Below, piece by piece: positions 1 through 64,000 of a stretch of DNA of 64,000 bases (positions are counted from its first letter, which is position 1; the number at the start of each line of letters is the position of its first letter). Source of the stretch: Bryobacterales bacterium (GTDB lineage: Bacteria > Acidobacteriota > Terriglobia > Bryobacterales > UBA6623). Made by a program: the position numbers and the translations under genes. The stretch is from NCBI GenBank assembly GCA_965116065.1, contig OZ220485.1, positions 5,040,347 through 5,104,346 on the forward strand, given 5' to 3'. Under the pieces are notes generated by a model. That model was not told the origin of the DNA. It was given only the letters and a program-made list of their open reading frames with translations, and did no database searches.

Positions 1-711
1 CTGGCCCGGGAGATTCAGGAGAATCTGCTCCCGAAGAGTCCACCGGAGGTGGCCGGCTACGAGATCGCCGGGCTCTCCGAGCCCGCCAAGCGCGTGGGAG
101 GGGACTACTTCGACTATCTCTCGCTGGGACCGCACCGCACCGGACTCTGCGTGGCCGACGTATCCGGGAAGGGCATCACGGCTGCCCTGCTGATGTCGAA
201 CGTGCAGGCGACCATCCGCGGCCAGAGCCGCACCGTCCAGGACGTCGAAGTCTGCCTTGCCCGCTCCAACGACATGCTGCACGCGAGCACGGACTCGGAC
301 AAGTTCGTGACAATGTTCTACGCGGTGCTCGACACGGAGACACACCGGCTGGAGTACTGCAACGCAGGCCACAATCCGCCAGTCCTGCTGTCGAACGGGA
401 ACGTCAGCACACTGCTCGAGACCGGAGGTCCGGTATTGGGGGTCGTCCCGGGCTTCCCCTACGAGCGCGGCGAGGTGCAGTTCGGTCCCGGTGACACGCT
501 GCTCATCTACACGGACGGGTTCAGTGAGGCGATGGACGAACGCCTGGAGGAATTCACCGACGAGCGTCTGCGCGGCGTGGCGGCGAAAGCGGCAGCCCTG
601 CCTCCGACCGCGATGCTGGAGGCCATCCTCCACGAACTGACCGAATTTCGCGGCCAGGCTCCGCAGGCCGACGACATGACGATCATGACTGTCCGCCGTT
701 CCCCTGCGTGA
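1..711 (+). CDS. PP2C-family SpoIIE-like serine phosphatase, C-terminal part (5' end lies outside the window)
   Basis: The frame is open from nt 1 (LAREIQENLLPKSPPEVAGYEIAG...). It carries typical SpoIIE/PP2C motifs: GGDYFDY, ADVSGKGITAALLMS, YCNAGHNPP, YTDGFSEA and DDMTIM. Confidence 0.85.
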   Translation: MAREIQENLLPKSPPEVAGYEIAGLSEPAKRVGGDYFDYLSLGPHRTGLCVADVSGKGITAALLMSNVQATIRGQSRTVQDVEVCLARSNDMLHASTDSDKFVTMFYAVLDTETHRLEYCNAGHNPPVLLSNGNVSTLLETGGPVLGVVPGFPYERGEVQFGPGDTLLIYTDGFSEAMDERLEEFTDERLRGVAAKAAALPPTAMLEAILHELTEFRGQAPQADDMTIMTVRRSPA

Positions 712-2083
712 GCTTCGACCGCCTGCGACGAGCGTCGATGATCGTTTCCGCCAGCTGTCGACTGCGACGGATGCAGTCTGGAATCCCCAGACCGGTATAG
801 CCGTTCCCGGCCAGCAGCAATCCGGGGAGGGTTGCCAGCCGTTGTTCAATCGAGCGGACGAGCCGGTCATGGCCCACCCCGTATGCCGGCATCGACCCCG
901 GCCAGCGATACACCCGGCTGCCAAGGAGCGGCGCGTCGAAGCCCATCCATCCGCGCAGTTCTGCTGCGACCATGCGCGCCACGCTCTCGTCGTCGGCCTG
1001 CAGCGCCTCCTTGGCGCGGTCACCCGTGAGAAATGCCCGCAGGAGCACCCGGTCCGGACCCGCCCGGCCCTCGAACTTGGTACCGACCCAGGTGCAGGCA
1101 GCAACGCTGGCCCGTTCGATGCTGGGTACCAGGAATCCGAAACCGTCGAGCGGATGGCCGAAGTCATCCCTCCTGTACGAGAGTGCGACCACGACCGACG
1201 AGGTGTACCGAATCGTGCCGAGGTGCCCGGCCAGGTCCGGGATCTCCCCTTGCAGCAGGCGGCCGGCTTCGTGCGCGGGAACGGCCAGAATCACGGCATC
1301 GGCCTCGAAGGACCCCTCATCCAGGCGGAGGGTCCACCGGCAGCCCTGCCGGCGGACCCGGAGTACCCGGCGGTGCACGACTTCGCAATGCTCTTCGATC
1401 CGGCGTTCCAGTGCCCCGACAAGGGAGCCCAGGCCATCACGGAGCGTCAGGAACAGTGGGCCGTCCATACGCCGACGGCGGTTCCGGAACGTGCCCCGCA
1501 GGATGCTGCCGTACCGCCGCTCGTATTCCACGAACCGCGGCATGACCTGCATGGCCGAGAGGTGGTCGGGTTGCGCGCCGTAGACACCGGCCATCATCGG
1601 CTGAGCCAGGTAGGCAACCGCCTCGGTTCCGAAGTGCTCGCGGACGAATTCCGCCACGGAGCGGTCCGGCCGCGTGCCAGGACGGTGAAACCACTCCGCG
1701 ATGATCCGCGCCTTTGCGGCGGGACCGAACAGGCGGGTGGTCAGAATCTGCCACGGCTTTGCCGGCGCCAGCATCCGCATGCTGTCCGGCAGGGGCACCA
1801 GCCGTTCGTCCCTGACCACGTAGGTTCTCTTGCGCCGGTCATTGGACCCGATGACCTGGGCGCCGAGGCCAAGCTCCTCGACGAACGACCGCATCCAGCG
1901 CTTCTCGGCGAGCCAGCTGTCCGGCCCCGCCTCCAGCAGGCAGCCGTGAGCACGCTCCGTGCGGAGCAGACCGCCAGTCCGCTCCCGGCATTCGAACAGC
2001 GTGCAGGGAATCTGCCCACGGCTCAGGTAGTAGGCCGCCGCCAGCCCGGATATGCCCCCACCGACAATCGCCACGCCTGTCAT
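683..2083 (-). CDS. hemY: FAD-dependent protoporphyrinogen/coproporphyrinogen oxidase (HemY type)
   Basis: The start MTGVAIVGGGISGLAAAYYL is a Rossmann GxGxxG motif at ATG 2081-2083. The longer 645-aa ORF in the track is an Arg/Gly-rich upstream extension. ATGA overlap with the hemE stop. Confidence 0.85.
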   Translation of the reverse strand: MTGVAIVGGGISGLAAAYYLSRGQIPCTLFECRERTGGLLRTERAHGCLLEAGPDSWLAEKRWMRSFVEELGLGAQVIGSNDRRKRTYVVRDERLVPLPDSMRMLAPAKPWQILTTRLFGPAAKARIIAEWFHRPGTRPDRSVAEFVREHFGTEAVAYLAQPMMAGVYGAQPDHLSAMQVMPRFVEYERRYGSILRGTFRNRRRRMDGPLFLTLRDGLGSLVGALERRIEEHCEVVHRRVLRVRRQGCRWTLRLDEGSFEADAVILAVPAHEAGRLLQGEIPDLAGHLGTIRYTSSVVVALSYRRDDFGHPLDGFGFLVPSIERASVAACTWVGTKFEGRAGPDRVLLRAFLTGDRAKEALQADDESVARMVAAELRGWMGFDAPLLGSRVYRWPGSMPAYGVGHDRLVRSIEQRLATLPGLLLAGNGYTGLGIPDCIRRSRQLAETIIDARRRRSKLTQGNGGQS

Positions 2084-3123
2084 GCGGCCGATTCGTGGGC
2101 ATGCTCGCGAACCATCCGCACCACGGCACGGACATGCTCGACCGGTGTCTCGGGAATGATGCCGTGACCGAGATTGAAGATGTGCCCCGGCCGCCCGGCG
2201 GCAGCATCCAGCACCGCTGCAACCTTCGTGCGCAGTTCCCCAAGGGGGGCGAGCAGGGCGATCGGATCGAGATTGCCCTGAACGGCCACATCCGGCCCGA
2301 CCCGGTCCCATGCAGCGCCAAGGTCCACACGCCAGTCGAGGCCCAACACATCGCCGCCCGCCCGCCGGAATAGTTCCAGGTAGGAACCGTTGCCGGTTCC
2401 GAAATGGATGACCGGGACGCCCTCGGCCTGCACGCGCCGGATGAGGTCCCTCGAGTACGGCAGGGCGAACCGCTCGTAGTCCGCGGGCGACAGCGCACCC
2501 ACCCAACTGTCGAAGACCTGAATCGCACTGGCTCCGGCCGCTACCTGGGAGGCGGCGAAAGGCGCCAGCACCTCGACAGCCTTCTCCATGAGATCCTGCC
2601 AGACGGCCGGGGCCTCCCACATCAGGCCCTTGGTCCTGGCATAGTGGCGCGACCCGCGCCCTTCGATCATGTAGCTGGCGAGAGTGAACGGTGCCCCGAC
2701 GAACCCGATGACCGGTACGCGCTCGCCCATCTGCCGCCGCACAAGCGCAATGGCCTCACCCACATAGCCCAGATCGTCGGCACGTCCGGTGGCGAGTCTG
2801 CGGACATCGTCGACGGACCGGACGGGCGGGTCGATCCGCGGGCCGTCGCCGCTGACGAACTCGACCCGGAGCCCCATCGCCTCGAGAGGCAGCAGAAGAT
2901 CGGCGAAGATGATCGCCGCATCCACGTCGAGCGTGTCGATCGGCTGCTGGGTGACCTCGGCTGCCAGCCGCGGTGACTTGCAGATTTCCAGGATGGAATG
3001 GCTGCGACGCAGCCGGCGGTACTCCGCCATGTATCGACCGGCCTGGCGCATGAACCAGACCGGCGCGCAGTCGGTAGCTTCGCGGGCACAGGCGCGAAGG
3101 AATCTGTCACGCATTCCTATCAA
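2080..3123 (-). CDS. hemE: uroporphyrinogen decarboxylase
   Basis: The N-terminus ...PVWFMRQAGRYMAEYR... is the HemE signature. Length is 347 aa. The stop overlaps the hemY start. Confidence 0.95.
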   Translation of the reverse strand: MIGMRDRFLRACAREATDCAPVWFMRQAGRYMAEYRRLRRSHSILEICKSPRLAAEVTQQPIDTLDVDAAIIFADLLLPLEAMGLRVEFVSGDGPRIDPPVRSVDDVRRLATGRADDLGYVGEAIALVRRQMGERVPVIGFVGAPFTLASYMIEGRGSRHYARTKGLMWEAPAVWQDLMEKAVEVLAPFAASQVAAGASAIQVFDSWVGALSPADYERFALPYSRDLIRRVQAEGVPVIHFGTGNGSYLELFRRAGGDVLGLDWRVDLGAAWDRVGPDVAVQGNLDPIALLAPLGELRTKVAAVLDAAAGRPGHIFNLGHGIIPETPVEHVRAVVRMVREHAHESAA

Positions 3124-3266
3124 TATACCAGCAACCGAATCAAATCACTGTAATACCATTACTTACGTTCTACCCGCACCAGCTGCGCGAGGGAGGGGAG
3201 AACGGGGCCTGATTCTCGAACGCACGATGTTTTCTTGGTCGGAGACTGGGTTAGTTGAGAGTGTGA

Positions 3267-5249
3267 GGCAGAGGGCCGGGAACGACGGGCCGGACGGGGC
3301 TGGATGTTTCGTGCTGGATCTGTCAGAGTGGAGCCATGGAATCGTCACCGCGGATGCTGGACAGTGTGGACCTGCAGGCCGTGCAGGTGCGCGCGACTTG
3401 CGGAGCGCAGGAACACCGGCTCTGGGACCGGCTGGTCGCCGCGCACCATTACCTGGGATTCGGCTCCCTGTTCGGCAAGGGTCTGCGGCAGGTGGCCACG
3501 CTGGACTCGGCCTGGGTGGCGCTGGTGGGCTGGCAGGCGGCGGCGCTGAAGCTCACGGTTCGGGACCGCTGGCTGGGGTGGACGCTCGAGCAGCAGTTGC
3601 AGCGTCTGCATCTGGTGGCCCAGAACTCCCGATTCCTGATCCTGCCGGCGTTCCAGCGCATTCCGAATCTGGCCTCGCGGGTGCTGGGGCTGAGCCTGCA
3701 GCGGCTGGCGCAGGACATGCAGCGGGAGCACGGCTACCGGGTGCTGCTGGCGGAATCGTTCGTGGACCGGGCGCGTTTCGCGGGCACCTGCTACCGGGCC
3801 GCGAACTGGCGTTCGCTGGGATTCACGGGCGGCTACGCCCGCGAGCCGGGACCGCCTCCGAGGTGGCGGCCCCACGGACAACCGAAAGAGGTAATGGTGT
3901 ACGAACTGGAAGCGGGAGCCCGGGCGGCGCTGAGTCAAGCGGAGGAGGATCCGAGCTGGCAGGGTCCGGCACGGGAGGCCCCCCCACCGGCGGCGCAGTT
4001 GCGCAGCCTGTTCGACTGTCTGAGCGAGGTGGAGGACTACCGCTGTGCGCGGGGGCAGCGCTATCCCCTGCGCACGGTGCTGACGCTGGCCATCGCCGCG
4101 CGTCTCGCGGGGTACCGGGGCGTGACGGCGTTCGCCGAGTTTGCGGCCTTGCTGGATCAGGAGCAGCGGCGGACGGTGGGCTGTTTCTTCAGCCCCAGCC
4201 AGCAGTGCTACACGACCCCCTCGATCACGACCTTTCACAATACCTTGGCCGGCCTGCCGCCGGAGACGCTTGAGCGGTCGATGTCGGCATTGGCCCAGCA
4301 GCAGAGCGGACAAGTCGTGACGGAGGAGGGGGATATGAAGCCCCTGAAGGCCACTGGCGAGGAGTCGCCGGCACCGGTCGAGACGCCCGCGCAGCTGCCG
4401 CTGTTCGCCGGTATCGCGATGGACGGCAAGGATGTGCGGGGCGCCTCCCGGCAGACCGCAGAGGGACGGCGGATGATGGTGGCGGCCGTCGAGCACGGCA
4501 GTGGTCTGGTGCTGGGACAGATCGAGGTGGGCAGCAGGACCAACGAGATTCCCGCCGTGTGCGAGCTGGCGGGGCGGCTGGAGTTGCGGGGGCGGATCGT
4601 CACCTTCGAAGCCCTGCACGCCCGGCAGTCGACCACCCGCCTGTTGCGCCAAGAGTGCCAGGCCCACTACCTCGTCACGTCGGTCAAGGGCAACCAGCCG
4701 ACCATCCTCGACGACCTCCAGCACCTGTCCTTTGACGGGTCCCCCGGCTGCGAAACGCTCGACATGGAACACGGTCGGATCGAACAGCGCCGCTACTGGG
4801 TGCAAGACCTGTCGGACCCGGCCTGGAACGGCTATGCCGACCTCAACGATCGGCGGCAGGCTATCCGCATCGAACGGCAGACCTGGCATGGCAAGACCGG
4901 CCAGACCACGGTCGCCGTGTGCTACGCGCTGACCTCGCTGTCCGCCGAGGAGTCCACGCCCGCGCAGTTGGTGGCCCTGATCCGCCGGCACTGGCACATC
5001 GGGAACCGTCTGCATTCCGGGCGGGACTTCACCTGTGACGAGGACCGCTGTCGGGTCGCGGTGCGCCATCTGCCGCGCAACCTGGCCTGTCTGACCACCG
5101 TCGCGATCTCGCTCATCCGCTGCCAGTCGCCGTTCGAGGGCATCCCGACCGCCAACCGCTACTACGCGGCCCGTTCGCAGTCCGCCCTCAACCTGCTGCT
5201 GGACCCGCCACCGGGCTGAGCCCCCTCACCGCTCCCGGCCCGCCTTGCC
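3267..5249 (+). mobile_element. putative ISAs1-family insertion sequence (boundaries tentative)
   Basis: An imperfect inverted repeat flanks the transposase gene. The left arm is ggcagagggccgggaacg (3267-3284). The right arm is cgctcccggcccgccttgcc (5230-5249), whose reverse complement reads ggcaaggcgggccgggagcg. No target-site duplication was verified. Confidence 0.3.
3336..5219 (+). CDS. DUF4338 (DruA-like) N-terminal domain fused to an ISAs1-family DDE transposase
   Basis: The N-terminal ~200 aa carry HHYLGF...GLRQVA...NSRFLILP...NLASRVL...ESFVD..RF.GTCYRAANW, the DUF4338 pattern. The middle has LFDCLSEVEDYRCARGQRYPL (DDE_Tnp_1_assoc-like). The C-terminus has IAMDGKDVRGA and RRHWHIGNRLHSGRDFTCDEDRCRV, the ISAs1 signature. 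Confidence 0.8.
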   Translation: MESSPRMLDSVDLQAVQVRATCGAQEHRLWDRLVAAHHYLGFGSLFGKGLRQVATLDSAWVALVGWQAAALKLTVRDRWLGWTLEQQLQRLHLVAQNSRFLILPAFQRIPNLASRVLGLSLQRLAQDMQREHGYRVLLAESFVDRARFAGTCYRAANWRSLGFTGGYAREPGPPPRWRPHGQPKEVMVYELEAGARAALSQAEEDPSWQGPAREAPPPAAQLRSLFDCLSEVEDYRCARGQRYPLRTVLTLAIAARLAGYRGVTAFAEFAALLDQEQRRTVGCFFSPSQQCYTTPSITTFHNTLAGLPPETLERSMSALAQQQSGQVVTEEGDMKPLKATGEESPAPVETPAQLPLFAGIAMDGKDVRGASRQTAEGRRMMVAAVEHGSGLVLGQIEVGSRTNEIPAVCELAGRLELRGRIVTFEALHARQSTTRLLRQECQAHYLVTSVKGNQPTILDDLQHLSFDGSPGCETLDMEHGRIEQRRYWVQDLSDPAWNGYADLNDRRQAIRIERQTWHGKTGQTTVAVCYALTSLSAEESTPAQLVALIRRHWHIGNRLHSGRDFTCDEDRCRVAVRHLPRNLACLTTVAISLIRCQSPFEGIPTANRYYAARSQSALNLLLDPPPG

Positions 5250-5516
5250 CGTGGCGCCGGACCCGGCGCCCGGCCTCACTGTACCGCTCTGAGCGGCCGC
5301 GGTGGATCGACCGCCCCACCGGTCGAGCGGGCCGTAGCCGAGCCGCCCCCGGAACCCCGACCGCTGCCTGCTCCCGACCGGAACTCCCGACTCAAGCCCT
5401 CCAATACGGCCTCACCCGGCACTAAAGAATGTACCTGGGTCTCGAACCGTCCAACCCGTGAGCCGACCCCCATCGGGGGTATTCGGATCGTCCCTGGTTC
5501 GACGGGTTCGGGTCCG

Positions 5517-6533
5517 CTAGCGCTCGTAGCGCCGGCCGAAACCGCCAGGAGGACGCGGGCCAAGTTGACTGGAGACGGGTTCGACTCCCAGATACAGGGA
5601 GCGGTTGCCGACCTGGGCGTACGTGCGCTGCCGCAACTGTCCATCCGCTTCGTCGACGAATCGAAAGCCGGTTCCGACCTCTCCATCGCTGCTGAACCGA
5701 GGCAGTTTCCTGACCGGCAGATATCCCTTCAGGTCCGAGGTCTGGCGGATCACGATGTAGCGCTCTCGCTTGCTGTGCCAGCGGATCACCCTCAGAATGT
5801 CGAAATCGTGGATCTGGCCGCGTCCGCTCGACTGGAACCAGATCCAGACCGGATCGACCGGGTCCGCCGATTGCCCGTCCTCCGGCTCGACCAGGAAGTG
5901 CGCCACGATCGAGCGGCCACCCGCCAACACCGCAACATCGATCGGTATGTCGGGGTACACCATGTTGGCGAGGAGCCAACCGACGACGTCATGCCCCGGA
6001 ATTCGCACCAGATACCAGTAGTCCTCACCCGTAGGCGGATAGTCCGCGGGCGAATGAGCTGCTGCTGCGGGAAGCCGGTCGACCAGCATTCGGTCGAGGA
6101 TCTCGAACCGCTCGTCCTTTGCCAGTTGATAGAAGGTCGGGGCCCAGCGGTAGGGTTCGGTATGAACGTTCAAGGTGTCGACGGCCCTGGCGAAGCCCTG
6201 GTTCGGGAGCGTGGCGGAGCGCTGCGTCAGCAATTGGAGTTCCCTCCGCAAGCTGCCAACGAGAAGCAGCCTGCTCTCGACCCACCCCTGCATGCCGGCC
6301 ACGGTCCGGCCCCGCACGAAGCTGCGATGCGTTTCGAGCACCGTGATCTCGGTGTCGAACTCCAACTCGGACAGAACGGGCGCGTCAGGCTCCAGCCCGG
6401 CGTACAGCTCCACTCGGTTGCGCGTGTAGCGAATGTCGGCGACCGACTCTTCTCCCGGGGCGGAACACCCGGCGAGAAGCATGGCGGCAATCAGTGCCGT
6501 CAGCAGACGGCACCAGGGCGGATCCGCGGACAT
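5517..6533 (-). CDS. lipoprotein with bacterial SH3-like domain
   Basis: The start MSADPPWCRLLTALIAAMLLAGCS contains a lipobox (LAGC). ATG at 6531-6533. An SH3b-like stretch is present: VRGRTVAGMQGWVESRLL. Confidence 0.6.
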   Translation of the reverse strand: MSADPPWCRLLTALIAAMLLAGCSAPGEESVADIRYTRNRVELYAGLEPDAPVLSELEFDTEITVLETHRSFVRGRTVAGMQGWVESRLLLVGSLRRELQLLTQRSATLPNQGFARAVDTLNVHTEPYRWAPTFYQLAKDERFEILDRMLVDRLPAAAAHSPADYPPTGEDYWYLVRIPGHDVVGWLLANMVYPDIPIDVAVLAGGRSIVAHFLVEPEDGQSADPVDPVWIWFQSSGRGQIHDFDILRVIRWHSKRERYIVIRQTSDLKGYLPVRKLPRFSSDGEVGTGFRFVDEADGQLRQRTYAQVGNRSLYLGVEPVSSQLGPRPPGGFGRRYER

Positions 6534-6640
6534 TTTCGGCCGCACGCGCCCGGAACGCGCCCCTTCCCGTTGCCGACGGAGCCTTCGCACCCTCGCATCC
6601 AATTGAACCAAATGCCGTAGCGGCTTGCGAGACTACATGC

Positions 6641-6889
6641 ATGGCAGCCCTATCGCGGACAACCCGGCCTGCGGCGGACCGGTCGGTCATCCGGTGCGGA
6701 GACTGCAGGCGGGCACTCGCCACGATGCGGGCGGACCACCCGCAGCCCCTCCCGTCACCAGAGAATCTGTATTGTCCGTCCTGCCGGAGGGCGGGACCGG
6801 ACACCCGGATCTGCATGCACTGCGGGAGTGAGGTGTGCAGTTCGTGCGGTACCATTCTGGAACTCTCCGGAGACATCGGCTACGGGTGA
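6641..6889 (+). CDS. small Cys-rich (zinc-ribbon-like) hypothetical protein
   Basis: An 82-aa ORF from ATG 6641 carries three CxxC pairs (CGDC, CPSC, CMHC...CSSC). No homolog recognised. Confidence 0.3.
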   Translation: MAALSRTTRPAADRSVIRCGDCRRALATMRADHPQPLPSPENLYCPSCRRAGPDTRICMHCGSEVCSSCGTILELSGDIGYG

Positions 6890-7036
6890 AAAGTCTCGGC
6901 GCCGTCCTGTAACCTTGCCCTGTCGCTGGCTGCCTATGTTGTTGGTATGGGTTCATCGGACGAACCTGGCGTGCCGTGGCGCGATCCCGCGTACGGGCCG
7001 CGCTTCCCTCATCCAACTCGACAGGAGGAATCACAC

Positions 7037-7570
7037 ATGACGAGACTGCCCCGCAGCACCGTTCTACTCGGCGCGTTCGCGCTAACCGTGACGCAGATGG
7101 CCACCGCTGACAGCCACACATTCGTGGGCGAAGCGAAGGCCCGGCTAACGGAACTGGAAGAGAAGTTCACGGGCTTGGCCAATAGCATGCCGGCGGACAA
7201 GTTCACCTATCGGCCCGGAGAGGGCGTAAGCTCCGTGAGCGAAGTCTTCCTGCATGTCTCCGGTGCCAACTACTTCGTGGCACGCGCGTTCGGCATGGCT
7301 CCGCCGGAGGGACTCGACCTGCGGGGCTTGCAGAGTTCGACGACTGACAAGGCGCAGATTCTGGAGCGTGTGAAGATGTCGTTCGGCCACTTGGCCGAAG
7401 CCATCGGGAAGGTCGACCCGGGCAATGCGGACAAGTCGATGAAACTCTTCGGGAGCGATACGACCACCCGCGGTGCGCTCTTGATGGCCACGAACCATCT
7501 CAGTGAACATCTCGGCCAGAGCATCGCTTACGCCCGCACGAACGGCGTCACTCCACCCTGGAGCGAGTGA
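7037..7570 (+). CDS. DinB-family protein (secreted)
   Basis: ATG 7037 is preceded by aggagg (7023-7028). It has a signal-like N-terminus and a DinB-like four-helix pattern ending HLSEHLGQSIAYAR. Confidence 0.75.
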   Translation: MTRLPRSTVLLGAFALTVTQMATADSHTFVGEAKARLTELEEKFTGLANSMPADKFTYRPGEGVSSVSEVFLHVSGANYFVARAFGMAPPEGLDLRGLQSSTTDKAQILERVKMSFGHLAEAIGKVDPGNADKSMKLFGSDTTTRGALLMATNHLSEHLGQSIAYARTNGVTPPWSE

Positions 7571-7591
7571 CATCCAGACTGGGTTCCGACA

Positions 7592-8380
7592 ATGCTGAGG
7601 ATCGTGCAAGAGGTCCGACCGACCTGCTGGGTTGCACTGGCGTTCTCCCTAGCGCTTGCGCAGTCTCCCGCCGTAGGCGCCGAACTGGCCTTGGAGTCCG
7701 CGGACGGTCTGGAACCGGTCAACGTCATCATCGAGCCCGACACCCTCGACGGTCACAAGGGCGTGAAGCTCACCGGTGATCCGGAGGTCCTGAGAGTGGC
7801 GGCCGCGAAACGCCGGGAACTGCGGGCGGCCATGCAGGCTCGGGGCGAGCAGCCGCGAGGCCCAGGCGCGTTCGAGAGCCTGCGCACCAACCATCTGGCG
7901 ATCGTCAAGGGCGTCGAGTTCGGCAACGGCGTGATCGAACTGGAGGTGTCGGGCCAGCCGGCGCCGGGAGCCCAGGGGGGAGCCAGAGGCTTCATCGGCG
8001 TGGCCTGGCGCCTGCAGGACGACAACAAGACGTACGACTGCTTCTATCTGCGACCAACGAACGGCCGGGCAGACGACCAGGAGCGACGGAACCACTCGGT
8101 GCAGTACATCTCGCATCCGGAGTGGACATGGTTCCGTTTCCGCAGCGAGACACCGAGCAGGTACGAAACGTATGCGGACATCGTCCCGGGCGAGTGGATT
8201 CCCATCCGGATTGTGGTCGACGGCGAAAAGGCCCGCATCCATGTCAACGGGGCGGAGCAGCCGACGCTGATCGTGAACGACGTCAAGTCCGGGGCCGATG
8301 CGACCGGGAAAGTCGCGCTCTGGCTGGAAGGCTCCACAGTCGCCCACTATCGCAATCTGCGCATCACGCCGCGCGACTAG
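7592..8380 (+). CDS. DUF1080 (3-keto-disaccharide hydrolase / LamG-like) secreted protein
   Basis: Signal peptide present. The C-terminal pattern WIPIRIVVDGEKARIHVNG...GKVALWLEGSTVAHYRNLRITP is typical of DUF1080. Confidence 0.75.
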   Translation: MLRIVQEVRPTCWVALAFSLALAQSPAVGAELALESADGLEPVNVIIEPDTLDGHKGVKLTGDPEVLRVAAAKRRELRAAMQARGEQPRGPGAFESLRTNHLAIVKGVEFGNGVIELEVSGQPAPGAQGGARGFIGVAWRLQDDNKTYDCFYLRPTNGRADDQERRNHSVQYISHPEWTWFRFRSETPSRYETYADIVPGEWIPIRIVVDGEKARIHVNGAEQPTLIVNDVKSGADATGKVALWLEGSTVAHYRNLRITPRD

Positions 8381-8468
8381 GCGCACGGACGAGACCGGGA
8401 TCGACGGAGACCCGGGCCCCGCCGAGCGGATTCGCCACTGTGGTAGCCTGACTAGCGGTAACACAGGC

Positions 8469-9362
8469 ATGAAACGCCGAGACTTCATTCGCCACGCCTT
8501 GGCTGCCGGGGCTCCGGTCGCCGCTGTCCAGAAGGGCCTGTTCGGAGCGACCACCGGGTATGCAGAGAATCCGACCCGGCGGTATGCGCAGGACAGGGTC
8601 TCCCTCGGACCAGACGGGTTGCGACCGTCCAGGCTCGCCATGGGAACCGGGACCAGCGGATTCCGCGGAGCATCGAACCAGACGCGCAAGCTCGGTGTCC
8701 GTGGTGTCGTCGACCTGTACCGGTTCGGGTTCGACAACGGCCTCAACTTCTGGGACACCGCTGACGGCTACGGCAGTCACCCGCACCTCAAGACCGCGCT
8801 GCAGCATGTCCCCCGCGAGCAGGTGGTCATCATGACCAAGTCCACATCCCCGACGGCCAAGGGCATGCGGGACGACATCGAGCGCTTCCGCAGGGAACTG
8901 GGGACGGACTACATCGATCTGCTGCTGCTGCACGCCGTCCGCGAGGAGGACTGGCCCGTCCAGCGAGCCGGTGCCATCGAGATCCTCAACGAGTACAAAC
9001 AGAAGGGCATCATTAGGTCCCGGGGCATCTCCTGCCATTCGCTCCCGGCACTCCGGCAGGTCCACAAGCAGGATTTCATCGACGTGGACCTGGCCCGGGT
9101 CAACGCGGTCGGCGCAAGGATGGATGCGGATCCCGCAACCGTCGTCGACGAACTGTGCAGGATCAAGGCCGCTGGCAAGGGCGTGATCGGCATGAAGATC
9201 CTCGGTGAAGGAGTCCTGCGCAACCGCGTGGGCGAGGCACTGCAGCATGCCATGGCACTGGATTGCATCGACTGCTTCACGATCGGAGCGGAGAATCGGT
9301 ACGAACTCGCAGGCCTGATCCGGAGAATCCCCGAAGCGTCGACACTGGGCTGGGTAGCCTAG
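8469..9362 (+). CDS. aldo/keto reductase with TAT signal
   Basis: The MKRRDFIRHALAAG twin-arginine leader starts at ATG 8469. The FWDTADGYG motif is present. Confidence 0.85.
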   Translation: MKRRDFIRHALAAGAPVAAVQKGLFGATTGYAENPTRRYAQDRVSLGPDGLRPSRLAMGTGTSGFRGASNQTRKLGVRGVVDLYRFGFDNGLNFWDTADGYGSHPHLKTALQHVPREQVVIMTKSTSPTAKGMRDDIERFRRELGTDYIDLLLLHAVREEDWPVQRAGAIEILNEYKQKGIIRSRGISCHSLPALRQVHKQDFIDVDLARVNAVGARMDADPATVVDELCRIKAAGKGVIGMKILGEGVLRNRVGEALQHAMALDCIDCFTIGAENRYELAGLIRRIPEASTLGWVA

Positions 9363-9375
9363 AAGGGAGCGACTC

Positions 9376-9819
9376 ATGAAACCCGCGAGCTGGGCAGCAC
9401 TTCTGGCAGCCGTGAGTCTATCGGCAGCAGCCTGCCAGGGTGCGCCGGAAGGCCAGCGCAGCGACCGGGCGGAATCGTCCGGGGGCTCCGTGGCCAAGAC
9501 GAAGGAACTGAACGTGGAACAGGTGTCCGAACGACTGGCCGTCGGCGAGGAGATCACCCTGCTGGACGTGCGAACTCGCGAAGAACTCACAACCGACGGT
9601 GCGATCGAGGGATACCTGCACATTCCGATCGACGAGCTGGAGGCGCGACTGGCGGAAGTCCCGAAGGACAAGCCGATCGTGGCCTATTGACGGCGCGGCG
9701 GCAGGGCCTCCCGTGCGGCGGCCATCCTTCGCGACAACGGCTTTGAAGGTGAGATCCAGACCGGGGGCATTGAGGCCTGGAAGGCTGCCGGCAAGGCAGT
9801 GGTTCATCCGACGGAATAG
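9376..9819 (+). CDS. lipoprotein rhodanese-domain sulfurtransferase interrupted by an in-frame TGA (9688-9690) exactly at the catalytic Cys position; candidate selenoprotein or pseudogene
   Basis: Lipobox LSAAAC. The rhodanese fold reads LLDVRTREE...PIVAY-[TGA]-RRGGRASRAAAILRDNGF...GGIEAWKAAG. The frame continues open to TAG 9817-9819. Confidence 0.6.
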
Positions 9820-9878
9820 TCGCTGGTTCCGACGGCCGACAGGCATCTCCAGCACCGGACTGCTGCTATAGTCTGGCC

Positions 9879-11045
9879 ATGCTCCGCAGGCAGTTCCTGG
9901 CGGCATCCGCCGTGGCGGTTCTGCCCTTGCCCGCCGAGCCCCGCTACCGTGTGGGCGTGATCGGTGACACCGGGCGCGGGAACTACGGCCATGGCATCGA
10001 TAGCGTGTGGTCCGCCTTCCCGCAGGCCCGGGTAGTGGCGGTAGCCGACCCGGATCCCGAGGGCCGGGCCAAGGCCCGGAATCGCACCGGCGCTGCGACG
10101 GCGTATGCCGACTACCGCCAGCTGCTGGAGCACGAGAGACCGGACATCGTCAGCATCTGTCCCCGGCACACGGACCAGCGGCTGGCGATGGTTACGGCGG
10201 CAGCCCGCGCCGGCTGCCACATGTACCTGGAAAAACCGTTCGCGGCAACCCTCACGGATGCCGACCGGATGGTCGCGGCCATCCGCAAGGCCGGAGTCAA
10301 GGTCCAGGTCGCGCACCAGATGCGGCGGTCGCCCTTCACCCTGAAGGCCCTTGCACTGATCGAAGCCGGTGAGATCGGCGAGATTCACGAGGTGCGCGGT
10401 CGGGGCAAGGAGGACTTTCGGGCAGGTGGTGAGGATCTCGTGGTCCTCGGATCGCACATCTTCGACATGATGCGGGTGATTCTCGGTGACCCGCACTGGG
10501 TGTTCGCCCATATCACCACGGACGGCGAAGAACTCGAGTTCGACCATCTGACCACGCCCAGGGAGCCGATCGGACCGGTGGCAGGACGCCAGATGGCGGC
10601 CATGTTCTCGTTCGGCGACGGGCGACATGGCTTCTTCGGAACCAAGGAGTCCGGCGCCACGCATCCGTGGCGTTTCGGAACTCACATCTACGGCACCAAG
10701 GGCCGGATCTTCCTGCCCAACCAGATCTACAGTGCGAACTCGGAAGGGTTCATTCTGCGGAGTCCGGCGTGGGTGCCGGACACCGGAAACACCTGGAAGC
10801 GGCTCGCTCCCGAGCCCCGCAGTTTCGGCGACGAGCACTACCTGACAGCGAACGCGCTCATGGTGGAGGATCTGCTGGATGCCATCGAAAAGGACCGGGA
10901 ACCAGCCTGCAGCGAACGGGCGGGGCGCTGGACCATCGAGATGATCCAGGGCATGTACGGGTCGCAGATCGACCGGGCGGTCAAGGACTTTCCGCTGTCG
11001 GACCGGCAGCACCCGCTCGAGAACCTGCGCCATGCGCCGGCCTGA
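9879..11045 (+). CDS. Gfo/Idh/MocA-family oxidoreductase with TAT-like signal
   Basis: [10 protein letters not shown] leader. Rossmann motif [16 protein letters not shown]. Length is typical of the family. Confidence 0.85.
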
Positions 11046-11049
11046 GGGA

Positions 11050-11790
11050 CTAGATCACGCCGCGACGACCGCCGCTGCCGGCGAACCGGGGGTCCACATG
11101 GGCCCGGCGGTCCTTGTGGAACATCCGCCAGTTGTCGTAGACGACCTCCCCAACGTAGTAGGCATCACGGTAGAGGCTGTGCATCTGGGGCAGTTCCGAC
11201 TTGTCGCTGGGATGCCGCAGCTTGGGGCTGAGCACGAAATCCATATAGGTGAAAGCCTTGAAGTTCTGGCCGAAGAAGGCGATTGCAGAGATCGGACCCG
11301 GACATTCACGCCGAACGATCTCGGCGGCCTCTTCGGCGTCCGGATCATCGGAAAGATTCTCGAGGATCGCGCGGATCGCGGCAAGTTCGTCGGCTACGAC
11401 GGCCTTGCACGAATCGCTCCAGATCGAAAGACGCTGGCGGAGCCGCCCGAGGCGAGCTCTCGCGATGCCCAGGAGCACCACTGCGACCAGGGGAGGGAAA
11501 TAGCGCATCGCAAACCCCACCTCGGCCCAGTCCCCGACAGGGAAAGCTGCCCACCAAGCCAGGACGGCAATCGCGGCCACAAGGGCCACCACCCCTGGCA
11601 CAACCCGGGGAGTGACAACGAACCGCCAGAAGAACGACTCGAGATCGTCGCGGATCGTTGCAAGCGCCTCGCGGGCACGGGCTACGGCGTAATAGGACCT
11701 GTCCCAGCCCTCGTGTGCGGCTGCCGGCGCATAGCAGAGGACGAAGCGCTTGTCGACGGGGACAGGCTGCCCGCTGAAGCTGGAATTCAT
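11050..11790 (-). CDS. hypothetical membrane protein (about two TM helices)
   Basis: A 246-aa ORF with hydrophobic segments [18 protein letters not shown] and [12 protein letters not shown]. No recognisable family. Confidence 0.45.
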
Positions 11791-12183
11791 GACACTACGG
11801 AACTGGACGCCCGCACGTCGCGGCCTGTGTCGCCAGAGTGCCTACGCGCTCCCTCGAAGATACCATATCGCAACCGGCAACGCTGTCCCGACGCCAAGCC
11901 GGTTCCGCGTCCGTCCGCGAGAAACCGGCATGGTGCAGCCAGACAACACCGGAGGTTGGGTGCGGCCAGAATGATGGGCTGGACGGGCGAGCCCACCGCA
12001 GCGATGCAACAGGGAACCGGATCCGGTCGCCGCGAGTGGACGCAGTATCGCTGGACTACGGAAGTTCGTCGATCCGCTGCCACATGGCACCGACGGACTG
12101 CTTCCGGCCGAGCAAACGGCCGGTGAAACCGAATATCGCTATACACTGACTGATGGCGACGGCAACTCCTCGCAGGCTGACCG

Positions 12184-13209
12184 ATGGCTCTCTCGACATC
12201 ACCCGAAACATGGAGGCCATTGACGGGGATGCCTCCGGAGGCCAGAAGCTGGGCCCGGACCGGTTCTCGGGATAACGAAAGCGAATGGGCCCTCATCCAG
12301 ACGAAACTGAAGAGCGGTCCACAGCGCCGGTTCATCGATGCATGGTTGCAGGAACGCGGCCGTCTCTTCGCCGTCGAGACCGGACAGATCGAGGGCCTGT
12401 ACACACTCCGGCGGGGAATTACGGAGCAGATCATCGTTGAAGGTCTCGCATCGGTAGCCGGTTCCCACACTCTCGAGAACATTGACGACGACACGATCCG
12501 CGGACTGCTCCAGGATCAGGAAACCGCCTACAACCTGCTTTTTTCCGATGTCGTGGATGCTGTTGGTCTTACCCAACACAAGATCAAGACCTGGCATCAG
12601 CTCCTAACGCAGCATCAGGAGACCGTGGCTGGACTGATGCCGGACGGGGACCGGATGCGTCGGGTGCAGGTGCCGTTTCGGGAGAAGGGACAGTGGAAGA
12701 CGATCCCAAACAATCCGCGTCGTACCGACGGCAGGATTCACGAATACTGTCCACCGGAACATGTCCAGGGAGAGATGGATCGGTTCATCGAACTGCACAG
12801 GGAGATCGAGGCCGCGCAGTATCCGGTGGAGACCGAAGCGGCGTGGATGCACCATCGCTTCGTGCGCACTCATCCCTTCCGGGACGGCAACGGTCGCGTC
12901 TCGCGCATGCTGATGGCTTACGCCTACATCAGGAGGGGGTTGCCCCCTCCCATCGTTTCCAGCACCAACCGCCCGGCCTACATTCGATCACTCGAAATGG
13001 CGGACCGCGGGAACCTCAAGCCATTCAACGATTTCCTGCACGTATACGCCACAGCCACCCTGCAGGAGGCCATTGCCATCGGCAATCTCGCGCTGGAGGG
13101 TCATCTGGAACGGCCCAATGGCAACGGTGGTCGCACCGTAGTGGACAAGTATCAACCGCCGGGCGAAGGAGAAACCGACCGGATTCGCGAGCACCTTGGG
13201 GAGGGATGA
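12184..13209 (+). CDS. Fic-family protein (class II, intramolecular inhibitory motif)
   Basis: Fic motif HPFRDGNGRVSR. The upstream SHTLEN matches the (S/T)xxxE(G/N) inhibitory-helix motif. The exact start is uncertain. Confidence 0.85.
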   Translation: MALSTSPETWRPLTGMPPEARSWARTGSRDNESEWALIQTKLKSGPQRRFIDAWLQERGRLFAVETGQIEGLYTLRRGITEQIIVEGLASVAGSHTLENIDDDTIRGLLQDQETAYNLLFSDVVDAVGLTQHKIKTWHQLLTQHQETVAGLMPDGDRMRRVQVPFREKGQWKTIPNNPRRTDGRIHEYCPPEHVQGEMDRFIELHREIEAAQYPVETEAAWMHHRFVRTHPFRDGNGRVSRMLMAYAYIRRGLPPPIVSSTNRPAYIRSLEMADRGNLKPFNDFLHVYATATLQEAIAIGNLALEGHLERPNGNGGRTVVDKYQPPGEGETDRIREHLGEG

Positions 13210-13546
13210 TGACCCTCCGGGATCGAGCAGGCACCCGTCCAAGTGACCGTAGTTTTTTTGATTATGAACGATATGGCGACAGTCTGGTGGCACGAGAGGC
13301 GGTGAACCCTGACAGCAACGGGCCAGCATCCGGCCGAGTGAGTCCGATCAGGGGCAATCTCCGCATCGAGAGTCGTGCAAGATCCACAAGAGAAGCAACA
13401 GCAGATCGGTCACCCTCCAATCAGCGAGATCAGAATCGACATCCAGTGCCATGACGAAAGCGCCAGACCCCGCGCGACCTGGAACGTTCGTGATGTACGT
13501 GACCGGTCGGCAAGCGGGCGATGGCATCGGGTGAAGTGGTCGCAGG

Positions 13547-14211
13547 CTACCGGGATCGCCTTTCTCCGGTGACCAGATCGTACCTCCACTCCGTGACGAT
13601 GGCGTGGCGTGGCCGCCAAGCCGCACCAGAGGCGAACGACTCGAACTGATACGCCCCCTTGAGTGCGTGACCGGACGCGAAACGCCAGCGAAATCCGAGC
13701 CTCGATCGGGTCCGAACGAAGCCTTCCCGCCGGAAAGCCAGCGACTGATGGAACCACGGCGAAATCGGAGCACTGGGTCGTTCCATGTCAACCTGCTGGC
13801 GGTAGCGGTTAAAGTCGAGGATGTCCGGTCGGCCGAAATGACGCTCGTACAGCGTGGTGCCCACCACAGTCAGGGCCCGCTGGAGGATCGGATACCTCAG
13901 GCCTGCAACCAATCGGTGGTCCGAGCCGAAGCCGAATTCCGGCAGGACCTGCTCCCGCAGGATGTAGTCGAGCCGCAGATCCACGTCATCCGAAAGCGCC
14001 ACTGCCAACTTCGCCGTGGCTCGTCGATCATACAGGCTCCGCAGCGACTCGCGGATACGGGCAACCCCACCTACCGTTACTTCCACCGGGTCCGTGTCAA
14101 GGATCCTGACGTCTACGTCCGACCAGGACTCCAGATCACCTGCCACCAGTGATGGTGTCGTCAGCAGATACAGACACAACAGCAGGCCCTGAACCGGGAC
14201 GGATCGGCCAT
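13547..14211 (-). CDS. DUF2490-like outer-membrane protein, probably frameshifted in its signal peptide
   Basis: The body (...RLDYILREQVLPEFGFGSDHRLVAGLRYP...GHALKGAYQFE...) resembles DUF2490. The only good start is ATG 14209-14211 (MADPSRFRA), which sits one frame off. Joining it needs a 1-nt shift near 14185 to reach LLLCLYLLTTPSLVAG. Confidence 0.45.
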
Positions 14212-14562
14212 GAGTACGGGAACACCGTCCGTCGTCCGTGCAGGTCCGGTCCCGTCCTTTCCGGCCAGCGCGACACGAAGCGGTTGTTCTACGGCGCACT
14301 CCAGATCCAAGGCGACGCACCGTGCACCGGATGGATACCCAGCCTAGTCGTCCCGAGCCGACCAAGACTCCCCCCTCGGCTGCAGTCCGTTCAGTGTCCG
14401 CACCGCCCATCTCGCACCGGCTCCGGGCGTTGCCGGGCCCGAAGCCGCCATCCCACCAGCCTGAATCCTCCTGCCGCGGATGGTGTTGGCGGATTTCGCC
14501 ATCGTACCAGTACCCGGGGAGGTCCGCACCGCAATGCCCCCGCAGGGGTAGAATGCACGGCA

Positions 14563-15354
14563 ATGCAACACCTGCCGGAGCAGCTTCGTGACTGCCGGAT
14601 GATCGATTTGGCGCAACCCTACTACGTGGGCATGCCGCACCACCCGAATCACCCTCCCTATCTGTATGGCCTGAGCAAGGCTCATGGCGAGATTCGCCGG
14701 CAGGGAGTCAGCGCGGCAGCGGAATCCATCGCCTTCGGGGGCCATGTCGGCACCCACATCGACGCCCTCTGCCACTTTTCCTACAAGGGCAAGTTGTTCG
14801 GAGGGGTCGACGCCATCGGCTGCCAGTCCTACGGAACTGGACTCTCCGAACACCATGTCGACACGATAGAGCCGATCTTCCGGCGCGGCGTCCTGGCCGA
14901 CATCGCCGCCACCCAAGGTGTCGATGTGCTGACGGAGGATTTCGTCGTGGACGCTGACTGCCTTGCGACGGCCATGGACCGCGCGGAGATCGAGATCCGG
15001 ACGGGCGACATCGTTCTGGTCCGGACGGGCTGGGCCCGCTACTGGGGTGAACCGGGCCGGTTCATCAACGGCCTGCGCAATCCCGGAGTGAACCGGGAGG
15101 CTGCCGAGTGGCTGAGCAGGAAGGGTGTGTTCGCGGGAGGATCCGACACCGTCGCCTTCGAGTTCCAGCCGGCACCGACCATGCCGGTACATGTTCACCT
15201 GCTCGTGGAGAGCGGCGTTCACATCATCGAGGCACTCAATCTCGAGGAGCTCTCGTCGGAGGGTGTTCACGAGTTCCTGTTCGTGGCCTCGCCGTTGCGT
15301 ATCCAAGGCGGGACAGGCTCTCCGATTCGGCCCGTGGCGCTATTTCCGGGCTGA
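14563..15354 (+). CDS. cyclase-family protein (kynurenine formamidase-like)
   Basis: Start MQHLPEQL at ATG 14563. Motif GGHVGTHIDALCHF (HxGTHxDxxxH). Confidence 0.8.
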   Translation: MQHLPEQLRDCRMIDLAQPYYVGMPHHPNHPPYLYGLSKAHGEIRRQGVSAAAESIAFGGHVGTHIDALCHFSYKGKLFGGVDAIGCQSYGTGLSEHHVDTIEPIFRRGVLADIAATQGVDVLTEDFVVDADCLATAMDRAEIEIRTGDIVLVRTGWARYWGEPGRFINGLRNPGVNREAAEWLSRKGVFAGGSDTVAFEFQPAPTMPVHVHLLVESGVHIIEALNLEELSSEGVHEFLFVASPLRIQGGTGSPIRPVALFPG

Positions 15355-15485
15355 ACTCCACGGAATGGACTTCAGCCGGGATGCAGATCAGCAGATTCGT
15401 ACTCAAGTAAGTGACTGTTTTTACGGAGTTTGCGGAACCACTGCCCGGCCTTTGGAAAAAAATATACAGATTTTCGGATTTTGGC

Positions 15486-15514
15486 TTGCCATATCGTATG
15501 AAATCCTGTATCGT
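15486..15514 (+). promoter_or_regulatory. candidate sigma70-type promoter
   Basis: TTGCCA (15486-15491), a 17-nt spacer, then TATCGT (15509-15514), all within a local AT-rich patch. Confidence 0.3.
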
Positions 15515-15519
15515 AATGA

Positions 15520-15633
15520 GTGCCGGGGGGGTTAACCCCACCAACGCATACTAATCCTCAACCAAGACCCCTGAAACCACCCCTCCGGCACCTATCTCGA
15601 AACGCCGGGCCACTCGCGTGGCCCGGCGTTTCT
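15520..15633 (+). ncRNA. candidate small RNA (~110 nt), family unknown
   Basis: It starts just after the candidate promoter. A closing stem pairs GUGCCGG (15520-15526) with CCGGCAC (15585-15591). An inner hairpin is GGGG-UUAA-CCCC (15528-15539). A G-poor, C-rich stretch follows, with CCCCUCC, and a terminal hairpin lies at 15600-15631. No ORF. Confidence 0.3.
15600..15631. terminator. perfect 14-bp hairpin (possible bidirectional terminator)
   Basis: aaacgccgggccac-tcgc-gtggcccggcgttt. The T/A runs on both sides are short. Confidence 0.4.
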
Positions 15634-15973
15634 GGTATGTAGCCCGGCTCCCGCAATCGTGGTTGTCATGCGGCTCCCCTGCCATGCTGTCAGTGCCGCT
15701 CAGCGGGTCTCCTGTACGGGATCTTCCTCGAGTAACTGACCGCCAATCTCCAGGATCCGAAGGAATCAACGAGGGCCGCAATAGTCCCGTGGCCCCGGGG
15801 AGGCTCGTGTCGCGTCAAGCGACGATCTTTGGGTAGTCGACCCTGCGTTCGCGACGGGCATCGGCACCGGACGCTGGCCGGTTTGGTCGCGCCGCCTTGC
15901 TGCTTCTCCCACGTCCGAACGGCACGTGTTCCTGCAACGCACCACTCACGGAACACTGTGCACCTGCAACGAG

Positions 15974-16006
15974 CAAGAAAAAGGGGAGCGGTATTTCCCG
16001 CTCCCC
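15974..16006 (-). terminator. rho-independent terminator of the minus-strand gene ending at 16041
   Basis: On the minus strand the 9-bp stem GGGGAGCGG / CCGCTCCCC with a 6-nt loop is followed by TTTTTCTTGC. Confidence 0.6.
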
Positions 16007-16040
16007 CGGACAGTTCACATGGTGCCTTGGCCACCAGTCC

Positions 16041-16640
16041 CTATGGACGGTCCGCGCCAAAGGCTCCCTTGAGGGCCAGCTTCCGGAGCGTCGCCGGGGT
16101 GGTCTTCGCATCCGTGCCGAAGACGATGTCGGGAAGATCCGCCACCGCACTTCCTTGTCGGCATGGTACTGGCAGTCGCCCGTCTCCACCGACCGCAGGT
16201 CACTCAGCACCGTCGTGACACGTCCACCCACGATGGCCTTCTGGGTGGCTGCATCAAGTTGGGCGGGGGTGACTCTCTCTCGTGGGCCCGGTACCAGCGC
16301 AACTCGAAACTCGTCGCGCCCTCGCAGGCGGCCTGACTGCCCATGTAGGTGAAGTCGCCGCGTTTGGCATGAAGTGCATCCGTCATGAGGCCCAGATACG
16401 CCACTGTCTCGCCCGTATAGGTCGCCCGACCGCCCAGCGGCAACTTGTCCCGCCACTGGGCCATTGCCACCGGCAGCGGGCTGTAGGCGAACGACTCCAA
16501 CTCCCGATGGAACCAGTTGTTCCCCCGCAGCGGGTTCTGCGCCCACTGGATCCGCCACGCCCCGAATCGCGTGTAGTCCGTCGTCCCCACCGATGCCTTG
16601 ATCCGCCCAAGCGCCTGGCGCGTCGTCTTCCGCTTCGCCG
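16041..16640 (-). pseudogene. frameshifted hypothetical gene (three reading-frame segments)
   Basis: Protein-like segments lie in three frames. First: ...GTTDYTRFGAWRIQWAQNPL...GGRATYTGETVAYLG...GDFTYMGSQ. Second: VTPAQLDAATQKAIVGGRVTTVLSDLRSVETGDCQYHADKE. Third: DLPDIVFGTDAKTTPATLRKLALKGAFGADRP-stop (TAG 16041-16043). Family not recognised. Confidence 0.4.
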
Positions 16641-16687
16641 ACGGTAACGTTTACGATGTGGAAGTGGTCGACTGCCACCGCAGCTGA
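16577..16687 (+). pseudogene. higB: higB (RelE/ParE-superfamily killer protein) 3' remnant
   Basis: ...IRPSAWRVVFRFADGNVYDVEVVDCHRS-stop matches the HigB C-terminus (WRIxFRWxDGxxYDVExVDYH). An in-frame TAG at 16574-16576 and the lack of any N-terminal part show it is truncated. Confidence 0.6.
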
Positions 16688-16693
16688 TTCCCC

Positions 16694-17377
16694 ATGACAC
16701 TCCACGAACAGGACGGCTCCATCCCCCCCGAGCAACTCCAGACGCTCCTCTCCTCCATCCGTCGCTCTCCGTCCCACCCCGGTCGCTTCCTCCTCGAAGC
16801 CGCCCACAACAAATCCCTCAGCCTCCCCCAGGCCGCCCGCCAGATCGGCGTCGACGTCGCCTCACTCTCCCGCATTACCGAGGGCCGCGCCCCGGTAAGA
16901 CCCCAACTCGCCCTCCGCCTCGAAACGGCTGGCTGGGCCAGCGCCCATACCTGGCTCCGCCTGCAAACTCAGTACGACCTCGCCCAAGCACGCCGCAATC
17001 GCAAAGCCGCCTGGCCCTCCCGGCTCCGTCCACGCGCCCGCAAATCTCATCACCCACCTCGAAACCAGGCAGGGCCGCCATCGGCCGCGCTCCAGCGCGT
17101 CCCGTGTGTAGGAGAAACCTGGGCGCCGTATTGGGGAACGGGCTATTGCCAATTCCGGGACTTGGTGGATCCGCCCAGCCATTCGAGGACGGGGACCGTC
17201 TCGAAGCCGTGGCCATCGTGTTGGATGGACAGGTGGGCCGGCCCCACGAACCGCGCGGCTCAGGCCCGGAGTCCAGCAGGACGGGCTCGCGACCCGCTCC
17301 ACGATCTCGACAGAAGTGGTTTCCTCGAGAACCCGATTTCAGCGCCACAGCCGCTGCATTCGGATCCCGCCAGCTAA
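16694..17377 (+). CDS. higA: HigA-family XRE antitoxin (HTH in first ~100 aa) with an abnormal long C-terminal tail
   Basis: HPGRFLLEA...SLSLPQAARQIGVDVASLSRITEGRAPVRPQLALRLE...WLRLQTQYDLAQAR is HigA-like. The remaining ~125 aa are Pro/Arg-rich and run into the tandem array. Confidence 0.65.
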   Translation: MTLHEQDGSIPPEQLQTLLSSIRRSPSHPGRFLLEAAHNKSLSLPQAARQIGVDVASLSRITEGRAPVRPQLALRLETAGWASAHTWLRLQTQYDLAQARRNRKAAWPSRLRPRARKSHHPPRNQAGPPSAALQRVPCVGETWAPYWGTGYCQFRDLVDPPSHSRTGTVSKPWPSCWMDRWAGPTNRAAQARSPAGRARDPLHDLDRSGFLENPISAPQPLHSDPAS

Positions 17378-17739
17378 ACCCACAGACGGACCAGGATGCC
17401 CAGAACCGTCACCGCTACGGGCACCATCCAGAGCAGCATCCGCAGCTTGGTGTCAAGCGCGGCCAACTGCCCGGCCTGTTGCGCGCTCATGGTCTCGATG
17501 CGCGCATTCTGGGTGTCCAGCTTGCCCTCGAAGCTTGCATTCTGGGCGTCCAGCTTGGACTCGAAACTTGCATTCTGGATGTCCAGCTTGGACTCGAAAC
17601 GCGCGATCAGGTTCGCCGCCGCCATGTTCTCGACCTCCTGTACCAGAGTATATGCCTCTTCGTCGTCCAGTCCCAGCTTGCGGAACAGCAGGAAAACCCG
17701 CTTGGGGTCAGGATCCGGAGGGGGCGTTGGCGTGGACAT
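17374..17739 (-). CDS. small tail-anchored coiled-coil protein (DUF1640/XhlA-like architecture), copy A1
   Basis: The 121-aa protein has an MSTPTPPPDPDP...LGLDDEEAYTLVQEVENMAAANLIARFE head. Three 11-aa repeats follow (ESKLDIQNASF and variants). The C-terminal TM is LLWMVPVAVTVLGILVRLWV. Confidence 0.6.
   Translation of the reverse strand: MSTPTPPPDPDPKRVFLLFRKLGLDDEEAYTLVQEVENMAAANLIARFESKLDIQNASFESKLDAQNASFEGKLDTQNARIETMSAQQAGQLAALDTKLRMLLWMVPVAVTVLGILVRLWV
17500..17598. repeat. 3 x 33-bp in-frame tandem repeat inside copy A1
   Basis: The units lie at 17500-17532, 17533-17565 and 17566-17598. Copy A2 has one unit (18539-18571). Copy A3 has two (19498-19563). Confidence 0.85.
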
Positions 17740-17958
17740 GTGCGGAACACCATCCTAACGAGAGTCCACCGAGTCGGTCGCAACCTCGCTGGCGGATGGA
17801 TTCCCTGTTGCGCCTCTGAGCGCGATCCGGCATCGGGAATGGCCCGCCCGGGTGCCGTCGGGCACTCCTACCCCGGCCGTCAACCGTTACGGGCGTATTC
17901 TGACCGACCCCAAGACAGTGCTGCTCCGAGAGCAGCCCGAAAGGCTCTCTGCAGTGTT

Positions 17959-18228
17959 TCACTGGCCGAAGATAAGATAGAAGATCCTCGCAGCCAAGCC
18001 GAGCATGGTGGTACCGAAGATCGCCACAAGCACCACCAGCAGCCAGCGGGTCGAATCCAGCGTGGACTCGAAACGGGCAATCAGGATATCGACCGCCAGG
18101 TTCTCCAACCCTTGAACGAGAGTGTACGCCTGCCCGCCTTCAAGACCCCTTGGCGGGCAAGTTCGCACCACTGCCTCTGCCACTCCCGCCTCGTCAGGCC
18201 CCAAGAGCATGCCGCCAGCCAGGATCAC
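17959..18228 (-). CDS. small tail-anchored protein, paralog B1 (short relative of gene A)
   Basis: ...GQAYTLVQGLENLAVDILIARFESTLDSTRW plus the TM LLVVLVAIFGTTMLGLAARIFYLIF. The start is GTG 18228 or ATG 18210. Confidence 0.4.
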   Translation of the reverse strand: MILAGGMLLGPDEAGVAEAVVRTCPPRGLEGGQAYTLVQGLENLAVDILIARFESTLDSTRWLLVVLVAIFGTTMLGLAARIFYLIFGQ

Positions 18229-18412
18229 GAACCAATTCCCGGACTTGGGGGATCCGCCCAGTCGTTCGAGGAAGGGAACCGGTTCAGATCCCCGACCGTC
18301 GCGTTGTACGGTCGGTCTCGCGACCCGCTTTGGATATCTACGGTCTCGACAGAACCGGTTTCTTGGAGAACCCGATCTCAGCGCCACAGGCGCGTCATTC
18401 GGCTCCCGCCAG

Positions 18413-18712
18413 CTAAACCCACAGACGGACCAGGATGCCCAGCACCGTCACCGCTACGGGCACGATCCAGAGCAACATCCGCAGCTTGGTGTCAAGCGCG
18501 GCCAACTGCCCGGCCTGTTGCGCGCTCATGGCCTCGATGCGCGCATTCTGGATGTCCAGCTTGGACTCGAAACGCGCGATCAGGTTCGCCGCCGCCATGT
18601 TCTCGACCTCCTGTACCAGAGTATATGCCTCTTCGTCGTCCAGTCCCAGCTTGCGGAACAGCAGGAAAACCCGCTTGGGGTCAGGATCCGGAGGGGGCGT
18701 TGGCGTGGACAT
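18413..18712 (-). CDS. small tail-anchored coiled-coil protein, copy A2
   Basis: The 99-aa protein is identical to A1 over the first ~57 aa and carries a single 11-aa repeat. Confidence 0.6.
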   Translation of the reverse strand: MSTPTPPPDPDPKRVFLLFRKLGLDDEEAYTLVQEVENMAAANLIARFESKLDIQNARIEAMSAQQAGQLAALDTKLRMLLWIVPVAVTVLGILVRLWV

Positions 18713-18931
18713 GTGCGGAACACCATCCTAACGACAGTCCACCGAGTCGGTCGCAACCTCGCTGGCGGATGGATTCCCTGTTGCGTCTCTGAGCGCGATC
18801 CGGCATCGGGAAGGGCCCGCCCGGGTGCCGGCGGGCGCTCCTACCCCGGCCGTCAACCGTTACGGGCGTATTCTGACCGACCCCAAGACAGTGCTGCTCC
18901 GAGAGCAGCCCGAAGGGCTCTCTGCAGTGTT

Positions 18932-19195
18932 TCACTGGCCGAAGATCAGAAAGAAGATCCCCGCCGCCAAGCCGAGCACGGTGGTACCGAAGATCGCCAC
19001 ATGCACCAACAGCGGCCAGCGGGTCGAATCCAGCGTGGACTCGAAACGGGCAATCAGGATATCGAACGCCATGTTCTCCAACCCCTGAACGAAAGTGGAC
19101 GCCTGCCCGTCTTCGAGACCCCTTGGTGGGCAAGTTCGCACCACTGCCGCCACCGCCTCGTCAGGCCAAAGGAGCATGCCGCCAGCCAGGATCAC
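18932..19195 (-). CDS. small tail-anchored protein, paralog B2
   Basis: An 87-aa protein homologous to B1 (FVQGLENMAFDILIARFESTLDSTRW plus a TM). Confidence 0.4.
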   Translation of the reverse strand: MILAGGMLLWPDEAVAAVVRTCPPRGLEDGQASTFVQGLENMAFDILIARFESTLDSTRWPLLVHVAIFGTTVLGLAAGIFFLIFGQ

Positions 19196-19371
19196 GAACC
19201 AATTCCCGGGCTTGGGGGATCCGCCAAGTCGTTCGAGGAAGGGAACCGCTTCAATGCCCTGGCCGCCGCGTTGTACGGACGGTCTCGCGACCCGCTCTAC
19301 GGTCTCGACAGAACTGGTCTCCTCGAGAACCCGATTTCAGCGCCACAGCCGCTGCATTCGGATCCCGCCAG

Positions 19372-19704
19372 CTACCCCCACAGACGGACCAGGATGCCCA
19401 GCACCGTCACCGCTACCGGCACCATCCAGAGCAACATCCGCAGCTTGGTGTCAAGCGCGGCCAACTGCCCGGCCTGTTGCGCACTCATGGCCTCGATGCG
19501 CGCATTCTGGATGTCCAGCTTGGACTCGAAACTTGCATTCCGGGCATCCAGCTTGGACTCGAAACGCGCGATCAGGTTCGCCGTCACCATGTTCTCGACC
19601 TCCTGTACCAGAGTCTATGCCTCTTCGTCGTCCAGTCCCAGCTTGCGGAACAGCAGGAAAACCCGCCTGGGGTCAGGATCCGGAGGGGGCGTTGGCGTGG
19701 ACAT
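19372..19704 (-). pseudogene. copy A3 with a premature stop
   Basis: It has the same start as A1/A2 (ATG 19702-19704). The Tyr codon of ...EEAYTLV is TAG here (19615-19617). Only an internal 72-aa ORF remains. Confidence 0.6.
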
Positions 19705-20560
19705 GTGCGGAAGACCATCCTAACGAGAGTCCACCGGGGCGGCCGCAACCTCGCTGGCGGATGGATTCCCTGTTGCGCCTCTGAGCGCGATCCGGCACTG
19801 GGAAGGGTCCGCCCGGGTGACGCTGGGCGCTCCTACCCCGGCCGTCACCCGTAACGGGGTCTTCTGACCGACTACAGAGCCAGTCCTATTCCGGAAGCAA
19901 GGACTGTGTGGGGAACACCGATTCTGGGCCAACAATCATCCGCCCCGCCCCTCGCTGTCGAACCGATGTCGAACCGAACTGGGCTGAGTGGTTGACGCCA
20001 TCAAGCGCTTGCGCCCTTGCAGCCGTATCCGGTCAGTCCTCGGTGCCAGGAGTTCCCAACTCGGCGAACGACTCCTGTGAGTGTCTCCCGGTTCCCTCTC
20101 GGTCCCGACCCTTCGCTCCAGCGCAAGCGTCTCTCTGGATACTCACTGGGACGAGTCCGCTTCCGGCACAATGCGACTCTGAAGCCGCTGGCGGTGCTGA
20201 TGCTCGGCGTCAGCCTCACAATCAAGGGCCTGCTCCTCTCTCATGCAGGCATGCACATCGAATTGCAGATTGCGGATCGAATTGTCGACGCACTCCGGAT
20301 CCATCTCGCGTGCTACTGGCTCGGTCGACCGACTGGTGCGCGGACCGCAGGAATGTCCTTCAACGAGAGATGAGCCTGAGCGGGGCTCAGCGGGGGCAGC
20401 GGGCATCATCGGAGGATGATCTTGTATCGTGATCTCATCACCCACTTCGACCTGGATAACTTGCTGGCACCCACATACGCTTGAAGCAGAAGATCTCCGT
20501 CGTGAGTCACGCGACCAGCAATGTTGCCGCTGACGGAGCACTAGAATGTGTTGTCAGAAC

Positions 20561-21922
20561 ATGGAGCTTCGCATGCCTGCCCGATTTGTGGCCGCAACAG
20601 CGGCGATAGCCCTTGCCCTCGGGTGCGGGACGAACCCGGAGGGAACCGTTGCCTTCGTGAACGTGACCGTCCTGCCGATGGACCAGGAACATGTACTGGA
20701 GGCTCACACTGTCGTGGTCTCCGAAGGACGAATAACCGCAATGGGCCAGTCCGGTGATCTGAGTCTCCCTCGCGGAGCGGAAATCGTCGACGGCAAGGAC
20801 AAGTTCCTGATGCCGGGATTCACGGAGATGCATGGCCACCTGCCCGGAAAGGACTCCGCACTGGAAGAGGTCGACCGCATTCTCTTCCTGTTCCTGTCGA
20901 ACGGCGTCACGACGGTCCGCGGAATGATCGGGCAGCCGTTCCATCTGGAACTACGCGAGCAGGTCGCCACAGGCAGTCGACTTGGACCGACCATTCTCGC
21001 CGCCGGACCACCCTTCCGCGCGTCCGAAGGGCAGACCGCTGGGACGGCTCGCCGGCGCGTACGCGACCAACAAGCGGCAGGATACGACCTGCTCAAGATC
21101 CTCGAAGGGCTGAGCGTTGAAGTCTACGACGCGATCACGGAGGAAGCAGCGCAAGCGGGCATCCCATTCGGCGGCCATGTACCGAACGCCGTCGGACTGC
21201 TCCATGCACTCGCAGCCGGGCAGGGCAGCATCGATCACCTCGACAACTATCTCGAGGCACTGGTGCCCGACGATTCGCCGATCCGAAACGCAGATGCGGC
21301 AACGCGCTCCCGCGAGCTCGGACTCCACCTCGACGAATCCAGGATACCTGCGCTGGTCGAAGCGACCAGGCTGGCAGACGCATCGGCCGTACCCACGATG
21401 GCCCTATGGGAGACGTTCAATGCCGATCTCCCCCTTGAGAACTACCTGACCATCCAGGGGATCGAGTACCTTCCGACATCCATGGTGAACGGATGGGCGG
21501 AGTCGCAGAAGGAGCGCCGTTCACGCCTCAATGCCGCAGCCGGGGTACGGGTCATCGAGACTCGCAAGAAGGTGCTCAAGGCACTGCAGGACGGTGGGGC
21601 GCGCATCGTCTTCGGCACGGACGCACCTCAGATCTTCAGTGTGCCGGGCTTCTCGATCCATCGGGAGATGCGGGTGATGGCTGCCGCAGGACTGACGCCA
21701 TTCGAGATCCTGGCATCCGGAACGAGGAATGCGGCCGAGCACTTCCGCAGTGACGCCTTCGGAATCGTCGAGGTCGGCCGACGCGGGGACCTCCTGCTTC
21801 TCGACGCCAATCCGCTCGACGATGTTGCGAACATGGCGCGCCGGGCGGGGGTCATGGTCAGGGGACACTGGATGTCGGAGACGGAGATTCAGGCCAAGCT
21901 TGCCACACTGGCCGTTGAGTGA
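20561..21922 (+). CDS. amidohydrolase-family lipoprotein
   Basis: Lipobox ALALGCG. Metal-binding motif MPGFTEMHGHLP. C-terminal GDLLLLDANPL. The start could be 20546, 20561 or 20573. Confidence 0.8.
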   Translation: MELRMPARFVAATAAIALALGCGTNPEGTVAFVNVTVLPMDQEHVLEAHTVVVSEGRITAMGQSGDLSLPRGAEIVDGKDKFLMPGFTEMHGHLPGKDSALEEVDRILFLFLSNGVTTVRGMIGQPFHLELREQVATGSRLGPTILAAGPPFRASEGQTAGTARRRVRDQQAAGYDLLKILEGLSVEVYDAITEEAAQAGIPFGGHVPNAVGLLHALAAGQGSIDHLDNYLEALVPDDSPIRNADAATRSRELGLHLDESRIPALVEATRLADASAVPTMALWETFNADLPLENYLTIQGIEYLPTSMVNGWAESQKERRSRLNAAAGVRVIETRKKVLKALQDGGARIVFGTDAPQIFSVPGFSIHREMRVMAAAGLTPFEILASGTRNAAEHFRSDAFGIVEVGRRGDLLLLDANPLDDVANMARRAGVMVRGHWMSETEIQAKLATLAVE

Positions 21923-22227
21923 CCGCCATGCTCCTCCGATGTGGCATCCGGTGCACTTTCCACAGAGTCTTGATGCAGGGTTTCGGGAAGCCGAGGTCGA
22001 CCCGACGGATCGGCCGACTACGGCTCTGCCGCGGTTACGATGTTCGACCGCGCTCTCGCTCTCAGGGAGATGGAGCGCTGACGGTTCGCCATATATGCGA
22101 ATGACCACATCGCCGCAACGTCAGCCCTGGCGAACAGGGAGGGAGTCCTCGCCACCGATCGAGAGTGTTGCCAGAGGCGTCTTGCTTCGTGGTACCGTCC
22201 CTGTTACAGTAAAGTCGTTCCAATCCG

Positions 22228-22725
22228 ATGGTGGCCCCGTACAGCGCAAAAGCGGTAGCGAACTTCTTCCTTGAGAAGGAGCACCTGACGCAAATGAAGC
22301 TGCACAAGTTGCTGTACTACGCGCACGGCTGGCATTTGGGATTCACGGAACAGCCCCTGCTGGATGAGACGCTGGAGGCATGGCAGTATGGCCCGGTCGT
22401 CCCGTCGATCTTCTGGGAGTTCGGGAGCTTCGGAGCGTCTCCGATCAACCGTCTCGCGCAGGACTTCGATCCAACCCCGGACGGTTCGATCGACACACCC
22501 AGGGTGGATCCTGCGGATCACTTCGTGCAGAATCTCCTGGTCCGCACCTGGACGGTGTATGGCGACTACACGGCCGCGCAACTCTCCAAGCTGACGCACA
22601 TGCCCGGCTCGCCGTGGACGATCACGCGGGCGGACAACCCCGGTGTGAAGTATGCGGGCATCCCCAACGCCTTGATTCGCGAGCACTTCCGGGAGCGGGT
22701 TCGCCGGAACCGGCATGACGGATGA
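22228..22725 (+). CDS. Panacea-domain (DUF4065, SocA/PanA-like) antitoxin
   Basis: KLHKLLYYAHGWHLGFTEQPLLDETLEAWQYGPVVPSIFWEF is the DUF4065 signature. Confidence 0.8.
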   Translation: MVAPYSAKAVANFFLEKEHLTQMKLHKLLYYAHGWHLGFTEQPLLDETLEAWQYGPVVPSIFWEFGSFGASPINRLAQDFDPTPDGSIDTPRVDPADHFVQNLLVRTWTVYGDYTAAQLSKLTHMPGSPWTITRADNPGVKYAGIPNALIREHFRERVRRNRHDG

Positions 22726-23077
22726 GCTGGGAACGACCCTGCGTGAGGATGCGGCGGCTCTGGACGCAGAAGCCGACGAATTGGCGGCAGTGGAGGGCGA
22801 CGGCGTCCTTCTGATCAGGCGGTACCTCACCAAGGAGAGATTCTCACAGGCAAGACAGGATCGCCAGCAGCGCAAGGAATACGCCGACCGCATCTTCCAT
22901 CTGGTGGCGTACTGGCTTTTTGCCCTCGTGGCGCTGCTGGGCGTTCAGGGCTTTCTGGGGCCGTTCGGCTGGTTCGATCTGCCAGACACGCTGCTCATCG
23001 CCATCGCCACGACCACGACGGCGAGCGTGACGACGCTGCTGGTGATTGTAGCGCGCTATCTGTTCCCCGGTCGCTGA
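22715..23077 (+). CDS. small two-TM protein, candidate PanA-associated toxin
   Basis: It overlaps the PanA gene by 11 nt. The N-terminus is an acidic coiled segment. Two hydrophobic helices follow: LVAYWLFALVALLGV and LLIAIATTTTASVTTLLVIVA. Confidence 0.45.
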   Translation: MTDELGTTLREDAAALDAEADELAAVEGDGVLLIRRYLTKERFSQARQDRQQRKEYADRIFHLVAYWLFALVALLGVQGFLGPFGWFDLPDTLLIAIATTTTASVTTLLVIVARYLFPGR

Positions 23078-23213
23078 CGATGACAGTTCTGCCGGCGGAT
23101 AAAGTACGGCAGGACTGTCAGGACTGTACGGAGTCTGCAACTGTGCTCCGCCAGCCATGTGGCGGTTGAATCCGTAGAACGGCAGACTCCTTGCTGATCA
23201 CCTTGACCAGGCG

Positions 23214-24245
23214 TTAGCGTCGCTTCAACCCGACCGGGGTTCTAAACAGATTCTTGACGGCTTTCGTCATGGCCGCAGCACCCGTATATCCCCGCAAGCG
23301 GGACGAGATGATGCCGTCCCGCCCGATTACAACCGTTGTCGGTATCGCCATGACACCATAGCGCTGAAACACCCGGCCGGCTTCATCGTGAAGGGCAAGA
23401 TAGCTGATTTCCCGTTCCGCAAGGAACTCTCGCGTGACGTTGGGCTTCTCGTCGCTGACACCTAGCACAACCAGCCCGTCGTTCGCGTACTTCTCGTGCA
23501 ACCGCTGCAGTTGCGGGAGTTCCTTCCGGCAGGGACCGCACCACGTTGCCCAGAAGTTCAGCACCACGACCTGGCCACGCAGATCGGAGAGTCGCACCCT
23601 GGAACCGTCAAGATCCGGCAGGTCGAAGTCGGGAGCCATCGCACCAGGAACTGGCAACGGACCGGAGGCGGACCCACTGGGCGGTCGCTCGCTGAACTTG
23701 AGCGGGGCCCTCCGTACCAGTTCTTCCGAGATCGCGGACCGCAGCGTCTTGTTTCTGGGTAGTCGCAGGAACGCACAACGATGATCTCTCTGAGACGCGT
23801 GCAGGCTCAGCCAGTACGGGCTTCGCAACTTTCGGAGCAGATAAACGGAGTGTCCACCCGCCAACATCCCACCCACCTGATAGGCTGCTTGGCTGACGCC
23901 TCCCGTAGCAACAATCAGAGCTACTGATGGCAACACGGACCACCAGAAGAAACTGTCGAACAGCGGAACTCCCAAATGATGTCGGCCCCGACGAACGGCG
24001 AGTTCTCCATATGTGAATCGCTCCGGAGCCTCACCTCTGACTTCGACGATCACAAGATCTTCGGTGAATACGAGCCGAGCCTTCCTGAGATTGCCGTCAC
24101 CGAGCCTTCCGCGGATACCCGCCGAGAACTCGACGGGCTCGTCGGCTATCTGCTCCGGCACTGCCGGCCTAGCAGCAGCGGGGGTGAGTCCAAGTACCAG
24201 GACCAAGGCGATGCGCATCATCCAGGAGATCACTGCCTTGCTCAC
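23214..24245 (-). CDS. TlpA/ResA-like thiol:disulfide oxidoreductase with an extra N-terminal membrane region
   Basis: WATWCGPCRKELP thioredoxin motif. GTG start at 24243-24245. Confidence 0.8.
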   Translation of the reverse strand: MSKAVISWMMRIALVLVLGLTPAAARPAVPEQIADEPVEFSAGIRGRLGDGNLRKARLVFTEDLVIVEVRGEAPERFTYGELAVRRGRHHLGVPLFDSFFWWSVLPSVALIVATGGVSQAAYQVGGMLAGGHSVYLLRKLRSPYWLSLHASQRDHRCAFLRLPRNKTLRSAISEELVRRAPLKFSERPPSGSASGPLPVPGAMAPDFDLPDLDGSRVRLSDLRGQVVVLNFWATWCGPCRKELPQLQRLHEKYANDGLVVLGVSDEKPNVTREFLAEREISYLALHDEAGRVFQRYGVMAIPTTVVIGRDGIISSRLRGYTGAAAMTKAVKNLFRTPVGLKRR

Positions 24246-24574
24246 TATCGTTGCTCCCCTTCGGGATGGAGTCGGGTGCTTGGACGGAACGCAGAACGAG
24301 CCGGTTTCAGGTGAACTTCCGAAAACGCCGAACGAATCGCAGGCTCCAGGTCCGGACGACGCTCATACAGCGAAGCTCCCTCCGGATTCAATCGGACATT
24401 TGCCGTACTCCATTGGCAATCAGAGTTCGCGGAGACCGGGACTAGAGCCGGTCGATTCCAGCCAGGCTCGGGGCCTTCAAGCCATTCATCGCACTGGCCG
24501 AGCCAACCACAGGGAACCTGGCACGCCGACTGCAGACCGAGTTGCTCAATGAGACGGAACAGGCATGCGGGCAC
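24245..24574 (-). CDS. hypothetical Cys-containing protein, possibly co-translated with the TlpA-like gene
   Basis: The stop TAG (24245-24247) overlaps the downstream GTG start by 1 nt. No family recognised. Confidence 0.25.
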   Translation of the reverse strand: MPACLFRLIEQLGLQSACQVPCGWLGQCDEWLEGPEPGWNRPALVPVSANSDCQWSTANVRLNPEGASLYERRPDLEPAIRSAFSEVHLKPARSAFRPSTRLHPEGEQR

Positions 24575-25224
24575 ACACCATGCCCGACGGGACGCTATCC
24601 CTGGGGAATTCCTGTGACGAACGGCCTGGTCGAGATCGCCGGGTTGATCAGAATCCTATCGAGATCCGTACCTCGCCGACCGACGGCAGCGGCCCGGCAC
24701 GGCCAGACCACCCGGGTCCGGGCTTGACAGCTAACACGGAAGCTGCCGGCAGTATGTAATGCGGCCACTGAAGCCGTTTCACGTCCCGGCCGGACCGAAC
24801 GGATCGGACAAGACGACCTCTCTGGCAGTCATCGGCCCCCTCGGCGAAATCGCACTCGAGCGGACTAGACCAAGCCCGGGTTGACGACGATTCCGACTCG
24901 CTTTCCGCGATTCCTGGGCCACCGGAGTCTCATCAGGAGAACCTCGGATCGTGGCACCACACGTCGATGAGCGGCAAGGTTCAAGGAGATAACGACTACT
25001 TTCGACAGAGAGACCCAGCCGTCGAACCGGATCCGGGCGCCTACAAGGTCAGCCGTCGGCTATTGCCGGGTGGACGGGCTCAGGCTGAATCAAGGCTCGC
25101 AGATCCACGGCGATAGCTGGAACGTCCGCAGCGGACCTGAAGCGTCCGGCGTGTGATTCGTCATTACTTGCAGTACTGCGACAAGTGATCGCTCTAGGGG
25201 CGGGCCGAAGACGGCATCCCGACA

Positions 25225-25776
25225 CTACGGCGATGGCAGAAAGGCCTGCACGGCGTCCAAGGCAAGATCCTTGGGTAGTTCTCCTCGAACGCGACATCTG
25301 GGGCCTGTACCTGCGGATGGCGAGACGCCCGCAAACTGGGTCCTGCCAGTAGGCAGGAACTTCATGGCCAAGACGCCGCGTTCCGCCGAAGTCCACTCGG
25401 CCAGAAGCAACCCATCAGGACTGACTGCGATCTCCGGATCCATGGGCGGACGCTGCCGAAGGAGGAATAGCGCCAACTCGCGCAAGGATGCGAGTACGAT
25501 ACTCGGTTCGTCCGGGTCGCCGTCCTTTGTCATCGCATAAAGGTCCTCGATACGATCCGCGGCGCTGCGACACCCGCCGAGGGACAGGGCGACGACGATC
25601 TCATCCGGTTGCTTGGCTGCGAGTACTCGGTTCACAGTGGCAGTGTGGTGGTTTTCAGCGAGGCAGGTGTCCTCAACGCCCTCAGGACTAGACCCCCGAA
25701 TCCGCAGCAGCGAAACACTCGCGACGGTACCCGGGCGTCCCACCGCAGTCTCCGACATCGGTGTTGCCAATGACAA
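25225..25776 (-). CDS. hypothetical protein
   Basis: A 183-aa ORF with protein-like composition (…DPEIAVSPDGLLLAEWTSAERGVLAMKFLPTGRTQFAGV…). No family recognised. Confidence 0.35.
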   Translation of the reverse strand: MSLATPMSETAVGRPGTVASVSLLRIRGSSPEGVEDTCLAENHHTATVNRVLAAKQPDEIVVALSLGGCRSAADRIEDLYAMTKDGDPDEPSIVLASLRELALFLLRQRPPMDPEIAVSPDGLLLAEWTSAERGVLAMKFLPTGRTQFAGVSPSAGTGPRCRVRGELPKDLALDAVQAFLPSP

Positions 25777-25852
25777 CGCGACACCGGAGGTGGTACCCGT
25801 CGTTCGGACAGCCGGTCGACGATTTCAGGGTGGACTCTGCAATTTCCCTGAA

Positions 25853-26246
25853 CTACCGACTACTGCGATTGTAACGGAACAGGAGTTCGCCATCCTCCGG
25901 TCTCCAGCTCGGGGACCTGTCGCTGAGGATGGCGTTGTACGCCCGCTGGCGGGACTTGCTCATGCCGAATCTGAACCGCAGGTCCGGGCGCGAGTTCGGA
26001 CTGGTCCCGCCAGAACTGCGCGCAACGGGCGAGATGGCACTCAAGGTGGTCCCGGTAGTCGATCGGAAGGGTATGGTCCCGCAGTTTCTCGAACAGGCTG
26101 CGGAAGTACGCCAGAGAGCGCACCGGCTCGCCGTCCGGATGCTTGAGCAAGACCAGCGACTTGCGTGTCAGTGCATGCCTTGGCATACGAGGATGCCTGA
26201 AGGCCCTATACTGGTAACTTGTAAGGTTCGACCTAGACATGGCCAA
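25853..26246 (-). pseudogene. hypothetical gene, possibly frameshifted
   Basis: Two overlapping frames both look protein-like: ...LAYFRSLFEKLRDHTLPIDYRDHLECHLARCAQFWRD... and ...DLRFRFGMSKSRQRAYNAILSD.... The junction lies near 26000. Confidence 0.25.
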
Positions 26247-26867
26247 ATCAAGAAAGACTGAGTCATCGGATGCTCAAGGCGTTGCTGGACCCATCATCGA
26301 AGCTGCCACGGAGCATGTGTTCAAGTCCAAACCAGTGAAGACGTTTCCTTGCCGAATCTGCTCGGCACCCGGAGCGACGGAAGCGTCGGACGGCCTGTGC
26401 TGGGTATGTTTTCGACTGAGGATCAGTGCTTGGCAGGGGATCGGGAATCCAGATCCCGAAAGCGAGTAGCGGTCTGGGGCTCAGCCATGACTTGGCGAGC
26501 ACCAACAGAACCCGGGCAGACTGCTACCCCTCGCCGCCCAGTGAGACCGCCCGGAGGGCTCGGTGCCTGAATACCTGCGGCAGAGGAAGAATGTCTCCGC
26601 CATTCTTGTTCCGGCCACCGAAGTCAGCCACTCGTGGCAACCCTATCCATCGCCACACAGGACATGCCCTGCGCCCAGGCACCGGTAGGGACTGATCCTG
26701 CCAGTCAACTCGGGATCACGTGTCCGCAATGCAGGCATGATACAGTGAAATCGGAAGAGTTGCACCCTTTCATCAGGAATAACGCACTCATCCTAAAAGC
26801 CTTAGAGTCTACAGCGGTCCGGCCGCCCCTTTCGTGGTAAGGATGCTGGGCCGGGGAGAACATCGAA

Positions 26868-27968
26868 TTGCACGTTGGATTCGTCGGTTGGCGGGGCATG
26901 GTCGGCAGCGTCCTTCTGGAGAGGATGCGGAGCGAAGACGACCTGCAGGGCCTGGAGATCGATTTCTTCAGTACGTCGAACGCCGGAGGCCCGGCCCCCA
27001 CGGAGAGCACCTCGGGCATCTTGAGAGATGCCCGCAGCATCAACGAGTTGCGGAATTGCGACGTGGTACTGACCTGTCAAGGGGGCGGCTATACCGCCGA
27101 GGTATTCGATCAACTCAGAGACACCGGCTGGGACGGCTACTGGATTGACGCCGCCTCCAGGCTCCGACTGAGAGACGACGCAACCCTTGTCCTCGACCCG
27201 GTCAACGGCGAGCAGATCCGACAGCGTCTGCGGGGCGGATGCCGGAACTTCGTCGGTGCCAACTGCACCGTCAGCCTGCTGCTCATGGCGACGGCCGGAC
27301 TGTACAAGGCCGGACTCGTAGAGTGGATCAGCACAATGACCTATCAGGCCGTCTCCGGAGCCGGTGCCCGCAAGCTCACCGAGCTGGCTCGACAAGTACG
27401 ACACATCGCACTGTCGGATAAGGAACTCGACAGTCTGACGACACCGGAAACCGCCGAGGTCATCACTCGTGCCCAGCGGGCCGAGACGCTTCCACTCGCG
27501 GAGATCGGAGCCCCTCTCGCTTGCAACGTGCTCCCCTGGATCGACAGGGCGATGGACGACGGGCAGACCCGGGAAGAATGGAAGGCCAGCGTCGAGGCGA
27601 GCCGACTGTTGGGAGCGGAGAAGCCCCTGAAGATCGACGGGACCTGCGCCCGTATCGACGCCCTGCGCTGTCACAGCCAGGCGCTGTGCATCAAGCTCGC
27701 CCGCGACCTGTCGGTGGCGGAAGCCCTCGACATCCTCAAGAGCGGCAATGCGTGGGTACGGACCGTTGACAATACGCAGGAAGAAACGTTGCGAAGCTTG
27801 ACACCGGCAGCGGTAGCGGGCACTCTCGATGTCGCCGTCGGCAGGGTCAGGAAGCTGAATCTCGGACCGTCGTTCCTTGGGGCATTCACCGTCGGCGACC
27901 AGCTTCTCTGGGGAGCGGCCGAACCACTGCGAAGGATGCTCCGCATCCTTCGCGACCATCGCGGATAG
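26868..27968 (+). CDS. asd: aspartate-semialdehyde dehydrogenase
   Basis: (TTG start) HVGFVGWRGMVGSVLLERM...VLTCQGGGYT...GWDGYWIDAAS...NCTVSLLLM is colinear with enterobacterial Asd. Confidence 0.95.
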   Translation: MHVGFVGWRGMVGSVLLERMRSEDDLQGLEIDFFSTSNAGGPAPTESTSGILRDARSINELRNCDVVLTCQGGGYTAEVFDQLRDTGWDGYWIDAASRLRLRDDATLVLDPVNGEQIRQRLRGGCRNFVGANCTVSLLLMATAGLYKAGLVEWISTMTYQAVSGAGARKLTELARQVRHIALSDKELDSLTTPETAEVITRAQRAETLPLAEIGAPLACNVLPWIDRAMDDGQTREEWKASVEASRLLGAEKPLKIDGTCARIDALRCHSQALCIKLARDLSVAEALDILKSGNAWVRTVDNTQEETLRSLTPAAVAGTLDVAVGRVRKLNLGPSFLGAFTVGDQLLWGAAEPLRRMLRILRDHRG

Positions 27969-28130
27969 CAGCCGAACTTCCGCCCCCATCGCGACTCGAC
28001 CGTCGAACCTGGCCGTCACAGGTCTCGCCCCAGCTTCCCTGCATTCGGTTCCCACCTACCGGTTGAACAGGCATTCGTGCCGAAATGCGTGCGAATGGAC
28101 TCAAAATCCAGCCAAAGTGAAGAAATTTAG

Positions 28131-28162
28131 TTGACTGAAAGGGAATAAAAAGTGAATATATA
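28131..28162 (+). promoter_or_regulatory. candidate promoter giving a leaderless or near-leaderless radical SAM transcript
   Basis: TTGACT (28131-28136), an 18-nt spacer, then AATATA/TATATA (28155-28162). The ATG follows at 28166. The patch is AT-rich. Confidence 0.3.
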
Positions 28163-28165
28163 TAC

Positions 28166-29269
28166 ATGACACCCCAAAACTCGGTCGGAATCGCCGCTCT
28201 TGCCGCGAGAGGAGGCACCCTTGCCCGGAAACAGCATGTCGAGTACAGGAGTCTCCCTTCGAAGAGTATCCTGAACCGCTGCTCGAACCCGCGGATGCCG
28301 TTCCGGTGGACGGTGAATCCGTATCGGGGTTGCGAGATCGGGTGCCATTACTGCTACGCACCCTACACGCATGCATATCTCGGGCTTGACGATCCAGACG
28401 ACTTCCAGTCGCTGATCTTCTCGAAGGACAAGGCGAGGGAGATTCTGGAGGGGGAACTCCGGCGCGGAGTGGAGGGGCCGATTGCCGTGGGCACCGGTAC
28501 GGACCCGTACCAGCCGGCGGAGCGGAATTTCGAGACCACCAAGGGGATCCTCGAAGCACTCTCCCGGTTCTCCGGGCTCCAGATCGGCATCACGACGAAG
28601 TCAGACCTGATCCTGCGGGACCTCGACCTGCTGGGCAAGATCGCCACCCGGAACCAGCTGCATGTGAACATCACCGTCACCACCATGGACGAGAAACTCG
28701 CACGACTGCTGGAACCACTAGCCGTTAGACCCGACATGCGGATCGAAGCCATCCGTCAACTGCGATGGAGAGGGATCGACGCCGGTGTCTTCAGCGCTCC
28801 AGTACTGCCTCTTCTGACGGATACGATGGAGCTTCTCAGTGCCGTTGCCGAGCAGGCGAAGCGGGCCGATGCGGCGTATTGGACGGCCAACCCGCTGTTC
28901 CTGAAGGAATCGGCAAGGAAGCGCCTGATTCCCGTACTTGAGCAGCGGTTCCCGCGGATTGCCGATCGCTACAAGTCCCACTATCGTCGTGGTGCCTACG
29001 TAGCGCCGGACTATCGAGACTGGCTTCGCGCACGGGTGGAGACGATTCGCGGCAAGTACGGTCTGGCTGATACGATTCCGTTCGCTTCGGTCCCCGCGGA
29101 CAATGTCCATGGTCCGGCTCAAGGCAACCTCTTTGCCGGACTGGAGCCGGAGAGTCTGCCGACGCGGCGCGGGCCGACTACCGTACCGGCACCTGGCGGC
29201 GAAGTTCCCCATGTACGGGGCCGGGGCTACTTGAACCGACATCCGTCCCCCGTTCAGAGTGCGGCTTGA
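28166..29269 (+). CDS. radical SAM protein (SplB / COG1533-like)
   Basis: WTVNPYRGCEIGCHYCYA carries the CxxxCxxC cluster motif. Confidence 0.85.
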   Translation: MTPQNSVGIAALAARGGTLARKQHVEYRSLPSKSILNRCSNPRMPFRWTVNPYRGCEIGCHYCYAPYTHAYLGLDDPDDFQSLIFSKDKAREILEGELRRGVEGPIAVGTGTDPYQPAERNFETTKGILEALSRFSGLQIGITTKSDLILRDLDLLGKIATRNQLHVNITVTTMDEKLARLLEPLAVRPDMRIEAIRQLRWRGIDAGVFSAPVLPLLTDTMELLSAVAEQAKRADAAYWTANPLFLKESARKRLIPVLEQRFPRIADRYKSHYRRGAYVAPDYRDWLRARVETIRGKYGLADTIPFASVPADNVHGPAQGNLFAGLEPESLPTRRGPTTVPAPGGEVPHVRGRGYLNRHPSPVQSAA

Positions 29270-29330
29270 CTCAAGGACCGGACTTCCATGCCAACGGTTG
29301 CAGGCAGCCCGGAGCCGACTGACAACCAGT

Positions 29331-29402
29331 CTCGGAGTTCCGCACATGGGACTAATTCGGAACGTCACGCGGTGGGGTGGACTGCCGGGGTTGGCGAGGG
29401 AT
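29331..29402 (+). repeat. ~72-nt dispersed repeat, copy 1
   Basis: ctcggagttccgcacatgggactaattcggaacgtcacgcggtggggt...ggcgagggat. It matches the reverse complement of 55611-55682 at roughly 85% identity. Confidence 0.7.
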
Positions 29403-29778
29403 GCGGGGTCCGTTCTGGGTGCTGGGCCGACAGTCGTGGACCCGTCGCGAAGCGGTGCCCGGCTACCGGCAGACTACCCGCGCGGTTTGAAGGCCCGCGC
29501 GGTTCCATCGCCGACCATCGTTGGCGAGGGGGAGGGTGGTACAGGGTGTGGGCCTGTGCACGATGCTTCAGAAACGACTCAATATACTGAAAATAAACAT
29601 GTTAACATATCTTCATGCCTGATTCTTACTCCCTGTGGTGAGATATCCGGGCTATGTCGTTTCCGCAGTGCTTGGTGTGTCCAAGCGCCAACTTCGTCGA
29701 CCAACGGTTACCATCATGATAGGATCCAGTCGAATCGTCGTAGCGACGATACTCTTCCATGGAAGGAGGAAGACAGCG

Positions 29779-30039
29779 ATGGCGGAAGTACTCAAGACAG
29801 AACGAACGTTCCTGAGAGACAACCTGCACGAACTTCGGGACCAGTATCCAGGAAACTACCTGCTGATCAAGGGCGAAAAGGTCTATGGCTATTACGAGAC
29901 TCGAGATCAAGGAGTCGAGGTCGGAATCAGCCTGTTCGGTCGTGGTCCGTTTCTGGTCGGCTCGGTGAGCGATCCCGAGCCGGACCCAGTCGTTGTCCCT
30001 GCCTTGATCGCAGGTGTGCCTTTCGGTGGCAGTCCTTAA
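29779..30039 (+). CDS. DUF5678-like small protein
   Basis: ATG 29779 follows ggagga. The pattern LRDQYPGNYLLIKGEKVYGYYETRDQ is DUF5678-like. Confidence 0.45.
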   Translation: MAEVLKTERTFLRDNLHELRDQYPGNYLLIKGEKVYGYYETRDQGVEVGISLFGRGPFLVGSVSDPEPDPVVVPALIAGVPFGGSP

Positions 30040-30481
30040 CGTCAAGATAGAAGTCAGGGACCGACAGGAGAATGTCGTCAACGTTCCGGCGGGACTGGGA
30101 TTACAGCGACTCGGACCGATCGTTAGCGTAGGCATCTCGCCACCACGGACCGCACGGACCGGCCAAGACTCGGCCATGGCGGGACGAGCCCTGATCGATA
30201 CTGGTGCCAGCGTCACCTGTGTGGACCGGGATGCAGCAGAGCGGGCCGGACTAGCGATAGCTGGCGAGGCGCGGATGGCGTCCGCTACTCATGAGTCTGA
30301 GATGGTGCCTCGATACGATGGGACACTTCAGATCGATGGCTTTGGAAGCGTCACCCTGAGAGGGGCATACGGTGCCAATCTGAAGACACACGGACTCATT
30401 GCGTTGATCGGACGGGACTTGCTGGCGTCTTGCGTCCTGATTGTCAATGGCCCTGACGGAACAGTTACGCTGACCCGCTAA
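30014..30481 (+). CDS. retropepsin-like (clan AA) aspartic protease
   Basis: ALIDTGASVTCVD is the D-T-G-A active site, and IALIGRDLL is also present. The start is GTG 30014 or 30026 and overlaps the upstream gene. Confidence 0.7.
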   Translation: MCLSVAVLNVKIEVRDRQENVVNVPAGLGLQRLGPIVSVGISPPRTARTGQDSAMAGRALIDTGASVTCVDRDAAERAGLAIAGEARMASATHESEMVPRYDGTLQIDGFGSVTLRGAYGANLKTHGLIALIGRDLLASCVLIVNGPDGTVTLTR

Positions 30482-31486
30482 CCGGACATCCGGACGAAAC
30501 CAGGATCCGCCGTTCGGGAACCGCTGGTCTTATTAGCAGGTCGAGATGACCTGCAGTAAGGCGAGAGACATTCAGATTAGCTACCGGATCATGGGCGGTT
30601 CGGTCTTGGGCAGCGTATAACAGGTGTGCCCGGAGCCGGCCCGGTGGGCCGGAGTCATCCGTATCCTCGCCGGGACGCTGCGAAGTCGACTGCCCGGGGT
30701 GGTGTCGTCTCCTGAGCCTGCCGCCCCGGCCAACCTCGGCAAGCAACCCACATCGGATCGTCGACCCGGTGGAGCGGATCGGTTGGCTTAGGCTGGGCAT
30801 GGCACGAATCCCGGCGGGCCATCGTCAGTCGCTCTCGCCGGTCGCTGGCGCCTCGTCCAAGCTGGGAGCGAACTTGGTGCACTGGCGTGGCTACGGGCGA
30901 AGGTCGCGAGGAGCCTCAGCCCTCGCATTTTCAATCGATAGTGACACCACTTCACTGGTCAAAGAGCTCACTGGTTCTGAAGTCAGACCTTCCTGCACTC
31001 CATGGCCAAGGCCCCCTGCATTGCGTGATCTGTGCTTCGTCGGTGTCGCGTCATCGTTGGCAATTACTCACACTCTGTCATAGGCTGTTGCATCTGCTCC
31101 GCGTGCAGGTTGCGCACAGGAAGATCACCTTCGGTACCGACAGCCGACTGGGATTGAGTCGGTTGACAGGGTCGGGCAACATCCCCCCTGACCCGCGCGT
31201 TTCGATAGCATGATTTGATGGGAGAGTCGCCATTGGATGACCAAGCCGGAAGCACCAGCATGAGTACAGGCACCACTGTCAGCAACACTGATCGCGCGGA
31301 AAGCCGGGTATGCCAGCGTGTCGGCCCACGAGATGTCCCTCCATTTGCGTGGCGACTCCGCCCGAACATCGTCTCTGAAACGAAGCAGTCACCGGTACCA
31401 GTCCAGTCGGGACGGACGGATCGCCGGGCTCCGTCAATGATGAGGGGCCCGGTCATCACCGTCGATCGCCGGGCAGTTGAACCGCG

Positions 31487-34400
31487 ATGAGGATCGTTCC
31501 GAACACCGGCACCGTTCGGGTGGTCGATATCGTCCGCCCCTGGCTCAGGGGTGGCAATCGGGTCGATCTCGCGTCCCGAACGTTGTCGCTCTTTGCTTTC
31601 GGTGAGCTTGCCGGAGATCTTGCCCGCCTGGACGGCGCGCGGCTCGTCCTGCCGTCTGACGAGGCCGAGTTCGACTTCCTAGGATCCGTCGTGGACCGCG
31701 CCGCCCGCAATCGACTTCAGGCCCGCTGGCTCGCCGGACATTGCACGAAATGGATCGAGAGGGTGGCTGAGGTGCGCAGGGCAAACGGGGCCGTTCCACA
31801 GGGGGCGATCGTGCTGCGCAACCGTGACGATCATGCGAGGCAGGCCCTGATCGGTTCATTCTCATTCAGTACAGACGGGCTCGGCCTCGCACCGGGTAAT
31901 CCGCTCAACCTGATTCAGGCGTCCGAAGCCCCTGAAGAGGGCGAACGGCTGGGCGAGTGGTTTGACGCGCAGTGGTGTGGACTAACGGAAGGCGACGCCG
32001 CAAAATCAGACTTGATTGCGGCATTGCGCGGCATCGCCGCGCACCGCGCTCCTTTCGCCATCTACTCATTGATCCTGCATCACATCTTGCGGATTGATGG
32101 AGGTGAACTCGACGAGGAGACGGTCGTCAATTCGTCGACCGGAATCCGTGAGACGGAAGTCTGGAAGAGGCTGTTCAAGTTCCAGCGTGACGGGGTCGTC
32201 GGTGCCATAGACAAGCTCGCGCGGTTCGGCGGTTGCATCATTGCCGACAGTGTGGGACTCGGGAAGACATTCGAGGCTCTTGCGATCATCAAGTACCACG
32301 AGCTTCGGAACGACCGTGTTCTCGTGCTCTGTCCGAAGCGCCTGCGCGACAACTGGACCCTGTACCGGGCGAACGATCGCCGCAACATTCTTGCCCGAGA
32401 CCGCTTCAACTACGACATTCTCAATCACACCGATCTGTCCCGCGACGCTGGCCGATCTGGCGATATCGACCTCGCCCATGTGAACTGGGGCAACTACGAT
32501 CTCGTGGTGATCGACGAATCGCACAACTTCCGCAACAAGCGGTCGCCCCGACAGGGTGGTCAGACGCGCTACGACCGGCTCATGCACCGAATCGTCCAAG
32601 ACGGCGTGAAGACGCGGGTCCTGATGCTGTCGGCCACTCCGGTAAACAACCGGCTGGCCGACCTACGCAACCAGATCGCCTTCGCTACTGAAGGAGACGA
32701 CACGGCGCTGGAGAGTCACGGCGTTACCAGCATCGACGGCACCACGCAGCGGGCGCAGAAGCAGTTCAACCGCTGGCTGGATCTGGACGATGCCGAACGT
32801 ACTCCGTCCCGACTCATCGACATGCTGGGGTTCGATTACTTCACGCTGCTGGACCGACTTACCATCGCCCGCTCCCGTCGTCATCTGGAAAAATACTACG
32901 GAGACAGCGACACTGTCCGCTTCCCGGAGCGGCTGAAGCCCATCAATGTGAAGCCGGATGTCGATCTTGCGGGCGACTTTCCCTCGGTTCGCGACGTCAA
33001 TACGGAGATCCGTCGGCTGAATCTCGCCGCCTATGCGCCACTGCGCTATGTTCTGCGGCACAAGGAGGCAAAGTACGACGAGAAATACAGCACTCAGCTT
33101 CGTGGCGGAGGTGGAACGTTCCGGCAACTGGACCGCGAGAAGAGTCTTATCCAACTTCTGCGCGTGAACGCGCTGAAGCGCATGGAGAGTTCGGTCGCCT
33201 CTTTCGCACTGACCGTGAAGCGCCAGCTGGCCGATGTCGAGGCTCTGCTTGCCCGCATCGAGACACAACCGGACGAACTGGAGGATATCGACATCACCGA
33301 TGTCGATATCGAGGACCCGGCCTTCGAAGGCCTTCTGGTCGGCCACAAGGTCAAGGTTCTGCTCCAGGATGTCGATCCGATCCGCTGGCGGCAGGATCTG
33401 ATCGAGGATCGGAACCGGCTGACAACACTGCATGCCGCGGCCAACCAGGTGACCGTCGAACGCGATGCCAAGCTGGCCGAACTGCGATCAATGATCGAGC
33501 GGAAGTTCCATGACCCGATCAACGCCGAGAACCGCAAGGTCATAGTGTTCACGGCGTTCGCGGACACAGCACGTTACCTGTACGACGCGCTGGCACCCTG
33601 GGCGCGGGATTCCATCGGACTGCAAACCGCCCTGGTCACGGGGGTCGGGGCCAACCAGACAACCCTGCCGGAGCTACGACGCGACCTCGCTTCCATCCTG
33701 ACCGCCTTCGCGCCCCGCACCAAGGAACGGCCGGACAGCCTTGCGGGCGAAGGAGAGATCGATCTTCTGATCGCGACCGACTGCATCTCCGAAGGCCAGA
33801 ACCTTCAGGACTGCGACTGGCTCGTGAACTATGACATCCATTGGAACCCGGTACGGATCATCCAGCATTTCGGCCGAATCGACCGGATCGGCTCACCCAA
33901 CGAGCGCATCCAACTCGTCAACTTCTGGCCCAACATGGAGCTGGAAGAATATCTCCGTCTGGAACAGCGCGTGAGCGGCCGTATGGTTCTTCTCGACATT
34001 TCCGCAACCGGCGAAGAAAACCTGATCGAGCAGCAGTCGGGGGATCCGATGAACGATCTGGCTTACCGGCGCAAACAACTCCTGAACCTACAGGACGCAG
34101 TGATCGACCTGGATGACCTTTCTTCCGGAGTCTCCATTACCGATCTGACGCTGACTGATTTTCGGATCGACCTGGCAGAGTATCGCAGGGCCAATCCAGA
34201 GCCGCTCGATTCGGTGCCGCTCGGGATGCACGCAGTCGTCATCGCGGCGGACACTGAGATCCCTGTCGGCGCGATTTTCTGTCTGCGAGCCGAAGGCACG
34301 GCCGCAGATACCCAGTTCCACCCAGGCTATCCTCTGGCTCCACACTATCTGGTGCATGTCGGCGAGGATGGCACCGTGCTCCTGCCGTTCACTCAGGGGA

Positions 34401-34684
34401 AGGCCGTCCTTGACCGACTCAGGCGGCTTTGTGTTGGCAAGGAGATGCCCGACGCTCTGGCCTGTCGCCGTTTCGATCACGCTACTCGTCAGGGGCAGGA
34501 CATGCGCGCCGTACAACAGCAACTCGCCGCCGCTGTAGCCGCCATTGTCGGAACGGACGAGGAGCGTGCCGTCTCCAGCCTCTTTTCACCGGGGGGAACG
34601 CACGCCATATCCGGCGAGTTTCTAGGAGTAGACGATTTCGAGGTGGTGGCGTTTGTCGTGGTGCTGACAGGTGATGCGGCATGA
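31487..34684 (+). CDS. SNF2-family helicase with a degenerate PLD/HKD-like N-terminal domain
   Basis: Helicase motifs ADSVGLGKTFEA, VIDESHNFRN, LMLSATPVNN and QHFGRIDRIGS. The N-terminus has ...PQGAIVL...LIGSFSFSTDGLG..., which is PLD-like but lacks HxK. Confidence 0.9.
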   Translation: MRIVPNTGTVRVVDIVRPWLRGGNRVDLASRTLSLFAFGELAGDLARLDGARLVLPSDEAEFDFLGSVVDRAARNRLQARWLAGHCTKWIERVAEVRRANGAVPQGAIVLRNRDDHARQALIGSFSFSTDGLGLAPGNPLNLIQASEAPEEGERLGEWFDAQWCGLTEGDAAKSDLIAALRGIAAHRAPFAIYSLILHHILRIDGGELDEETVVNSSTGIRETEVWKRLFKFQRDGVVGAIDKLARFGGCIIADSVGLGKTFEALAIIKYHELRNDRVLVLCPKRLRDNWTLYRANDRRNILARDRFNYDILNHTDLSRDAGRSGDIDLAHVNWGNYDLVVIDESHNFRNKRSPRQGGQTRYDRLMHRIVQDGVKTRVLMLSATPVNNRLADLRNQIAFATEGDDTALESHGVTSIDGTTQRAQKQFNRWLDLDDAERTPSRLIDMLGFDYFTLLDRLTIARSRRHLEKYYGDSDTVRFPERLKPINVKPDVDLAGDFPSVRDVNTEIRRLNLAAYAPLRYVLRHKEAKYDEKYSTQLRGGGGTFRQLDREKSLIQLLRVNALKRMESSVASFALTVKRQLADVEALLARIETQPDELEDIDITDVDIEDPAFEGLLVGHKVKVLLQDVDPIRWRQDLIEDRNRLTTLHAAANQVTVERDAKLAELRSMIERKFHDPINAENRKVIVFTAFADTARYLYDALAPWARDSIGLQTALVTGVGANQTTLPELRRDLASILTAFAPRTKERPDSLAGEGEIDLLIATDCISEGQNLQDCDWLVNYDIHWNPVRIIQHFGRIDRIGSPNERIQLVNFWPNMELEEYLRLEQRVSGRMVLLDISATGEENLIEQQSGDPMNDLAYRRKQLLNLQDAVIDLDDLSSGVSITDLTLTDFRIDLAEYRRANPEPLDSVPLGMHAVVIAADTEIPVGAIFCLRAEGTAADTQFHPGYPLAPHYLVHVGEDGTVLLPFTQGKAVLDRLRRLCVGKEMPDALACRRFDHATRQGQDMRAVQQQLAAAVAAIVGTDEERAVSSLFSPGGTHAISGEFLGVDDFEVVAFVVVLTGDAA

Positions 34685-35406
34685 CGACATTTGATCCGCT
34701 CACAGCCCTCGCCCTCCCCTCCGGTGCGCTCGTCGACCGCCGCGTTCCCAAGAAGCTACTCATCGAGAACGGCACGTTTGCAGCGGGTGACCAGCGGCAC
34801 ATCCGGGAGGGAGTCGAGAAGTCGAGATGGGTTGCCGCACTCAAGCCGTCCACCGCCGGGATCGCCGAATATCGCGATGCCGAGCGCGAGTACATCGAGA
34901 TTGCGGTTCTGACCCTCAGACTGGGACCGGACGCCAAGAGCGAACGCCTTGTCGAACTGGTCCACCGCGCCATCCCCTATCCGGTACTCCTGATTGCCTG
35001 GCGGCAGGAGGTTCCGGAAATCTCACTGGCGCACAAGCGGCGCTCACTGGGCGGGGCCGACAAGACCGTCATCGACGGCGATATTGTCGGCGCTCGACTC
35101 GGCGACGACTGCCCTGCCGAACCGCTGGCGGCGTTTCGCAGGGCCCTCGCCCTGGAGCGGCAGCCCCACGGAACGCTCAGGGACTTGTACCAAGGCTGGA
35201 TCAACACGATCCATACGCTCCGCGCGACCATGATTACGGGGGAATTCCGCCTTCCGACCACGGCAGCGGCAGCCTCGGCAAGAGAAGCGACGTTGCGGGA
35301 ATACCGGCGACTCAGCGAGAGGATCAAGACGATACGATCCGGCGCAGGCAAGACGAAACAGATGGCTCGTCGGGCCGAACTGGACGCAGCACGGGGCAGA
35401 CTGTGA
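34681..35406 (+). CDS. DUF4391-domain protein
   Basis: ATGA overlap with the SNF2 stop. The pattern RRVPKKLLIENG...EYIEIAVLTL...HRAIPYPVLLIA...SLAHKR matches DUF4391 as I recall it. Confidence 0.7.
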   Translation: MTTFDPLTALALPSGALVDRRVPKKLLIENGTFAAGDQRHIREGVEKSRWVAALKPSTAGIAEYRDAEREYIEIAVLTLRLGPDAKSERLVELVHRAIPYPVLLIAWRQEVPEISLAHKRRSLGGADKTVIDGDIVGARLGDDCPAEPLAAFRRALALERQPHGTLRDLYQGWINTIHTLRATMITGEFRLPTTAAAASAREATLREYRRLSERIKTIRSGAGKTKQMARRAELDAARGRL

Positions 35407-35420
35407 AAGAGAGACGCATC

Positions 35421-37334
35421 ATGCAGAAGATCAGCGCGGGGGACCCGGAAACCCGCTCCGCCGACATCGTTGCCGAGAACGTTGAGCAGCTGAAGGCGCT
35501 GTTTCCTGAAGCAGTCACCGAAGGCAAGGTGGATTTTGAAGTGCTCCGTCAACTTCTCGGCGATGAAGTGGACGATGGTGAAGAGAAGTACGGACTCAAT
35601 TGGCATGGCAAGCGCCGCGCAAGGCGGCTGGCATTGACGCCGTCGATCGGGACCCTGCGCCCGTGCCCCGAGGACAGCGTTGATTGGGATACGACGCAGA
35701 ACTTGATGATTGAGGGCGACAACTTGGAGGTTCTGAAGCTCTTGCAGAAGAGCTACTCTGGAAAGGTCAAGTTGATTTACATTGACCCACCTTACAATAC
35801 GGGAAAGGACTTTATTTATTCGGACAATTATCAGGACAATATTCGGAGTTATTTAGAGATTACGAGGCAGACCGACGATCATAATTTGAAACTCTCTTCA
35901 AACGTCGAATCATCGGGTCGATTCCACACAAACTGGCTGAATATGATGTATCCACGGCTATTTATTGCTCGAAATCTCCTGTCGTCAGATGGAGCCATTT
36001 TTATGACCATAGGAGATGAAGAATGCGCGAATCTAATTCAGATTTGCAAGGACATTTTTGGGGAAGAGAACTTCTATGCGCATGTAATTTGGCAGAAAAA
36101 GTATGCAGTATCACAAGATGATCCTAGGATTGCCTCAATGCACGATCATATAATTGTGTTTTCCAAGAGCAGTAAGTTCAAGAGAAGCCTACTCCCGAGA
36201 ACCGAAAAACAAAAAAGTAGATACAAGAATCCTGACAACGACCATCGAGGCCCTTGGTCTGCGGACAACTACATCAGCAATAAGTCCAAAGATGAAAGAC
36301 CTACGCTTTGGTATCCTATTGTTCATCCGAAGACGAAAGCAGATGTGTGGCCGAAAGAATCGTCTGTTTGGCGTTATTCGAAAGAAAAACATGAACATAT
36401 TGAATCACAGAATCGGTTATATTGGGGGCCAAATCTGAACTATGATCGTCCGCGAATCAAGAAATTCTTGAATGAAGTGCAAGATGGAGTTGTTCCATCT
36501 ACATGGTGGCCATTTGCTGAAGTTGGACATAATGATGAAGCTCAGAAGGAGGCAGGAGATCTCGTCGGAGCGAAGGTATTTTCAACACCTAAGCCTCTTC
36601 GACTGATGGAAAGAGTGCTCGATATTGCCAGTGAACCAAACAGCTTAGTGATGGATTTCTTTGCAGGTTCTGGCAGTTTTGGGCACGCAGTGTTTCGAAA
36701 GAACAGTATCGATTTGGGGAACCGTCGTTTCATTATTGTTCAACTACCTGAGCCTCTCTTTCTCGAAGATGCTAACCAGAGAATAGCCGCTGCATTTTGC
36801 GATAGATTTGGTCGCCCTAGGAACATCGCTGAGGCAACCAAAGAGCGTCTTCACCGAGCATCAAGAAAAATAAAAGGCGAACGAAAACAATCGGAAAGCG
36901 ATCTCGGTTTCCGTGTCTTTAAGCTCGACACTTCCAACATCCGTCCTTGGGATCTGCAGCCGGATGACCTAGAAGGAGCACTACTTTCCGGGTTGGACCA
37001 TATCGTGGAGGGGCGAACCGAGCAGGACATCCTCTATGAGCTGCTCCTGAAGCTGGGCCTTGATCTCTGCGCACCCATCGAGACCCAGACCGTCGCGGGC
37101 AAGTCCGTGCACTCCGTCGGGGCGGGCACGCTGATTGCCTGCCTTGATGAATCCATTTCACGCAAAGAAATCGAACCGCTGGCGCTTGGTATCGCCGACT
37201 GGTATGAGTCGCTCGTACCTGCGGGCGAGTCCACCGTCGTCTTCCGCGACAGTGCCTTTGCCGACGATGTCGCCAAGGCGAACCTTGCCAAGACACTCAA
37301 GCAATGCGGTCTCCGCGACATGCGAAGCCTGTGA
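35421..37334 (+). CDS. mod: Type III restriction-modification methyltransferase (beta-class N6-adenine, Mod)
   Basis: Start MQKISAG at ATG 35421. Motif IV LIYIDPPYNTG precedes motif I DFFAGSGSFGHA. The 835-aa track ORF is an upstream out-of-gene extension. Confidence 0.9.
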   Translation: MQKISAGDPETRSADIVAENVEQLKALFPEAVTEGKVDFEVLRQLLGDEVDDGEEKYGLNWHGKRRARRLALTPSIGTLRPCPEDSVDWDTTQNLMIEGDNLEVLKLLQKSYSGKVKLIYIDPPYNTGKDFIYSDNYQDNIRSYLEITRQTDDHNLKLSSNVESSGRFHTNWLNMMYPRLFIARNLLSSDGAIFMTIGDEECANLIQICKDIFGEENFYAHVIWQKKYAVSQDDPRIASMHDHIIVFSKSSKFKRSLLPRTEKQKSRYKNPDNDHRGPWSADNYISNKSKDERPTLWYPIVHPKTKADVWPKESSVWRYSKEKHEHIESQNRLYWGPNLNYDRPRIKKFLNEVQDGVVPSTWWPFAEVGHNDEAQKEAGDLVGAKVFSTPKPLRLMERVLDIASEPNSLVMDFFAGSGSFGHAVFRKNSIDLGNRRFIIVQLPEPLFLEDANQRIAAAFCDRFGRPRNIAEATKERLHRASRKIKGERKQSESDLGFRVFKLDTSNIRPWDLQPDDLEGALLSGLDHIVEGRTEQDILYELLLKLGLDLCAPIETQTVAGKSVHSVGAGTLIACLDESISRKEIEPLALGIADWYESLVPAGESTVVFRDSAFADDVAKANLAKTLKQCGLRDMRSL

Positions 37335-37362
37335 CAGTGAAGGGTTGGGATCTGACCTATTC

Positions 37363-37617
37363 ATGAACCGGCAGGAGCGACTATTGCAGACTGGCCTGTG
37401 GGGACGGTCTGTCGCGAACATCCGGCTCTTGGATTGGCGAGCCCTGATGGCGTATCTGGTTTTCGAAGAGCGCGTACGCGCCAGCCATCACCTCTTCGAC
37501 CGAGAGGGCGTGGTGGAGATCGTCAACCTGCAGAGCCGCGGCGGTCACGTCAAACCCTTTCAGTTGAAGCAGGTCCGGCAGTTGATTCTGAGATATAGTC
37601 TGGGAAGAGACGACTGA
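37363..37617 (+). CDS. hicA: HicA-family toxin (tentative)
   Basis: The 84-aa protein has ...RASHHLFDREGVVEIVNLQSRGGHVKPFQLKQVRQLI..., which resembles the HicA SH(H/R)xF...core. It sits immediately 5' of hicB with a TGATG overlap. Confidence 0.5.
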   Translation: MNRQERLLQTGLWGRSVANIRLLDWRALMAYLVFEERVRASHHLFDREGVVEIVNLQSRGGHVKPFQLKQVRQLILRYSLGRDD

Positions 37618-37874
37618 TGCACAAGTACGAGATCATTCTCTACTGGAGCAACGAAGACCAAGCGTTCATTGCCGAGGCTCCCGAGTTGCCCGGCTGCATT
37701 GCACACGGAGACGATCAGGAGACCGTATTGCGCAATATCAAGGACGCCATGAGTTTCTGGATAGAACGAGCACAGGATCTGGGACGGACCGTCCCGCAGC
37801 CGAAGGGCGAGCGCATGATGCTTGCCTGTCGGCATGGGCGAGGAACACAGGCGAGAGGCACTCTTGCAAGATGA
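37617..37874 (+). CDS. hicB: HicB-family antitoxin (short, UPF0150 type)
   Basis: YEIILYWSNEDQAFIAEAPELPGCIAHGDDQETVLRNIKDAMSFWIERAQDLGRTVPQP is the classic HicB N-domain. Confidence 0.8.
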   Translation: MHKYEIILYWSNEDQAFIAEAPELPGCIAHGDDQETVLRNIKDAMSFWIERAQDLGRTVPQPKGERMMLACRHGRGTQARGTLAR

Positions 37875-40837
37875 AACTCCGTTTCGAACCTGACCTCGAT
37901 TTTCAGTTGCAGGCGGTAGACGCCGTTTGTGACCTGTTCCGCGGTCAGGAGGTCTGCCGGACGGAGTTCACGGTTATCCGGGACCAGCAAGAATCGTATG
38001 TCTTTACTGAGGACACTCTCGGCGTCGGCAACCGTCTGACATTGCTCAACGAAGAGATCCTGAAGAACCTCAACGACATTCAACTCCGCAACGGCCTGCC
38101 GCCGTCCTCGTCTCTTAACTCTGGCGACTTCACAGTGGAGATGGAGACCGGCACTGGTAAGACCTATGTCTATCTGCGCACGATCTTCGAGCTGAATGAG
38201 CGCTACGGTTTCACCAAGTTCGTCATTGTCGTCCCATCGATCGCAATCAAGGAAGGTGTCTACAAGTCGCTCCAGATCACCGATGGTCATTTCCGCACCC
38301 TCTATTCGGGCACGCCGTTCGAGTACTTCCTCTACGACTCGGCAAAGCTCGGCCAAGTGCGCAATTTTGCCACGAGTCCCCAGATCCAGATCATGGTCGT
38401 AACGGTCGGTGCCATCAACAAGAAGGACGTCAATAACCTCTACAAGGATAGCGAGAAGATGGGCGGCGAAAAGCCGATCGACCTAATCAGAGCCACCAAG
38501 CCGATCCTGATCGTGGACGAACCGCAGAGCGTGGACGGCGGCTTGAAGGGGCAGGGCAAGCAAGCCCTTGGTGCGATGGATCCGCTATGCACGCTGCGCT
38601 ATTCAGCGACGCATGTCGACAAGCACCACATGGTCTACCGACTGGATGCCGTCGATGCCTACGAGCGAAAGCTCGTCAAACAGATCGAGGTGGCATCGGC
38701 GACTGTCAAGGACGCCCACAATCGACCTTATGTCCGGCTCATCTCGACGAGCAACAGACGGGGTGACATCAGCGCGAAGGTTGAACTCGCTATCGAGAGC
38801 GCTGGTAAAGTACGTCGAGTCGAACGGGTAGTTCGAGATGGCGACGATCTCGAGCAGACGACAGGGCGCAAGATCTATCGCGACTGCCACATCGGCGAGA
38901 TCAGGACCGGAAGAGGAAGTGCATTTGTTGAACTCCGAGTGCCAGCCGACGAGATCTTCCTTCAGGAAGGCGAAGCTTGGGGTGATGTGGACAGCACCGC
39001 CGTTGAGCGCCAGATGATCCGGCGCACCATTCGCGAGCATCTGGACAAGGAGATGCTCCTGCGCCCACAGGGAATCAAGGTGCTGAGCCTCTTCTTCATC
39101 AAAGCGGTCGATCGCTACCGCCGCTATGACGACAACGGGAACGCGGTCAAGGGAGACTATGCCCTCCTGTTCGAGGAAGAGTACCGGCGGCTCGCGCGAC
39201 ATCCGGACTATCGGTCGCTGTTCGGAGAAGTGGATCTCACTGCGACAGCCGAGGATGCCCACGACGGTTATTTCTCGATCGACAGGAGAGGCGGTTGGAC
39301 GGACACCCCCGAGAAGAACCAGGGCGACAATGCGGCGCGCGCCTACAACCTGATCATGAAGGAGAAGGAGAAGCTGCTCAGCCTTGATGAACCACTCAAG
39401 TTCATCTTCTCCCATTCGGCACTGCGCGAGGGGTGGGACAATCCCAATGTCTTCCAAATTTGTGCCCTGCGTGACATTCAGACGGAGCGCGAGAGACGTC
39501 AGACAATCGGGCGAGGGCTGCGCCTTTGCGTGAACCAGGATGGTGAACGCCTGCGCGGATTCGAATTGAACACCCTGACCGTGGTCGCCAGAGAAAGCTA
39601 TGAGGAGTTCGCCGAGGGACTCCAGCGGGAAATCGAGAAGGACTCCGGAATCCGCTTTGGTGTCGTCGAACCACACCAGTTTGCACAGATTCCGGTGTCC
39701 AGCAGTGAAGAGGAAACGAGAGTTCTCGGATTTGACAGGTCGCAGATCCTGTACGATCATCTTCGGCAGAACCGGTATATCGACGACCGTGGACGAATAC
39801 AGGACTCTCTCCGCAAGGCGGTCCGGGACGACACGCTTGCGCTGCCCGACGGATTTGGTGCGCAACGGGCGGAAATCACCGCCATGTTGCAAAAGCTCGT
39901 TGGGCGCTTCGAAATCAAGGACGCCGATGAACGCCAGACCGTCCGCCCCCGCCAAGCGGTACTCGACAGCGCGGAATTCAAGGCTTTGTGGGACCGTATC
40001 AAATACAAGACCGTCTACCGTGTGAACTTTGACAACGAAGCCCTGCTGGAGCAGTCGGCGACGGCGTTACGAAATGCCCCGACGATTCCCCGGACACGGC
40101 TGCAATGGCACACGGCGGGCTTGGCTATCGGACAGTCGGGGGTGGAGGCGACCGAAATCGCGGAATCGGGTCCTGTCGTTCTCGAAGAAACCGATATCGA
40201 GCTGCCGGATCTGCTAACCGAGCTGCAGGACCGGACGCAACTCACCCGGCGCAGCATCTATAGCATCCTTGTCCGTAGTCAACGTCTCGACGACTTCAGG
40301 CGCAATCCGCAGCAGTTCATCAAGACTGCCGCAGATGTCATCGATCGCTGCAAGCGACATGCACTGGTGGACGGCATCAAGTACCGGCGGGTGGGAGAAG
40401 ACTCGTACTTCGCTCAGGAGCTCTTCGAGAAGAAGGAACTCACCGGATATCTCCGGAATATGCTCGCGGTCAAGAAATCGGTTCACGAACAGGTCGTCTA
40501 CGAATCCAACACGGAACGCCGCTTCGCAACAGATCTGGAGAAGAATGATGCCGTCAAGGTCTACGCCAAGCTTCCCGGCTGGTTCACGGTGCCGACACCG
40601 CTCGGGAGTTACAACCCCGACTGGGCCATACTTTTCGACACGGATGAAGGCGAACGGCTCTATCTCGTCGTCGAGACGAAAGCGAGCATTCTGCAAGACG
40701 ATTTACGGCCGATGGAAGCCGACAAGATCGAATGCGCCAAGGCACACTTCGATGCCTTGGCAATCGTCGACAACCCCGCCAGATACGAAACTGCTTCCAG
40801 TGTCAGTCAATTGATCGAAGGATGTGCCGCAGACTGA
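37871..40837 (+). CDS. res: Type III restriction endonuclease Res subunit (helicase plus PD-(D/E)xK nuclease)
   Basis: METGTGKTYVY (Walker A) and LIVDEPQSV (DEPQ box). The C-terminal PDWAILFD...LVVETKAS is the nuclease motif. ATGA overlap with the hicB stop. Confidence 0.9.
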   Translation: MKLRFEPDLDFQLQAVDAVCDLFRGQEVCRTEFTVIRDQQESYVFTEDTLGVGNRLTLLNEEILKNLNDIQLRNGLPPSSSLNSGDFTVEMETGTGKTYVYLRTIFELNERYGFTKFVIVVPSIAIKEGVYKSLQITDGHFRTLYSGTPFEYFLYDSAKLGQVRNFATSPQIQIMVVTVGAINKKDVNNLYKDSEKMGGEKPIDLIRATKPILIVDEPQSVDGGLKGQGKQALGAMDPLCTLRYSATHVDKHHMVYRLDAVDAYERKLVKQIEVASATVKDAHNRPYVRLISTSNRRGDISAKVELAIESAGKVRRVERVVRDGDDLEQTTGRKIYRDCHIGEIRTGRGSAFVELRVPADEIFLQEGEAWGDVDSTAVERQMIRRTIREHLDKEMLLRPQGIKVLSLFFIKAVDRYRRYDDNGNAVKGDYALLFEEEYRRLARHPDYRSLFGEVDLTATAEDAHDGYFSIDRRGGWTDTPEKNQGDNAARAYNLIMKEKEKLLSLDEPLKFIFSHSALREGWDNPNVFQICALRDIQTERERRQTIGRGLRLCVNQDGERLRGFELNTLTVVARESYEEFAEGLQREIEKDSGIRFGVVEPHQFAQIPVSSSEEETRVLGFDRSQILYDHLRQNRYIDDRGRIQDSLRKAVRDDTLALPDGFGAQRAEITAMLQKLVGRFEIKDADERQTVRPRQAVLDSAEFKALWDRIKYKTVYRVNFDNEALLEQSATALRNAPTIPRTRLQWHTAGLAIGQSGVEATEIAESGPVVLEETDIELPDLLTELQDRTQLTRRSIYSILVRSQRLDDFRRNPQQFIKTAADVIDRCKRHALVDGIKYRRVGEDSYFAQELFEKKELTGYLRNMLAVKKSVHEQVVYESNTERRFATDLEKNDAVKVYAKLPGWFTVPTPLGSYNPDWAILFDTDEGERLYLVVETKASILQDDLRPMEADKIECAKAHFDALAIVDNPARYETASSVSQLIEGCAAD

Positions 40838-41208
40838 CACTGCGGAAATCCGAGGAAGTCGAACGTCTCCGGGCGGCCCTCCTGGCATCCACGACGATGT
40901 GCTGTCGAGAGCGGTCCGCACTCGATCCGCCGAGCCCTCTACAGGAACAAGCTGCAACCGTGAATGGCGCATCGCGCGCTCAGTTCGCACAAGCATCGTC
41001 CGACCTCATGGCAAAGTCGGAACCCGTCATGACCTCACGGGCGCGGGGCACGGTAATCCCTGTAGCATCGGATCCGTGTGTACGGGCTCCACTGCGGCGT
41101 ACCCGGCCAGAACCCTCCCCCACTGAATTTCCGTGGCCCCGTTCCTTCGGTTCCACGTTCCTCGACGGAATTCGCTGTCTTTTCCCTGTATTCTGGTACT
41201 CGGGGTAG

Positions 41209-42914
41209 ATGCAACAGGACAACTCCCCCCAGTTCGAGACGACGCCGGCAGAGTTTCGGCTGCGGGATGTGGTGATCCGGCTGGTACAGCCGGAGGAGAG
41301 CAGACGCTGGGATGCCTTGGTCGATGAGTACCACTATCTCGGTTTCAGGCGCTTCGCCGGACGCGGTCTGCGCTACGTCTTTGCATGGCGGGGCCGCTGG
41401 GTCGGCTTGGCGGGCTGGCAGTCGGGAGCGTTCAAGTGCAAGCCCCGCGACCGTTGGGTGGGCTGGCCACAGTCGATCCAGTTTCAGCGCCTGCACCTGC
41501 TCGCCAACAATACGCGGTTCTTGATTCTCGGTGCACCCGGGGTGTTTCCCAATCTGGCTTCCCATGCGCTCTCACGCATGACCCGGCGGCTGAGTGCGGA
41601 CTGGGAGGCAATCTATGGCCATCCGCTGCTGGCGGCGGAAACGTTTGTGGATCCGGCGCGCTTCGCGGGCCGGATGTACCAGGCGGCGGGCTGGCTACGT
41701 CTGGGCCAGACCAAGGGATTCGCGCGAGCGGGCGGGCGCTACACCGATTCGCATGGACAACCCAAGGACCTCTATGTCTGGCCGCTCCGCCGGGATGCGC
41801 AGCGCCGTCTGCGGGACCCCGCCCCACTGCCGGATGCGTTCGCGCCCAACCCGGGAGGCGCAGTCTCCTCCGGTCGGCTTCCCGAACTGCGCTCGCTGTA
41901 CGACGAACTGATGGCAATCCCCGACTTCCGGCGCGCCCAGGGCCGCAAACACACGATCGCCTCGGTACTGGCCGTCTACCTGCTCGCGCGCTTGGCCGGT
42001 ATACGGGGCGGCCGGGCAGCCGCTCAGTATGCCCAGTCGCTGAGTCAGAAGGAATTGACACTGTTGGGCGCCTGGCAGAATCGGAAGACCGAGCGGTATG
42101 AACCCCCTTCGAAGTCGGTCATCTATCGGGTTCTGGAGCAGACCGACCCCGCCGTCCTGGAGGCCATACTGCAACGTCACGCAGCACCTCGCATCCAACT
42201 CGGCTTAGCCTTGGCGACGGACGGAAAGCGGATTCGCGAGGCGAGCCGGAACGAGACGGTGACACTGGTCGACCAAGCGACTGGTCTGCCGTTGGCGAGC
42301 CTCGGCTTCCCCGACGGCATTGGCGAGATCGCTGCTGTCCGGGCCGTGCTGGAAATGGCGCGACTCGACGGGAAGGTGATCACCCTCGATGCCCGGCACA
42401 CCGTCCGTGACATTGCCCGGCTGATCGTCGAAGACTACAGCGCTCAATACCTGATGATGGTCAAGGCCAGCGCCGAGAGGACGTTCGCCACCCTCACCGG
42501 TCTCCATTGGGACCAGCAGTCCACGGGCTTTCACGAAGACCCCGAGGTACGGGCGCATGGACTGGTCGAGCGAGATAGCATCCGCACGCTGATCCCACCC
42601 CCAGGCACCGTCAACTATCCTCACATCCGGCAGATCGTCCGGATTCAGATCGACCGCCGCCACATCAAGACCGGCGTCGCAGTCAGGAGATCATCTACGG
42701 CCTGACGTCGGTCCCTGAGCAACCAGGGAGTCCGCAACGGTTGCTGGGCTGGAGCCGCGGGCATGGGACCGTCGAGGATCAGAACCACCGCCCGTGCAGC
42801 ACCACCCTCTGCAACTGGTCCGCGATCGCGGTCATCCTGCATGAAGGACGGACCATCGCGGACGGGAAGCGCCACTCCTACCCCCATCGCAAGGCGGTGC
42901 TCGGCCCGGGCTGA
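41209..42914 (+). pseudogene. second DUF4338 plus ISAs1-family transposase gene, C-terminally decayed
   Basis: It has the same domain order as 3336-5219 (YHYLGF...NNTRFLILG...ETFVDPARFAGRMYQAAGW; LYDELMAIPDFRRAQGRKH; LATDGKRIREAS). A frameshift lies near 42690. The ISAs1 HWxIEN...ED region is partly deleted (...GHGTVEDQNHRP-CSTTLCNW...). Confidence 0.7.
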
Positions 42915-43133
42915 GATCACTGGCGGCGGAACATCTCCGCCGCGGCTGCGGTCGGTTCCCGTGCGTCGGGGCTGGCGAATGGACTCCAGACACCCGGTCG
43001 CCCGCCGGCCCCGGTTGCAGGAACAAGCCCTGACGGGCATCTCGACCGGACAGCAACAACCAGCAGTCGCTTGAAGAGCGGCCCATTGGACCGGACAGTC
43101 CACGTTATGATCGAATGATATTGGGCATTCTGC

Positions 43134-43988
43134 TTGTCGGAGTGCCTCGCAGCAATGCCTTGGTTCCGACGGGAGCACGAGCCCAAGCGGGTCCGCACGG
43201 AAGGTCTCTGGATCAAGTGCGATTCCTGTTCCACACCCATCTGGAAGAAGGATCTCGACGCGCAGGGAATGGTCTGCGGGAAGTGCGACTTCCATTTCAA
43301 GATCACGGCCCGGCAGCGACTGGACATGCTCTTCGATGACGGGGAATGGGATGAAATCTGCGGGGACCTGCGTTCCACGAACGCTCTGCACTTCGAGGAT
43401 CGCAAACCCTACGAGGATCGGCTCCGCGACGCCAAGCAGCGGACCGGACTCAACGACGCCGTGATCTGCGCGCGGGGAAAGCTCGAAGACCACGATGTGG
43501 TGATCGGTGCCATGGAATACGGTTTCATTGGTGGAAGCATGGGAGCCGTTGTCGGGGAGAAGCTCACGCGGGCCGCTGAACAGGCCCTCCGCGAGCGGAT
43601 GCCGCTCATCATCGTGTCCGCGTCCGGCGGCGCCCGCATGATGGAAGGCATGGTCAGCCTCGTGCAGATGGCGAAGGTCTCGGCGGCCCTGAAGAAGTTG
43701 GACCGCGCCAGGCTTCCGTACATCAGTGTCCTGACAGACCCGACGACAGGAGGGGTAACCGCCAGCTTCGCCATGCTCGGGGACCTGAATATCGCCGAGC
43801 CCGGAGCATTGATCGGATTCGCAGGACCACGGGTCATCGAACAGACGATCCGCCAGAAGCTGCCCAAGGGCTTCCAACGGTCAGAATTCCTCCTCAAGCA
43901 CGGCATGCTGGACGCCGTCGTCACACGCTCGGAACTCAAGCCGTTCATCGGCAACGCTCTCGAGTTCTTCCGTGGCCCAGCGGCCTAG
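43134..43988 (+). CDS. accD: acetyl-CoA carboxylase carboxyltransferase beta subunit
   Basis: Zn-ribbon CDSCSTPIWKKDL...VCGKCDFH followed by the carboxyltransferase domain. The start could be 43155 (MPWFRRE). Confidence 0.9.
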   Translation: MSECLAAMPWFRREHEPKRVRTEGLWIKCDSCSTPIWKKDLDAQGMVCGKCDFHFKITARQRLDMLFDDGEWDEICGDLRSTNALHFEDRKPYEDRLRDAKQRTGLNDAVICARGKLEDHDVVIGAMEYGFIGGSMGAVVGEKLTRAAEQALRERMPLIIVSASGGARMMEGMVSLVQMAKVSAALKKLDRARLPYISVLTDPTTGGVTASFAMLGDLNIAEPGALIGFAGPRVIEQTIRQKLPKGFQRSEFLLKHGMLDAVVTRSELKPFIGNALEFFRGPAA

Positions 43989-43994
43989 GCGCGC

Positions 43995-45278
43995 ATGGAA
44001 CCACTCGACCCGTCTGTCCGGTACCTCCATTCCCTGCCCGGCTCCCTCTCCAGGAAGTCCTTCGGCCTCCAGCGCATGCGACGACTGGTACGGGCGTTGG
44101 GCTCTCCCGAGCGGGCGCGGGGGATCATCCACGTGGCCGGTACGAACGGCAAGGGATCCACTTCCGCCATGATCGAGTCTGGACTCCGGGCGGCGGGCCA
44201 CTCGACGGGCTTGTACACATCACCGCACCTGGCCCGCATCCACGAGCGTTTTCTGCTGAATGGGCATCCGGTTTCCGACGCAGCGCTGGCGAAGGCCGTC
44301 GAGGCGGTCCGCAGGGCGAACGAACACATTGTCGAAATCCACGACAGGGCGACCCACCCAACGTTCTTCGAGTCCGCCACCGCGGTTGCGTTGGTGCTGT
44401 TCGAACAGGCGGATGCCGACTTCCGGATCGTGGAAACCGGTCTCGGGGGTCGGCTGGATGCCAGCAACGTCGTGGCCCCCGAACTGGTCGTCTTCACGCA
44501 TATCGACCACGATCACGAACGGTTCCTCGGCAGACGGCTGGAGCAGATTGCGAGCGAGAAGGGAGCAATCGCCAAGCGCGGCTGCCGCGCCGTGATCGGG
44601 ACCCAGGCCCCCGCGGCCCACAGCGTTCTGTTCCGATGCTGCCAGGAGGCGGGCGCGAGGATCCATGACGTGGAGAACGACTGGGAGGTCCGAAACGCCA
44701 CCAGCCGGTCCGGGCGATGGCGTTTCGACGCGGTCGGCCCGGCCGGAGCGGTTTCCGTTCAGCTCAGGCTCGCGGGCCGACATCAGGTCGACAACGCCCT
44801 CACGGCCGTAGCAGCCCTTGACGCCCTCGGAATTCCGGCCCGCCACATCGAAGAGGGCCTGCGCCGGGTCCGATGGCCCGGCCGCCTTGAGTTCGCCGGG
44901 ACACCGGCGCGATTCCTGCTGGATGCCGCGCACAACCCGGAGGGAGCTCGGGCCCTGGCCGAGTTCGTGGACCGGGAAGCACAGGGGCGCGACGTGGCCC
45001 TCGTGTACGGGTCTTCACGAGACAAGGCCATCGATGAAATCGCGGGCTGGATGTTCCCGGTCGCGGATCATGTGGTCCTGACGCGCTCCAGGGTGGAGAG
45101 GTCGGTGAGTCCCCGTGGACTCCTGGCCGCGGTGGGCCACCACCACCAGTGCATCGAGACGGCGCCCGATGTAGGTGCCGCCCTGGACCTGGCGGCCAGC
45201 CGGGTGGACGCAGGGGGCTGGATCGTCGTGGCAGGTTCCATCTTTCTCGTGGGAGAAGCGCGGGAACTGGTCGGATAG
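43995..45278 (+). CDS. folC: bifunctional folylpolyglutamate synthase / dihydrofolate synthase
   Basis: HVAGTNGKGSTSAM P-loop with a Mur-ligase layout. It follows accD as in many bacteria. Confidence 0.9.
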   Translation: MEPLDPSVRYLHSLPGSLSRKSFGLQRMRRLVRALGSPERARGIIHVAGTNGKGSTSAMIESGLRAAGHSTGLYTSPHLARIHERFLLNGHPVSDAALAKAVEAVRRANEHIVEIHDRATHPTFFESATAVALVLFEQADADFRIVETGLGGRLDASNVVAPELVVFTHIDHDHERFLGRRLEQIASEKGAIAKRGCRAVIGTQAPAAHSVLFRCCQEAGARIHDVENDWEVRNATSRSGRWRFDAVGPAGAVSVQLRLAGRHQVDNALTAVAALDALGIPARHIEEGLRRVRWPGRLEFAGTPARFLLDAAHNPEGARALAEFVDREAQGRDVALVYGSSRDKAIDEIAGWMFPVADHVVLTRSRVERSVSPRGLLAAVGHHHQCIETAPDVGAALDLAASRVDAGGWIVVAGSIFLVGEARELVG

Positions 45279-45296
45279 GATCAGGGGTTCCTCTGG

Positions 45297-46064
45297 ATGC
45301 GCGAGACCTTCAGCCTGCTCCGATCCGTGTGCTGGATGATCCCGATGCTCGGTGTCATCACGACCGTCATGGGGTTGCTTTCGATTCTCTCGTCCATCGT
45401 CGACAGCACCGGCGAGGTCCAGCAGGGGATCGCACGCAGATGGGGACGTATGCTCATGAGCGTGTTCCTGGTCGACGTACGCCTGCTCGGGAGCGAGCAC
45501 CTCACGGCGAACCAGCCGTATGTATTCGCTTCGAATCACTTCAGTCTGATCGACACCCCTCTGATGTTCGGCTTCATGCCCCGCAGTTTCCGCATCCTCG
45601 CAAGGTCGGGCCTCTGGACGATTCCGTTCATCGGCTGGCATCTCAGCCGCGCCGGTCACTTGCCGGTCGATCGGCAGAATCCACGGCGCGCAGCAAGGAA
45701 CATCGAGGACGCCGCCCGCCGGGTCGAGGGCGGACTGTCGATCCTCGTGTTTCCGGAAGGCGGTCGGCGCAGGGGGAAGCGGATGCGACGCTTCAAGACC
45801 GGCGCCGCCCATATCGCACTGGAGGCCGGTGTACCGATCGTCCCCATGGCGATCGCAGGAAGCGGGAGTGTCCTCCCGCCGGGATCGTGGCACCTGCGGC
45901 CCGGCGTCGTGGAACTCCGGATCGGGAACCCGGTCCCGACCAGAAATCGCAACGGCCTGACGGCTCGAACTCTCACGGACGAGTTGCAGGAAGCGATCGC
46001 GAAACTTGCCGCCCGTGCGCCGGCAACCGCATCGCAAACCACGAAAGGGAAACGGCAAGCATGA
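45297..46064 (+). CDS. plsC: 1-acyl-sn-glycerol-3-phosphate acyltransferase
   Basis: NHFSLID (HX4D) and FPEGGR motifs. Confidence 0.85.
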   Translation: MRETFSLLRSVCWMIPMLGVITTVMGLLSILSSIVDSTGEVQQGIARRWGRMLMSVFLVDVRLLGSEHLTANQPYVFASNHFSLIDTPLMFGFMPRSFRILARSGLWTIPFIGWHLSRAGHLPVDRQNPRRAARNIEDAARRVEGGLSILVFPEGGRRRGKRMRRFKTGAAHIALEAGVPIVPMAIAGSGSVLPPGSWHLRPGVVELRIGNPVPTRNRNGLTARTLTDELQEAIAKLAARAPATASQTTKGKRQA

Positions 46065-47578
46065 GTTACTGGCTGGGTATTGATATCGGAACGGGCGGCT
46101 CCAGGGCCCTTCTTGTCGACTCCGAAGGGAGAGTCGGCGGCGGGGTGACAGTTGCGCACGAGGAGATTCTCATGGAGCGTCCCCTCTGGGCCGAGCAGCG
46201 GCCGCAGGATTGGTGGAACGCGGCCAAGGAGGCAGTTCGCGGCGTCCTGGCTCAGGCCAGGTTGACCGGCAGAGATATCCGGGGGATCGGACTCTCCGGG
46301 CAAATGCACGGCCTGACCCTTCTGGATGCCGACAGCCAGGTCATTCGGCCCGCTCTCATATGGTGCGACCAGCGCAGCCAGGAACAGGTCGACTGGATCA
46401 ACGCCACCGCCGGACCGGACGCCGTTCTCGAGCAGACGGCCAACCCGGTCCTGACGGGCTTTACGGCTCCGAAACTGCTGTGGGTCCGGGACCATGACCC
46501 GGCCAGCTACGAGCGCGTCCGAACGATGCTGCTCCCGAAGGACTACATCCGGTTCATGTTGACCGGAGAATTCGCCAGCGACGTCTCGGACGCTTCCGGC
46601 ACGGCCCTGTTCGATGTCGTCGGCCGCCGCTGGGCGAAGCCGCTGATCGACCGGCTGGGAATCGACGCTTCGATCCTTCCGGACATCGTCGAATCCCCGG
46701 AGCAGACCGGCACGGTGTCGGCAGAGGCCGCAAGGCAGACGGGCCTCGCCCCCGGCACGCCGGTCGTCGGGGGAGCCGGTGACCAAGCGGCCAGCGCGGT
46801 CGGCAACGGCATCGTGGAGTCCGGCCTGGTATCGTGCACCATCGGTACGTCCGGAGTGGTGTTCTCGCATCTGGACAAGGCGACCTACGACCCGGACGGA
46901 CGGGTGCACACGTTCTGCCACGCGGTGCCCGGCAAGTGGCATCTCATGGGCGTTACACAAGGTGCCGGACTGAGCCTGCAGTGGTTCCGTAATCAACTGG
47001 CCGCAGGGCTCGCGGACACCGCTCTGGAGAAGGGTGTCGAGACGTACGATCTGCTGACCGACGAGGCGGAGAGAGTGCCCCCGGGAGCCGAGGGACTGAT
47101 CTGGCTTCCGTACCTGATGGGTGAACGGACACCGCATCTCGACCCATACGCCCGCGGGTGCTGGGTGGGCATCACGGCGAAGCACACGCGGGGCCATCTC
47201 GTCCGGTCGATTCTCGAAGGCGTTACCTACAGCCTCCGTGACTGTCTTGGCATCATCGAATCTCTCGGTGCGGACATCTCATCGGTGAGGGCCTCGGGCG
47301 GAGGAGCCAGGTCCGCATTGTGGCGAAGCATGCTCGCCAACATCTTGCAGAAGCCGATCGCGACCTTGCAGACGCAGGAGGGCTCAGCATACGGAGCGGC
47401 CCTGCTGGCGATGGCCGGAACCGGACATGTCGGATCGGTCCAGGAAGCCTGCCGGGTCATGATCGCCGAGGAACTGCGGACGGAGCCGAATGCCGGTGTC
47501 GCTGCAGCATACACTCGGTCGTACGCGCTGTTCAAGGAACTGTACCCCCGGCTCAAATCGATCTTCCCAGATCTGTAG
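46061..47578 (+). CDS. xylB: xylulokinase (FGGY family)
   Basis: MSYWLGIDIGTGGSRALL...LWAEQRPQDWW...GLSGQMHGLTLLD is colinear with XylB. ATGA overlap with plsC. Confidence 0.85.
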   Translation: MSYWLGIDIGTGGSRALLVDSEGRVGGGVTVAHEEILMERPLWAEQRPQDWWNAAKEAVRGVLAQARLTGRDIRGIGLSGQMHGLTLLDADSQVIRPALIWCDQRSQEQVDWINATAGPDAVLEQTANPVLTGFTAPKLLWVRDHDPASYERVRTMLLPKDYIRFMLTGEFASDVSDASGTALFDVVGRRWAKPLIDRLGIDASILPDIVESPEQTGTVSAEAARQTGLAPGTPVVGGAGDQAASAVGNGIVESGLVSCTIGTSGVVFSHLDKATYDPDGRVHTFCHAVPGKWHLMGVTQGAGLSLQWFRNQLAAGLADTALEKGVETYDLLTDEAERVPPGAEGLIWLPYLMGERTPHLDPYARGCWVGITAKHTRGHLVRSILEGVTYSLRDCLGIIESLGADISSVRASGGGARSALWRSMLANILQKPIATLQTQEGSAYGAALLAMAGTGHVGSVQEACRVMIAEELRTEPNAGVAAAYTRSYALFKELYPRLKSIFPDL

Positions 47579-48104
47579 ACTCAGCCGATCGCACAGGGGA
47601 ATCACCGGGACCCTCCGGCGCCGCTCGGTTGGCCCCTCGTACGCGAAAGCCCGGGCCGGCCGCATTCCCCCTTGGGACAAAATCGGTTTGACGGAACGAC
47701 CCGCCCGGGACCCGCTCGGCCGGAGTGGTGTTCCGTCAACCGCTACATTGCAGATGAAGTGTGTCTCGGAAGGGTCCCTCCGACGCCAGCGTCAATGCCC
47801 ATCAGCCTGGCGGAAACAGGCACCAGACCGTGGCCAATACCCGTCGCAAGGGCAAGTCCGGCCCGCAATCGACGAATGACGGAACCTTGGTCGGCGAACC
47901 CCTGCCCCGTACGGGTCCCGGATTCTCTCGCCAACCCCGGCCGTCGACTCCAGGGCCTGAGATTCCGATCGGCCCCCCTGTCCGGCACTCTGAGACGGCC
48001 GGCTGGAGCCCGCCCGTAGCGAACGGAAGCCAGTCGGGAGCGCCGACCGCATCCTGTATTCCTGTATAGTGTGCAGGCACGGCTTACCGGCCGCGACCGA
48101 AACC

Positions 48105-48872
48105 ATGCCGGACGGGCGCTTCATTGAGCAGGCTCTGCCCGCACGGGTACCCGCATACTCTCCCGTCCACTACCCCGACTGTGATGGACAACCGCTGGCG
48201 GTGAATGACACCCACTACTTCGCGATCAACTCGATCCGGGATCCGTTGCCGTCGCGCTACCAGCAGCGCGACGATGTCTACGTGGTCTACGTGACCGGGG
48301 ATCTGCTGCTGTACTACAAGGAGCACGACAATACCCAGTCGGTGGCACCGGACGTGATGGTGGTGCTGGGGGTGGCGAACCGGCGGCGGAAAACGTACCT
48401 GCTGTGGGAGGAAGGCAAACCCCCGGACGTGGTGGTGGAGGTCAGTTCCCCGGGTTCGTTCCGGCAGGACCGGACGGAGAAGCGGGAGCTCTATGGGAAG
48501 TTGGGGGTCCGGGAGTATTTCCTGTACGTCCCGGACTATGACGATATGGACGGCAGCGGGCGGATGTTCGCCTTTCGACGGTGGGGCAAGGGGTTGGTGG
48601 AGGCAGATCCGGAGCGCGAGATCGGGGGCGAGCCGGAATACGCGAGCGAGGTGTTGGGGGTGGGCTTCCGGGCGGAGGACTACCGGGGCCGGCTGCGGGA
48701 TCTGAAGACGGGTCTGGATTTGCCGTGGCCGGAGGAATCGGAGGAAGCCCGCAAGGCCGAGGCGAACGCTCGCCGCATCGCGGAGCAGGAACGCGAGCAG
48801 GAGCGGCAGGCCCGCCAGTTGGTAGAGGAGCGTCTCGCCAGACTGCAGGCACGTCTGCGAGACGAGGAATGA
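48105..48872 (+). CDS. Uma2-family (DUF820) endonuclease with a charged coiled-coil tail
   Basis: ...YPDCDGQPLAVND...APDVMVV...PPDVVVEVSSPGS...DRTEKRELYGKLGVREYF is the Uma2 PD-(D/E)xK pattern. Confidence 0.8.
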   Translation: MPDGRFIEQALPARVPAYSPVHYPDCDGQPLAVNDTHYFAINSIRDPLPSRYQQRDDVYVVYVTGDLLLYYKEHDNTQSVAPDVMVVLGVANRRRKTYLLWEEGKPPDVVVEVSSPGSFRQDRTEKRELYGKLGVREYFLYVPDYDDMDGSGRMFAFRRWGKGLVEADPEREIGGEPEYASEVLGVGFRAEDYRGRLRDLKTGLDLPWPEESEEARKAEANARRIAEQEREQERQARQLVEERLARLQARLRDEE

Positions 48873-48903
48873 GGCTCGGCCCAGCGAACGTACGGGCTCG
48901 GCG

Positions 48904-49400
48904 TTGTTAACGCCACAAGGTGAAGTGGAGATTCGATCGACCGACTCCGATCAGGCGGGATTCATCCGTGCGCGCATTCCATGCGGGCAACTCATCGACT
49001 GCCTCCTGCGAGGACATACAGGACGATCGAACGCAGGGCGCGCGACCTGGGCGACAGAGCCGGGCTACACCAGCCGCAGAAGGCGAACACGATCGACGCA
49101 TGGGGCGTCGGGGAGTTTCTTGATGTAGCGATCCAGTGCGAGGAGGATTCCGGATTGCGGACCGTCCTGTTCCGTGGAACCGGCCCGTGTTCTCCGGGGG
49201 CGCAAACCGCAAGGTGTTCGCTGGCCTGCGACACGACGGATCGGATCTTCAGGTATCAGGGCACACCTGCCCCGCTTCCCCATCGACCGGAGCCGTGACT
49301 GTCGGCTCTTGCCGTGACGAGCCTGGTTCGCCGGAGGCATTCCGGCCCGGGTTGGCCTTCGCACGAAAATCCGGCTTCGACGAGAGCTTCCGAAGAGACC
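48904..49400 (+). pseudogene. possible enoyl-CoA hydratase (crotonase) remnant with frameshifts
   Basis: Fragments lie in different frames. ...QPQKANTIDAWGVGEFLDVAIQCEEDSGLRTVLFRGTGP is followed in another frame by VFSGGANRKVFAG. Together they resemble the crotonase N-terminal pattern LNRPexxNAl...D..vRavvLtGaG.aFsaGaD. The downstream part is not recognisable. Confidence 0.3.
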
Positions 49401-49572
49401 TCACCGGTATTCCGTCAAGCGGGAATTTTCCGAGTGGATGGACCTGGGTTTGCGGCGGGTATCGGCACGTGCCGTTCTCCCGCTTCTGCAGGGTTGGCAC
49501 CCATCTACATCGGGGCCCGATAGCCTCCGGCATAAGACATGCTCTGCCAGCGATGCTGCCCTTGACGGAACA

Positions 49573-52056
49573 CTAGCACGTGTACAGCAGCGTTCCGGTC
49601 GCGATCGCCAGGCCTCCCTCATCGGCGTCGGCCTCGCCCTCGTCTTCCGGCAGATCAAGTCGCCGGTAGTACAGTCCGTCAGGACCCCGGAAGATCTCGA
49701 TCTCGGCCGGTTGCGGAAGCTCACCCTGGATCAGCACCTCCGAGAGCGGGTCCTCCACATACCGCTGAAGCGCACGCCGGAGGGGCCGGGCACCATAGTT
49801 GCGGTCACTGGCGGTCTGCTCCAGGATGAACTGTGCCGCGTCGTCGCTCAGTCGTACCTGCAGGCCCTTGTTGATCAGGTTCTCGTTGATCTGGCCGGTC
49901 AGCATCCGAATGATCGCCAGCAGATCGTCGTCAGTCAGCGAACGGAACACGATCGTCTCGTCAAGACGGTTCAGGAACTCGGGGTTGAACGTCCGCTTGA
50001 CTTCGTTGCGGACTTCCTGTTCGGCCTTCGTGTCGCGGTACTCGTCGGAATCCCCCTGGAAGCCCATGGCCGTCTTGGACTGCAGGTGCCGCGCGCCGAT
50101 ATTCGAGGTCATCACGATGATGGTGTTCTTGAAGTCGACGGTGTTGCCCAGTCCATCCGTGAGCCGTCCGTCCTCGAAGACCTGAAGCAGGATGCTGAAC
50201 AGGTCGGGGTGCGCCTTCTCGATTTCGTCGAGCAGGATGATCGAATACGGAGTGCGCTTCACCCGTTCCGTGAGCTGGCCACCTTCCTCGTACCCGACAT
50301 AGCCTGGGGGCGATCCGATGAGTTTCGAGACCGAGTGCCGCTCCATGAACTCGGACATGTCGAATCGGATGAGGGCCTTTCGGCTTCCGAAGAGCAATTC
50401 GGCCAGGGCCCGGGCCACCTCCGTCTTGCCCACTCCCGTTGGTCCGAGGAACAGGAACGAGCCCGATGGCCGGTTCAAGGGCTTGAGTCCCGCCCGCGAG
50501 CGGCGGATCGCGCGGGCCAAGGCCGAGATGGCGCTGTCCTGGCTGACGATGCGGGTGTGCAGTTCGTCCTCGATCCGAAGGAGCTTGCCCATCTCCTCCT
50601 CCTTGATGGCGGTCATCGGAACACCGGTCCAGCGCGCCACGACCTCCTCGATGTCATCTTTCTCGACGGTTGCGGTGACACGCTCCTCCATGTCATGCAT
50701 CGACTGCATGCGACGGAGCTTCTCGCGTTCCTTCCGCTCTTCCTCGGAATAGAAGCGGGCCTTCTCGAACTCGTGGTTCGCGATCGCGCTCTCCATGCGG
50801 TGGACGATGAAGCTGATGCGCTTGTGGATCTCGATGCTCTCGTCCGACATTTTCGTCTGCTGGAGCTTGACGCGCGCACCGGCCTCGTCAAGGAGATCGA
50901 TCGCCTTGTCGGGCAGAAAGCGGTCCGGTATGTACCGGATCGAACTGTGGACGGCCGCCTTGAGGGAGTCGTCCGTGTAGACCACGGCGTGGAACTTCTC
51001 GTAGCGCTCCTTGATGCCGAACAGGACCTGAACGGCCTCATCTTCCGTGGGTGGAGTGACCTTGACGGCCTGGAATCGACGTTCCAGCGAGCGGTCCCGC
51101 TCGATGGATTTGCGAAACTCGCTCGGTGTTGTCGCCCCGATGCACTGGATCTCGCCACGTGACAACGCCGGCTTGAGAATGTTCGCGGCATCGAGAGATC
51201 CCTCGGCCGAGCCGGCTCCGACCAATGTGTGCAACTCGTCGATGAAGACGATGGAGTTCTGGTTCTCCATCATCTCCTTCATGATCGTCTTGAGACGCTC
51301 CTCGAACTGCCCGCGGTACTTGGTCCCGGCCACGATCAGGGACAGATCGAGGGAATAGATCCGCTTGTCGGACAGGTAAGGCAGGACGACCCCGCCGGCG
51401 ATGCGCTGGGCGAGGCCTTCCACGATCGCCGTCTTGCCGACACCGGGCTCGCCGATCAGCACGGGGTTGTTCTTGGTGCGCCGGCAGAGGATCTGCACGA
51501 CGCGTTCCAGTTCCGAATCCCGACCGATGAGGGGGTCGAGTTTCCCGTCGGACGCTTCCTGCGTCAGGTCCCGGCTGAATTCCGTCAGCAGGGAGCCTTC
51601 CCTGGAGCGGCTGGAGACGGTCTTCTCCGACTGGACCCGCGTGAGCTCCTCGCGAATCGCCGAGAGCCTCAGGCCCCGTTCATGCAGGATCTCGGCCGCG
51701 AAGCATCGTTCCTCGCGCAAGAGGCCCAGCAGCAGGTGCTCCGTTCCGATGTGCTTGTGCGAAAGACGCTCCGCCTCCTCGGCCGCATAGGCGAGCACCC
51801 GCTTGCATTCGTGGCTGAGCGGAAGATCCACGGATGTCGAGACCTTCTCCCGGATGGTCGTATGGGCCTCGATCTGCTTGCGGATCGAGTCGACGGCGGC
51901 ATGGGATCGCAGGAACCGGTTCGCAAGCGCCTTGTCCTCCCGGATCAGTCCGAGCAGAAGGTGCTCCGTCTCGATGTACGGACTGCCGAACTGGCTGGCC
52001 TCGTAGCGGGCGAAGAAAATGACCCGGCGGGCCTTCTCCGTATAGCGTTCGAACAT
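49573..52056 (-). CDS. clpC: ATP-dependent Clp protease ATP-binding subunit (ClpC/ClpA class)
   Basis: Start [17 protein letters not shown] at ATG 52054-52056. Two AAA+ modules are present: GEPGVGKT and GPTGVGKT. Confidence 0.9.
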
Positions 52057-52245
52057 GGGATTCGAAAGCGCTACCCAAGGTGCTGCGAGCACCGAACGGC
52101 AGTCGCCCGTCCTTTGTGGATCATGATAACAGCACGCATGGCGGTTCGAATCCGCAGGAGAGGAAATTCGGGGAATGGAAGACGCATGGATCGACCGACT
52201 TGAAACGCCAATGCCATGGAGTCGACCTCACGTGGCGACGCTCGT

Positions 52246-52806
52246 TCATTCGCCGAGCAGCTCGCTCATGGTGAAGATCGTCTCAAGCGGACAGCCGACT
52301 TCCGCCAGCGCATCGGCAGCTCCTTGCTCCCGATCGACGAGGCAGCAGGCGCCGAGTATCTTCATGCCGGCCTCGCGGGCTCGTTCGATGGCCTGCAGAG
52401 TGGAACCGCCGGTCGTGCAGACATCCTCCAGTACCACGCAGTTCACGCCTTCCGTTCGCCGCAGCCCTTCGACGGGCCGCTGGCGGCCGTGACGCTTCCG
52501 GTCCTTGCGCACGACGAACGCATCCACTGGCCGGTCCGTGGACTGCGAAACGTGGGCCACCGCGCAGGCTACCGGATCCGCGCCCATCGTGAGCCCGCCG
52601 ACCGCTTGCGGTCTCCAGTCCCGCGCCCGGATGCGATCGAGGACGACCCGTCCCAACAGGGGCATGGCCTCGCCGCGAAGTGTTGTCAGCCGACAGTCCA
52701 CATACACCGCGCTCGTCTCGCCGGAAGCCAGCACGAACTCGCCTCGCAGCACGGAATGGCGCTGCAGAATGCGCTGCAGCGCTTCCCGGTCGTCCAGTCC
52801 CTGCAT
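52246..52806 (-). CDS. pyrE: orotate phosphoribosyltransferase
   Basis: ...GEFVLASGETSAVYVDCR...VVLEDVCTTGGS is the PRPP-binding motif. Likely start MQGLDD at 52804-52806. Confidence 0.9.
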   Translation of the reverse strand: MQGLDDREALQRILQRHSVLRGEFVLASGETSAVYVDCRLTTLRGEAMPLLGRVVLDRIRARDWRPQAVGGLTMGADPVACAVAHVSQSTDRPVDAFVVRKDRKRHGRQRPVEGLRRTEGVNCVVLEDVCTTGGSTLQAIERAREAGMKILGACCLVDREQGAADALAEVGCPLETIFTMSELLGE

Positions 52807-52849
52807 CGAATCCACCTCCGGGAACAGCCCGGTTTCCGGTTCCGCCCCG

Positions 52850-54028
52850 CTAGAACCGCCGGACCTGCTCCATGTAGCCATCGAAGTTCCGTCGGATCTC
52901 GTCCAGCGAATCCCCGCCGAACTTCTCGAGAAAGGCCTGGGCGATCGTGAGCGCGACCATCGCCTCGCCGATCACGCCGGCTGCGGGTACCACCGCGACA
53001 TCCGAGCGCTCGTAGGCGGCGCTGGCCGGCTCGCGGGTCGAGAAGTCCACCGATTCCAAGGGCCGTCGCAGGGTGGAGATCGGCTTGAGATGGGCACGCA
53101 CGACGACATCCTGGCCATTGGTGATGCCCCCTTCAAGCCCGCCGGCCGTGTTGGAGCCGCGGTAGAAGCGGCGCTCCGGCTTGCTGTAGTGAATGGTGTC
53201 CTGCACCGTCGAGCCCGGCGAGGCGGCGGCGAGCGCCGCCGAACCGATCTCGACGCCCTTCACGGCCTGCATCGAAACGATCGCCTGTGCGAGCCTGCCG
53301 TCCAGCCTGGAATCCCAGCTGGTATGCGAACCCAGCCCGGGCGGCGCGCCGTGCACGACAACCTCGAACACACCTCCACGGGTGTCGCCGGTTGCAAAGG
53401 CGTCGTCAACCTCCTGCTTCATGCGCGCTTCGGTCTCGGGATCGACGCAGTTGAGCAGGACCTCGTCCTTTTCGGCCAAGGCCTTGAGATCCTCCCAGTC
53501 TGCTGGCCGGGCCAGTTCCGCAGCACCGACAGCCACGACATGGCTCAGCACTTCGATGCCGAATTCCGACAGGAGCAGCTTCGCGAACCCGCCCATGGCG
53601 ACCCGGGCCGCCGTCTCGCGAGCGCTGGCGCGCTCCAGGACGTAGCGAGCCTCGGGAAAGTTGAACTTGATGCAGCCCGCCAGGTCGGCGTGCCCCGGCC
53701 GGGGACGCTGCACCGGACGGACATGCTCCTCCGCACCCTCGAAATTCTCGACCGGCAGGGTCTTGGTCCAGTTCTTCCAGTCCCGATTCTGAAGGACGAC
53801 CGCTATGGGCGACCCGATCGTCTTGCCGTGACGAACGCCCGAGAGGACATGGGCGCTGTCGGTCTCGATCTTCATCCGTCCGCCGCGGCCGAAGCCTTGC
53901 TGACGGCGCCAGAGATCCCGGTTGACCCTGTCGAGGTCCACGGGAACCCCGGACGGCATGCCGGAAAGGGTGGCAACGAGCGCCTCGCCATGAGACTCAC
54001 CGGCTGTGACGAAACGCAACATTCCCAA
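52850..54028 (-). CDS. aroC: chorismate synthase
   Basis: LRFVTAGESHGEALVATLSGMPSG...RRQQGFGRGGRM signatures. Confidence 0.95.
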   Translation of the reverse strand: MGMLRFVTAGESHGEALVATLSGMPSGVPVDLDRVNRDLWRRQQGFGRGGRMKIETDSAHVLSGVRHGKTIGSPIAVVLQNRDWKNWTKTLPVENFEGAEEHVRPVQRPRPGHADLAGCIKFNFPEARYVLERASARETAARVAMGGFAKLLLSEFGIEVLSHVVAVGAAELARPADWEDLKALAEKDEVLLNCVDPETEARMKQEVDDAFATGDTRGGVFEVVVHGAPPGLGSHTSWDSRLDGRLAQAIVSMQAVKGVEIGSAALAAASPGSTVQDTIHYSKPERRFYRGSNTAGGLEGGITNGQDVVVRAHLKPISTLRRPLESVDFSTREPASAAYERSDVAVVPAAGVIGEAMVALTIAQAFLEKFGGDSLDEIRRNFDGYMEQVRRF

Positions 54029-54068
54029 AGGCTGGAAGCGGGTCAGCCCTTATTATAGGCATCTGGCC

Positions 54069-54806
54069 ATGCGCCGCTTGGTTGGCATTCATGCAGTGTC
54101 GGCTGCCTTGCGGTCGGCGGCAGAGTCCGGGCAGGGGCTCGACCGCGTGATCGTCGCCCGCGGGGCCAGCAACAGCCGACTGCAGACGATCGTTGACGAG
54201 TGCCGCCGGCTAGGCGTTCCAGTTCGGTTCGAGGCGCGTTCCGCGCTGCGGCGGGTCGCCGCGACGGGCGCGCATCAGGGTGTCGTTGCGATTTCGTCGT
54301 CCCGGTCGTACCGGTCGATCGAGGAGGTGCTTGCTGATGCGGGCGACCCATGCACGCTCGTGCTGCTCGATTCGGTGCAGGATCCTCACAACCTTGGCGC
54401 GATCATCCGGACGGCCGACGGGGCAGGCGCCTCGGCCGTTGCGATACCGGAGCGACGCTCGGCTCGACTGAGCGAAGCCGCAACGAAGGCGGCCGCCGGG
54501 GCGCTGGAATCGCTCCCGGTCGTTCGGGTCAAGAATCTGGGCCGGGCAATGGAACAGCTCAAGGATGCGGGGTTCTGGATCTACGGATTCGACGCTGAAG
54601 CGCACATGGAGTACGACGAAGCCGAGTACGACGACCGGTGTGCGCTGGTACTGGGGGGCGAGAGCGACGGCCTGCGGGAGAAGGTGGCGGAGCGGTGCGA
54701 CTTTCTGGTGCGCATCCCGCTCGCGGGAAGCGTCGCTTCCCTGAACGTGTCCGTGGCCGCGGGCGTAGCGCTGTTCGAAGTGCTCCGCCAGCGACGCGCT
54801 GCTTAG
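54069..54806 (+). CDS. rlmB: 23S rRNA (guanosine-2'-O)-methyltransferase, TrmH/SpoU family
   Basis: GIHAV...LDSVQDPHNLGAIIRTA...LVLGGESDGL...IPLAGSVASLNVSVAAG are the SpoU motifs. ATG at 54069. Confidence 0.8.
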   Translation: MRRLVGIHAVSAALRSAAESGQGLDRVIVARGASNSRLQTIVDECRRLGVPVRFEARSALRRVAATGAHQGVVAISSSRSYRSIEEVLADAGDPCTLVLLDSVQDPHNLGAIIRTADGAGASAVAIPERRSARLSEAATKAAAGALESLPVVRVKNLGRAMEQLKDAGFWIYGFDAEAHMEYDEAEYDDRCALVLGGESDGLREKVAERCDFLVRIPLAGSVASLNVSVAAGVALFEVLRQRRAA

Positions 54807-55091
54807 CTGGTCGTCGGCTGATTGCCGGTCGATTCGACCGGCACCATCTCACATGAAAGGTCTGGCGCTGCAGCATGCCTGGCCCGAGACCGAGGTCGGA
54901 TACAGGCGAAGCCGACGGTGCCTCGCGAGACGCCGTGCCCGCGCCCTGCGCGGGTCAGGCAGCGCTCGTCATAGTGAAGATGGCCGCAGGATCAAGGCAG
55001 CAGGGCTACTCTCCCGTACATGGGCCGGCTTGGCCGGAAGGGAAGATCCGCTGTTGCACTGGCAGGCTGTGCATACGCTACAATCCAGCGT

Positions 55092-55595
55092 ATGACCATC
55101 ACGGAGAGTTTCCTGCTGGAATTCGAAAGCGAACTGCTATCGACCCGCCGCATGCTGGAGCACCTGCCGGACGGCGCACTGGACTACAAGCCACATGAGA
55201 AGTCCATGTCCATGGGCCGCTTGGCCGGGCACATTGCGGAAATGCCCGGCTGGGGCGTGCATACCGCGGAGCAGACGGAACTGGACATTCACCCACCCGG
55301 GGGCAAGCCGCTGGAGGTCTTCGAGGCATCCAGCCGCGCCGCCGCATTGGAGGTCTTCGACCAGCAGCGCGCACTGGGGCTGACGGCGATCGGGAAGCTG
55401 GACGACGACGCAATGCATGTGGACTGGACGCTCAGGAGCCAAGGGCGCTCGATCTTCACGATGCCCCGAATCAAGGTCCTGAGGTCGATGATTCTCAATC
55501 ACATCATCCACCATCGAGGACAGTTGAGCGTGTACCTGAGACTGAACGGCCAGCCCGTTCCGGGCATGTACGGGCCTTCGGCCGACGAGCAGTGA
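55092..55595 (+). CDS. DinB-family protein
   Basis: MTITESFLLEFESELLSTRRMLE...ILNHIIHHRGQLSVYLR is DinB_2-like. Confidence 0.8.
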   Translation: MTITESFLLEFESELLSTRRMLEHLPDGALDYKPHEKSMSMGRLAGHIAEMPGWGVHTAEQTELDIHPPGGKPLEVFEASSRAAALEVFDQQRALGLTAIGKLDDDAMHVDWTLRSQGRSIFTMPRIKVLRSMILNHIIHHRGQLSVYLRLNGQPVPGMYGPSADEQ

Positions 55596-55610
55596 CTGGC
55601 TCGGCCGAGG

Positions 55611-55682
55611 ATCCCTCGCCGACCCCAGTTGTCGACCCCACGGCGTGACGTTCCGAATCAGTCCCATGTGCGGAGCTCTGAG
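55611..55682 (-). repeat. ~72-nt dispersed repeat, copy 2 (inverted relative to 29331-29402)
   Basis: The reverse complement reads ctcagagctccgcacatgggactgattcggaacgtcacgccgtggggt...ggcgagggat. Confidence 0.7.
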
Positions 55683-55838
55683 GCTCATCTCTCGTTGGAA
55701 GAGACTCAGTCTTGATTCCAATCCATCTGCCGTGCTATGATCAACAATGTATCCAGTAGGCCACCAGTCGGCGCTGTCATGCTCATGAGAGGAGAGACGA
55801 CATGAAAACCAACACAACAACAATCACAGTTCTCGTGC

Positions 55839-56447
55839 GTGACGGGGATGATGGCTGGCTTCCGCTCCAAGAGGATGAAAATCAGTTGCAACATGCCGCT
55901 GCCTGATGCGTTGGAGTTGATTAGGACTGTTGTAATCGTAGTATCGCCCCCGATTTCAGTAATACTCGCCATCGTTGCTTGGTTTCGCCACCGTAGTATT
56001 TCAGCCAAGCGCGCGGCGGTCGACTTTATCAAAGCGGAATTGGAAAATGAGGTTCTTGCCGATGCTCGGCACCATTTTCTGGATCTTACTAGAGACGATG
56101 GTCGAGGACTGAAAGAATTAATAGAGGAGCTGGAAGAACCAATAGAGGATTCGAGTAAAAGCCCGAGTGAAGTATCGGCATTAGTACAGTCATTAGTACA
56201 GGAGTCCTTGGCGAAGGTACACCTTTTTCTTAATCACTGTGAATTGGTTGCGGTAGCAATCCACAATCGTGCGATGGATGAGCGCATGTACGAGGACTGG
56301 AGGTGTACTTCCTATATAGAAGCATGGAAGCGCGCCGAGAAATTCATCGAGGTACGATGCCGCACACGACCCCATCAACCGAATTTGTATAGGCAATTCG
56401 AGCGGCTAGCAGACAGGTGGCAACGACGTCACTCAACCTTTGGATGA
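55839..56447 (+). CDS. hypothetical N-terminally membrane-anchored protein in a low-GC islet (DUF4760-like architecture, tentative)
   Basis: TM VVIVVSPPISVILAIVAWF followed by a helical domain. GC is clearly lower than in the neighbours. An alternative start is ATG 55893 (MPLPDAL). Confidence 0.45.
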   Translation: MTGMMAGFRSKRMKISCNMPLPDALELIRTVVIVVSPPISVILAIVAWFRHRSISAKRAAVDFIKAELENEVLADARHHFLDLTRDDGRGLKELIEELEEPIEDSSKSPSEVSALVQSLVQESLAKVHLFLNHCELVAVAIHNRAMDERMYEDWRCTSYIEAWKRAEKFIEVRCRTRPHQPNLYRQFERLADRWQRRHSTFG

Positions 56448-56602
56448 CCTTTATGCTGGCTTGAATATACCTTAGGAGCCTGTCGACCCTAGGGGGAATC
56501 TGGACCTCGAAGTGAGCAATATAAGGCCAGTTGCACTAGCAAATGCGACACCAGATATGGGGGCAGGTGTCAAGGGTGGCCTATCATATGGGAGAAACCC
56601 CC

Positions 56603-56912
56603 ATGGCACAGACCTATCACCAACTGCAGTACGACGAACGCTGCCAGATCCACGCCCTGCAACAGCAGGGAGCCTCGGCCCGCACCATCGCCACCGATCC
56701 ACCATCTGCCACGAACTCCAACGCAATGCAGCCCCAAGGCCCGGACCTGCCCTCTGCAAGCTCCATCCACCCCTCTGGGACCGCATCTGCGAGATGCTCA
56801 AGATGGACTGGAGCCCCGAGCAGATCGCCGGACGCCTGCGACTCTCCGGCGACATCTCCGTCAGCTTCTCCTGGCTCTACCGGCGCATTCACCAGGACCG
56901 CGCAGCCGGCGT
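56603..56912 (+). pseudogene. IS30-family transposase N-terminal remnant (frameshifted, no DDE domain)
   Basis: MAQTYHQLQYDERCQIHALQQQGASARTIAT is followed in another frame by HRSTICHELQRNA...WSPEQIAGRL...SWLYRRIHQDRAAG. It then ends. Confidence 0.6.
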
Positions 56913-57100
56913 TGCCCCACTCCAGCCCTCCAAGGGCCTCTCAGCCCCCCTTGACACACCCGTCCTCTCTGCCCTACACTCTCCCTGAACCCCTCCTTCG
57001 CACCTTCCTCCAGCCACCCTTTCCTGTCGCATTTCGTTGTCCAAAGGGCGTTGAATCATCGCACTTGTCAGCCCTTAATCCGACAGGCCACTAGGCTGGA

Positions 57101-58360
57101 ATGCCCCGAGTTCCTGTCTTGCGCGGCATCCCCCAGCTTTCGCTCGCTGCCTGGATTCTGGTGGCCATGGCAGCCGGCATCTGCTTCGGACTGGCCTGGC
57201 CGGGCGCGGCGGAACGGGTCCAGTTCCTCGGCACCCTGTTCCTACGATTAATCCGGTCGATCATCGCTCCGGTCCTGGTCGGCGTCCTGATTCGCGCCAT
57301 CGCCGGTGCCGGGTCCCTCGGGGCATTGGGTCGATTGGGATGGAAGTCCGCGATCTGCTTCGAGACCGCAACGACCATCGCTCTGCTCGTCGGATGGTTC
57401 GCCATCCGGATGTCGGGGTCCGGGGAGGGAGTCTCGCTCCCCGTCCAGCCGTCCCCGCCGGCCAGAGCCTCCGCCGACCTGACCACCGCCCTGGAGAACG
57501 CCGTGCCGACAAGCATCGTGGACGCTCTGGCACGGGGAGATGTCCTGCAGATCGTCATCTTCTGCTTCGTGTTCGGGATCGCGTGCCTGTCGGTCGGCAA
57601 GGCGGCCCGGCCGGTCGTGGACTTCGCGGACGCCTTGGCGGAGGTGGCCTTCCGGTACACCGACTACGTGATGTACCTGGCTCCGATCGCAGTGTTCGCG
57701 GCCGCGGCGAACGCCGTAGCCTTTGACGGTACCGCTGCGCTGGGAAGCCTGGCCGAGTTCACGGCGTTGGCGTGGGCCGTGCAGAGTGCTTTCCTTGCCA
57801 TCGTCGTGGTCGGTGGCCTGGCCCTGTGCCGGGTGCCCTTGCGGCGATTCGCCCGCTTCGCTCGAGATCCCTTCCTGGTCGGCTTCGCAACGACTTCCAG
57901 TGCGGCAGCCCTGCCCCAGACGCTGGAGAACCTCCAGCGGTTCGGAGTTCCCCGCAGCATTCTGGGCGTGGTGGCACCCCTGAGCCTGAGCCTCAATCTG
58001 AACGGCAGCACCATCCACCTGGCGATGGCGACACTGTTCGTGGCGCAGGCAGCCGGCATCGAGTTGTCGTGGGAGCGGCAGGCAATCATTCTGCTGACAC
58101 TCAAGCTGACCAGCAAGGGCGTGGCCGGCGTGCCTCGGGCCAACTTCGTGATCCTCGCTGCGGTCTTCGAAGGGCAGGGGATGCCGATGGAGGGCCTCGG
58201 CGTCCTGCTCGGCATCGATGCGCTGATTGATCCGATTCGGACCAGCGTGAATGTCGCGAGCCACTGCGCGGCCCCAGTCGTGGTTGCACGCTGGGAAGCG
58301 GCCCGAGCCCAGGACGGCACCGGAGCCGTGCATTCACATCGGCCCGTCGGTCCGACGTAG
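57101..58360 (+). CDS. dicarboxylate/amino acid:cation symporter (DAACS, GltP/DctA-like)
   Basis: A multi-TM protein with LIRSIIAPVLVGVLI... and ...SSAAALPQTLENL...SLNLNGSTIHLAM..., patterns typical of the SDF family. Confidence 0.85.
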   Translation: MPRVPVLRGIPQLSLAAWILVAMAAGICFGLAWPGAAERVQFLGTLFLRLIRSIIAPVLVGVLIRAIAGAGSLGALGRLGWKSAICFETATTIALLVGWFAIRMSGSGEGVSLPVQPSPPARASADLTTALENAVPTSIVDALARGDVLQIVIFCFVFGIACLSVGKAARPVVDFADALAEVAFRYTDYVMYLAPIAVFAAAANAVAFDGTAALGSLAEFTALAWAVQSAFLAIVVVGGLALCRVPLRRFARFARDPFLVGFATTSSAAALPQTLENLQRFGVPRSILGVVAPLSLSLNLNGSTIHLAMATLFVAQAAGIELSWERQAIILLTLKLTSKGVAGVPRANFVILAAVFEGQGMPMEGLGVLLGIDALIDPIRTSVNVASHCAAPVVVARWEAARAQDGTGAVHSHRPVGPT

Positions 58361-58566
58361 GCCGCCCCGGGAGCAACCACTCACCTGGACCGCAGGCCGG
58401 GACAGGATCATCTACGGCGATATTCCCGTCGAGGAAGGCTCCGCACAGCATGACGATCGACGGAACGCCGAAGCGGCTGCGTCGTAGCCAAGCTCTCGAC
58501 CGGCAGCGGATCAGCCGATCGTTGCCGGTACGCCCGTTCAGCCTTGTCGACGTGCCGAGCCCGTGC

Positions 58567-60042
58567 CTACTGCCGCATCCACGGCTGACGACGCGGCCAT
58601 CGCGGCCCTTCCTCGAAGAATCGGACACCGCTGCCGATCCGGTCGTAGTCGCCCAACTCCTCTCGCGCCCGGTCCGCCAGGGCCTCCAGCCGCTCCACGA
58701 CTTCAGGATGTTCCTCCGCGATGTTCCTCGTTTCGCCGATATCTTCCCGAAGGTTGTACAACTCGAGCGTCGTCACCGGCTCGAGCAGTTCGCCGAGGAA
58801 GGCTCCTGTCCTGGAGAGCAACCACTCGGATTCGTCGCGCCCCGGTCGCGGGAACACCAGCTTCCACGGGCCGCTGCGAACCGCGTCCAAGTGCGTTTCG
58901 CGGTAGTAGTAGAAGGCGTCGTGAGGACTCTTCGCGCCGGGCTCTGCGAACATCAGGGGCGAGATATCCCGTCCGTCGAACGTGCGGTCTTCCGGAAGAT
59001 CTCCTCCTGCCAGCCGGATGAAGGTCGGTAGCAGGTCCATGGTCGAGGCGATCTCCCGGGACTCCGACGCGGGCAGGATATGGCCCGGCCCCCACATCAC
59101 GGTCGGCACTCGGATTCCGCCCTCCCAGGTCGTACCCTTTGCGCCCCGCAGCGGGCCGGCAGTACCAGCATGCTCGGTGATCGCCGCCGTGTACTGCGGC
59201 AGGGAGTGATTGCTCCAGGGGCCGTTGTCTGATGTATAGACAACAATCGTCCGCTGGTCCAGCCCGAGTTCGGTCAGCAGGTCCAGGATCTCGCCCGTGC
59301 TGGCATCCAGTTCCTCGATGACGTCACCATATAGTCCGCGCTCGGACCTTCCGCGGAACTCCTCGGTGGCACCGAGCACGACATGCGCCATGGTGTGCGC
59401 AACGTACAGGAAGAACGGCCCATCGCGGTTGTTGCGGATGAACGCCAGGGCTTCGTCGGTATATCGCCTTGTGAGGTCGTCGACACCAGCGGATTCCTGA
59501 ATCCTCTCCTCGTTCCGGTACACCCAGTGCACCCGCCCACTGTCGTTCGCCCCGACGACACCGAACCAGTAGTCGAACCCCCTGCGGACCGGGTTCAGTT
59601 CCGGTCTGAATCCGTTGCGACGCCTGGTGATGTCCACCTTGCCGATCATCCCGGTTGCGTAGCCAAGATCCTGAAGAACCTTCGGGAGCAGGATCTCCTG
59701 CTTGTGGACATAGGGGAAGTTGTTCTTCTCGTTCCCGAACTCCGCCACCCGGATGGGGTAGCATCCCGTCAGCAGGGCTGTACGTGAGGGCCCGCAGACG
59801 GGCTGGGCATAGAAGTCCGTGAACTTCATGCCCTCGCGAGCCATCCGGTCGATTCGGGGTGTCCTGAAATCCGTGGCCCCGAACACCCCGAGATCGCCAT
59901 ACCCCTGGTCGTCGGCAAGGATGATGAGGAAGTTCGGGGGCTCGGCATCACCACTCCCGATCCCGCCGGTCGGGTCTGGCAGGCATCCGGCCAGACCCAT
60001 CGTGAGGACCAGTATCGTGGTCGGGATCCATCGTGATTCCAT
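58567..60042 (-). CDS. arylsulfatase-family lipoprotein
   Basis: Start MESRW at 60040-60042. Lipobox LAGC. ILADDQGYGDLG, and the formylglycine motif CGPSRTALLTG. Confidence 0.9.
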   Translation of the reverse strand: MESRWIPTTILVLTMGLAGCLPDPTGGIGSGDAEPPNFLIILADDQGYGDLGVFGATDFRTPRIDRMAREGMKFTDFYAQPVCGPSRTALLTGCYPIRVAEFGNEKNNFPYVHKQEILLPKVLQDLGYATGMIGKVDITRRRNGFRPELNPVRRGFDYWFGVVGANDSGRVHWVYRNEERIQESAGVDDLTRRYTDEALAFIRNNRDGPFFLYVAHTMAHVVLGATEEFRGRSERGLYGDVIEELDASTGEILDLLTELGLDQRTIVVYTSDNGPWSNHSLPQYTAAITEHAGTAGPLRGAKGTTWEGGIRVPTVMWGPGHILPASESREIASTMDLLPTFIRLAGGDLPEDRTFDGRDISPLMFAEPGAKSPHDAFYYYRETHLDAVRSGPWKLVFPRPGRDESEWLLSRTGAFLGELLEPVTTLELYNLREDIGETRNIAEEHPEVVERLEALADRAREELGDYDRIGSGVRFFEEGPRWPRRQPWMRQ

Positions 60043-60142
60043 GTGGACACCCTCTCGGCGGCGGATTCCGGACCAATGTGTTACCTGACGGCGCCGTGGT
60101 CGGCACAACTCCTCGGCGGCACCCACACGGCCACCGGACCGA

Positions 60143-61213
60143 TCAGTCACCTGTCCTCGTCGCTGGCCTGACCTCACCGCCGATGTGGAATGCCAGCGAG
60201 GTCGGCTTGCCGTTCTCGCCGAGGCCGAACGTGACAGTCGCCGCTGTCCAGCGCAGGGAGAACTCCTCCTTCGAATGCGGGAGCAGTTCCAGTGGCGGAA
60301 GCACGCCGAACGTGGCGAACAGGGTGCTCCCCTCTCGACTGATGATGACCGGCATGCCCGCTTCCTGCGCGTACTTGCCGACATAGCGGTCCAGCATCGG
60401 TACCGTCATCGTGATGATGGGTTTCGTCTGATGGCGGCCAGGTCCTGGCCGCGGCTCCTCATCGAGCTCGCGAAGCCAGATGTTGCGGTACAGGACAGGA
60501 TTGCCGTGATCCTGCAGCGAAAGCGGGAGACGGTCGGGGTGAGACCGGTACGGCAGATGCTGCAGCCACGAGGTCGGACCCCAGATCGCCGAGTTGTCCT
60601 GGACCAGAACGCCGTTATGGAAGACCGTGACGCGTGCGGGCTCCCCGACGGATCCATCGGTCCGGAAACGGGGTCGACGGAAGACGATGTCGTAAGCCTG
60701 CCACTCACCTGCCGCTCGGCTGGCATTGACCAACGGGGGGTACTGGCCGTATACCGCAGCAGCCTGGCCATCCGGGTAGGTGGTGTTCTCGTGCGAGTCG
60801 AGCACCTGGATCTCGTACTTGCCCATCAGAAAGACGCCGCTGTTGCCCCGTCCCTGCCCGGTGCCGCGGGCCGGCGTCGGCGCAGACCATTCGATATGCA
60901 GCTGAATATCGCCGAAGCCCGCACGGGTGAAGAGGGGTCCGCCACCAGGCACCGCAGCGAGGCTACCGTCCCTGATTTCCCACTGGGCCGCGCTGCCGTC
61001 GGCCGCACGCCATCCGGACAGGTCCGATCCATCGAACAGCACCACCGCGTCCGACGGTGGCGGGACCGGAAGGTTCATGTTGGATGTGACCTTGCGTGGA
61101 GCCGGGCGCTCGGTGTCGTGGATCTTCCACGGAATCGTCGATTGCCCGGCTGCGGGGATTGCGCAGATGAGCGCAGCGGCCACCGTGACCTTGAGCATTG
61201 TGGTTCGGGTCAT
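60143..61213 (-). CDS. DUF1080-domain secreted protein with an extra C-terminal domain
   Basis: Start MTRTTMLKV at 61211-61213. LFDGSDLSGWR...WEIRDGSL...NSGVFLMGKYEIQVLDS...VTVFHNGVLVQDN. Confidence 0.8.
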   Translation of the reverse strand: MTRTTMLKVTVAAALICAIPAAGQSTIPWKIHDTERPAPRKVTSNMNLPVPPPSDAVVLFDGSDLSGWRAADGSAAQWEIRDGSLAAVPGGGPLFTRAGFGDIQLHIEWSAPTPARGTGQGRGNSGVFLMGKYEIQVLDSHENTTYPDGQAAAVYGQYPPLVNASRAAGEWQAYDIVFRRPRFRTDGSVGEPARVTVFHNGVLVQDNSAIWGPTSWLQHLPYRSHPDRLPLSLQDHGNPVLYRNIWLRELDEEPRPGPGRHQTKPIITMTVPMLDRYVGKYAQEAGMPVIISREGSTLFATFGVLPPLELLPHSKEEFSLRWTAATVTFGLGENGKPTSLAFHIGGEVRPATRTGD

Positions 61214-61438
61214 GATCCCTCCGTACCTCAGGTAGATTGTATCCACTGCACGGTCCCCGCACGATGTGACGTGGTGATTCGGATCGGAGAGGTCCGGCAG
61301 CAGTCGAGAGGCCAGCCGCTCGTATCTTCCTCCGCAGGCTCGGGTCCGTGGAAACTGGAGAGTCGGCGACTGGTTGAACAGGTCGAGGATCAGCCTGCCC
61401 TGAGCAAGCAGTGCTCCCGGCAGCCCGCGCGGAGAACT

Positions 61439-61663
61439 TCAGGTGTCGCTCTGTCGCTCGCTGGACCGACGCTGGCTGCCTTCCTCAGGTAACGCCTGCA
61501 AACCTGTCTTGCCTGGTGCCGGCTCGACTTCCGCGGGTACGGACAGTGCATCGCGAACCACGACATAACGGGCGGCCAGAGCCTCGGACTGCTGCTGGGG
61601 AAAGCCAGCCTTCTTGAGGCGTTTCACATAGCCTTCGAAACTGGACCGGTCGTCTCCGCTCAT
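61439..61663 (-). CDS. small hypothetical protein
   Basis: Start MSGDDRSSFEGYVKRLKKAGFPQQQSEALAARY. The N-terminus resembles the head of DUF1640-type proteins, but there is no TM. Confidence 0.3.
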   Translation of the reverse strand: MSGDDRSSFEGYVKRLKKAGFPQQQSEALAARYVVVRDALSVPAEVEPAPGKTGLQALPEEGSQRRSSERQSDT

Positions 61664-61977
61664 GGGTTCATTGTACGTATGCGGATGCAGCGACACGCAT
61701 CACCTCATGCGCCGGAGGGCCTGCGGAGCACAGTGTCCGTCAGTTGGCGGTGCGGCCGGCACCTCCACGAGCAGAGACTCCCCGCCCAGGATGAGGGTGC
61801 AGACCGGGATGCGAGCCGTTCGAGGGAGTCGGTCGCGCATCACCCGAGCATGTCTTGATCAGCGGAGCGTCATCTGCCGCGTACCGGAAAGCAGTCCGCC
61901 CGTTCGACGGCTTGCCGACACTCGGCGGGCACGTGGAACGCAACACCCGCCTCCGGCATCCGCAGCCAACTGCGAAC

Positions 61978-64000
61978 TCAGCGCGGACTGCCTGCGCTGA
62001 TGAGGTTCGCAAAGATCCGGTAGGCACCCGGTACACCGGCCGGGAGCTGGCGGAACCAGGAATAGCCAGTGAACACGTACGCACCCTTGCCATGCTTCGC
62101 GTACAGCATTCCGCCTTCAAGCGGACTCTCGCCCGGATCATTGCAGGCTATCACGGTGTCATAGCGCTCGTCCCACTCGGACATGAAATACAGTCCCCGC
62201 TCCTGGACCCATCCTTCGAAATCGGCCGCCGTGATCCGGTTCGGCACCCGCAGGAGCGGATGATCCTCGGTGACGAAGCGCACCTCCGCTTGCTCGTCGG
62301 TCACTCGCAACCGCGAGGGCGTCACGGGATACGGAGCAAGCGTGAATTCGGGCCCGGCGCCGGTCCTCCTCCTACGGAAGGAAACGGTGTTGTATTGCAC
62401 GACGAGTGTGCCGCCGTCCTCGACATACTCCAGTACCCGGTCCCGCGCCGCCAGCAGATCCGGCCGGGTATTGAGCGCCCGCACTCCCGTTACCACGGCG
62501 TCGAAGCGCGCAAGGTCTCCGGTGGCAAGGTCGGCGGCGGTTAGCAGTGTCACGTCGGCACCAAGCTGCCGCAGGGCCTCCGGCAGCTTGTCGCCGGCCC
62601 CCATGACGTAACCGATCTGGTGCGCCAACGTCTCGGCCTCGACGCGCTCAATGCGCATCTGCGCTGCAGGAAATACGAGGGTGGCGGGTATGTGGTCGTA
62701 CTCGATCGTCCGCATTCCCGAACGAATGACCTTGCCATCGACGGTCACCGAGGCCCTCAACTCGCCCCCCGAGGCCCGTGACGGTGGCGTCAGCCTGAAT
62801 GTCGCGGTCTCCTGCTGTCCCGGTCGGCGGAACGCGATCTCGATTGATGCGGGAGAAACGGACCAACCCCGGGGAACTTCGAGTCGGACGGTGGACACGG
62901 TAGCGCCCCGATTCGAGGTGAGTCGCACCGGGATCTCCACTGGCGTGGTGTCGGGAAAGATGCGATTCTCGGTGACGAAGCCGACTGCCACCGCAGGCAC
63001 GACCACGAGCGGACGGGACCGCTCTCCGATCGAGGGATCCACCCAGCGATACACCACCGGCCTCGTTGCCTGGACAACGAGGCCCCCCGGCGTCTCGAGC
63101 TCGAACACGGCGTGCAGCACCGCGCCCGGACCTGGCGTGTTCCCCGCGTCCCGGCAGCGGGCATTGGCTTCCTCGGTCCGCAACCAATACGGCTGGGAGT
63201 AGCAGGCATCCTCCGGGACAACGATTCGCACCTGCTTCTCGACGACGCGGTTGACGGCCAGCTCCGAACCGCCTTCGATCAGTGCATCAGCGATTCCTTC
63301 CAGTCTCGTGGCCTGCCAGTTCCATGAAAAACCCGAACGACGTAGCGCCCGTACCGTGATCTGGAGGGCGGACCCGGGCACGGCGTTCCATCGCTCGGCT
63401 GTCGCGTCCAGCCAGACACCGGACGCGATCTCGATCGCCCGAACGAGTTCCTGCCGCTTGTAGTCCACTGCGGGGCCGGAGAGTGCATCAAGCTCCTCGT
63501 AGGCCGCCAGCAGGTGTGGCAGGATTACCTCCGGCTGCCGCGGGTCCAGAGCGTCTCGCGCGGCGGCCAGATGTCTTCCGACGGATTCGCCGCCCGGGAC
63601 GCGCATCCAACTGGTGTCGATTCCCTCGAGTGGATCTCCTTGCGCATCCGCTCCGGCCACGACCTCGAAATAGGCCGGAGCGCTGCCCTTACGCTGGCTG
63701 GTGCCCATCGCCTGGCTCCGATGCATGCTGCGGCTCTCTCCAGCAATCTCGGCATACGACTTGCCCAGTACCGGGTCGTAGGCACCCAAGTCCAGCCGGA
63801 GGCAGCCGGGTGTCTGCGCCGCCTGCTGTTCCATCTGCCGGGTGAATGTCGGAACGTTGTAGACATAGCGGTGCGCACGCCAAGCCGGCAGTCCCAGTTC
63901 GGAGAATCGGGAGGGATCCGTCGCCACTTCGTAGGCAGTCGGCCCGGTCCAGCCGACGGCCGTATGATGGCCGTGACCGCCACTACCCGGTCGTGGCGGG
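61978..64000 (-). CDS. PIG-L/LmbE-family deacetylase fused to a ThuA/class-I-amidotransferase-like domain (5' end outside the window)
   Basis: The frame is open to nt 64000 (...GSGGHGHHTAVGWTGP...). The C-terminal stretch IGYVMGAGDKLPEAL...FDAVVTGVRA...GGTLVVQYN is ThuA-like. Confidence 0.7.
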   Translation of the reverse strand, partial: PPRPGSGGHGHHTAVGWTGPTAYEVATDPSRFSELGLPAWRAHRYVYNVPTFTRQMEQQAAQTPGCLRLDLGAYDPVLGKSYAEIAGESRSMHRSQAMGTSQRKGSAPAYFEVVAGADAQGDPLEGIDTSWMRVPGGESVGRHLAAARDALDPRQPEVILPHLLAAYEELDALSGPAVDYKRQELVRAIEIASGVWLDATAERWNAVPGSALQITVRALRRSGFSWNWQATRLEGIADALIEGGSELAVNRVVEKQVRIVVPEDACYSQPYWLRTEEANARCRDAGNTPGPGAVLHAVFELETPGGLVVQATRPVVYRWVDPSIGERSRPLVVVPAVAVGFVTENRIFPDTTPVEIPVRLTSNRGATVSTVRLEVPRGWSVSPASIEIAFRRPGQQETATFRLTPPSRASGGELRASVTVDGKVIRSGMRTIEYDHIPATLVFPAAQMRIERVEAETLAHQIGYVMGAGDKLPEALRQLGADVTLLTAADLATGDLARFDAVVTGVRALNTRPDLLAARDRVLEYVEDGGTLVVQYNTVSFRRRRTGAGPEFTLAPYPVTPSRLRVTDEQAEVRFVTEDHPLLRVPNRITAADFEGWVQERGLYFMSEWDERYDTVIACNDPGESPLEGGMLYAKHGKGAYVFTGYSWFRQLPAGVPGAYRIFANLISAGSPR

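Follow-up and report, generated by a model that had tools for sequence, protein, structure and literature searches.

A TGA codon at the catalytic site of a Bryobacterales lipoprotein rhodanese very probably specifies selenocysteine

Does the TGA that interrupts a rhodanese gene in this Bryobacterales genome end the protein, or does it encode the catalytic residue? In the window (the whole stretch of 64 kb analysed here), an open reading frame on the forward strand starts at an ATG at 9376, 6 nt after a Shine-Dalgarno-like AGGGAG read from the sequence (9364-9369, +). It runs to ...DKPIVAY and there meets a TGA at 9688-9690. Beyond this codon the frame stays open for 42 codons, RRGGRASRAAAILRDNGFEGEIQTGGIEAWKAAGKAVVHPTE, and is closed by a TAG at 9817-9819. 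An earlier note on this DNA had left two options, a selenocysteine codon or a pseudogene, and our analysis favours the first: positions 9376-9819 (+) very probably form a genuine and so far unannotated selenoprotein gene of 147 codons, of which UGA, codon 105, would place selenocysteine (Sec) at the catalytic site. This reading is supported by the existence of a Sec/Cys pair of orthologous forms, by the occurrence of the TGA in 32 sequences, by purifying selection and by an RNA constraint specific to the Sec forms.

TGA has not been reassigned in this genome, since it is the stop codon of 27 of the 51 strongly coding ORFs of the window. Within these 64 kb, the rhodanese TGA is the only in-frame TGA that has a coding signal on both sides and is not a gene junction, and when the window and the flanks of 47 loci were scanned for more genes with an in-frame TGA, only gene junctions came up. 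The pattern is far beyond chance, and it recurs in 31 other sequences. No in-frame start codon is present in the rest of ORF 9376-9819, downstream of the TGA.

The TGA had been proposed to fall exactly on the catalytic cysteine of a rhodanese, in a frame that continues with rhodanese sequence for 42 codons. Alignments with orthologs and with solved domains bear out the first point, and the second is borne out by the Pfam match of the read-through product (with Cys at the TGA), which spans the TGA (PF00581, E 2.5e-14, 54 bits vs a cut-off of 22.2). The rhodanese domain, as defined by Pfam, by PDB matches and by the ortholog model, covers residues 48-138 (9517-9789, +) and is interrupted by the UGA. 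In solved rhodaneses, the residue aligned with position 105 is the catalytic Cys (3tp9, 'YCRTGGRS'; 5ve3, 'VCRAGGRS'), the active-site loop U-R-R-G-G-R corresponds to the six-residue C-R-x-G-x-R loop of sulfurtransferases, and the C-terminal GGIxxW motif of rhodaneses is conserved downstream of the TGA. The mature protein has no other Cys. We modelled the fold on a Cys ortholog that is 53% identical to the window protein (P0003, AlphaFold). The model has a disordered N-terminal part of about 40 residues followed by a confident rhodanese fold (pLDDT > 95 over residues 41-140), and the top Foldseek matches are rhodanese domains, with target-normalised TM-scores of up to 0.89. In this model the catalytic Cys ends the strand 100-104 and precedes the helix 108-119, so that a product cut at residue 104 would be left without the catalytic loop, two helices and one strand. 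Among solved structures, the nearest relatives by sequence and by fold are rhodanese domains acting on persulfide or polysulfide, as found in persulfide dioxygenase-rhodanese fusions, in CoA-persulfide and NADH-persulfide reductases and in Wolinella Sud.

The N-terminus, MKPASWAALLAAVSLSAAA-C, is shaped like a signal peptide (9376-9435, +) and ends at Cys20 (...SLSAAA-C) in a lipobox-type site, after which comes a low-complexity stretch of some 25 residues, a linker rich in Ala, Glu and Pro. In the window the lipobox has Ala at -3 and fits only the permissive pattern, while relatives have LAGC, VVAC or LLGC. All 21 homologs in the alignment have Cys20. Together with the shape of the signal peptide, this invariance supports the label of lipoprotein that the gene had been given, and suggests that Cys20 is lipid-modified.

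The search of protein databases gave two kinds of homologs. The first consists of about 35 clusters of about 104 residues, all ending in ...KP[IL]VAY; among the matches listed, the gene and its orthologs appear in public protein records solely as such truncated 104-residue products, and an exact look-up of the window's own 104-residue product gave no record. The second kind, found in the same search, consists of full-length homologs of 147-155 residues, which read Y-C-[MHK]-x-G-G-R-A-S-R-A-A. At the nucleotide level, the homologs do carry either Cys or TGA at this site, a check that had been suggested for this gene: Cys is found in close orthologs, and TGA occupies the catalytic codon in 32 sequences, that is, the window, 28 species-representative genomes and 3 metagenome contigs, the latter found by a motif scan of metagenome contigs. 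All 28 genomes are labelled Bryobacterales or Terriglobia (Acidobacteriota). The 32 Sec-form sequences comprise 25 distinct ones over the 48 nt that follow the TGA, and the identities of the orthologs are 54-74%.

Downstream of the TGA the frame counts 42 codons in 29 of the 32 Sec forms, and frameshifts were found in none of them. Synonymous divergence is near saturation on both sides of the codon (pS ~0.55), and the mean pN/pS is 0.39-0.40 downstream vs 0.22 upstream, which indicates that the downstream sequence is under purifying selection. The conservation of the TGA in 32 sequences, the intact 42-codon frame, the pN/pS values and the lack of a downstream start all imply that translation must run through the UGA. 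A UGA retained for so long, ahead of codons that are themselves under selection, cannot act as a stop.

The Cys orthologs come from Bryobacterales and other Acidobacteria (P0003, P0020, P0022 and P0028; loci L026, L028, L029, L034 and L035), and the eight that were aligned are 47-53% identical to the window protein over its full length. They resemble the Sec form in their signal peptide with its invariant Cys, in the linker and in the loop Y-C-x-R-G-G-R-A-S-R-A-A. They differ from it in several respects: they have TGC for TGA and TAC for the TAT before it, their codon choice is free over the block that we propose to contain the Sec insertion element (SECIS), and the adjacent gene for an aldo/keto reductase described below is absent.

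A very sharp mark of this difference lies in the synonymous sites just after the UGA. The block GGGCCUCCCGUGCGGCGGCC (9704-9723, +), at +17 to +36 with the U of UGA as +1, is near-invariant in all Sec forms and is frozen even at its four-fold degenerate sites. We tested six four-fold codons, codons +6 to +11 (GCC TCC CGT GCG GCG GCC): their third-position entropy is 0.09 bit, compared to 1.27 bit at 24 other conserved four-fold codons, and the contrast with the rest of the gene is significant in the Sec forms (permutation p < 1e-5). In the Cys orthologs (n=10), which encode the same amino acids there, the entropy at codons +6 to +11 is 0.76-1.76 bit. Arg+8 is written CGT in 32 of 32 Sec forms and in 0 of 10 Cys forms, and CGT makes up 10% of the Arg codons in the genes of the window. 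The immediate neighbours of the UGA are also fixed (9685-9691, +): the preceding Tyr codon is TAT in all 32 Sec forms vs TAC in 9 of 10 Cys forms, and the base after the UGA is C in 30 of 32 Sec forms. Since this synonymous freeze is found in the Sec forms only, the constraint operates at the level of the RNA and goes together with the UGA. A constraint of this kind right after the UGA is as expected for a SECIS, and that an RNA element exists is well supported.

The exact structure that we give for this element is the best-fitting proposal. It is a hairpin of 19 nt at 9705-9723 (+), that is, +18 to +36. Its pairs are 18-36, 19-35, 20-34 and 21-33, then, after the mismatch 22x32, 23-31 and 24-30; they are drawn solely from invariant columns, and the predicted free energy is -10.1 kcal/mol. 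The apical loop C25-G26-U27-G28-C29 (9712-9716) lies 21 nt after the UGA and has G-U at its positions 2-3. The bacterial SECIS model requires a loop of 3-9 nt with G in one of the first two loop positions followed by U, a stem of 4-16 bp, a spacing of 16-37 nt and at most -7.5 kcal/mol (PMC13188914 Fig. 2). The hairpin 9705-9723 passes these constraints as quoted in the legend of that figure, and its loop, CGUGC, lies outside the optional N1-N2 closing-pair pattern of the model. Of 20000 random synonymous recodings of the peptide, 44 reach -10.1 kcal/mol in the same register. The rare substitutions keep the hairpin: C21U gives a U-G pair, C36U a G-U pair (L010), U22G makes a new G-C pair with C32 (L023 and L031), and L025 and L027 retain a continuous 20-24/30-34 stem. 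A match to the model is weak evidence when taken alone, since the model is loose and finds some hairpin, at varying positions, in 7 of the 10 Cys orthologs, whose sequence is rich in G+C in this stretch.

Two alternative foldings were considered. The hairpin sketched in the earlier note (G14-C29, C15-G28, A16-U27, G17-C25, G18-C24 and G19-C23) uses nucleotides that are indeed present, and its pairs are part of the minimum-free-energy fold of 9688-9760. They are not conserved: this fold uses the variable columns 12, 15 and 16, the pair 15-28 is broken in 9 and the pair 16-27 in 11 of the 25 distinct sequences, uncompensated in both cases, and the loop, CCUC, has no G. The fold of the whole region is no better than that of shuffled sequences (z = +1.64), and we rejected it. 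The second alternative, a hairpin 10-14/20-24, stands 11 nt from the UGA, which is too close for the SECIS spacing, violates the rule of the loop G and leaves the invariance of positions 25-36 unexplained. Covariation cannot separate the proposed hairpin from these two alternatives, because the block is almost invariant. A search with Rfam at gathering thresholds gave no match in the whole 64-kb window.

The SECIS of E. coli fdhF is likewise a hairpin located in the coding region a short way past the UGA, and its apical loop holds an essential G-U; its G23-U24, counted from the U of UGA, we take to be the counterpart of G26-U27 here. The stem proposed here is shorter than that of fdhF (6 pairs and a 1x1 mismatch) and has no bulged U, the apical loop is CGUGC instead of GGUC, and the binding of SelB is a prediction.

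Genes for the Sec machinery were searched for around the locus. The 64-kb window and related loci totalling about 1 Mb yielded no selA, selB, selD or tRNA-Sec. ARAGORN detected no tRNA or tRNA-Sec in the window and 29 related loci, and tblastn with E. coli SelA, SelB and SelD returned, over the window and the first 80 loci, only a weak SelA-like match in the locus L043. We rejected this match as a Sec synthase; it is a PLP enzyme of 516 residues with a Tat signal, a paralog of the SelA family. This protein (L043, 8066-9616, -) carries a twin-arginine-type signal, is apparently exported and is 24% identical to E. coli SelA over 281 residues; automatic searches for selA could mistake exported PLP paralogs of this kind for the real gene. 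At the level of the phylum, Acidobacteria have been credited with 3 selenoprotein families and 4 selenoproteins (PMC1794560 Table 2). The lack of Sec genes in the loci searched counts against the Sec reading, but we give it little weight, given the long retention of the UGA and the selection on the codons that follow it.

How else could these observations be explained? The alternative that fares best, although we regard it as improbable, is a programmed read-through in which a near-cognate tRNA inserts a standard amino acid (Trp, Cys or Arg) at the UGA, stimulated by the conserved RNA and without any Sec. Indeed, the comparative data point to continued translation and to a conserved RNA element, and not to the identity of the inserted residue. 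However, the UGA replaces the sole catalytic nucleophile, a role in which only Sec or Cys can serve, and a lineage in need of Cys would use TGC as its relatives do. Furthermore, the spacing of the hairpin and the G-U in its loop are those of a bacterial SECIS, and Sec has already been described at the catalytic site of rhodaneses. Less probable still is that the 104-residue truncated lipoprotein is the real product, the downstream sequence being conserved for the RNA element or for an antisense ORF of 162 codons that overlaps the region (9418-9906). The downstream substitutions fit coding in the + frame (pN/pS 0.39, with amino acids such as those of GGIxxW kept), and the truncated protein would be a rhodanese cut before its catalytic loop and deprived of three secondary-structure elements.

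The pseudogene option, a nonsense mutation that killed the rhodanese and left its downstream part to decay, must be given an even smaller chance. Gene callers do stop at the TGA, public sources do list the 104-residue product, and no Sec machinery is seen in the 64-kb window. But the same TGA stands in 32 sequences of different species, the frame behind it is intact, of equal length and at a pN/pS of ~0.4, and the synonymous sites beside it are frozen and not decaying; the spread of a single contaminating sequence is excluded by the orthologs' identities of 54-74%. We therefore reject it. Finally, a sequencing or assembly error for TGC or TGT, of which the former is only one base away, has a negligible probability, as the TGA is found independently in complete long-read chromosomes, short-read MAGs and JGI metagenome contigs, and the TGA forms share TAT before the codon and CGT at +8, unlike the Cys forms.

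Under the selenoprotein reading, the product would be a lipid-anchored, periplasm-facing, single-domain rhodanese of 147 residues, with Sec as the nucleophile in U-R-R-G-G-R. Sec-tRNA(Sec), brought by SelB, would decode the UGA at 9688-9690, and SelB may itself be recruited by the mRNA hairpin within the coding sequence (9705-9723), 14 nt after the UGA, with G-U in its apical loop. The U before the UGA and the C after it, both fixed, probably create a weak termination context. Sec105 would then take sulfane sulfur, presumably from thiosulfate, a persulfide or a polysulfide, as an Se-S intermediate and hand it to an acceptor, and the Sec-rhodanese probably acts together with a co-transcribed aldo/keto reductase exported by the Tat pathway.

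This reductase (8466-9362, +; Pfam PF00248) lies directly upstream of the rhodanese gene and starts with a twin-arginine signal (MKRRDFI...). It is found immediately upstream in 28 of 28 TGA-bearing genome loci, with 80-91% identity, and is absent next to the Cys orthologs. In the window only 13 nt, in which the AGGGAG lies, separate its stop from the ATG of the rhodanese, which suggests co-transcription, and the two genes probably form one operon. Downstream, a Gfo/Idh/MocA oxidoreductase identified by Pfam (9879-11045, +), with an N-terminal RR motif (MLRRQFL...), is syntenic in 25 loci; farther upstream lie a DinB-family gene and a gene resembling 3-keto-disaccharide hydrolase. Both oxidoreductases that flank the rhodanese thus start with twin-arginine motifs and belong to enzyme types that are normally NAD(P)-dependent. 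Their export would take place in the folded state, with the cofactor bound, as has been described for the glucose-fructose oxidoreductase of Zymomonas.

We can also consider a more specific function, which we put forward tentatively and think rather unlikely. The Sec-rhodanese lipoprotein and the Tat-exported aldo/keto reductase could constitute a dedicated periplasmic two-protein module of one Bryobacterales clade, for which Sec would be essential. As part of the same proposal, Sec could serve an extracytoplasmic reaction that a rhodanese with Cys would be unable to sustain, such as one with polysulfide, selenite, tellurite or chromate. Many members of the Bryobacterales Sec clade are marine and sponge-associated MAGs.

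Several other regions of the window deserve mention in their own right. A 650-residue ORF (3267-5219, +) has a DruA-like region at its N-terminus (PF14236), joined to DDE transposase domains (PF13808 and PF01609), and sits between hemE (2080-3144, -) and the conserved gene block; as only one syntenic relative matches it (L012), it looks like a genome-specific insertion of a mobile element. A gene of the Fic/DOC family (12184-13209, +; G+C 0.60 vs ~0.65 in its neighbours) has no counterpart in any syntenic locus, where the 11050-11790 gene more closely precedes the cyclase gene (14110-15354), and it is probably an inserted gene. Three large genes next to each other (31487-40837, +) encode an SNF2/helicase of 1065 residues, an N6/N4 DNA methylase of 835 residues and a protein of 988 residues with a ResIII helicase and a C-terminal endonuclease domain. 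With a G+C of 0.53-0.57 in the methylase and ResIII genes vs 0.63 for the window, the group resembles an island for restriction-modification or defence that was gained by horizontal transfer. At 16694-19723 (+), several long ORFs overlap one another (227, 562 and 533 residues), and none of them has a Pfam match. At 23214-24245 (-), a protein of 343 residues joins an N-terminal part without a Pfam match to a C-terminal thiol:disulfide oxidoreductase of the AhpC/TSA type; this family often includes selenoproteins elsewhere, and we rejected this member as one, its WCGPC motif being the Cys form. On the same strand, two long and strongly coding ORFs in different frames (58567-60405 and 60143-61438) share about 260 nt, an overlap that could stem from a frameshift, from a sequencing error or from an ORF that was wrongly extended.

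Rhodanese selenoproteins as such are not new, and the statement in the earlier note that rhodanese-related sulfurtransferases are among the reported selenoproteins is correct (PMC1088965 Table 1; PMC13188914). They have been predicted computationally since 2005, first from three Sargasso Sea metagenome sequences (PMC1088965 Table 1), and then as eight rhodanese-type selenoprotein genes in the Olavius symbionts, where they are abundant (PMC1976440). A 2026 review distinguishes five forms, of which forms 2 and 4 are termed 'rhodanese-related sulfurtransferase' and have the motif UxxG, with MBM9537886.1 and MCY3690685.1 as catalogued representatives (PMC13188914). The gene described here belongs to these UxxG rhodanese selenoproteins, its tie to form 2 or form 4 being one of motif and Pfam family only: it shares with them PF00581 with Sec at the position of the catalytic Cys, a motif, U-R-R-G, that fits UxxG, the existence of Cys homologs and a SECIS-like hairpin whose small apical loop contains a G. 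It differs from them in its Bryobacterales lineage, in its lipoprotein signal and in its constant pairing with the Tat-exported aldo/keto reductase, three features that are apparently new relative to PMC13188914, PMC1088965 and PMC1976440. No NCBIfam model reaches its cut-off on the read-through protein. The model of the CxU form (NF041203, LYCAU) was rejected as an assignment, with 30.3 bits vs a cut-off of 115 and a motif that is here Y-U-R-R and not CxU.

For the function of the protein, the closest guides are Wolinella succinogenes Sud (PDB 1qxn) and E. coli PspE (PDB 2jtq), which are likewise exported, consist of a single rhodanese domain and about 100 residues, and have one catalytic residue; the read-through protein matches them in sequence with E values of 9.7e-9 and 7.4e-5, respectively. 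Both differ from it in being Cys-based, soluble and not lipid-anchored, and in their gene neighbourhoods. By analogy with them, a periplasmic carrier of sulfane sulfur is a likely working model.

In conclusion, this case confirms a known pattern, Sec in place of the catalytic Cys of a rhodanese, and as such opens no new question. If the doubtful two-protein module nevertheless proved true, it would go beyond a mere Sec/Cys swap, as a lipid-anchored extracytoplasmic selenoenzyme with a new partner and a new substrate. The synonymous sites, frozen in the Sec forms and free in the Cys forms, provide a clean natural definition of a short SECIS. A whole clade of Acidobacteriota selenoproteins is missing from annotation, where it is listed as about 35 clusters of 104-residue fragments, and because it is unannotated, any figure for how far these soil, marine and sponge-associated bacteria use selenium would be too low.

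Follow-up and report, generated by a model that had tools for sequence, protein, structure and literature searches.

In a 64,000-nucleotide stretch of the genome of a Bryobacterales bacterium (hereafter the window), we found an intact copy of a widespread four-gene putative defence cassette encoding an SNF2-family ATPase with a pseudo-PLD domain, a DUF4391 protein and the Mod and Res proteins, with HicAB embedded as cargo. For fifty years, Type III restriction has been regarded as a two-protein system. The Mod/Res part of the cassette is already known as Type III; the SNF2-DUF4391 cassette is widespread and without prior characterisation in the literature searched. The original prediction had described an extended module of six genes, whereas the comparison of related loci indicates that the conserved unit comprises four genes only: SNF2, DUF4391, Mod and Res, in this order.

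Composition of the locus

Six co-directional and closely spaced genes were read from the open reading frames between positions 31487 and 40837 of the window. The sequence has ATGA overlaps at 34681 and 37871 and a TGATG overlap at 37617, and the remaining gaps are of 14 and 28 nt; coordinates and junctions were thus as originally described. The features are the following:

31487 to 34684, + strand: SNF2-family ATPase, 1065 aa (Pfam SNF2-rel_dom and Helicase_C)
31487 to 32101, + strand: predicted pseudo-PLD domain at the SNF2 N-terminus, about aa 1-205 (AF2 and Foldseek)
34681 to 35406, + strand: DUF4391 protein, 241 aa (PF14335, 6e-53)
35421 to 37334, + strand: Type III Mod, 637 aa (PADLOC MTase_III, 4e-221; PF01555)
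36093 to 36545, + strand: hypervariable target-recognition region of Mod, about aa 225-375 (column conservation)
37363 to 37617, + strand: HicA-like toxin, 84 aa (homologues match PF07927)
37617 to 37874, + strand: short HicB antitoxin, 85 aa (PF15919, 2e-9)
37871 to 40837, + strand: Type III Res, 988 aa (PADLOC REase_III, E = 0; PF19778)

Sequences identical to the SNF2, DUF4391, Res and 84-aa HicA-like proteins are called as genes in the public source record (four of four looked up). A promoter and terminator scan of the operon returned sites no more numerous than in shuffled sequence, and no conserved upstream controller gene was recognisable within the window.

By sequence, Mod and Res are genuine subunits of a Type III restriction-modification enzyme, with the catalytic motifs complete in both. 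Mod carries the catalytic DPPY motif and the AdoMet motif FAGSG in its translation, in the arrangement IV...TRD...I, and matches in the PDB the Mod of H. pylori (6k0w, 1e-74) and that of EcoP15I (9e-56); it is a putative beta-class N6-adenine DNA methyltransferase that would also set the specificity. Its reading frame is open upstream to 34827, and the ATG at 35421 was taken as the start, since a purine-rich stretch precedes it and it agrees with the homologues. Among 40 intact loci, the conservation of the recognition region is 0.30-0.37 vs 0.75-0.96 in the catalytic parts, and a trough in G+C content (42% at 35900-36500 vs ∼60% in the flanks) coincides with this region. Res has the motifs TGTGKT, DEPQ, SAT, QTIGRGLRL and PD...ETK, and matches REase_III and NCBIfam PRK15483 (6e-105) over its full length, as well as ResIII, the RE_endonuc profile PF19778 (1e-33) and the Res of EcoP15I (4zcf_C, 1e-66). 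It is an ATPase of the SF2 helicase-like type that ends in a PD-(D/E)xK endonuclease.

The SNF2 protein has a pseudo-PLD domain at its N-terminus, the motor core at about aa 230-830 and, beyond this, an uncharacterised C-terminal region. The motifs GLGKT, DESH, SAT and QHFGRIDRIG, named in the original prediction, are present in its translation. The nearest solved relative is RapA, with a weak match (3e-9), and the top PADLOC match is C3a139 'HKD+Snf2' (6e-108, aa 215-1059). We rejected the latter as a named system, since it denotes a cluster of gene neighbours compiled in a survey of genes accessory to type III CRISPR. The degenerate PLD-like N-terminus that had been proposed gave no match to the Pfam PLDc or PLDc_2 profiles; however, its fold is supported by an AF2 model (pLDDT 81), for which Foldseek returned, with a probability of 1.0, SauUSI (3e-6), FAM83/BJ-TSA-9, Zucchini, NucT, TrmBL2, NgoAVII, BfiI and Tdp1. 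The catalytic signature HxK(x)4D...GSxN is absent from this N-terminus, which reads PQGAIVLRN...GSFSFS instead. Gln105 occupies the position of the catalytic His and is invariant in relatives down to 20% identity, while position 107, the site of the catalytic Lys, is variable. Because an invariant Gln replaces the catalytic His, the modelled domain appears to be a pseudo-nuclease without the catalytic HxK, and it probably serves dimerisation or DNA binding.

The second protein matches PF14335 with 180.6 bits vs a gathering threshold of 29.9, over profile positions 1-222 of 232, which upholds its assignment to DUF4391. The start of its gene overlaps the end of the SNF2 gene by ATGA, and the two are translationally coupled. 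The protein is basic (pI 10.0) and has no catalytic signature; its N-terminal domain is alpha/beta, and its C-terminal part is helical or coiled. Its AF2 model (pLDDT 90.9, pTM 0.88), searched whole and not split into domains, found no match in the PDB (best E 0.013, TM at most 0.23), nor in the predicted viral protein structures of BFVD. Moreover, no sequence relatives were found in the PDB, PADLOC and NCBIfam hold no DUF4391 model, the family was not found in phage records and a contig search with the window's own DUF4391 returned no match. The family comprises 952 clusters at 50% identity. A literature search on DUF4391 gave nothing relevant, only a mention in an enrichment table and an apparent misprint for DUF7941.

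Conservation and cargo of the cassette

We compared 88 related loci, drawn from one archaeon and from bacteria of many phyla; 80 fetched loci were found with a narrower alignment, which biases the set towards relatives of at least 45% identity. As had been anticipated, the SNF2 and DUF4391 genes co-occur with mod and res across genomes: SNF2 lies upstream of DUF4391 in 63 of the 65 evaluable loci, and Mod and Res lie downstream in 51 of 55. The 4-nt overlap between SNF2 and DUF4391 is present in most loci, and the gap between DUF4391 and Mod is at most 100 nt in 69/83. Over 40 intact loci, the four genes have diverged in parallel (r = 0.94 for SNF2-DUF4391, 0.92 for SNF2-Res and 0.91 for DUF4391-Res).

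SNF2 and DUF4391 hardly ever occur without each other or without this clade of Mod/Res. In the 88 loci and ∼20 annotated records, we saw no pair beside another partner system, the exceptions being decayed cassettes. Candidate alternative partners downstream of DUF4391, in loci without Mod/Res, turned out to be truncated cassettes followed by genes on the opposite strand. Distant SNF2 relatives (28-30% identity) on plasmids of Planktothrix and Halalkalicoccus belong to other two-gene arrangements without DUF4391. A Thiodictyon plasmid carries a Mod-RhuM-Res locus whose Res is of the same clade, without SNF2 and DUF4391. Some loci keep SNF2-DUF4391-Mod with Res truncated or interrupted by an IS, and in several Mod is split into two ORFs.

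The cassette is located in mobile elements and genomic islands. Annotated plasmid copies occur in Paraburkholderia, Shewanella, Providencia, Aeromonas, Lactiplantibacillus, Methanomethylovorans, Enterococcus, E. coli, Listeria and Lactococcus, and the SNF2 gene is present on plasmids of Listeria, Enterococcus, Lactococcus, Bacillus cereus and Acinetobacter; inspection of the annotation confirmed the full cassette in Listeria, Enterococcus, Lactococcus and E. coli. E. coli chromosomes, including that of CFT073, also carry it, and the SNF2-DUF4391 DNA of CFT073 has a match in 88 of 5426 complete E. coli genomes. In several loci the cassette is preceded by a regulator, either of the WYL/YafY type or a small HTH protein. 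We rejected a conserved upstream controller, as the upstream genes differ by locus (excisionase-like HTH, WYL/YafY regulators, VapC/PIN remnants).

The three internal junctions, Mod|Res above all, recurrently receive other defence genes. In the related loci they repeatedly hold co-directional genes for TIR, SIR2, ApeA-HEPN, GmrSD, Schlafen/AlbA_2, RhuM, YhcG, AAA_21, subtilase and PLD proteins, and of the 68 cargo ORFs that reach 150 aa or more, 65 run in the same direction as the cassette. Cargo lies between DUF4391 and Mod in 14/83 loci. This behaviour resembles that of the embedded candidates in Hma and of the PrrC or BrxU-type genes in Type I RM and BREX, where the junctions of methylase-helicase operons are likewise hot spots for the insertion of defence genes.

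HicAB is one of the many alternative insertions at Mod|Res and falls outside the conserved unit. The HicA-like protein (84 aa, pI 10.7) gave no Pfam match, even at E = 10, and sequence and profile searches of the PDB found no HicA. However, six of nine homologues at the same junction (37-74% identical) match PF07927 HicA_toxin (best 3.7e-5), the SHH motif is invariant and the order hicA-then-hicB fits HicAB. HicB, whose gene shares 1 nt with hicA and 4 nt with res, matches PF15919 with 37.9 bits vs a cutoff of 27 and the HicB-like PHROG 497 (4e-12); the assignments of Mod, HicB and Res given in the original prediction all stood. At 85 aa, covering positions 1-59 of 123 of PF15919, HicB lacks the C-terminal DNA-binding (RHH/HTH) domain. 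Homologues of ∼70 aa occupy the Mod|Res junction in 13 related loci.

Comparison with named defence systems

The only proteins that PADLOC models name are Mod and Res, both under Type III RM, and none of the named systems spans all the genes. Type III enzymes hemimethylate an asymmetric site, and their cleavage depends on ATP and on unmodified sites in inverse orientation. Like EcoP15I and EcoP1I (Mod2Res1), the locus encodes full-length homologues of Mod and Res; the motifs agree, mod comes before res, and the recognition domain varies. However, canonical Type III systems are without SNF2 and DUF4391, which are here conserved upstream, and have mod immediately before res, whereas hicA and hicB stand between them in the window and cargo often separates them elsewhere.

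The resemblance to class 1 DISARM, which had been proposed from the component list, is architectural only. Both contain an SNF2 ATPase and a further SF2 helicase, along with an N6-adenine methyltransferase and a domain of PLD fold, and DrmD models are the best named partial matches to the SNF2 protein. However, the DrmD equivalog NF038317 scores 148.6 bits vs a cutoff of 610, with partial coverage. DrmA and DrmB were also rejected: there is no DUF1998 match in the six proteins and no DrmA match on Res, a weak partial DrmA match being limited to the SNF2 C-lobe. DrmC is an active PLD nuclease, while the sole PLD fold here forms part of the SNF2 protein and has neither the catalytic His nor the catalytic Lys. 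Finally, the methylase of the cassette is a Type III Mod and its nuclease a PD-(D/E)xK Res.

A parallel in organization is MANTIS (Gao_RL), composed of MtsA (DUF499 AAA+), MtsB (DUF3870), MtsC (methyltransferase) and MtsD (PLD-SF2), in which the ATPase and the small DUF protein are needed to load and activate the methyltransferase, restriction requires all four proteins and asymmetric sites are hemimethylated in a Type III manner (bioRxiv 10.64898/2026.09.23.753747). The cassette shares with it a large ATPase, a small protein, a specificity-bearing adenine methyltransferase and a helicase-nuclease effector, in the same gene order. However, MtsA is an ORC/Cdc6-type AAA+ protein, and neither it nor MtsB is homologous to SNF2 or DUF4391; the effector nuclease is a PLD in MANTIS and the PD-(D/E)xK RE_endonuc of Res here. 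We did not retain the name, since Pfam finds no DUF499 or DUF3870 in the six proteins, only SNF2/Helicase_C and DUF4391 in their place. Hma was likewise rejected: the HmaA model matches only aa 564-803 of SNF2 (78 bits), and there is no HmaC-like gene. Hma consists of HmaA, with an active C-terminal PD-(D/E)xK nuclease, the methylase HmaB and the ATPase HmaC, with no Res.

The only experimental study that we found on an SNF2-mod/res arrangement concerns EcoR22I of E. coli ECOR22, where a DrmD-like SNF2 gene adjoins mod/res, mod and res alone restricted lambda-vir and gave Ocr-triggered death, and transposon hits fell in mod and res only (Silas et al., bioRxiv 10.1101/2023.04.06.535777). The claim that the arrangement is undescribed holds in so far as the literature searched contains no paper characterising it, and is qualified by this mention of SNF2 beside mod/res. 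EcoR22I is likened to the cassette by its published description: only mod and res were cloned, DUF4391 is unmentioned, and the Res residues D1024 and D1043 imply a longer Res than here. Neither ECOR22 nor EcoR22I was found among the E. coli matches listed. Lactococcal AbiRc, with a restriction-endonuclease-like N-terminus and an Snf2 ATPase, depends on the LlaKR2I methylase (PMC13064643). AbiR, also likened by description, thus has an SNF2 ATPase with an N-terminal nuclease-like domain in a methylase-dependent defence; its partners are sigma-factor-like and ParB-like proteins, vs DUF4391, Mod and Res here.

Proposed working of the cassette and its implications

With moderate confidence, we propose that Mod and Res both restrict and modify DNA in the Type III manner and that SNF2 and DUF4391 form an ATP-driven accessory complex, in an intact cassette with HicAB as cargo. 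Mod, probably as Mod2, would read a short asymmetric site and methylate one strand; it would then load Res, which would use ATP for long-range communication and cut unmodified DNA, as in EcoP15I. SNF2 and DUF4391 would bind each other, SNF2 being likely dimerised or held on DNA via its inactive PLD-like domain and the basic DUF4391 protein being a likely DNA binder or adaptor. Possible tasks of the complex are to load the enzyme, to recycle it or to gate methylation vs cleavage, a role that would be analogous to that of MtsA/MtsB in MANTIS and presumably of DrmD in DISARM. Because the PLD site is dead, the module would not be a second nuclease. HicAB would be read through from the operon and may act as a stabilising or back-up abortive module, outside the core mechanism.

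A stronger version, which we consider only tentatively, makes SNF2 (pseudo-PLD) and DUF4391 an obligatory ATP-driven control module of a four-component Type III machine, for example by loading or activating Mod on DNA and licensing Res, after the manner of MtsA/MtsB in MANTIS. DUF4391 would then be a new fold reading DNA or its modification state, and the cassette a distinct and widespread class of methylation-based immunity, as well as a scaffold for embedded defence genes.

The Mod-RhuM-Res locus of Thiodictyon, without SNF2 and DUF4391, and the sufficiency of mod and res in EcoR22I, given its likeness by description, speak against an accessory role; the presence of cargo between DUF4391 and Mod indicates, moreover, that tight coupling of these two is dispensable, and co-divergence can come from co-transfer alone. 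The Thiodictyon locus and the sufficiency of mod and res are also what would be expected if two independent systems travelled together, namely a self-sufficient Mod/Res and a separate SNF2-DUF4391 module for defence or DNA surveillance, with its own trigger and output, linked only by the clustering and co-transfer of defence genes. The cargo that can part DUF4391 from Mod fits this reading as well, and so does the evident tendency of the cassette to gather unrelated defence genes. We nevertheless regard it as unlikely: order, strand and spacing are fixed over a very wide phylogenetic distance, including the short DUF4391-Mod gap, and the pair was never seen beside another partner, decayed cassettes excepted. 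Moreover, SNF2 and DUF4391 have no recognisable effector, the PLD being dead and DUF4391 having no catalytic signature, and the distant SNF2 relatives that do have other partners are without DUF4391.

The sufficiency of mod and res against lambda-vir would also be accounted for if the pair served as an anti-anti-restriction or back-up function, sensing or removing Type III inhibitors (DNA mimics such as Ocr) or stripping shielding proteins, and mattered only against phages with counter-defence. SNF2 enzymes are remodellers of protein-DNA complexes, as the relationship to RapA recalls, RM loci with integrated back-up functions are known and an E. coli Type III system responds to Ocr. However, the Ocr response of ECOR22 was mapped to mod and res only and not to the SNF2 gene, and we give this explanation a low probability. 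Finally, an epigenetic or repair module, in which SNF2 and DUF4391 direct methylation by Mod for phasevarion-like gene regulation and Res is vestigial, is highly improbable: it would suit the loci with damaged Res and those with Mod as two ORFs, as in phase-variable mod genes, but an intact Res bearing all motifs is encoded here and in 51 of the 55 evaluable loci, and the mobile-element and island sites, the defence cargo and the hypervariable recognition domains are typical of restriction under phage pressure.

The accessory model that we favour concerns a large and phylogenetically very broad subset of Type III systems, with two extra conserved genes for a motor carrying a dead nuclease fold and for a protein without recognisable structural relative; at least 461 species-representative genomes, counted as matches to two DUF4391 peptide patterns, have a DUF4391 relative. 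Since its junctions collect TIR, SIR2, HEPN, GmrSD and other genes, the cassette is a practical bait for new defence genes. Should methylation or restriction prove to be under the control of the pair, the emerging group of dual-ATPase methylation-based defences, with DISARM, BREX and MANTIS, would gain a member, a function would be assigned to DUF4391, and the annotation in REBASE-style surveys, which now score such loci as plain Type III, would need to be changed.

Genes of the locus and their surroundings

The ORF listing and its translations gave the features below. We refer to SNF2, DUF4391, Mod and Res as the cassette and to the two small genes between Mod and Res as HicAB.

Features of the locus (window coordinates)
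26868-27968: asd, flank of the cassette
28166-30481, + strand: three overlapping co-directional ORFs upstream of the cassette
31487-34684, + strand: SNF2, 1065 aa
34681-35406, + strand: DUF4391, 241 aa
35421-37334, + strand: Mod, 637 aa
37363-37617, + strand: HicA-like gene, 84 aa
37617-37874, + strand: HicB, 85 aa
37871-40837, + strand: Res, 988 aa
41209-42705, + strand: DUF4338/DruA-like gene fused to an ISAs1-like transposase domain, 498 aa, directly 3' of res
43134-43988: accD, flank of the cassette
43995-45278: folC-like, flank of the cassette

The original prediction described six co-directional genes with ATGA overlaps at 34681 and 37871, a TGATG overlap at 37617 and gaps of 14 and 28 nt. 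The junctions, when read directly, agreed exactly, and all the helicase, methylase and nuclease motifs that it quoted were found in the translations. The four proteins looked up in the public source record (SNF2, DUF4391, Res and the 84-aa HicA-like protein) are all called genes there, with identical sequence.

Housekeeping genes lie on both sides of the cassette, no tRNA genes were found within the 64-kb window, and the G+C content over 28-42 kb is a few points lower than in the flanks. The N-terminus of the 498-aa ORF resembles DUF4338 and DruA of Druantia (PF14236, 2e-20), and its C-terminus DDE_Tnp_1-associated or ISAs1-family transposases (NF033564, 4e-17, under its cutoff). An inserted island may have its right edge at this ORF. 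The three upstream ORFs encode a radical-SAM protein (partial Rv2578c/PA0069 family match, under the cutoffs), a 263-aa protein without a family match and a 155-aa retropepsin-like aspartyl protease (PF13975, 3e-6), and possibly form another small operon on the same island.

Family assignments and the two extra proteins

In Pfam, Mod was assigned to N6_N4_Mtase, Res to ResIII and RE_endonuc, and the SNF2 protein to SNF2-rel_dom and Helicase_C. The PADLOC models recognised Mod (4e-221) and Res (E = 0) as Type III over their full length and gave no match for DUF4391, HicA or HicB. Among solved structures, Res matched EcoP15I Res (1e-66) and Mod matched Helicobacter Mod (1e-74) and EcoP15I Mod (9e-56), while the SNF2 protein matched RapA only, weakly. 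Judged by sequence, Mod and Res make up a complete Type III enzyme, and the SNF2 protein is a complete SNF2 ATPase. The best PADLOC match of the SNF2 protein, C3a139 'HKD+Snf2', covers residues 215-1059 only and was discarded as a characterised system, its label being taken from a list of type III CRISPR neighbour genes.

The SNF2 N-terminus had been read as a PLD fold lacking the HxK residues, and this was correct. A model of the first 229 residues, built with 53 homologues (pLDDT 81), matched PLD-superfamily structures with a Foldseek probability of 1.0 (SauUSI, the pseudo-PLD FAM83/BJ-TSA-9, Zucchini, NucT, TrmBL2, NgoAVII, BfiI and Tdp1). The PLD motif position reads PQGAIVLRN...GSFSFS. 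In the SNF2 relatives compared, an invariant Gln105 occupies the place of the catalytic His and the Lys position is variable, a pattern that holds in Lactiplantibacillus and archaeal relatives of 20-29% identity. The loss of HxK is a trait shared across the family of this SNF2 protein and, by comparison with other pseudo-PLD domains, points to a structural role, for instance in dimerisation or in contacting DNA.

The assignment of DUF4391 also held (Pfam, 6e-53). In its model, built with 146 homologues (pLDDT 90.9, pTM 0.88), the N-terminal part is an alpha/beta domain and the C-terminal part is made up of long helices. Foldseek searches of the PDB (best E 0.013, TM no higher than 0.23) and of BFVD gave no significant fold relatives, and a profile search of PDB sequences was empty. 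The protein is basic (pI 10.0), with invariant Arg21, Lys55, Glu73, His95-Arg96 and Lys119-Arg120 and a nearly invariant Lys24. At 50% identity, the family falls into 952 clusters.

Conservation, spread and cargo of the cassette

Plasmids were surveyed by tblastn with DUF4391, followed by inspection of the deposited annotation. The order 'helicase-related protein - DUF4391 - site-specific DNA-methyltransferase - DEAD/DEAH helicase (Res)' was seen in Beta- and Gammaproteobacteria, Bacillota and one methanogenic archaeon, and also on alphaproteobacterial (Acetobacter) and Thermodesulfobacteriota (Desulforapulum) plasmids, where Res is IS-interrupted or truncated. When a single genome per species was screened for two conserved DUF4391 peptides, 461 DUF4391-encoding genomes came up, and the best 80 of these loci span at least a dozen phyla. 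No phage records encode DUF4391. When the window proteins were compared by phmmer with all ORFs of 88 related loci, SNF2 lay upstream of DUF4391 in 63/65 loci whose contig reaches far enough, and Mod plus Res downstream in 51/55 evaluable loci, which upholds the proposed co-conservation of SNF2 and DUF4391 with mod/res. In the loci that break this pattern, the cassette is truncated and genes on the opposite strand follow. Most loci have the 4-nt SNF2/DUF4391 overlap.

Where all four genes are intact (40 loci), the correlation of pairwise-identity matrices is r = 0.94 for SNF2-DUF4391, 0.92 for SNF2-Res and 0.91 for DUF4391-Res. Correlations with Mod are lower (0.75-0.79) because its residues about 225-375 are hypervariable. 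In the window, a sharp G+C trough (35900-36500, 42% versus ~60% around) is confined to the Mod target-recognition region. Such a trough in a hypervariable segment is the pattern expected of a swapped target-recognition domain; the trough indicates that the specificity domain was recently replaced by lower-G+C DNA.

Variant Mod genes were also observed. Several related loci (L027, L031, L041, L073 and L080) have Mod split into two adjacent ORFs with Res intact. The split may reflect frameshifts, either from sequencing or in MAGs, or else phase variation of mod, which is known from other Type III systems. Two methyltransferase genes or fragments lie between DUF4391 and Res in loci L021, L045 and L094 (the last on Lactococcus plasmid pLLUL021B, 11255-14779), which suggests duplicated or exchanged Mod modules.

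The SNF2 subfamily occurs on 121 plasmids (108 at full length), including those of E. coli, Listeria, Enterococcus, Bacillus cereus, Lactococcus and Acinetobacter, and the whole cassette is present in the examples with inspected annotation. The SNF2-DUF4391 DNA of E. coli CFT073 was matched in 88 of 5426 complete E. coli genomes, on chromosomes and plasmids, and over at least 80% of its length in 54 of those 88. The copies inspected, in CFT073 and strain 720632, are full cassettes on genomic islands adjoining tRNA genes, with a WYL/YafY-type or small HTH regulator ahead. The CFT073 copy corresponds to C_RS25385-C_RS25365, and E. coli plasmid pLKJULY7989 also has the cassette. The comparisons show that SNF2, DUF4391 and this Mod/Res clade are passed on as a single unit, carried by mobile elements and found in defence contexts.

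Other genes were seen ahead of SNF2. In the CFT073 lineage, a 301-aa HTH regulator (L095:7997-8902) overlaps the SNF2 start; the annotation in strain GABEEC132 is 'YafY family protein'. Another gene was seen in the 100-500 nt ahead of SNF2 in L009, L010, L011, L013, L014, L016, L017, L018, L020 and L032. In these closest relatives, the SNF2 start is overlapped by an ORF that terminates 3 nt inside it and has the conserved C-terminus ...LAVVTRNTGEFRNTGVETVDPWT; fuller versions begin '...AWLIDTNVVSEMMRP...', and many copies look truncated. Read by eye, it looks like a PIN/VapC toxin. No counterpart was recognisable in the window.

Each of the three internal junctions is, across the 88 loci, either tight or insert-bearing. 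Spacings above 100 nt were found at SNF2|DUF4391 in 10/85 loci, at DUF4391|Mod in 14/83 and at Mod|Res in 44/72, with inserts of up to 5.9 kb. Of the inserted ORFs of at least 150 aa, 65/68 are co-directional with the cassette. Representatives scanned against Pfam gave Schlafen/AlbA_2 with HATPase_c_4, DUF4062 with HATPase_c_4 and HTH, RhuM, YhcG/DUF1016 PD-(D/E)xK, GmrSD_N, pentapeptide with FRG, an RNase H-like SF1 helicase, a 1520-aa protein with weak AAA ATPase matches, subtilase, TIR, ApeA-HEPN, SIR2, AAA_21 and PLDc_2.

The Mod|Res junction contains a homologue of HicA, of HicB or of both in 13 loci, and each of these is one of the window's closest relatives. HicB matches HicB_lk_antitox in Pfam. 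The window HicA-like protein has no Pfam match; 6/9 homologues from the same junction match HicA_toxin (best 3.7e-5), and an SHH motif is invariant among them all. We call the 84-aa protein HicA-like, not a proven HicA. The window HicB has the N-terminal domain only, without a DNA-binding tail, and overlaps both neighbours, so it is presumably expressed from the operon. HicAB counts as cargo, for which the cassette is the scaffold. The original prediction was right in substance but wrong on the unit: not six genes, but four conserved ones plus cargo, HicAB being absent from all plasmid and E. coli cassettes.

The E. coli genomes 0H15, 0H23, 0H24, 0H26 and PCP06171 (H204-H208) share one cassette variant, in which the annotation places an 'ATP-binding domain-containing protein' where the SNF2-DUF4391 query ends; this protein might be cargo adjoining DUF4391. 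The cassette cargo behaves like the genes embedded in Hma, and like those that Type I RM and BREX loci carry.

Relation to known systems and proposed working

The Mod/Res half of the cassette has the sequence-defined features of Type III RM, whereas the cassette as a whole departs from its two-gene definition. DISARM, MANTIS and Hma were each rejected on defining components. The parallel drawn earlier with class 1 DISARM stands as a loose analogy only; membership does not, since the SNF2 protein scores 149 bits against the NCBIfam DrmD equivalog (cutoff 610). MANTIS has an analogous architecture, but its first two components are unrelated. A lactococcal methylome survey, in its passages on Type III systems, counts these as M plus R and does not mention extra genes. 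No description of a function for DUF4391 or for the four-gene arrangement was found in the open-access papers and preprints searched.

In the proposed working, Mod would read an asymmetric site via its variable domain, methylate one strand and recruit Res, which would use ATP for long-range communication and cut unmodified DNA. As SNF2 and DUF4391 are translationally coupled, we infer that they form a complex, which would act as an accessory motor on the same DNA. It may load Mod/Res, recycle it, or govern how methylation and cleavage are balanced. By analogy, MANTIS/Gao_RL is the best precedent for this model: its large ATPase MtsA and small DUF protein MtsB are required for loading and stimulating the methyltransferase, and restriction requires all four proteins (bioRxiv 10.64898/2026.09.23.753747).

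We lean towards SNF2-DUF4391 being an accessory module with a functional coupling to Mod/Res; the remaining probability is shared by an independent system that travels along with them, a layer of anti-anti-restriction and a role outside defence. Against an obligatory role of the pair stands a Mod-RhuM-Res locus without SNF2 and DUF4391 (L090, Candidatus Thiodictyon syntrophicum plasmid pTs485, 7002-13009), whose Res belongs to the same clade (51% identity) and which could serve as a natural 'minus-accessory' comparator. It adjoins a cluster of four genes on the opposite strand, with the annotations DUF3375, DUF4194, ATP-binding protein and DUF3322, which resembles the Wadjet (JetABCD) system. 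EcoR22I, only a candidate member of the cassette family, also counts against an obligatory role: for this Type III system, described as associated with a DrmD-like SNF2 gene, Silas et al. report that mod and res suffice for restricting lambda-vir and for Ocr-triggered cell death, and transposon suppressors fell only in mod and res (bioRxiv 10.1101/2023.04.06.535777).

The cassette is a methylation-based, multi-ATPase restriction variant and, because it is very widespread and occurs in model organisms, it is readily testable.
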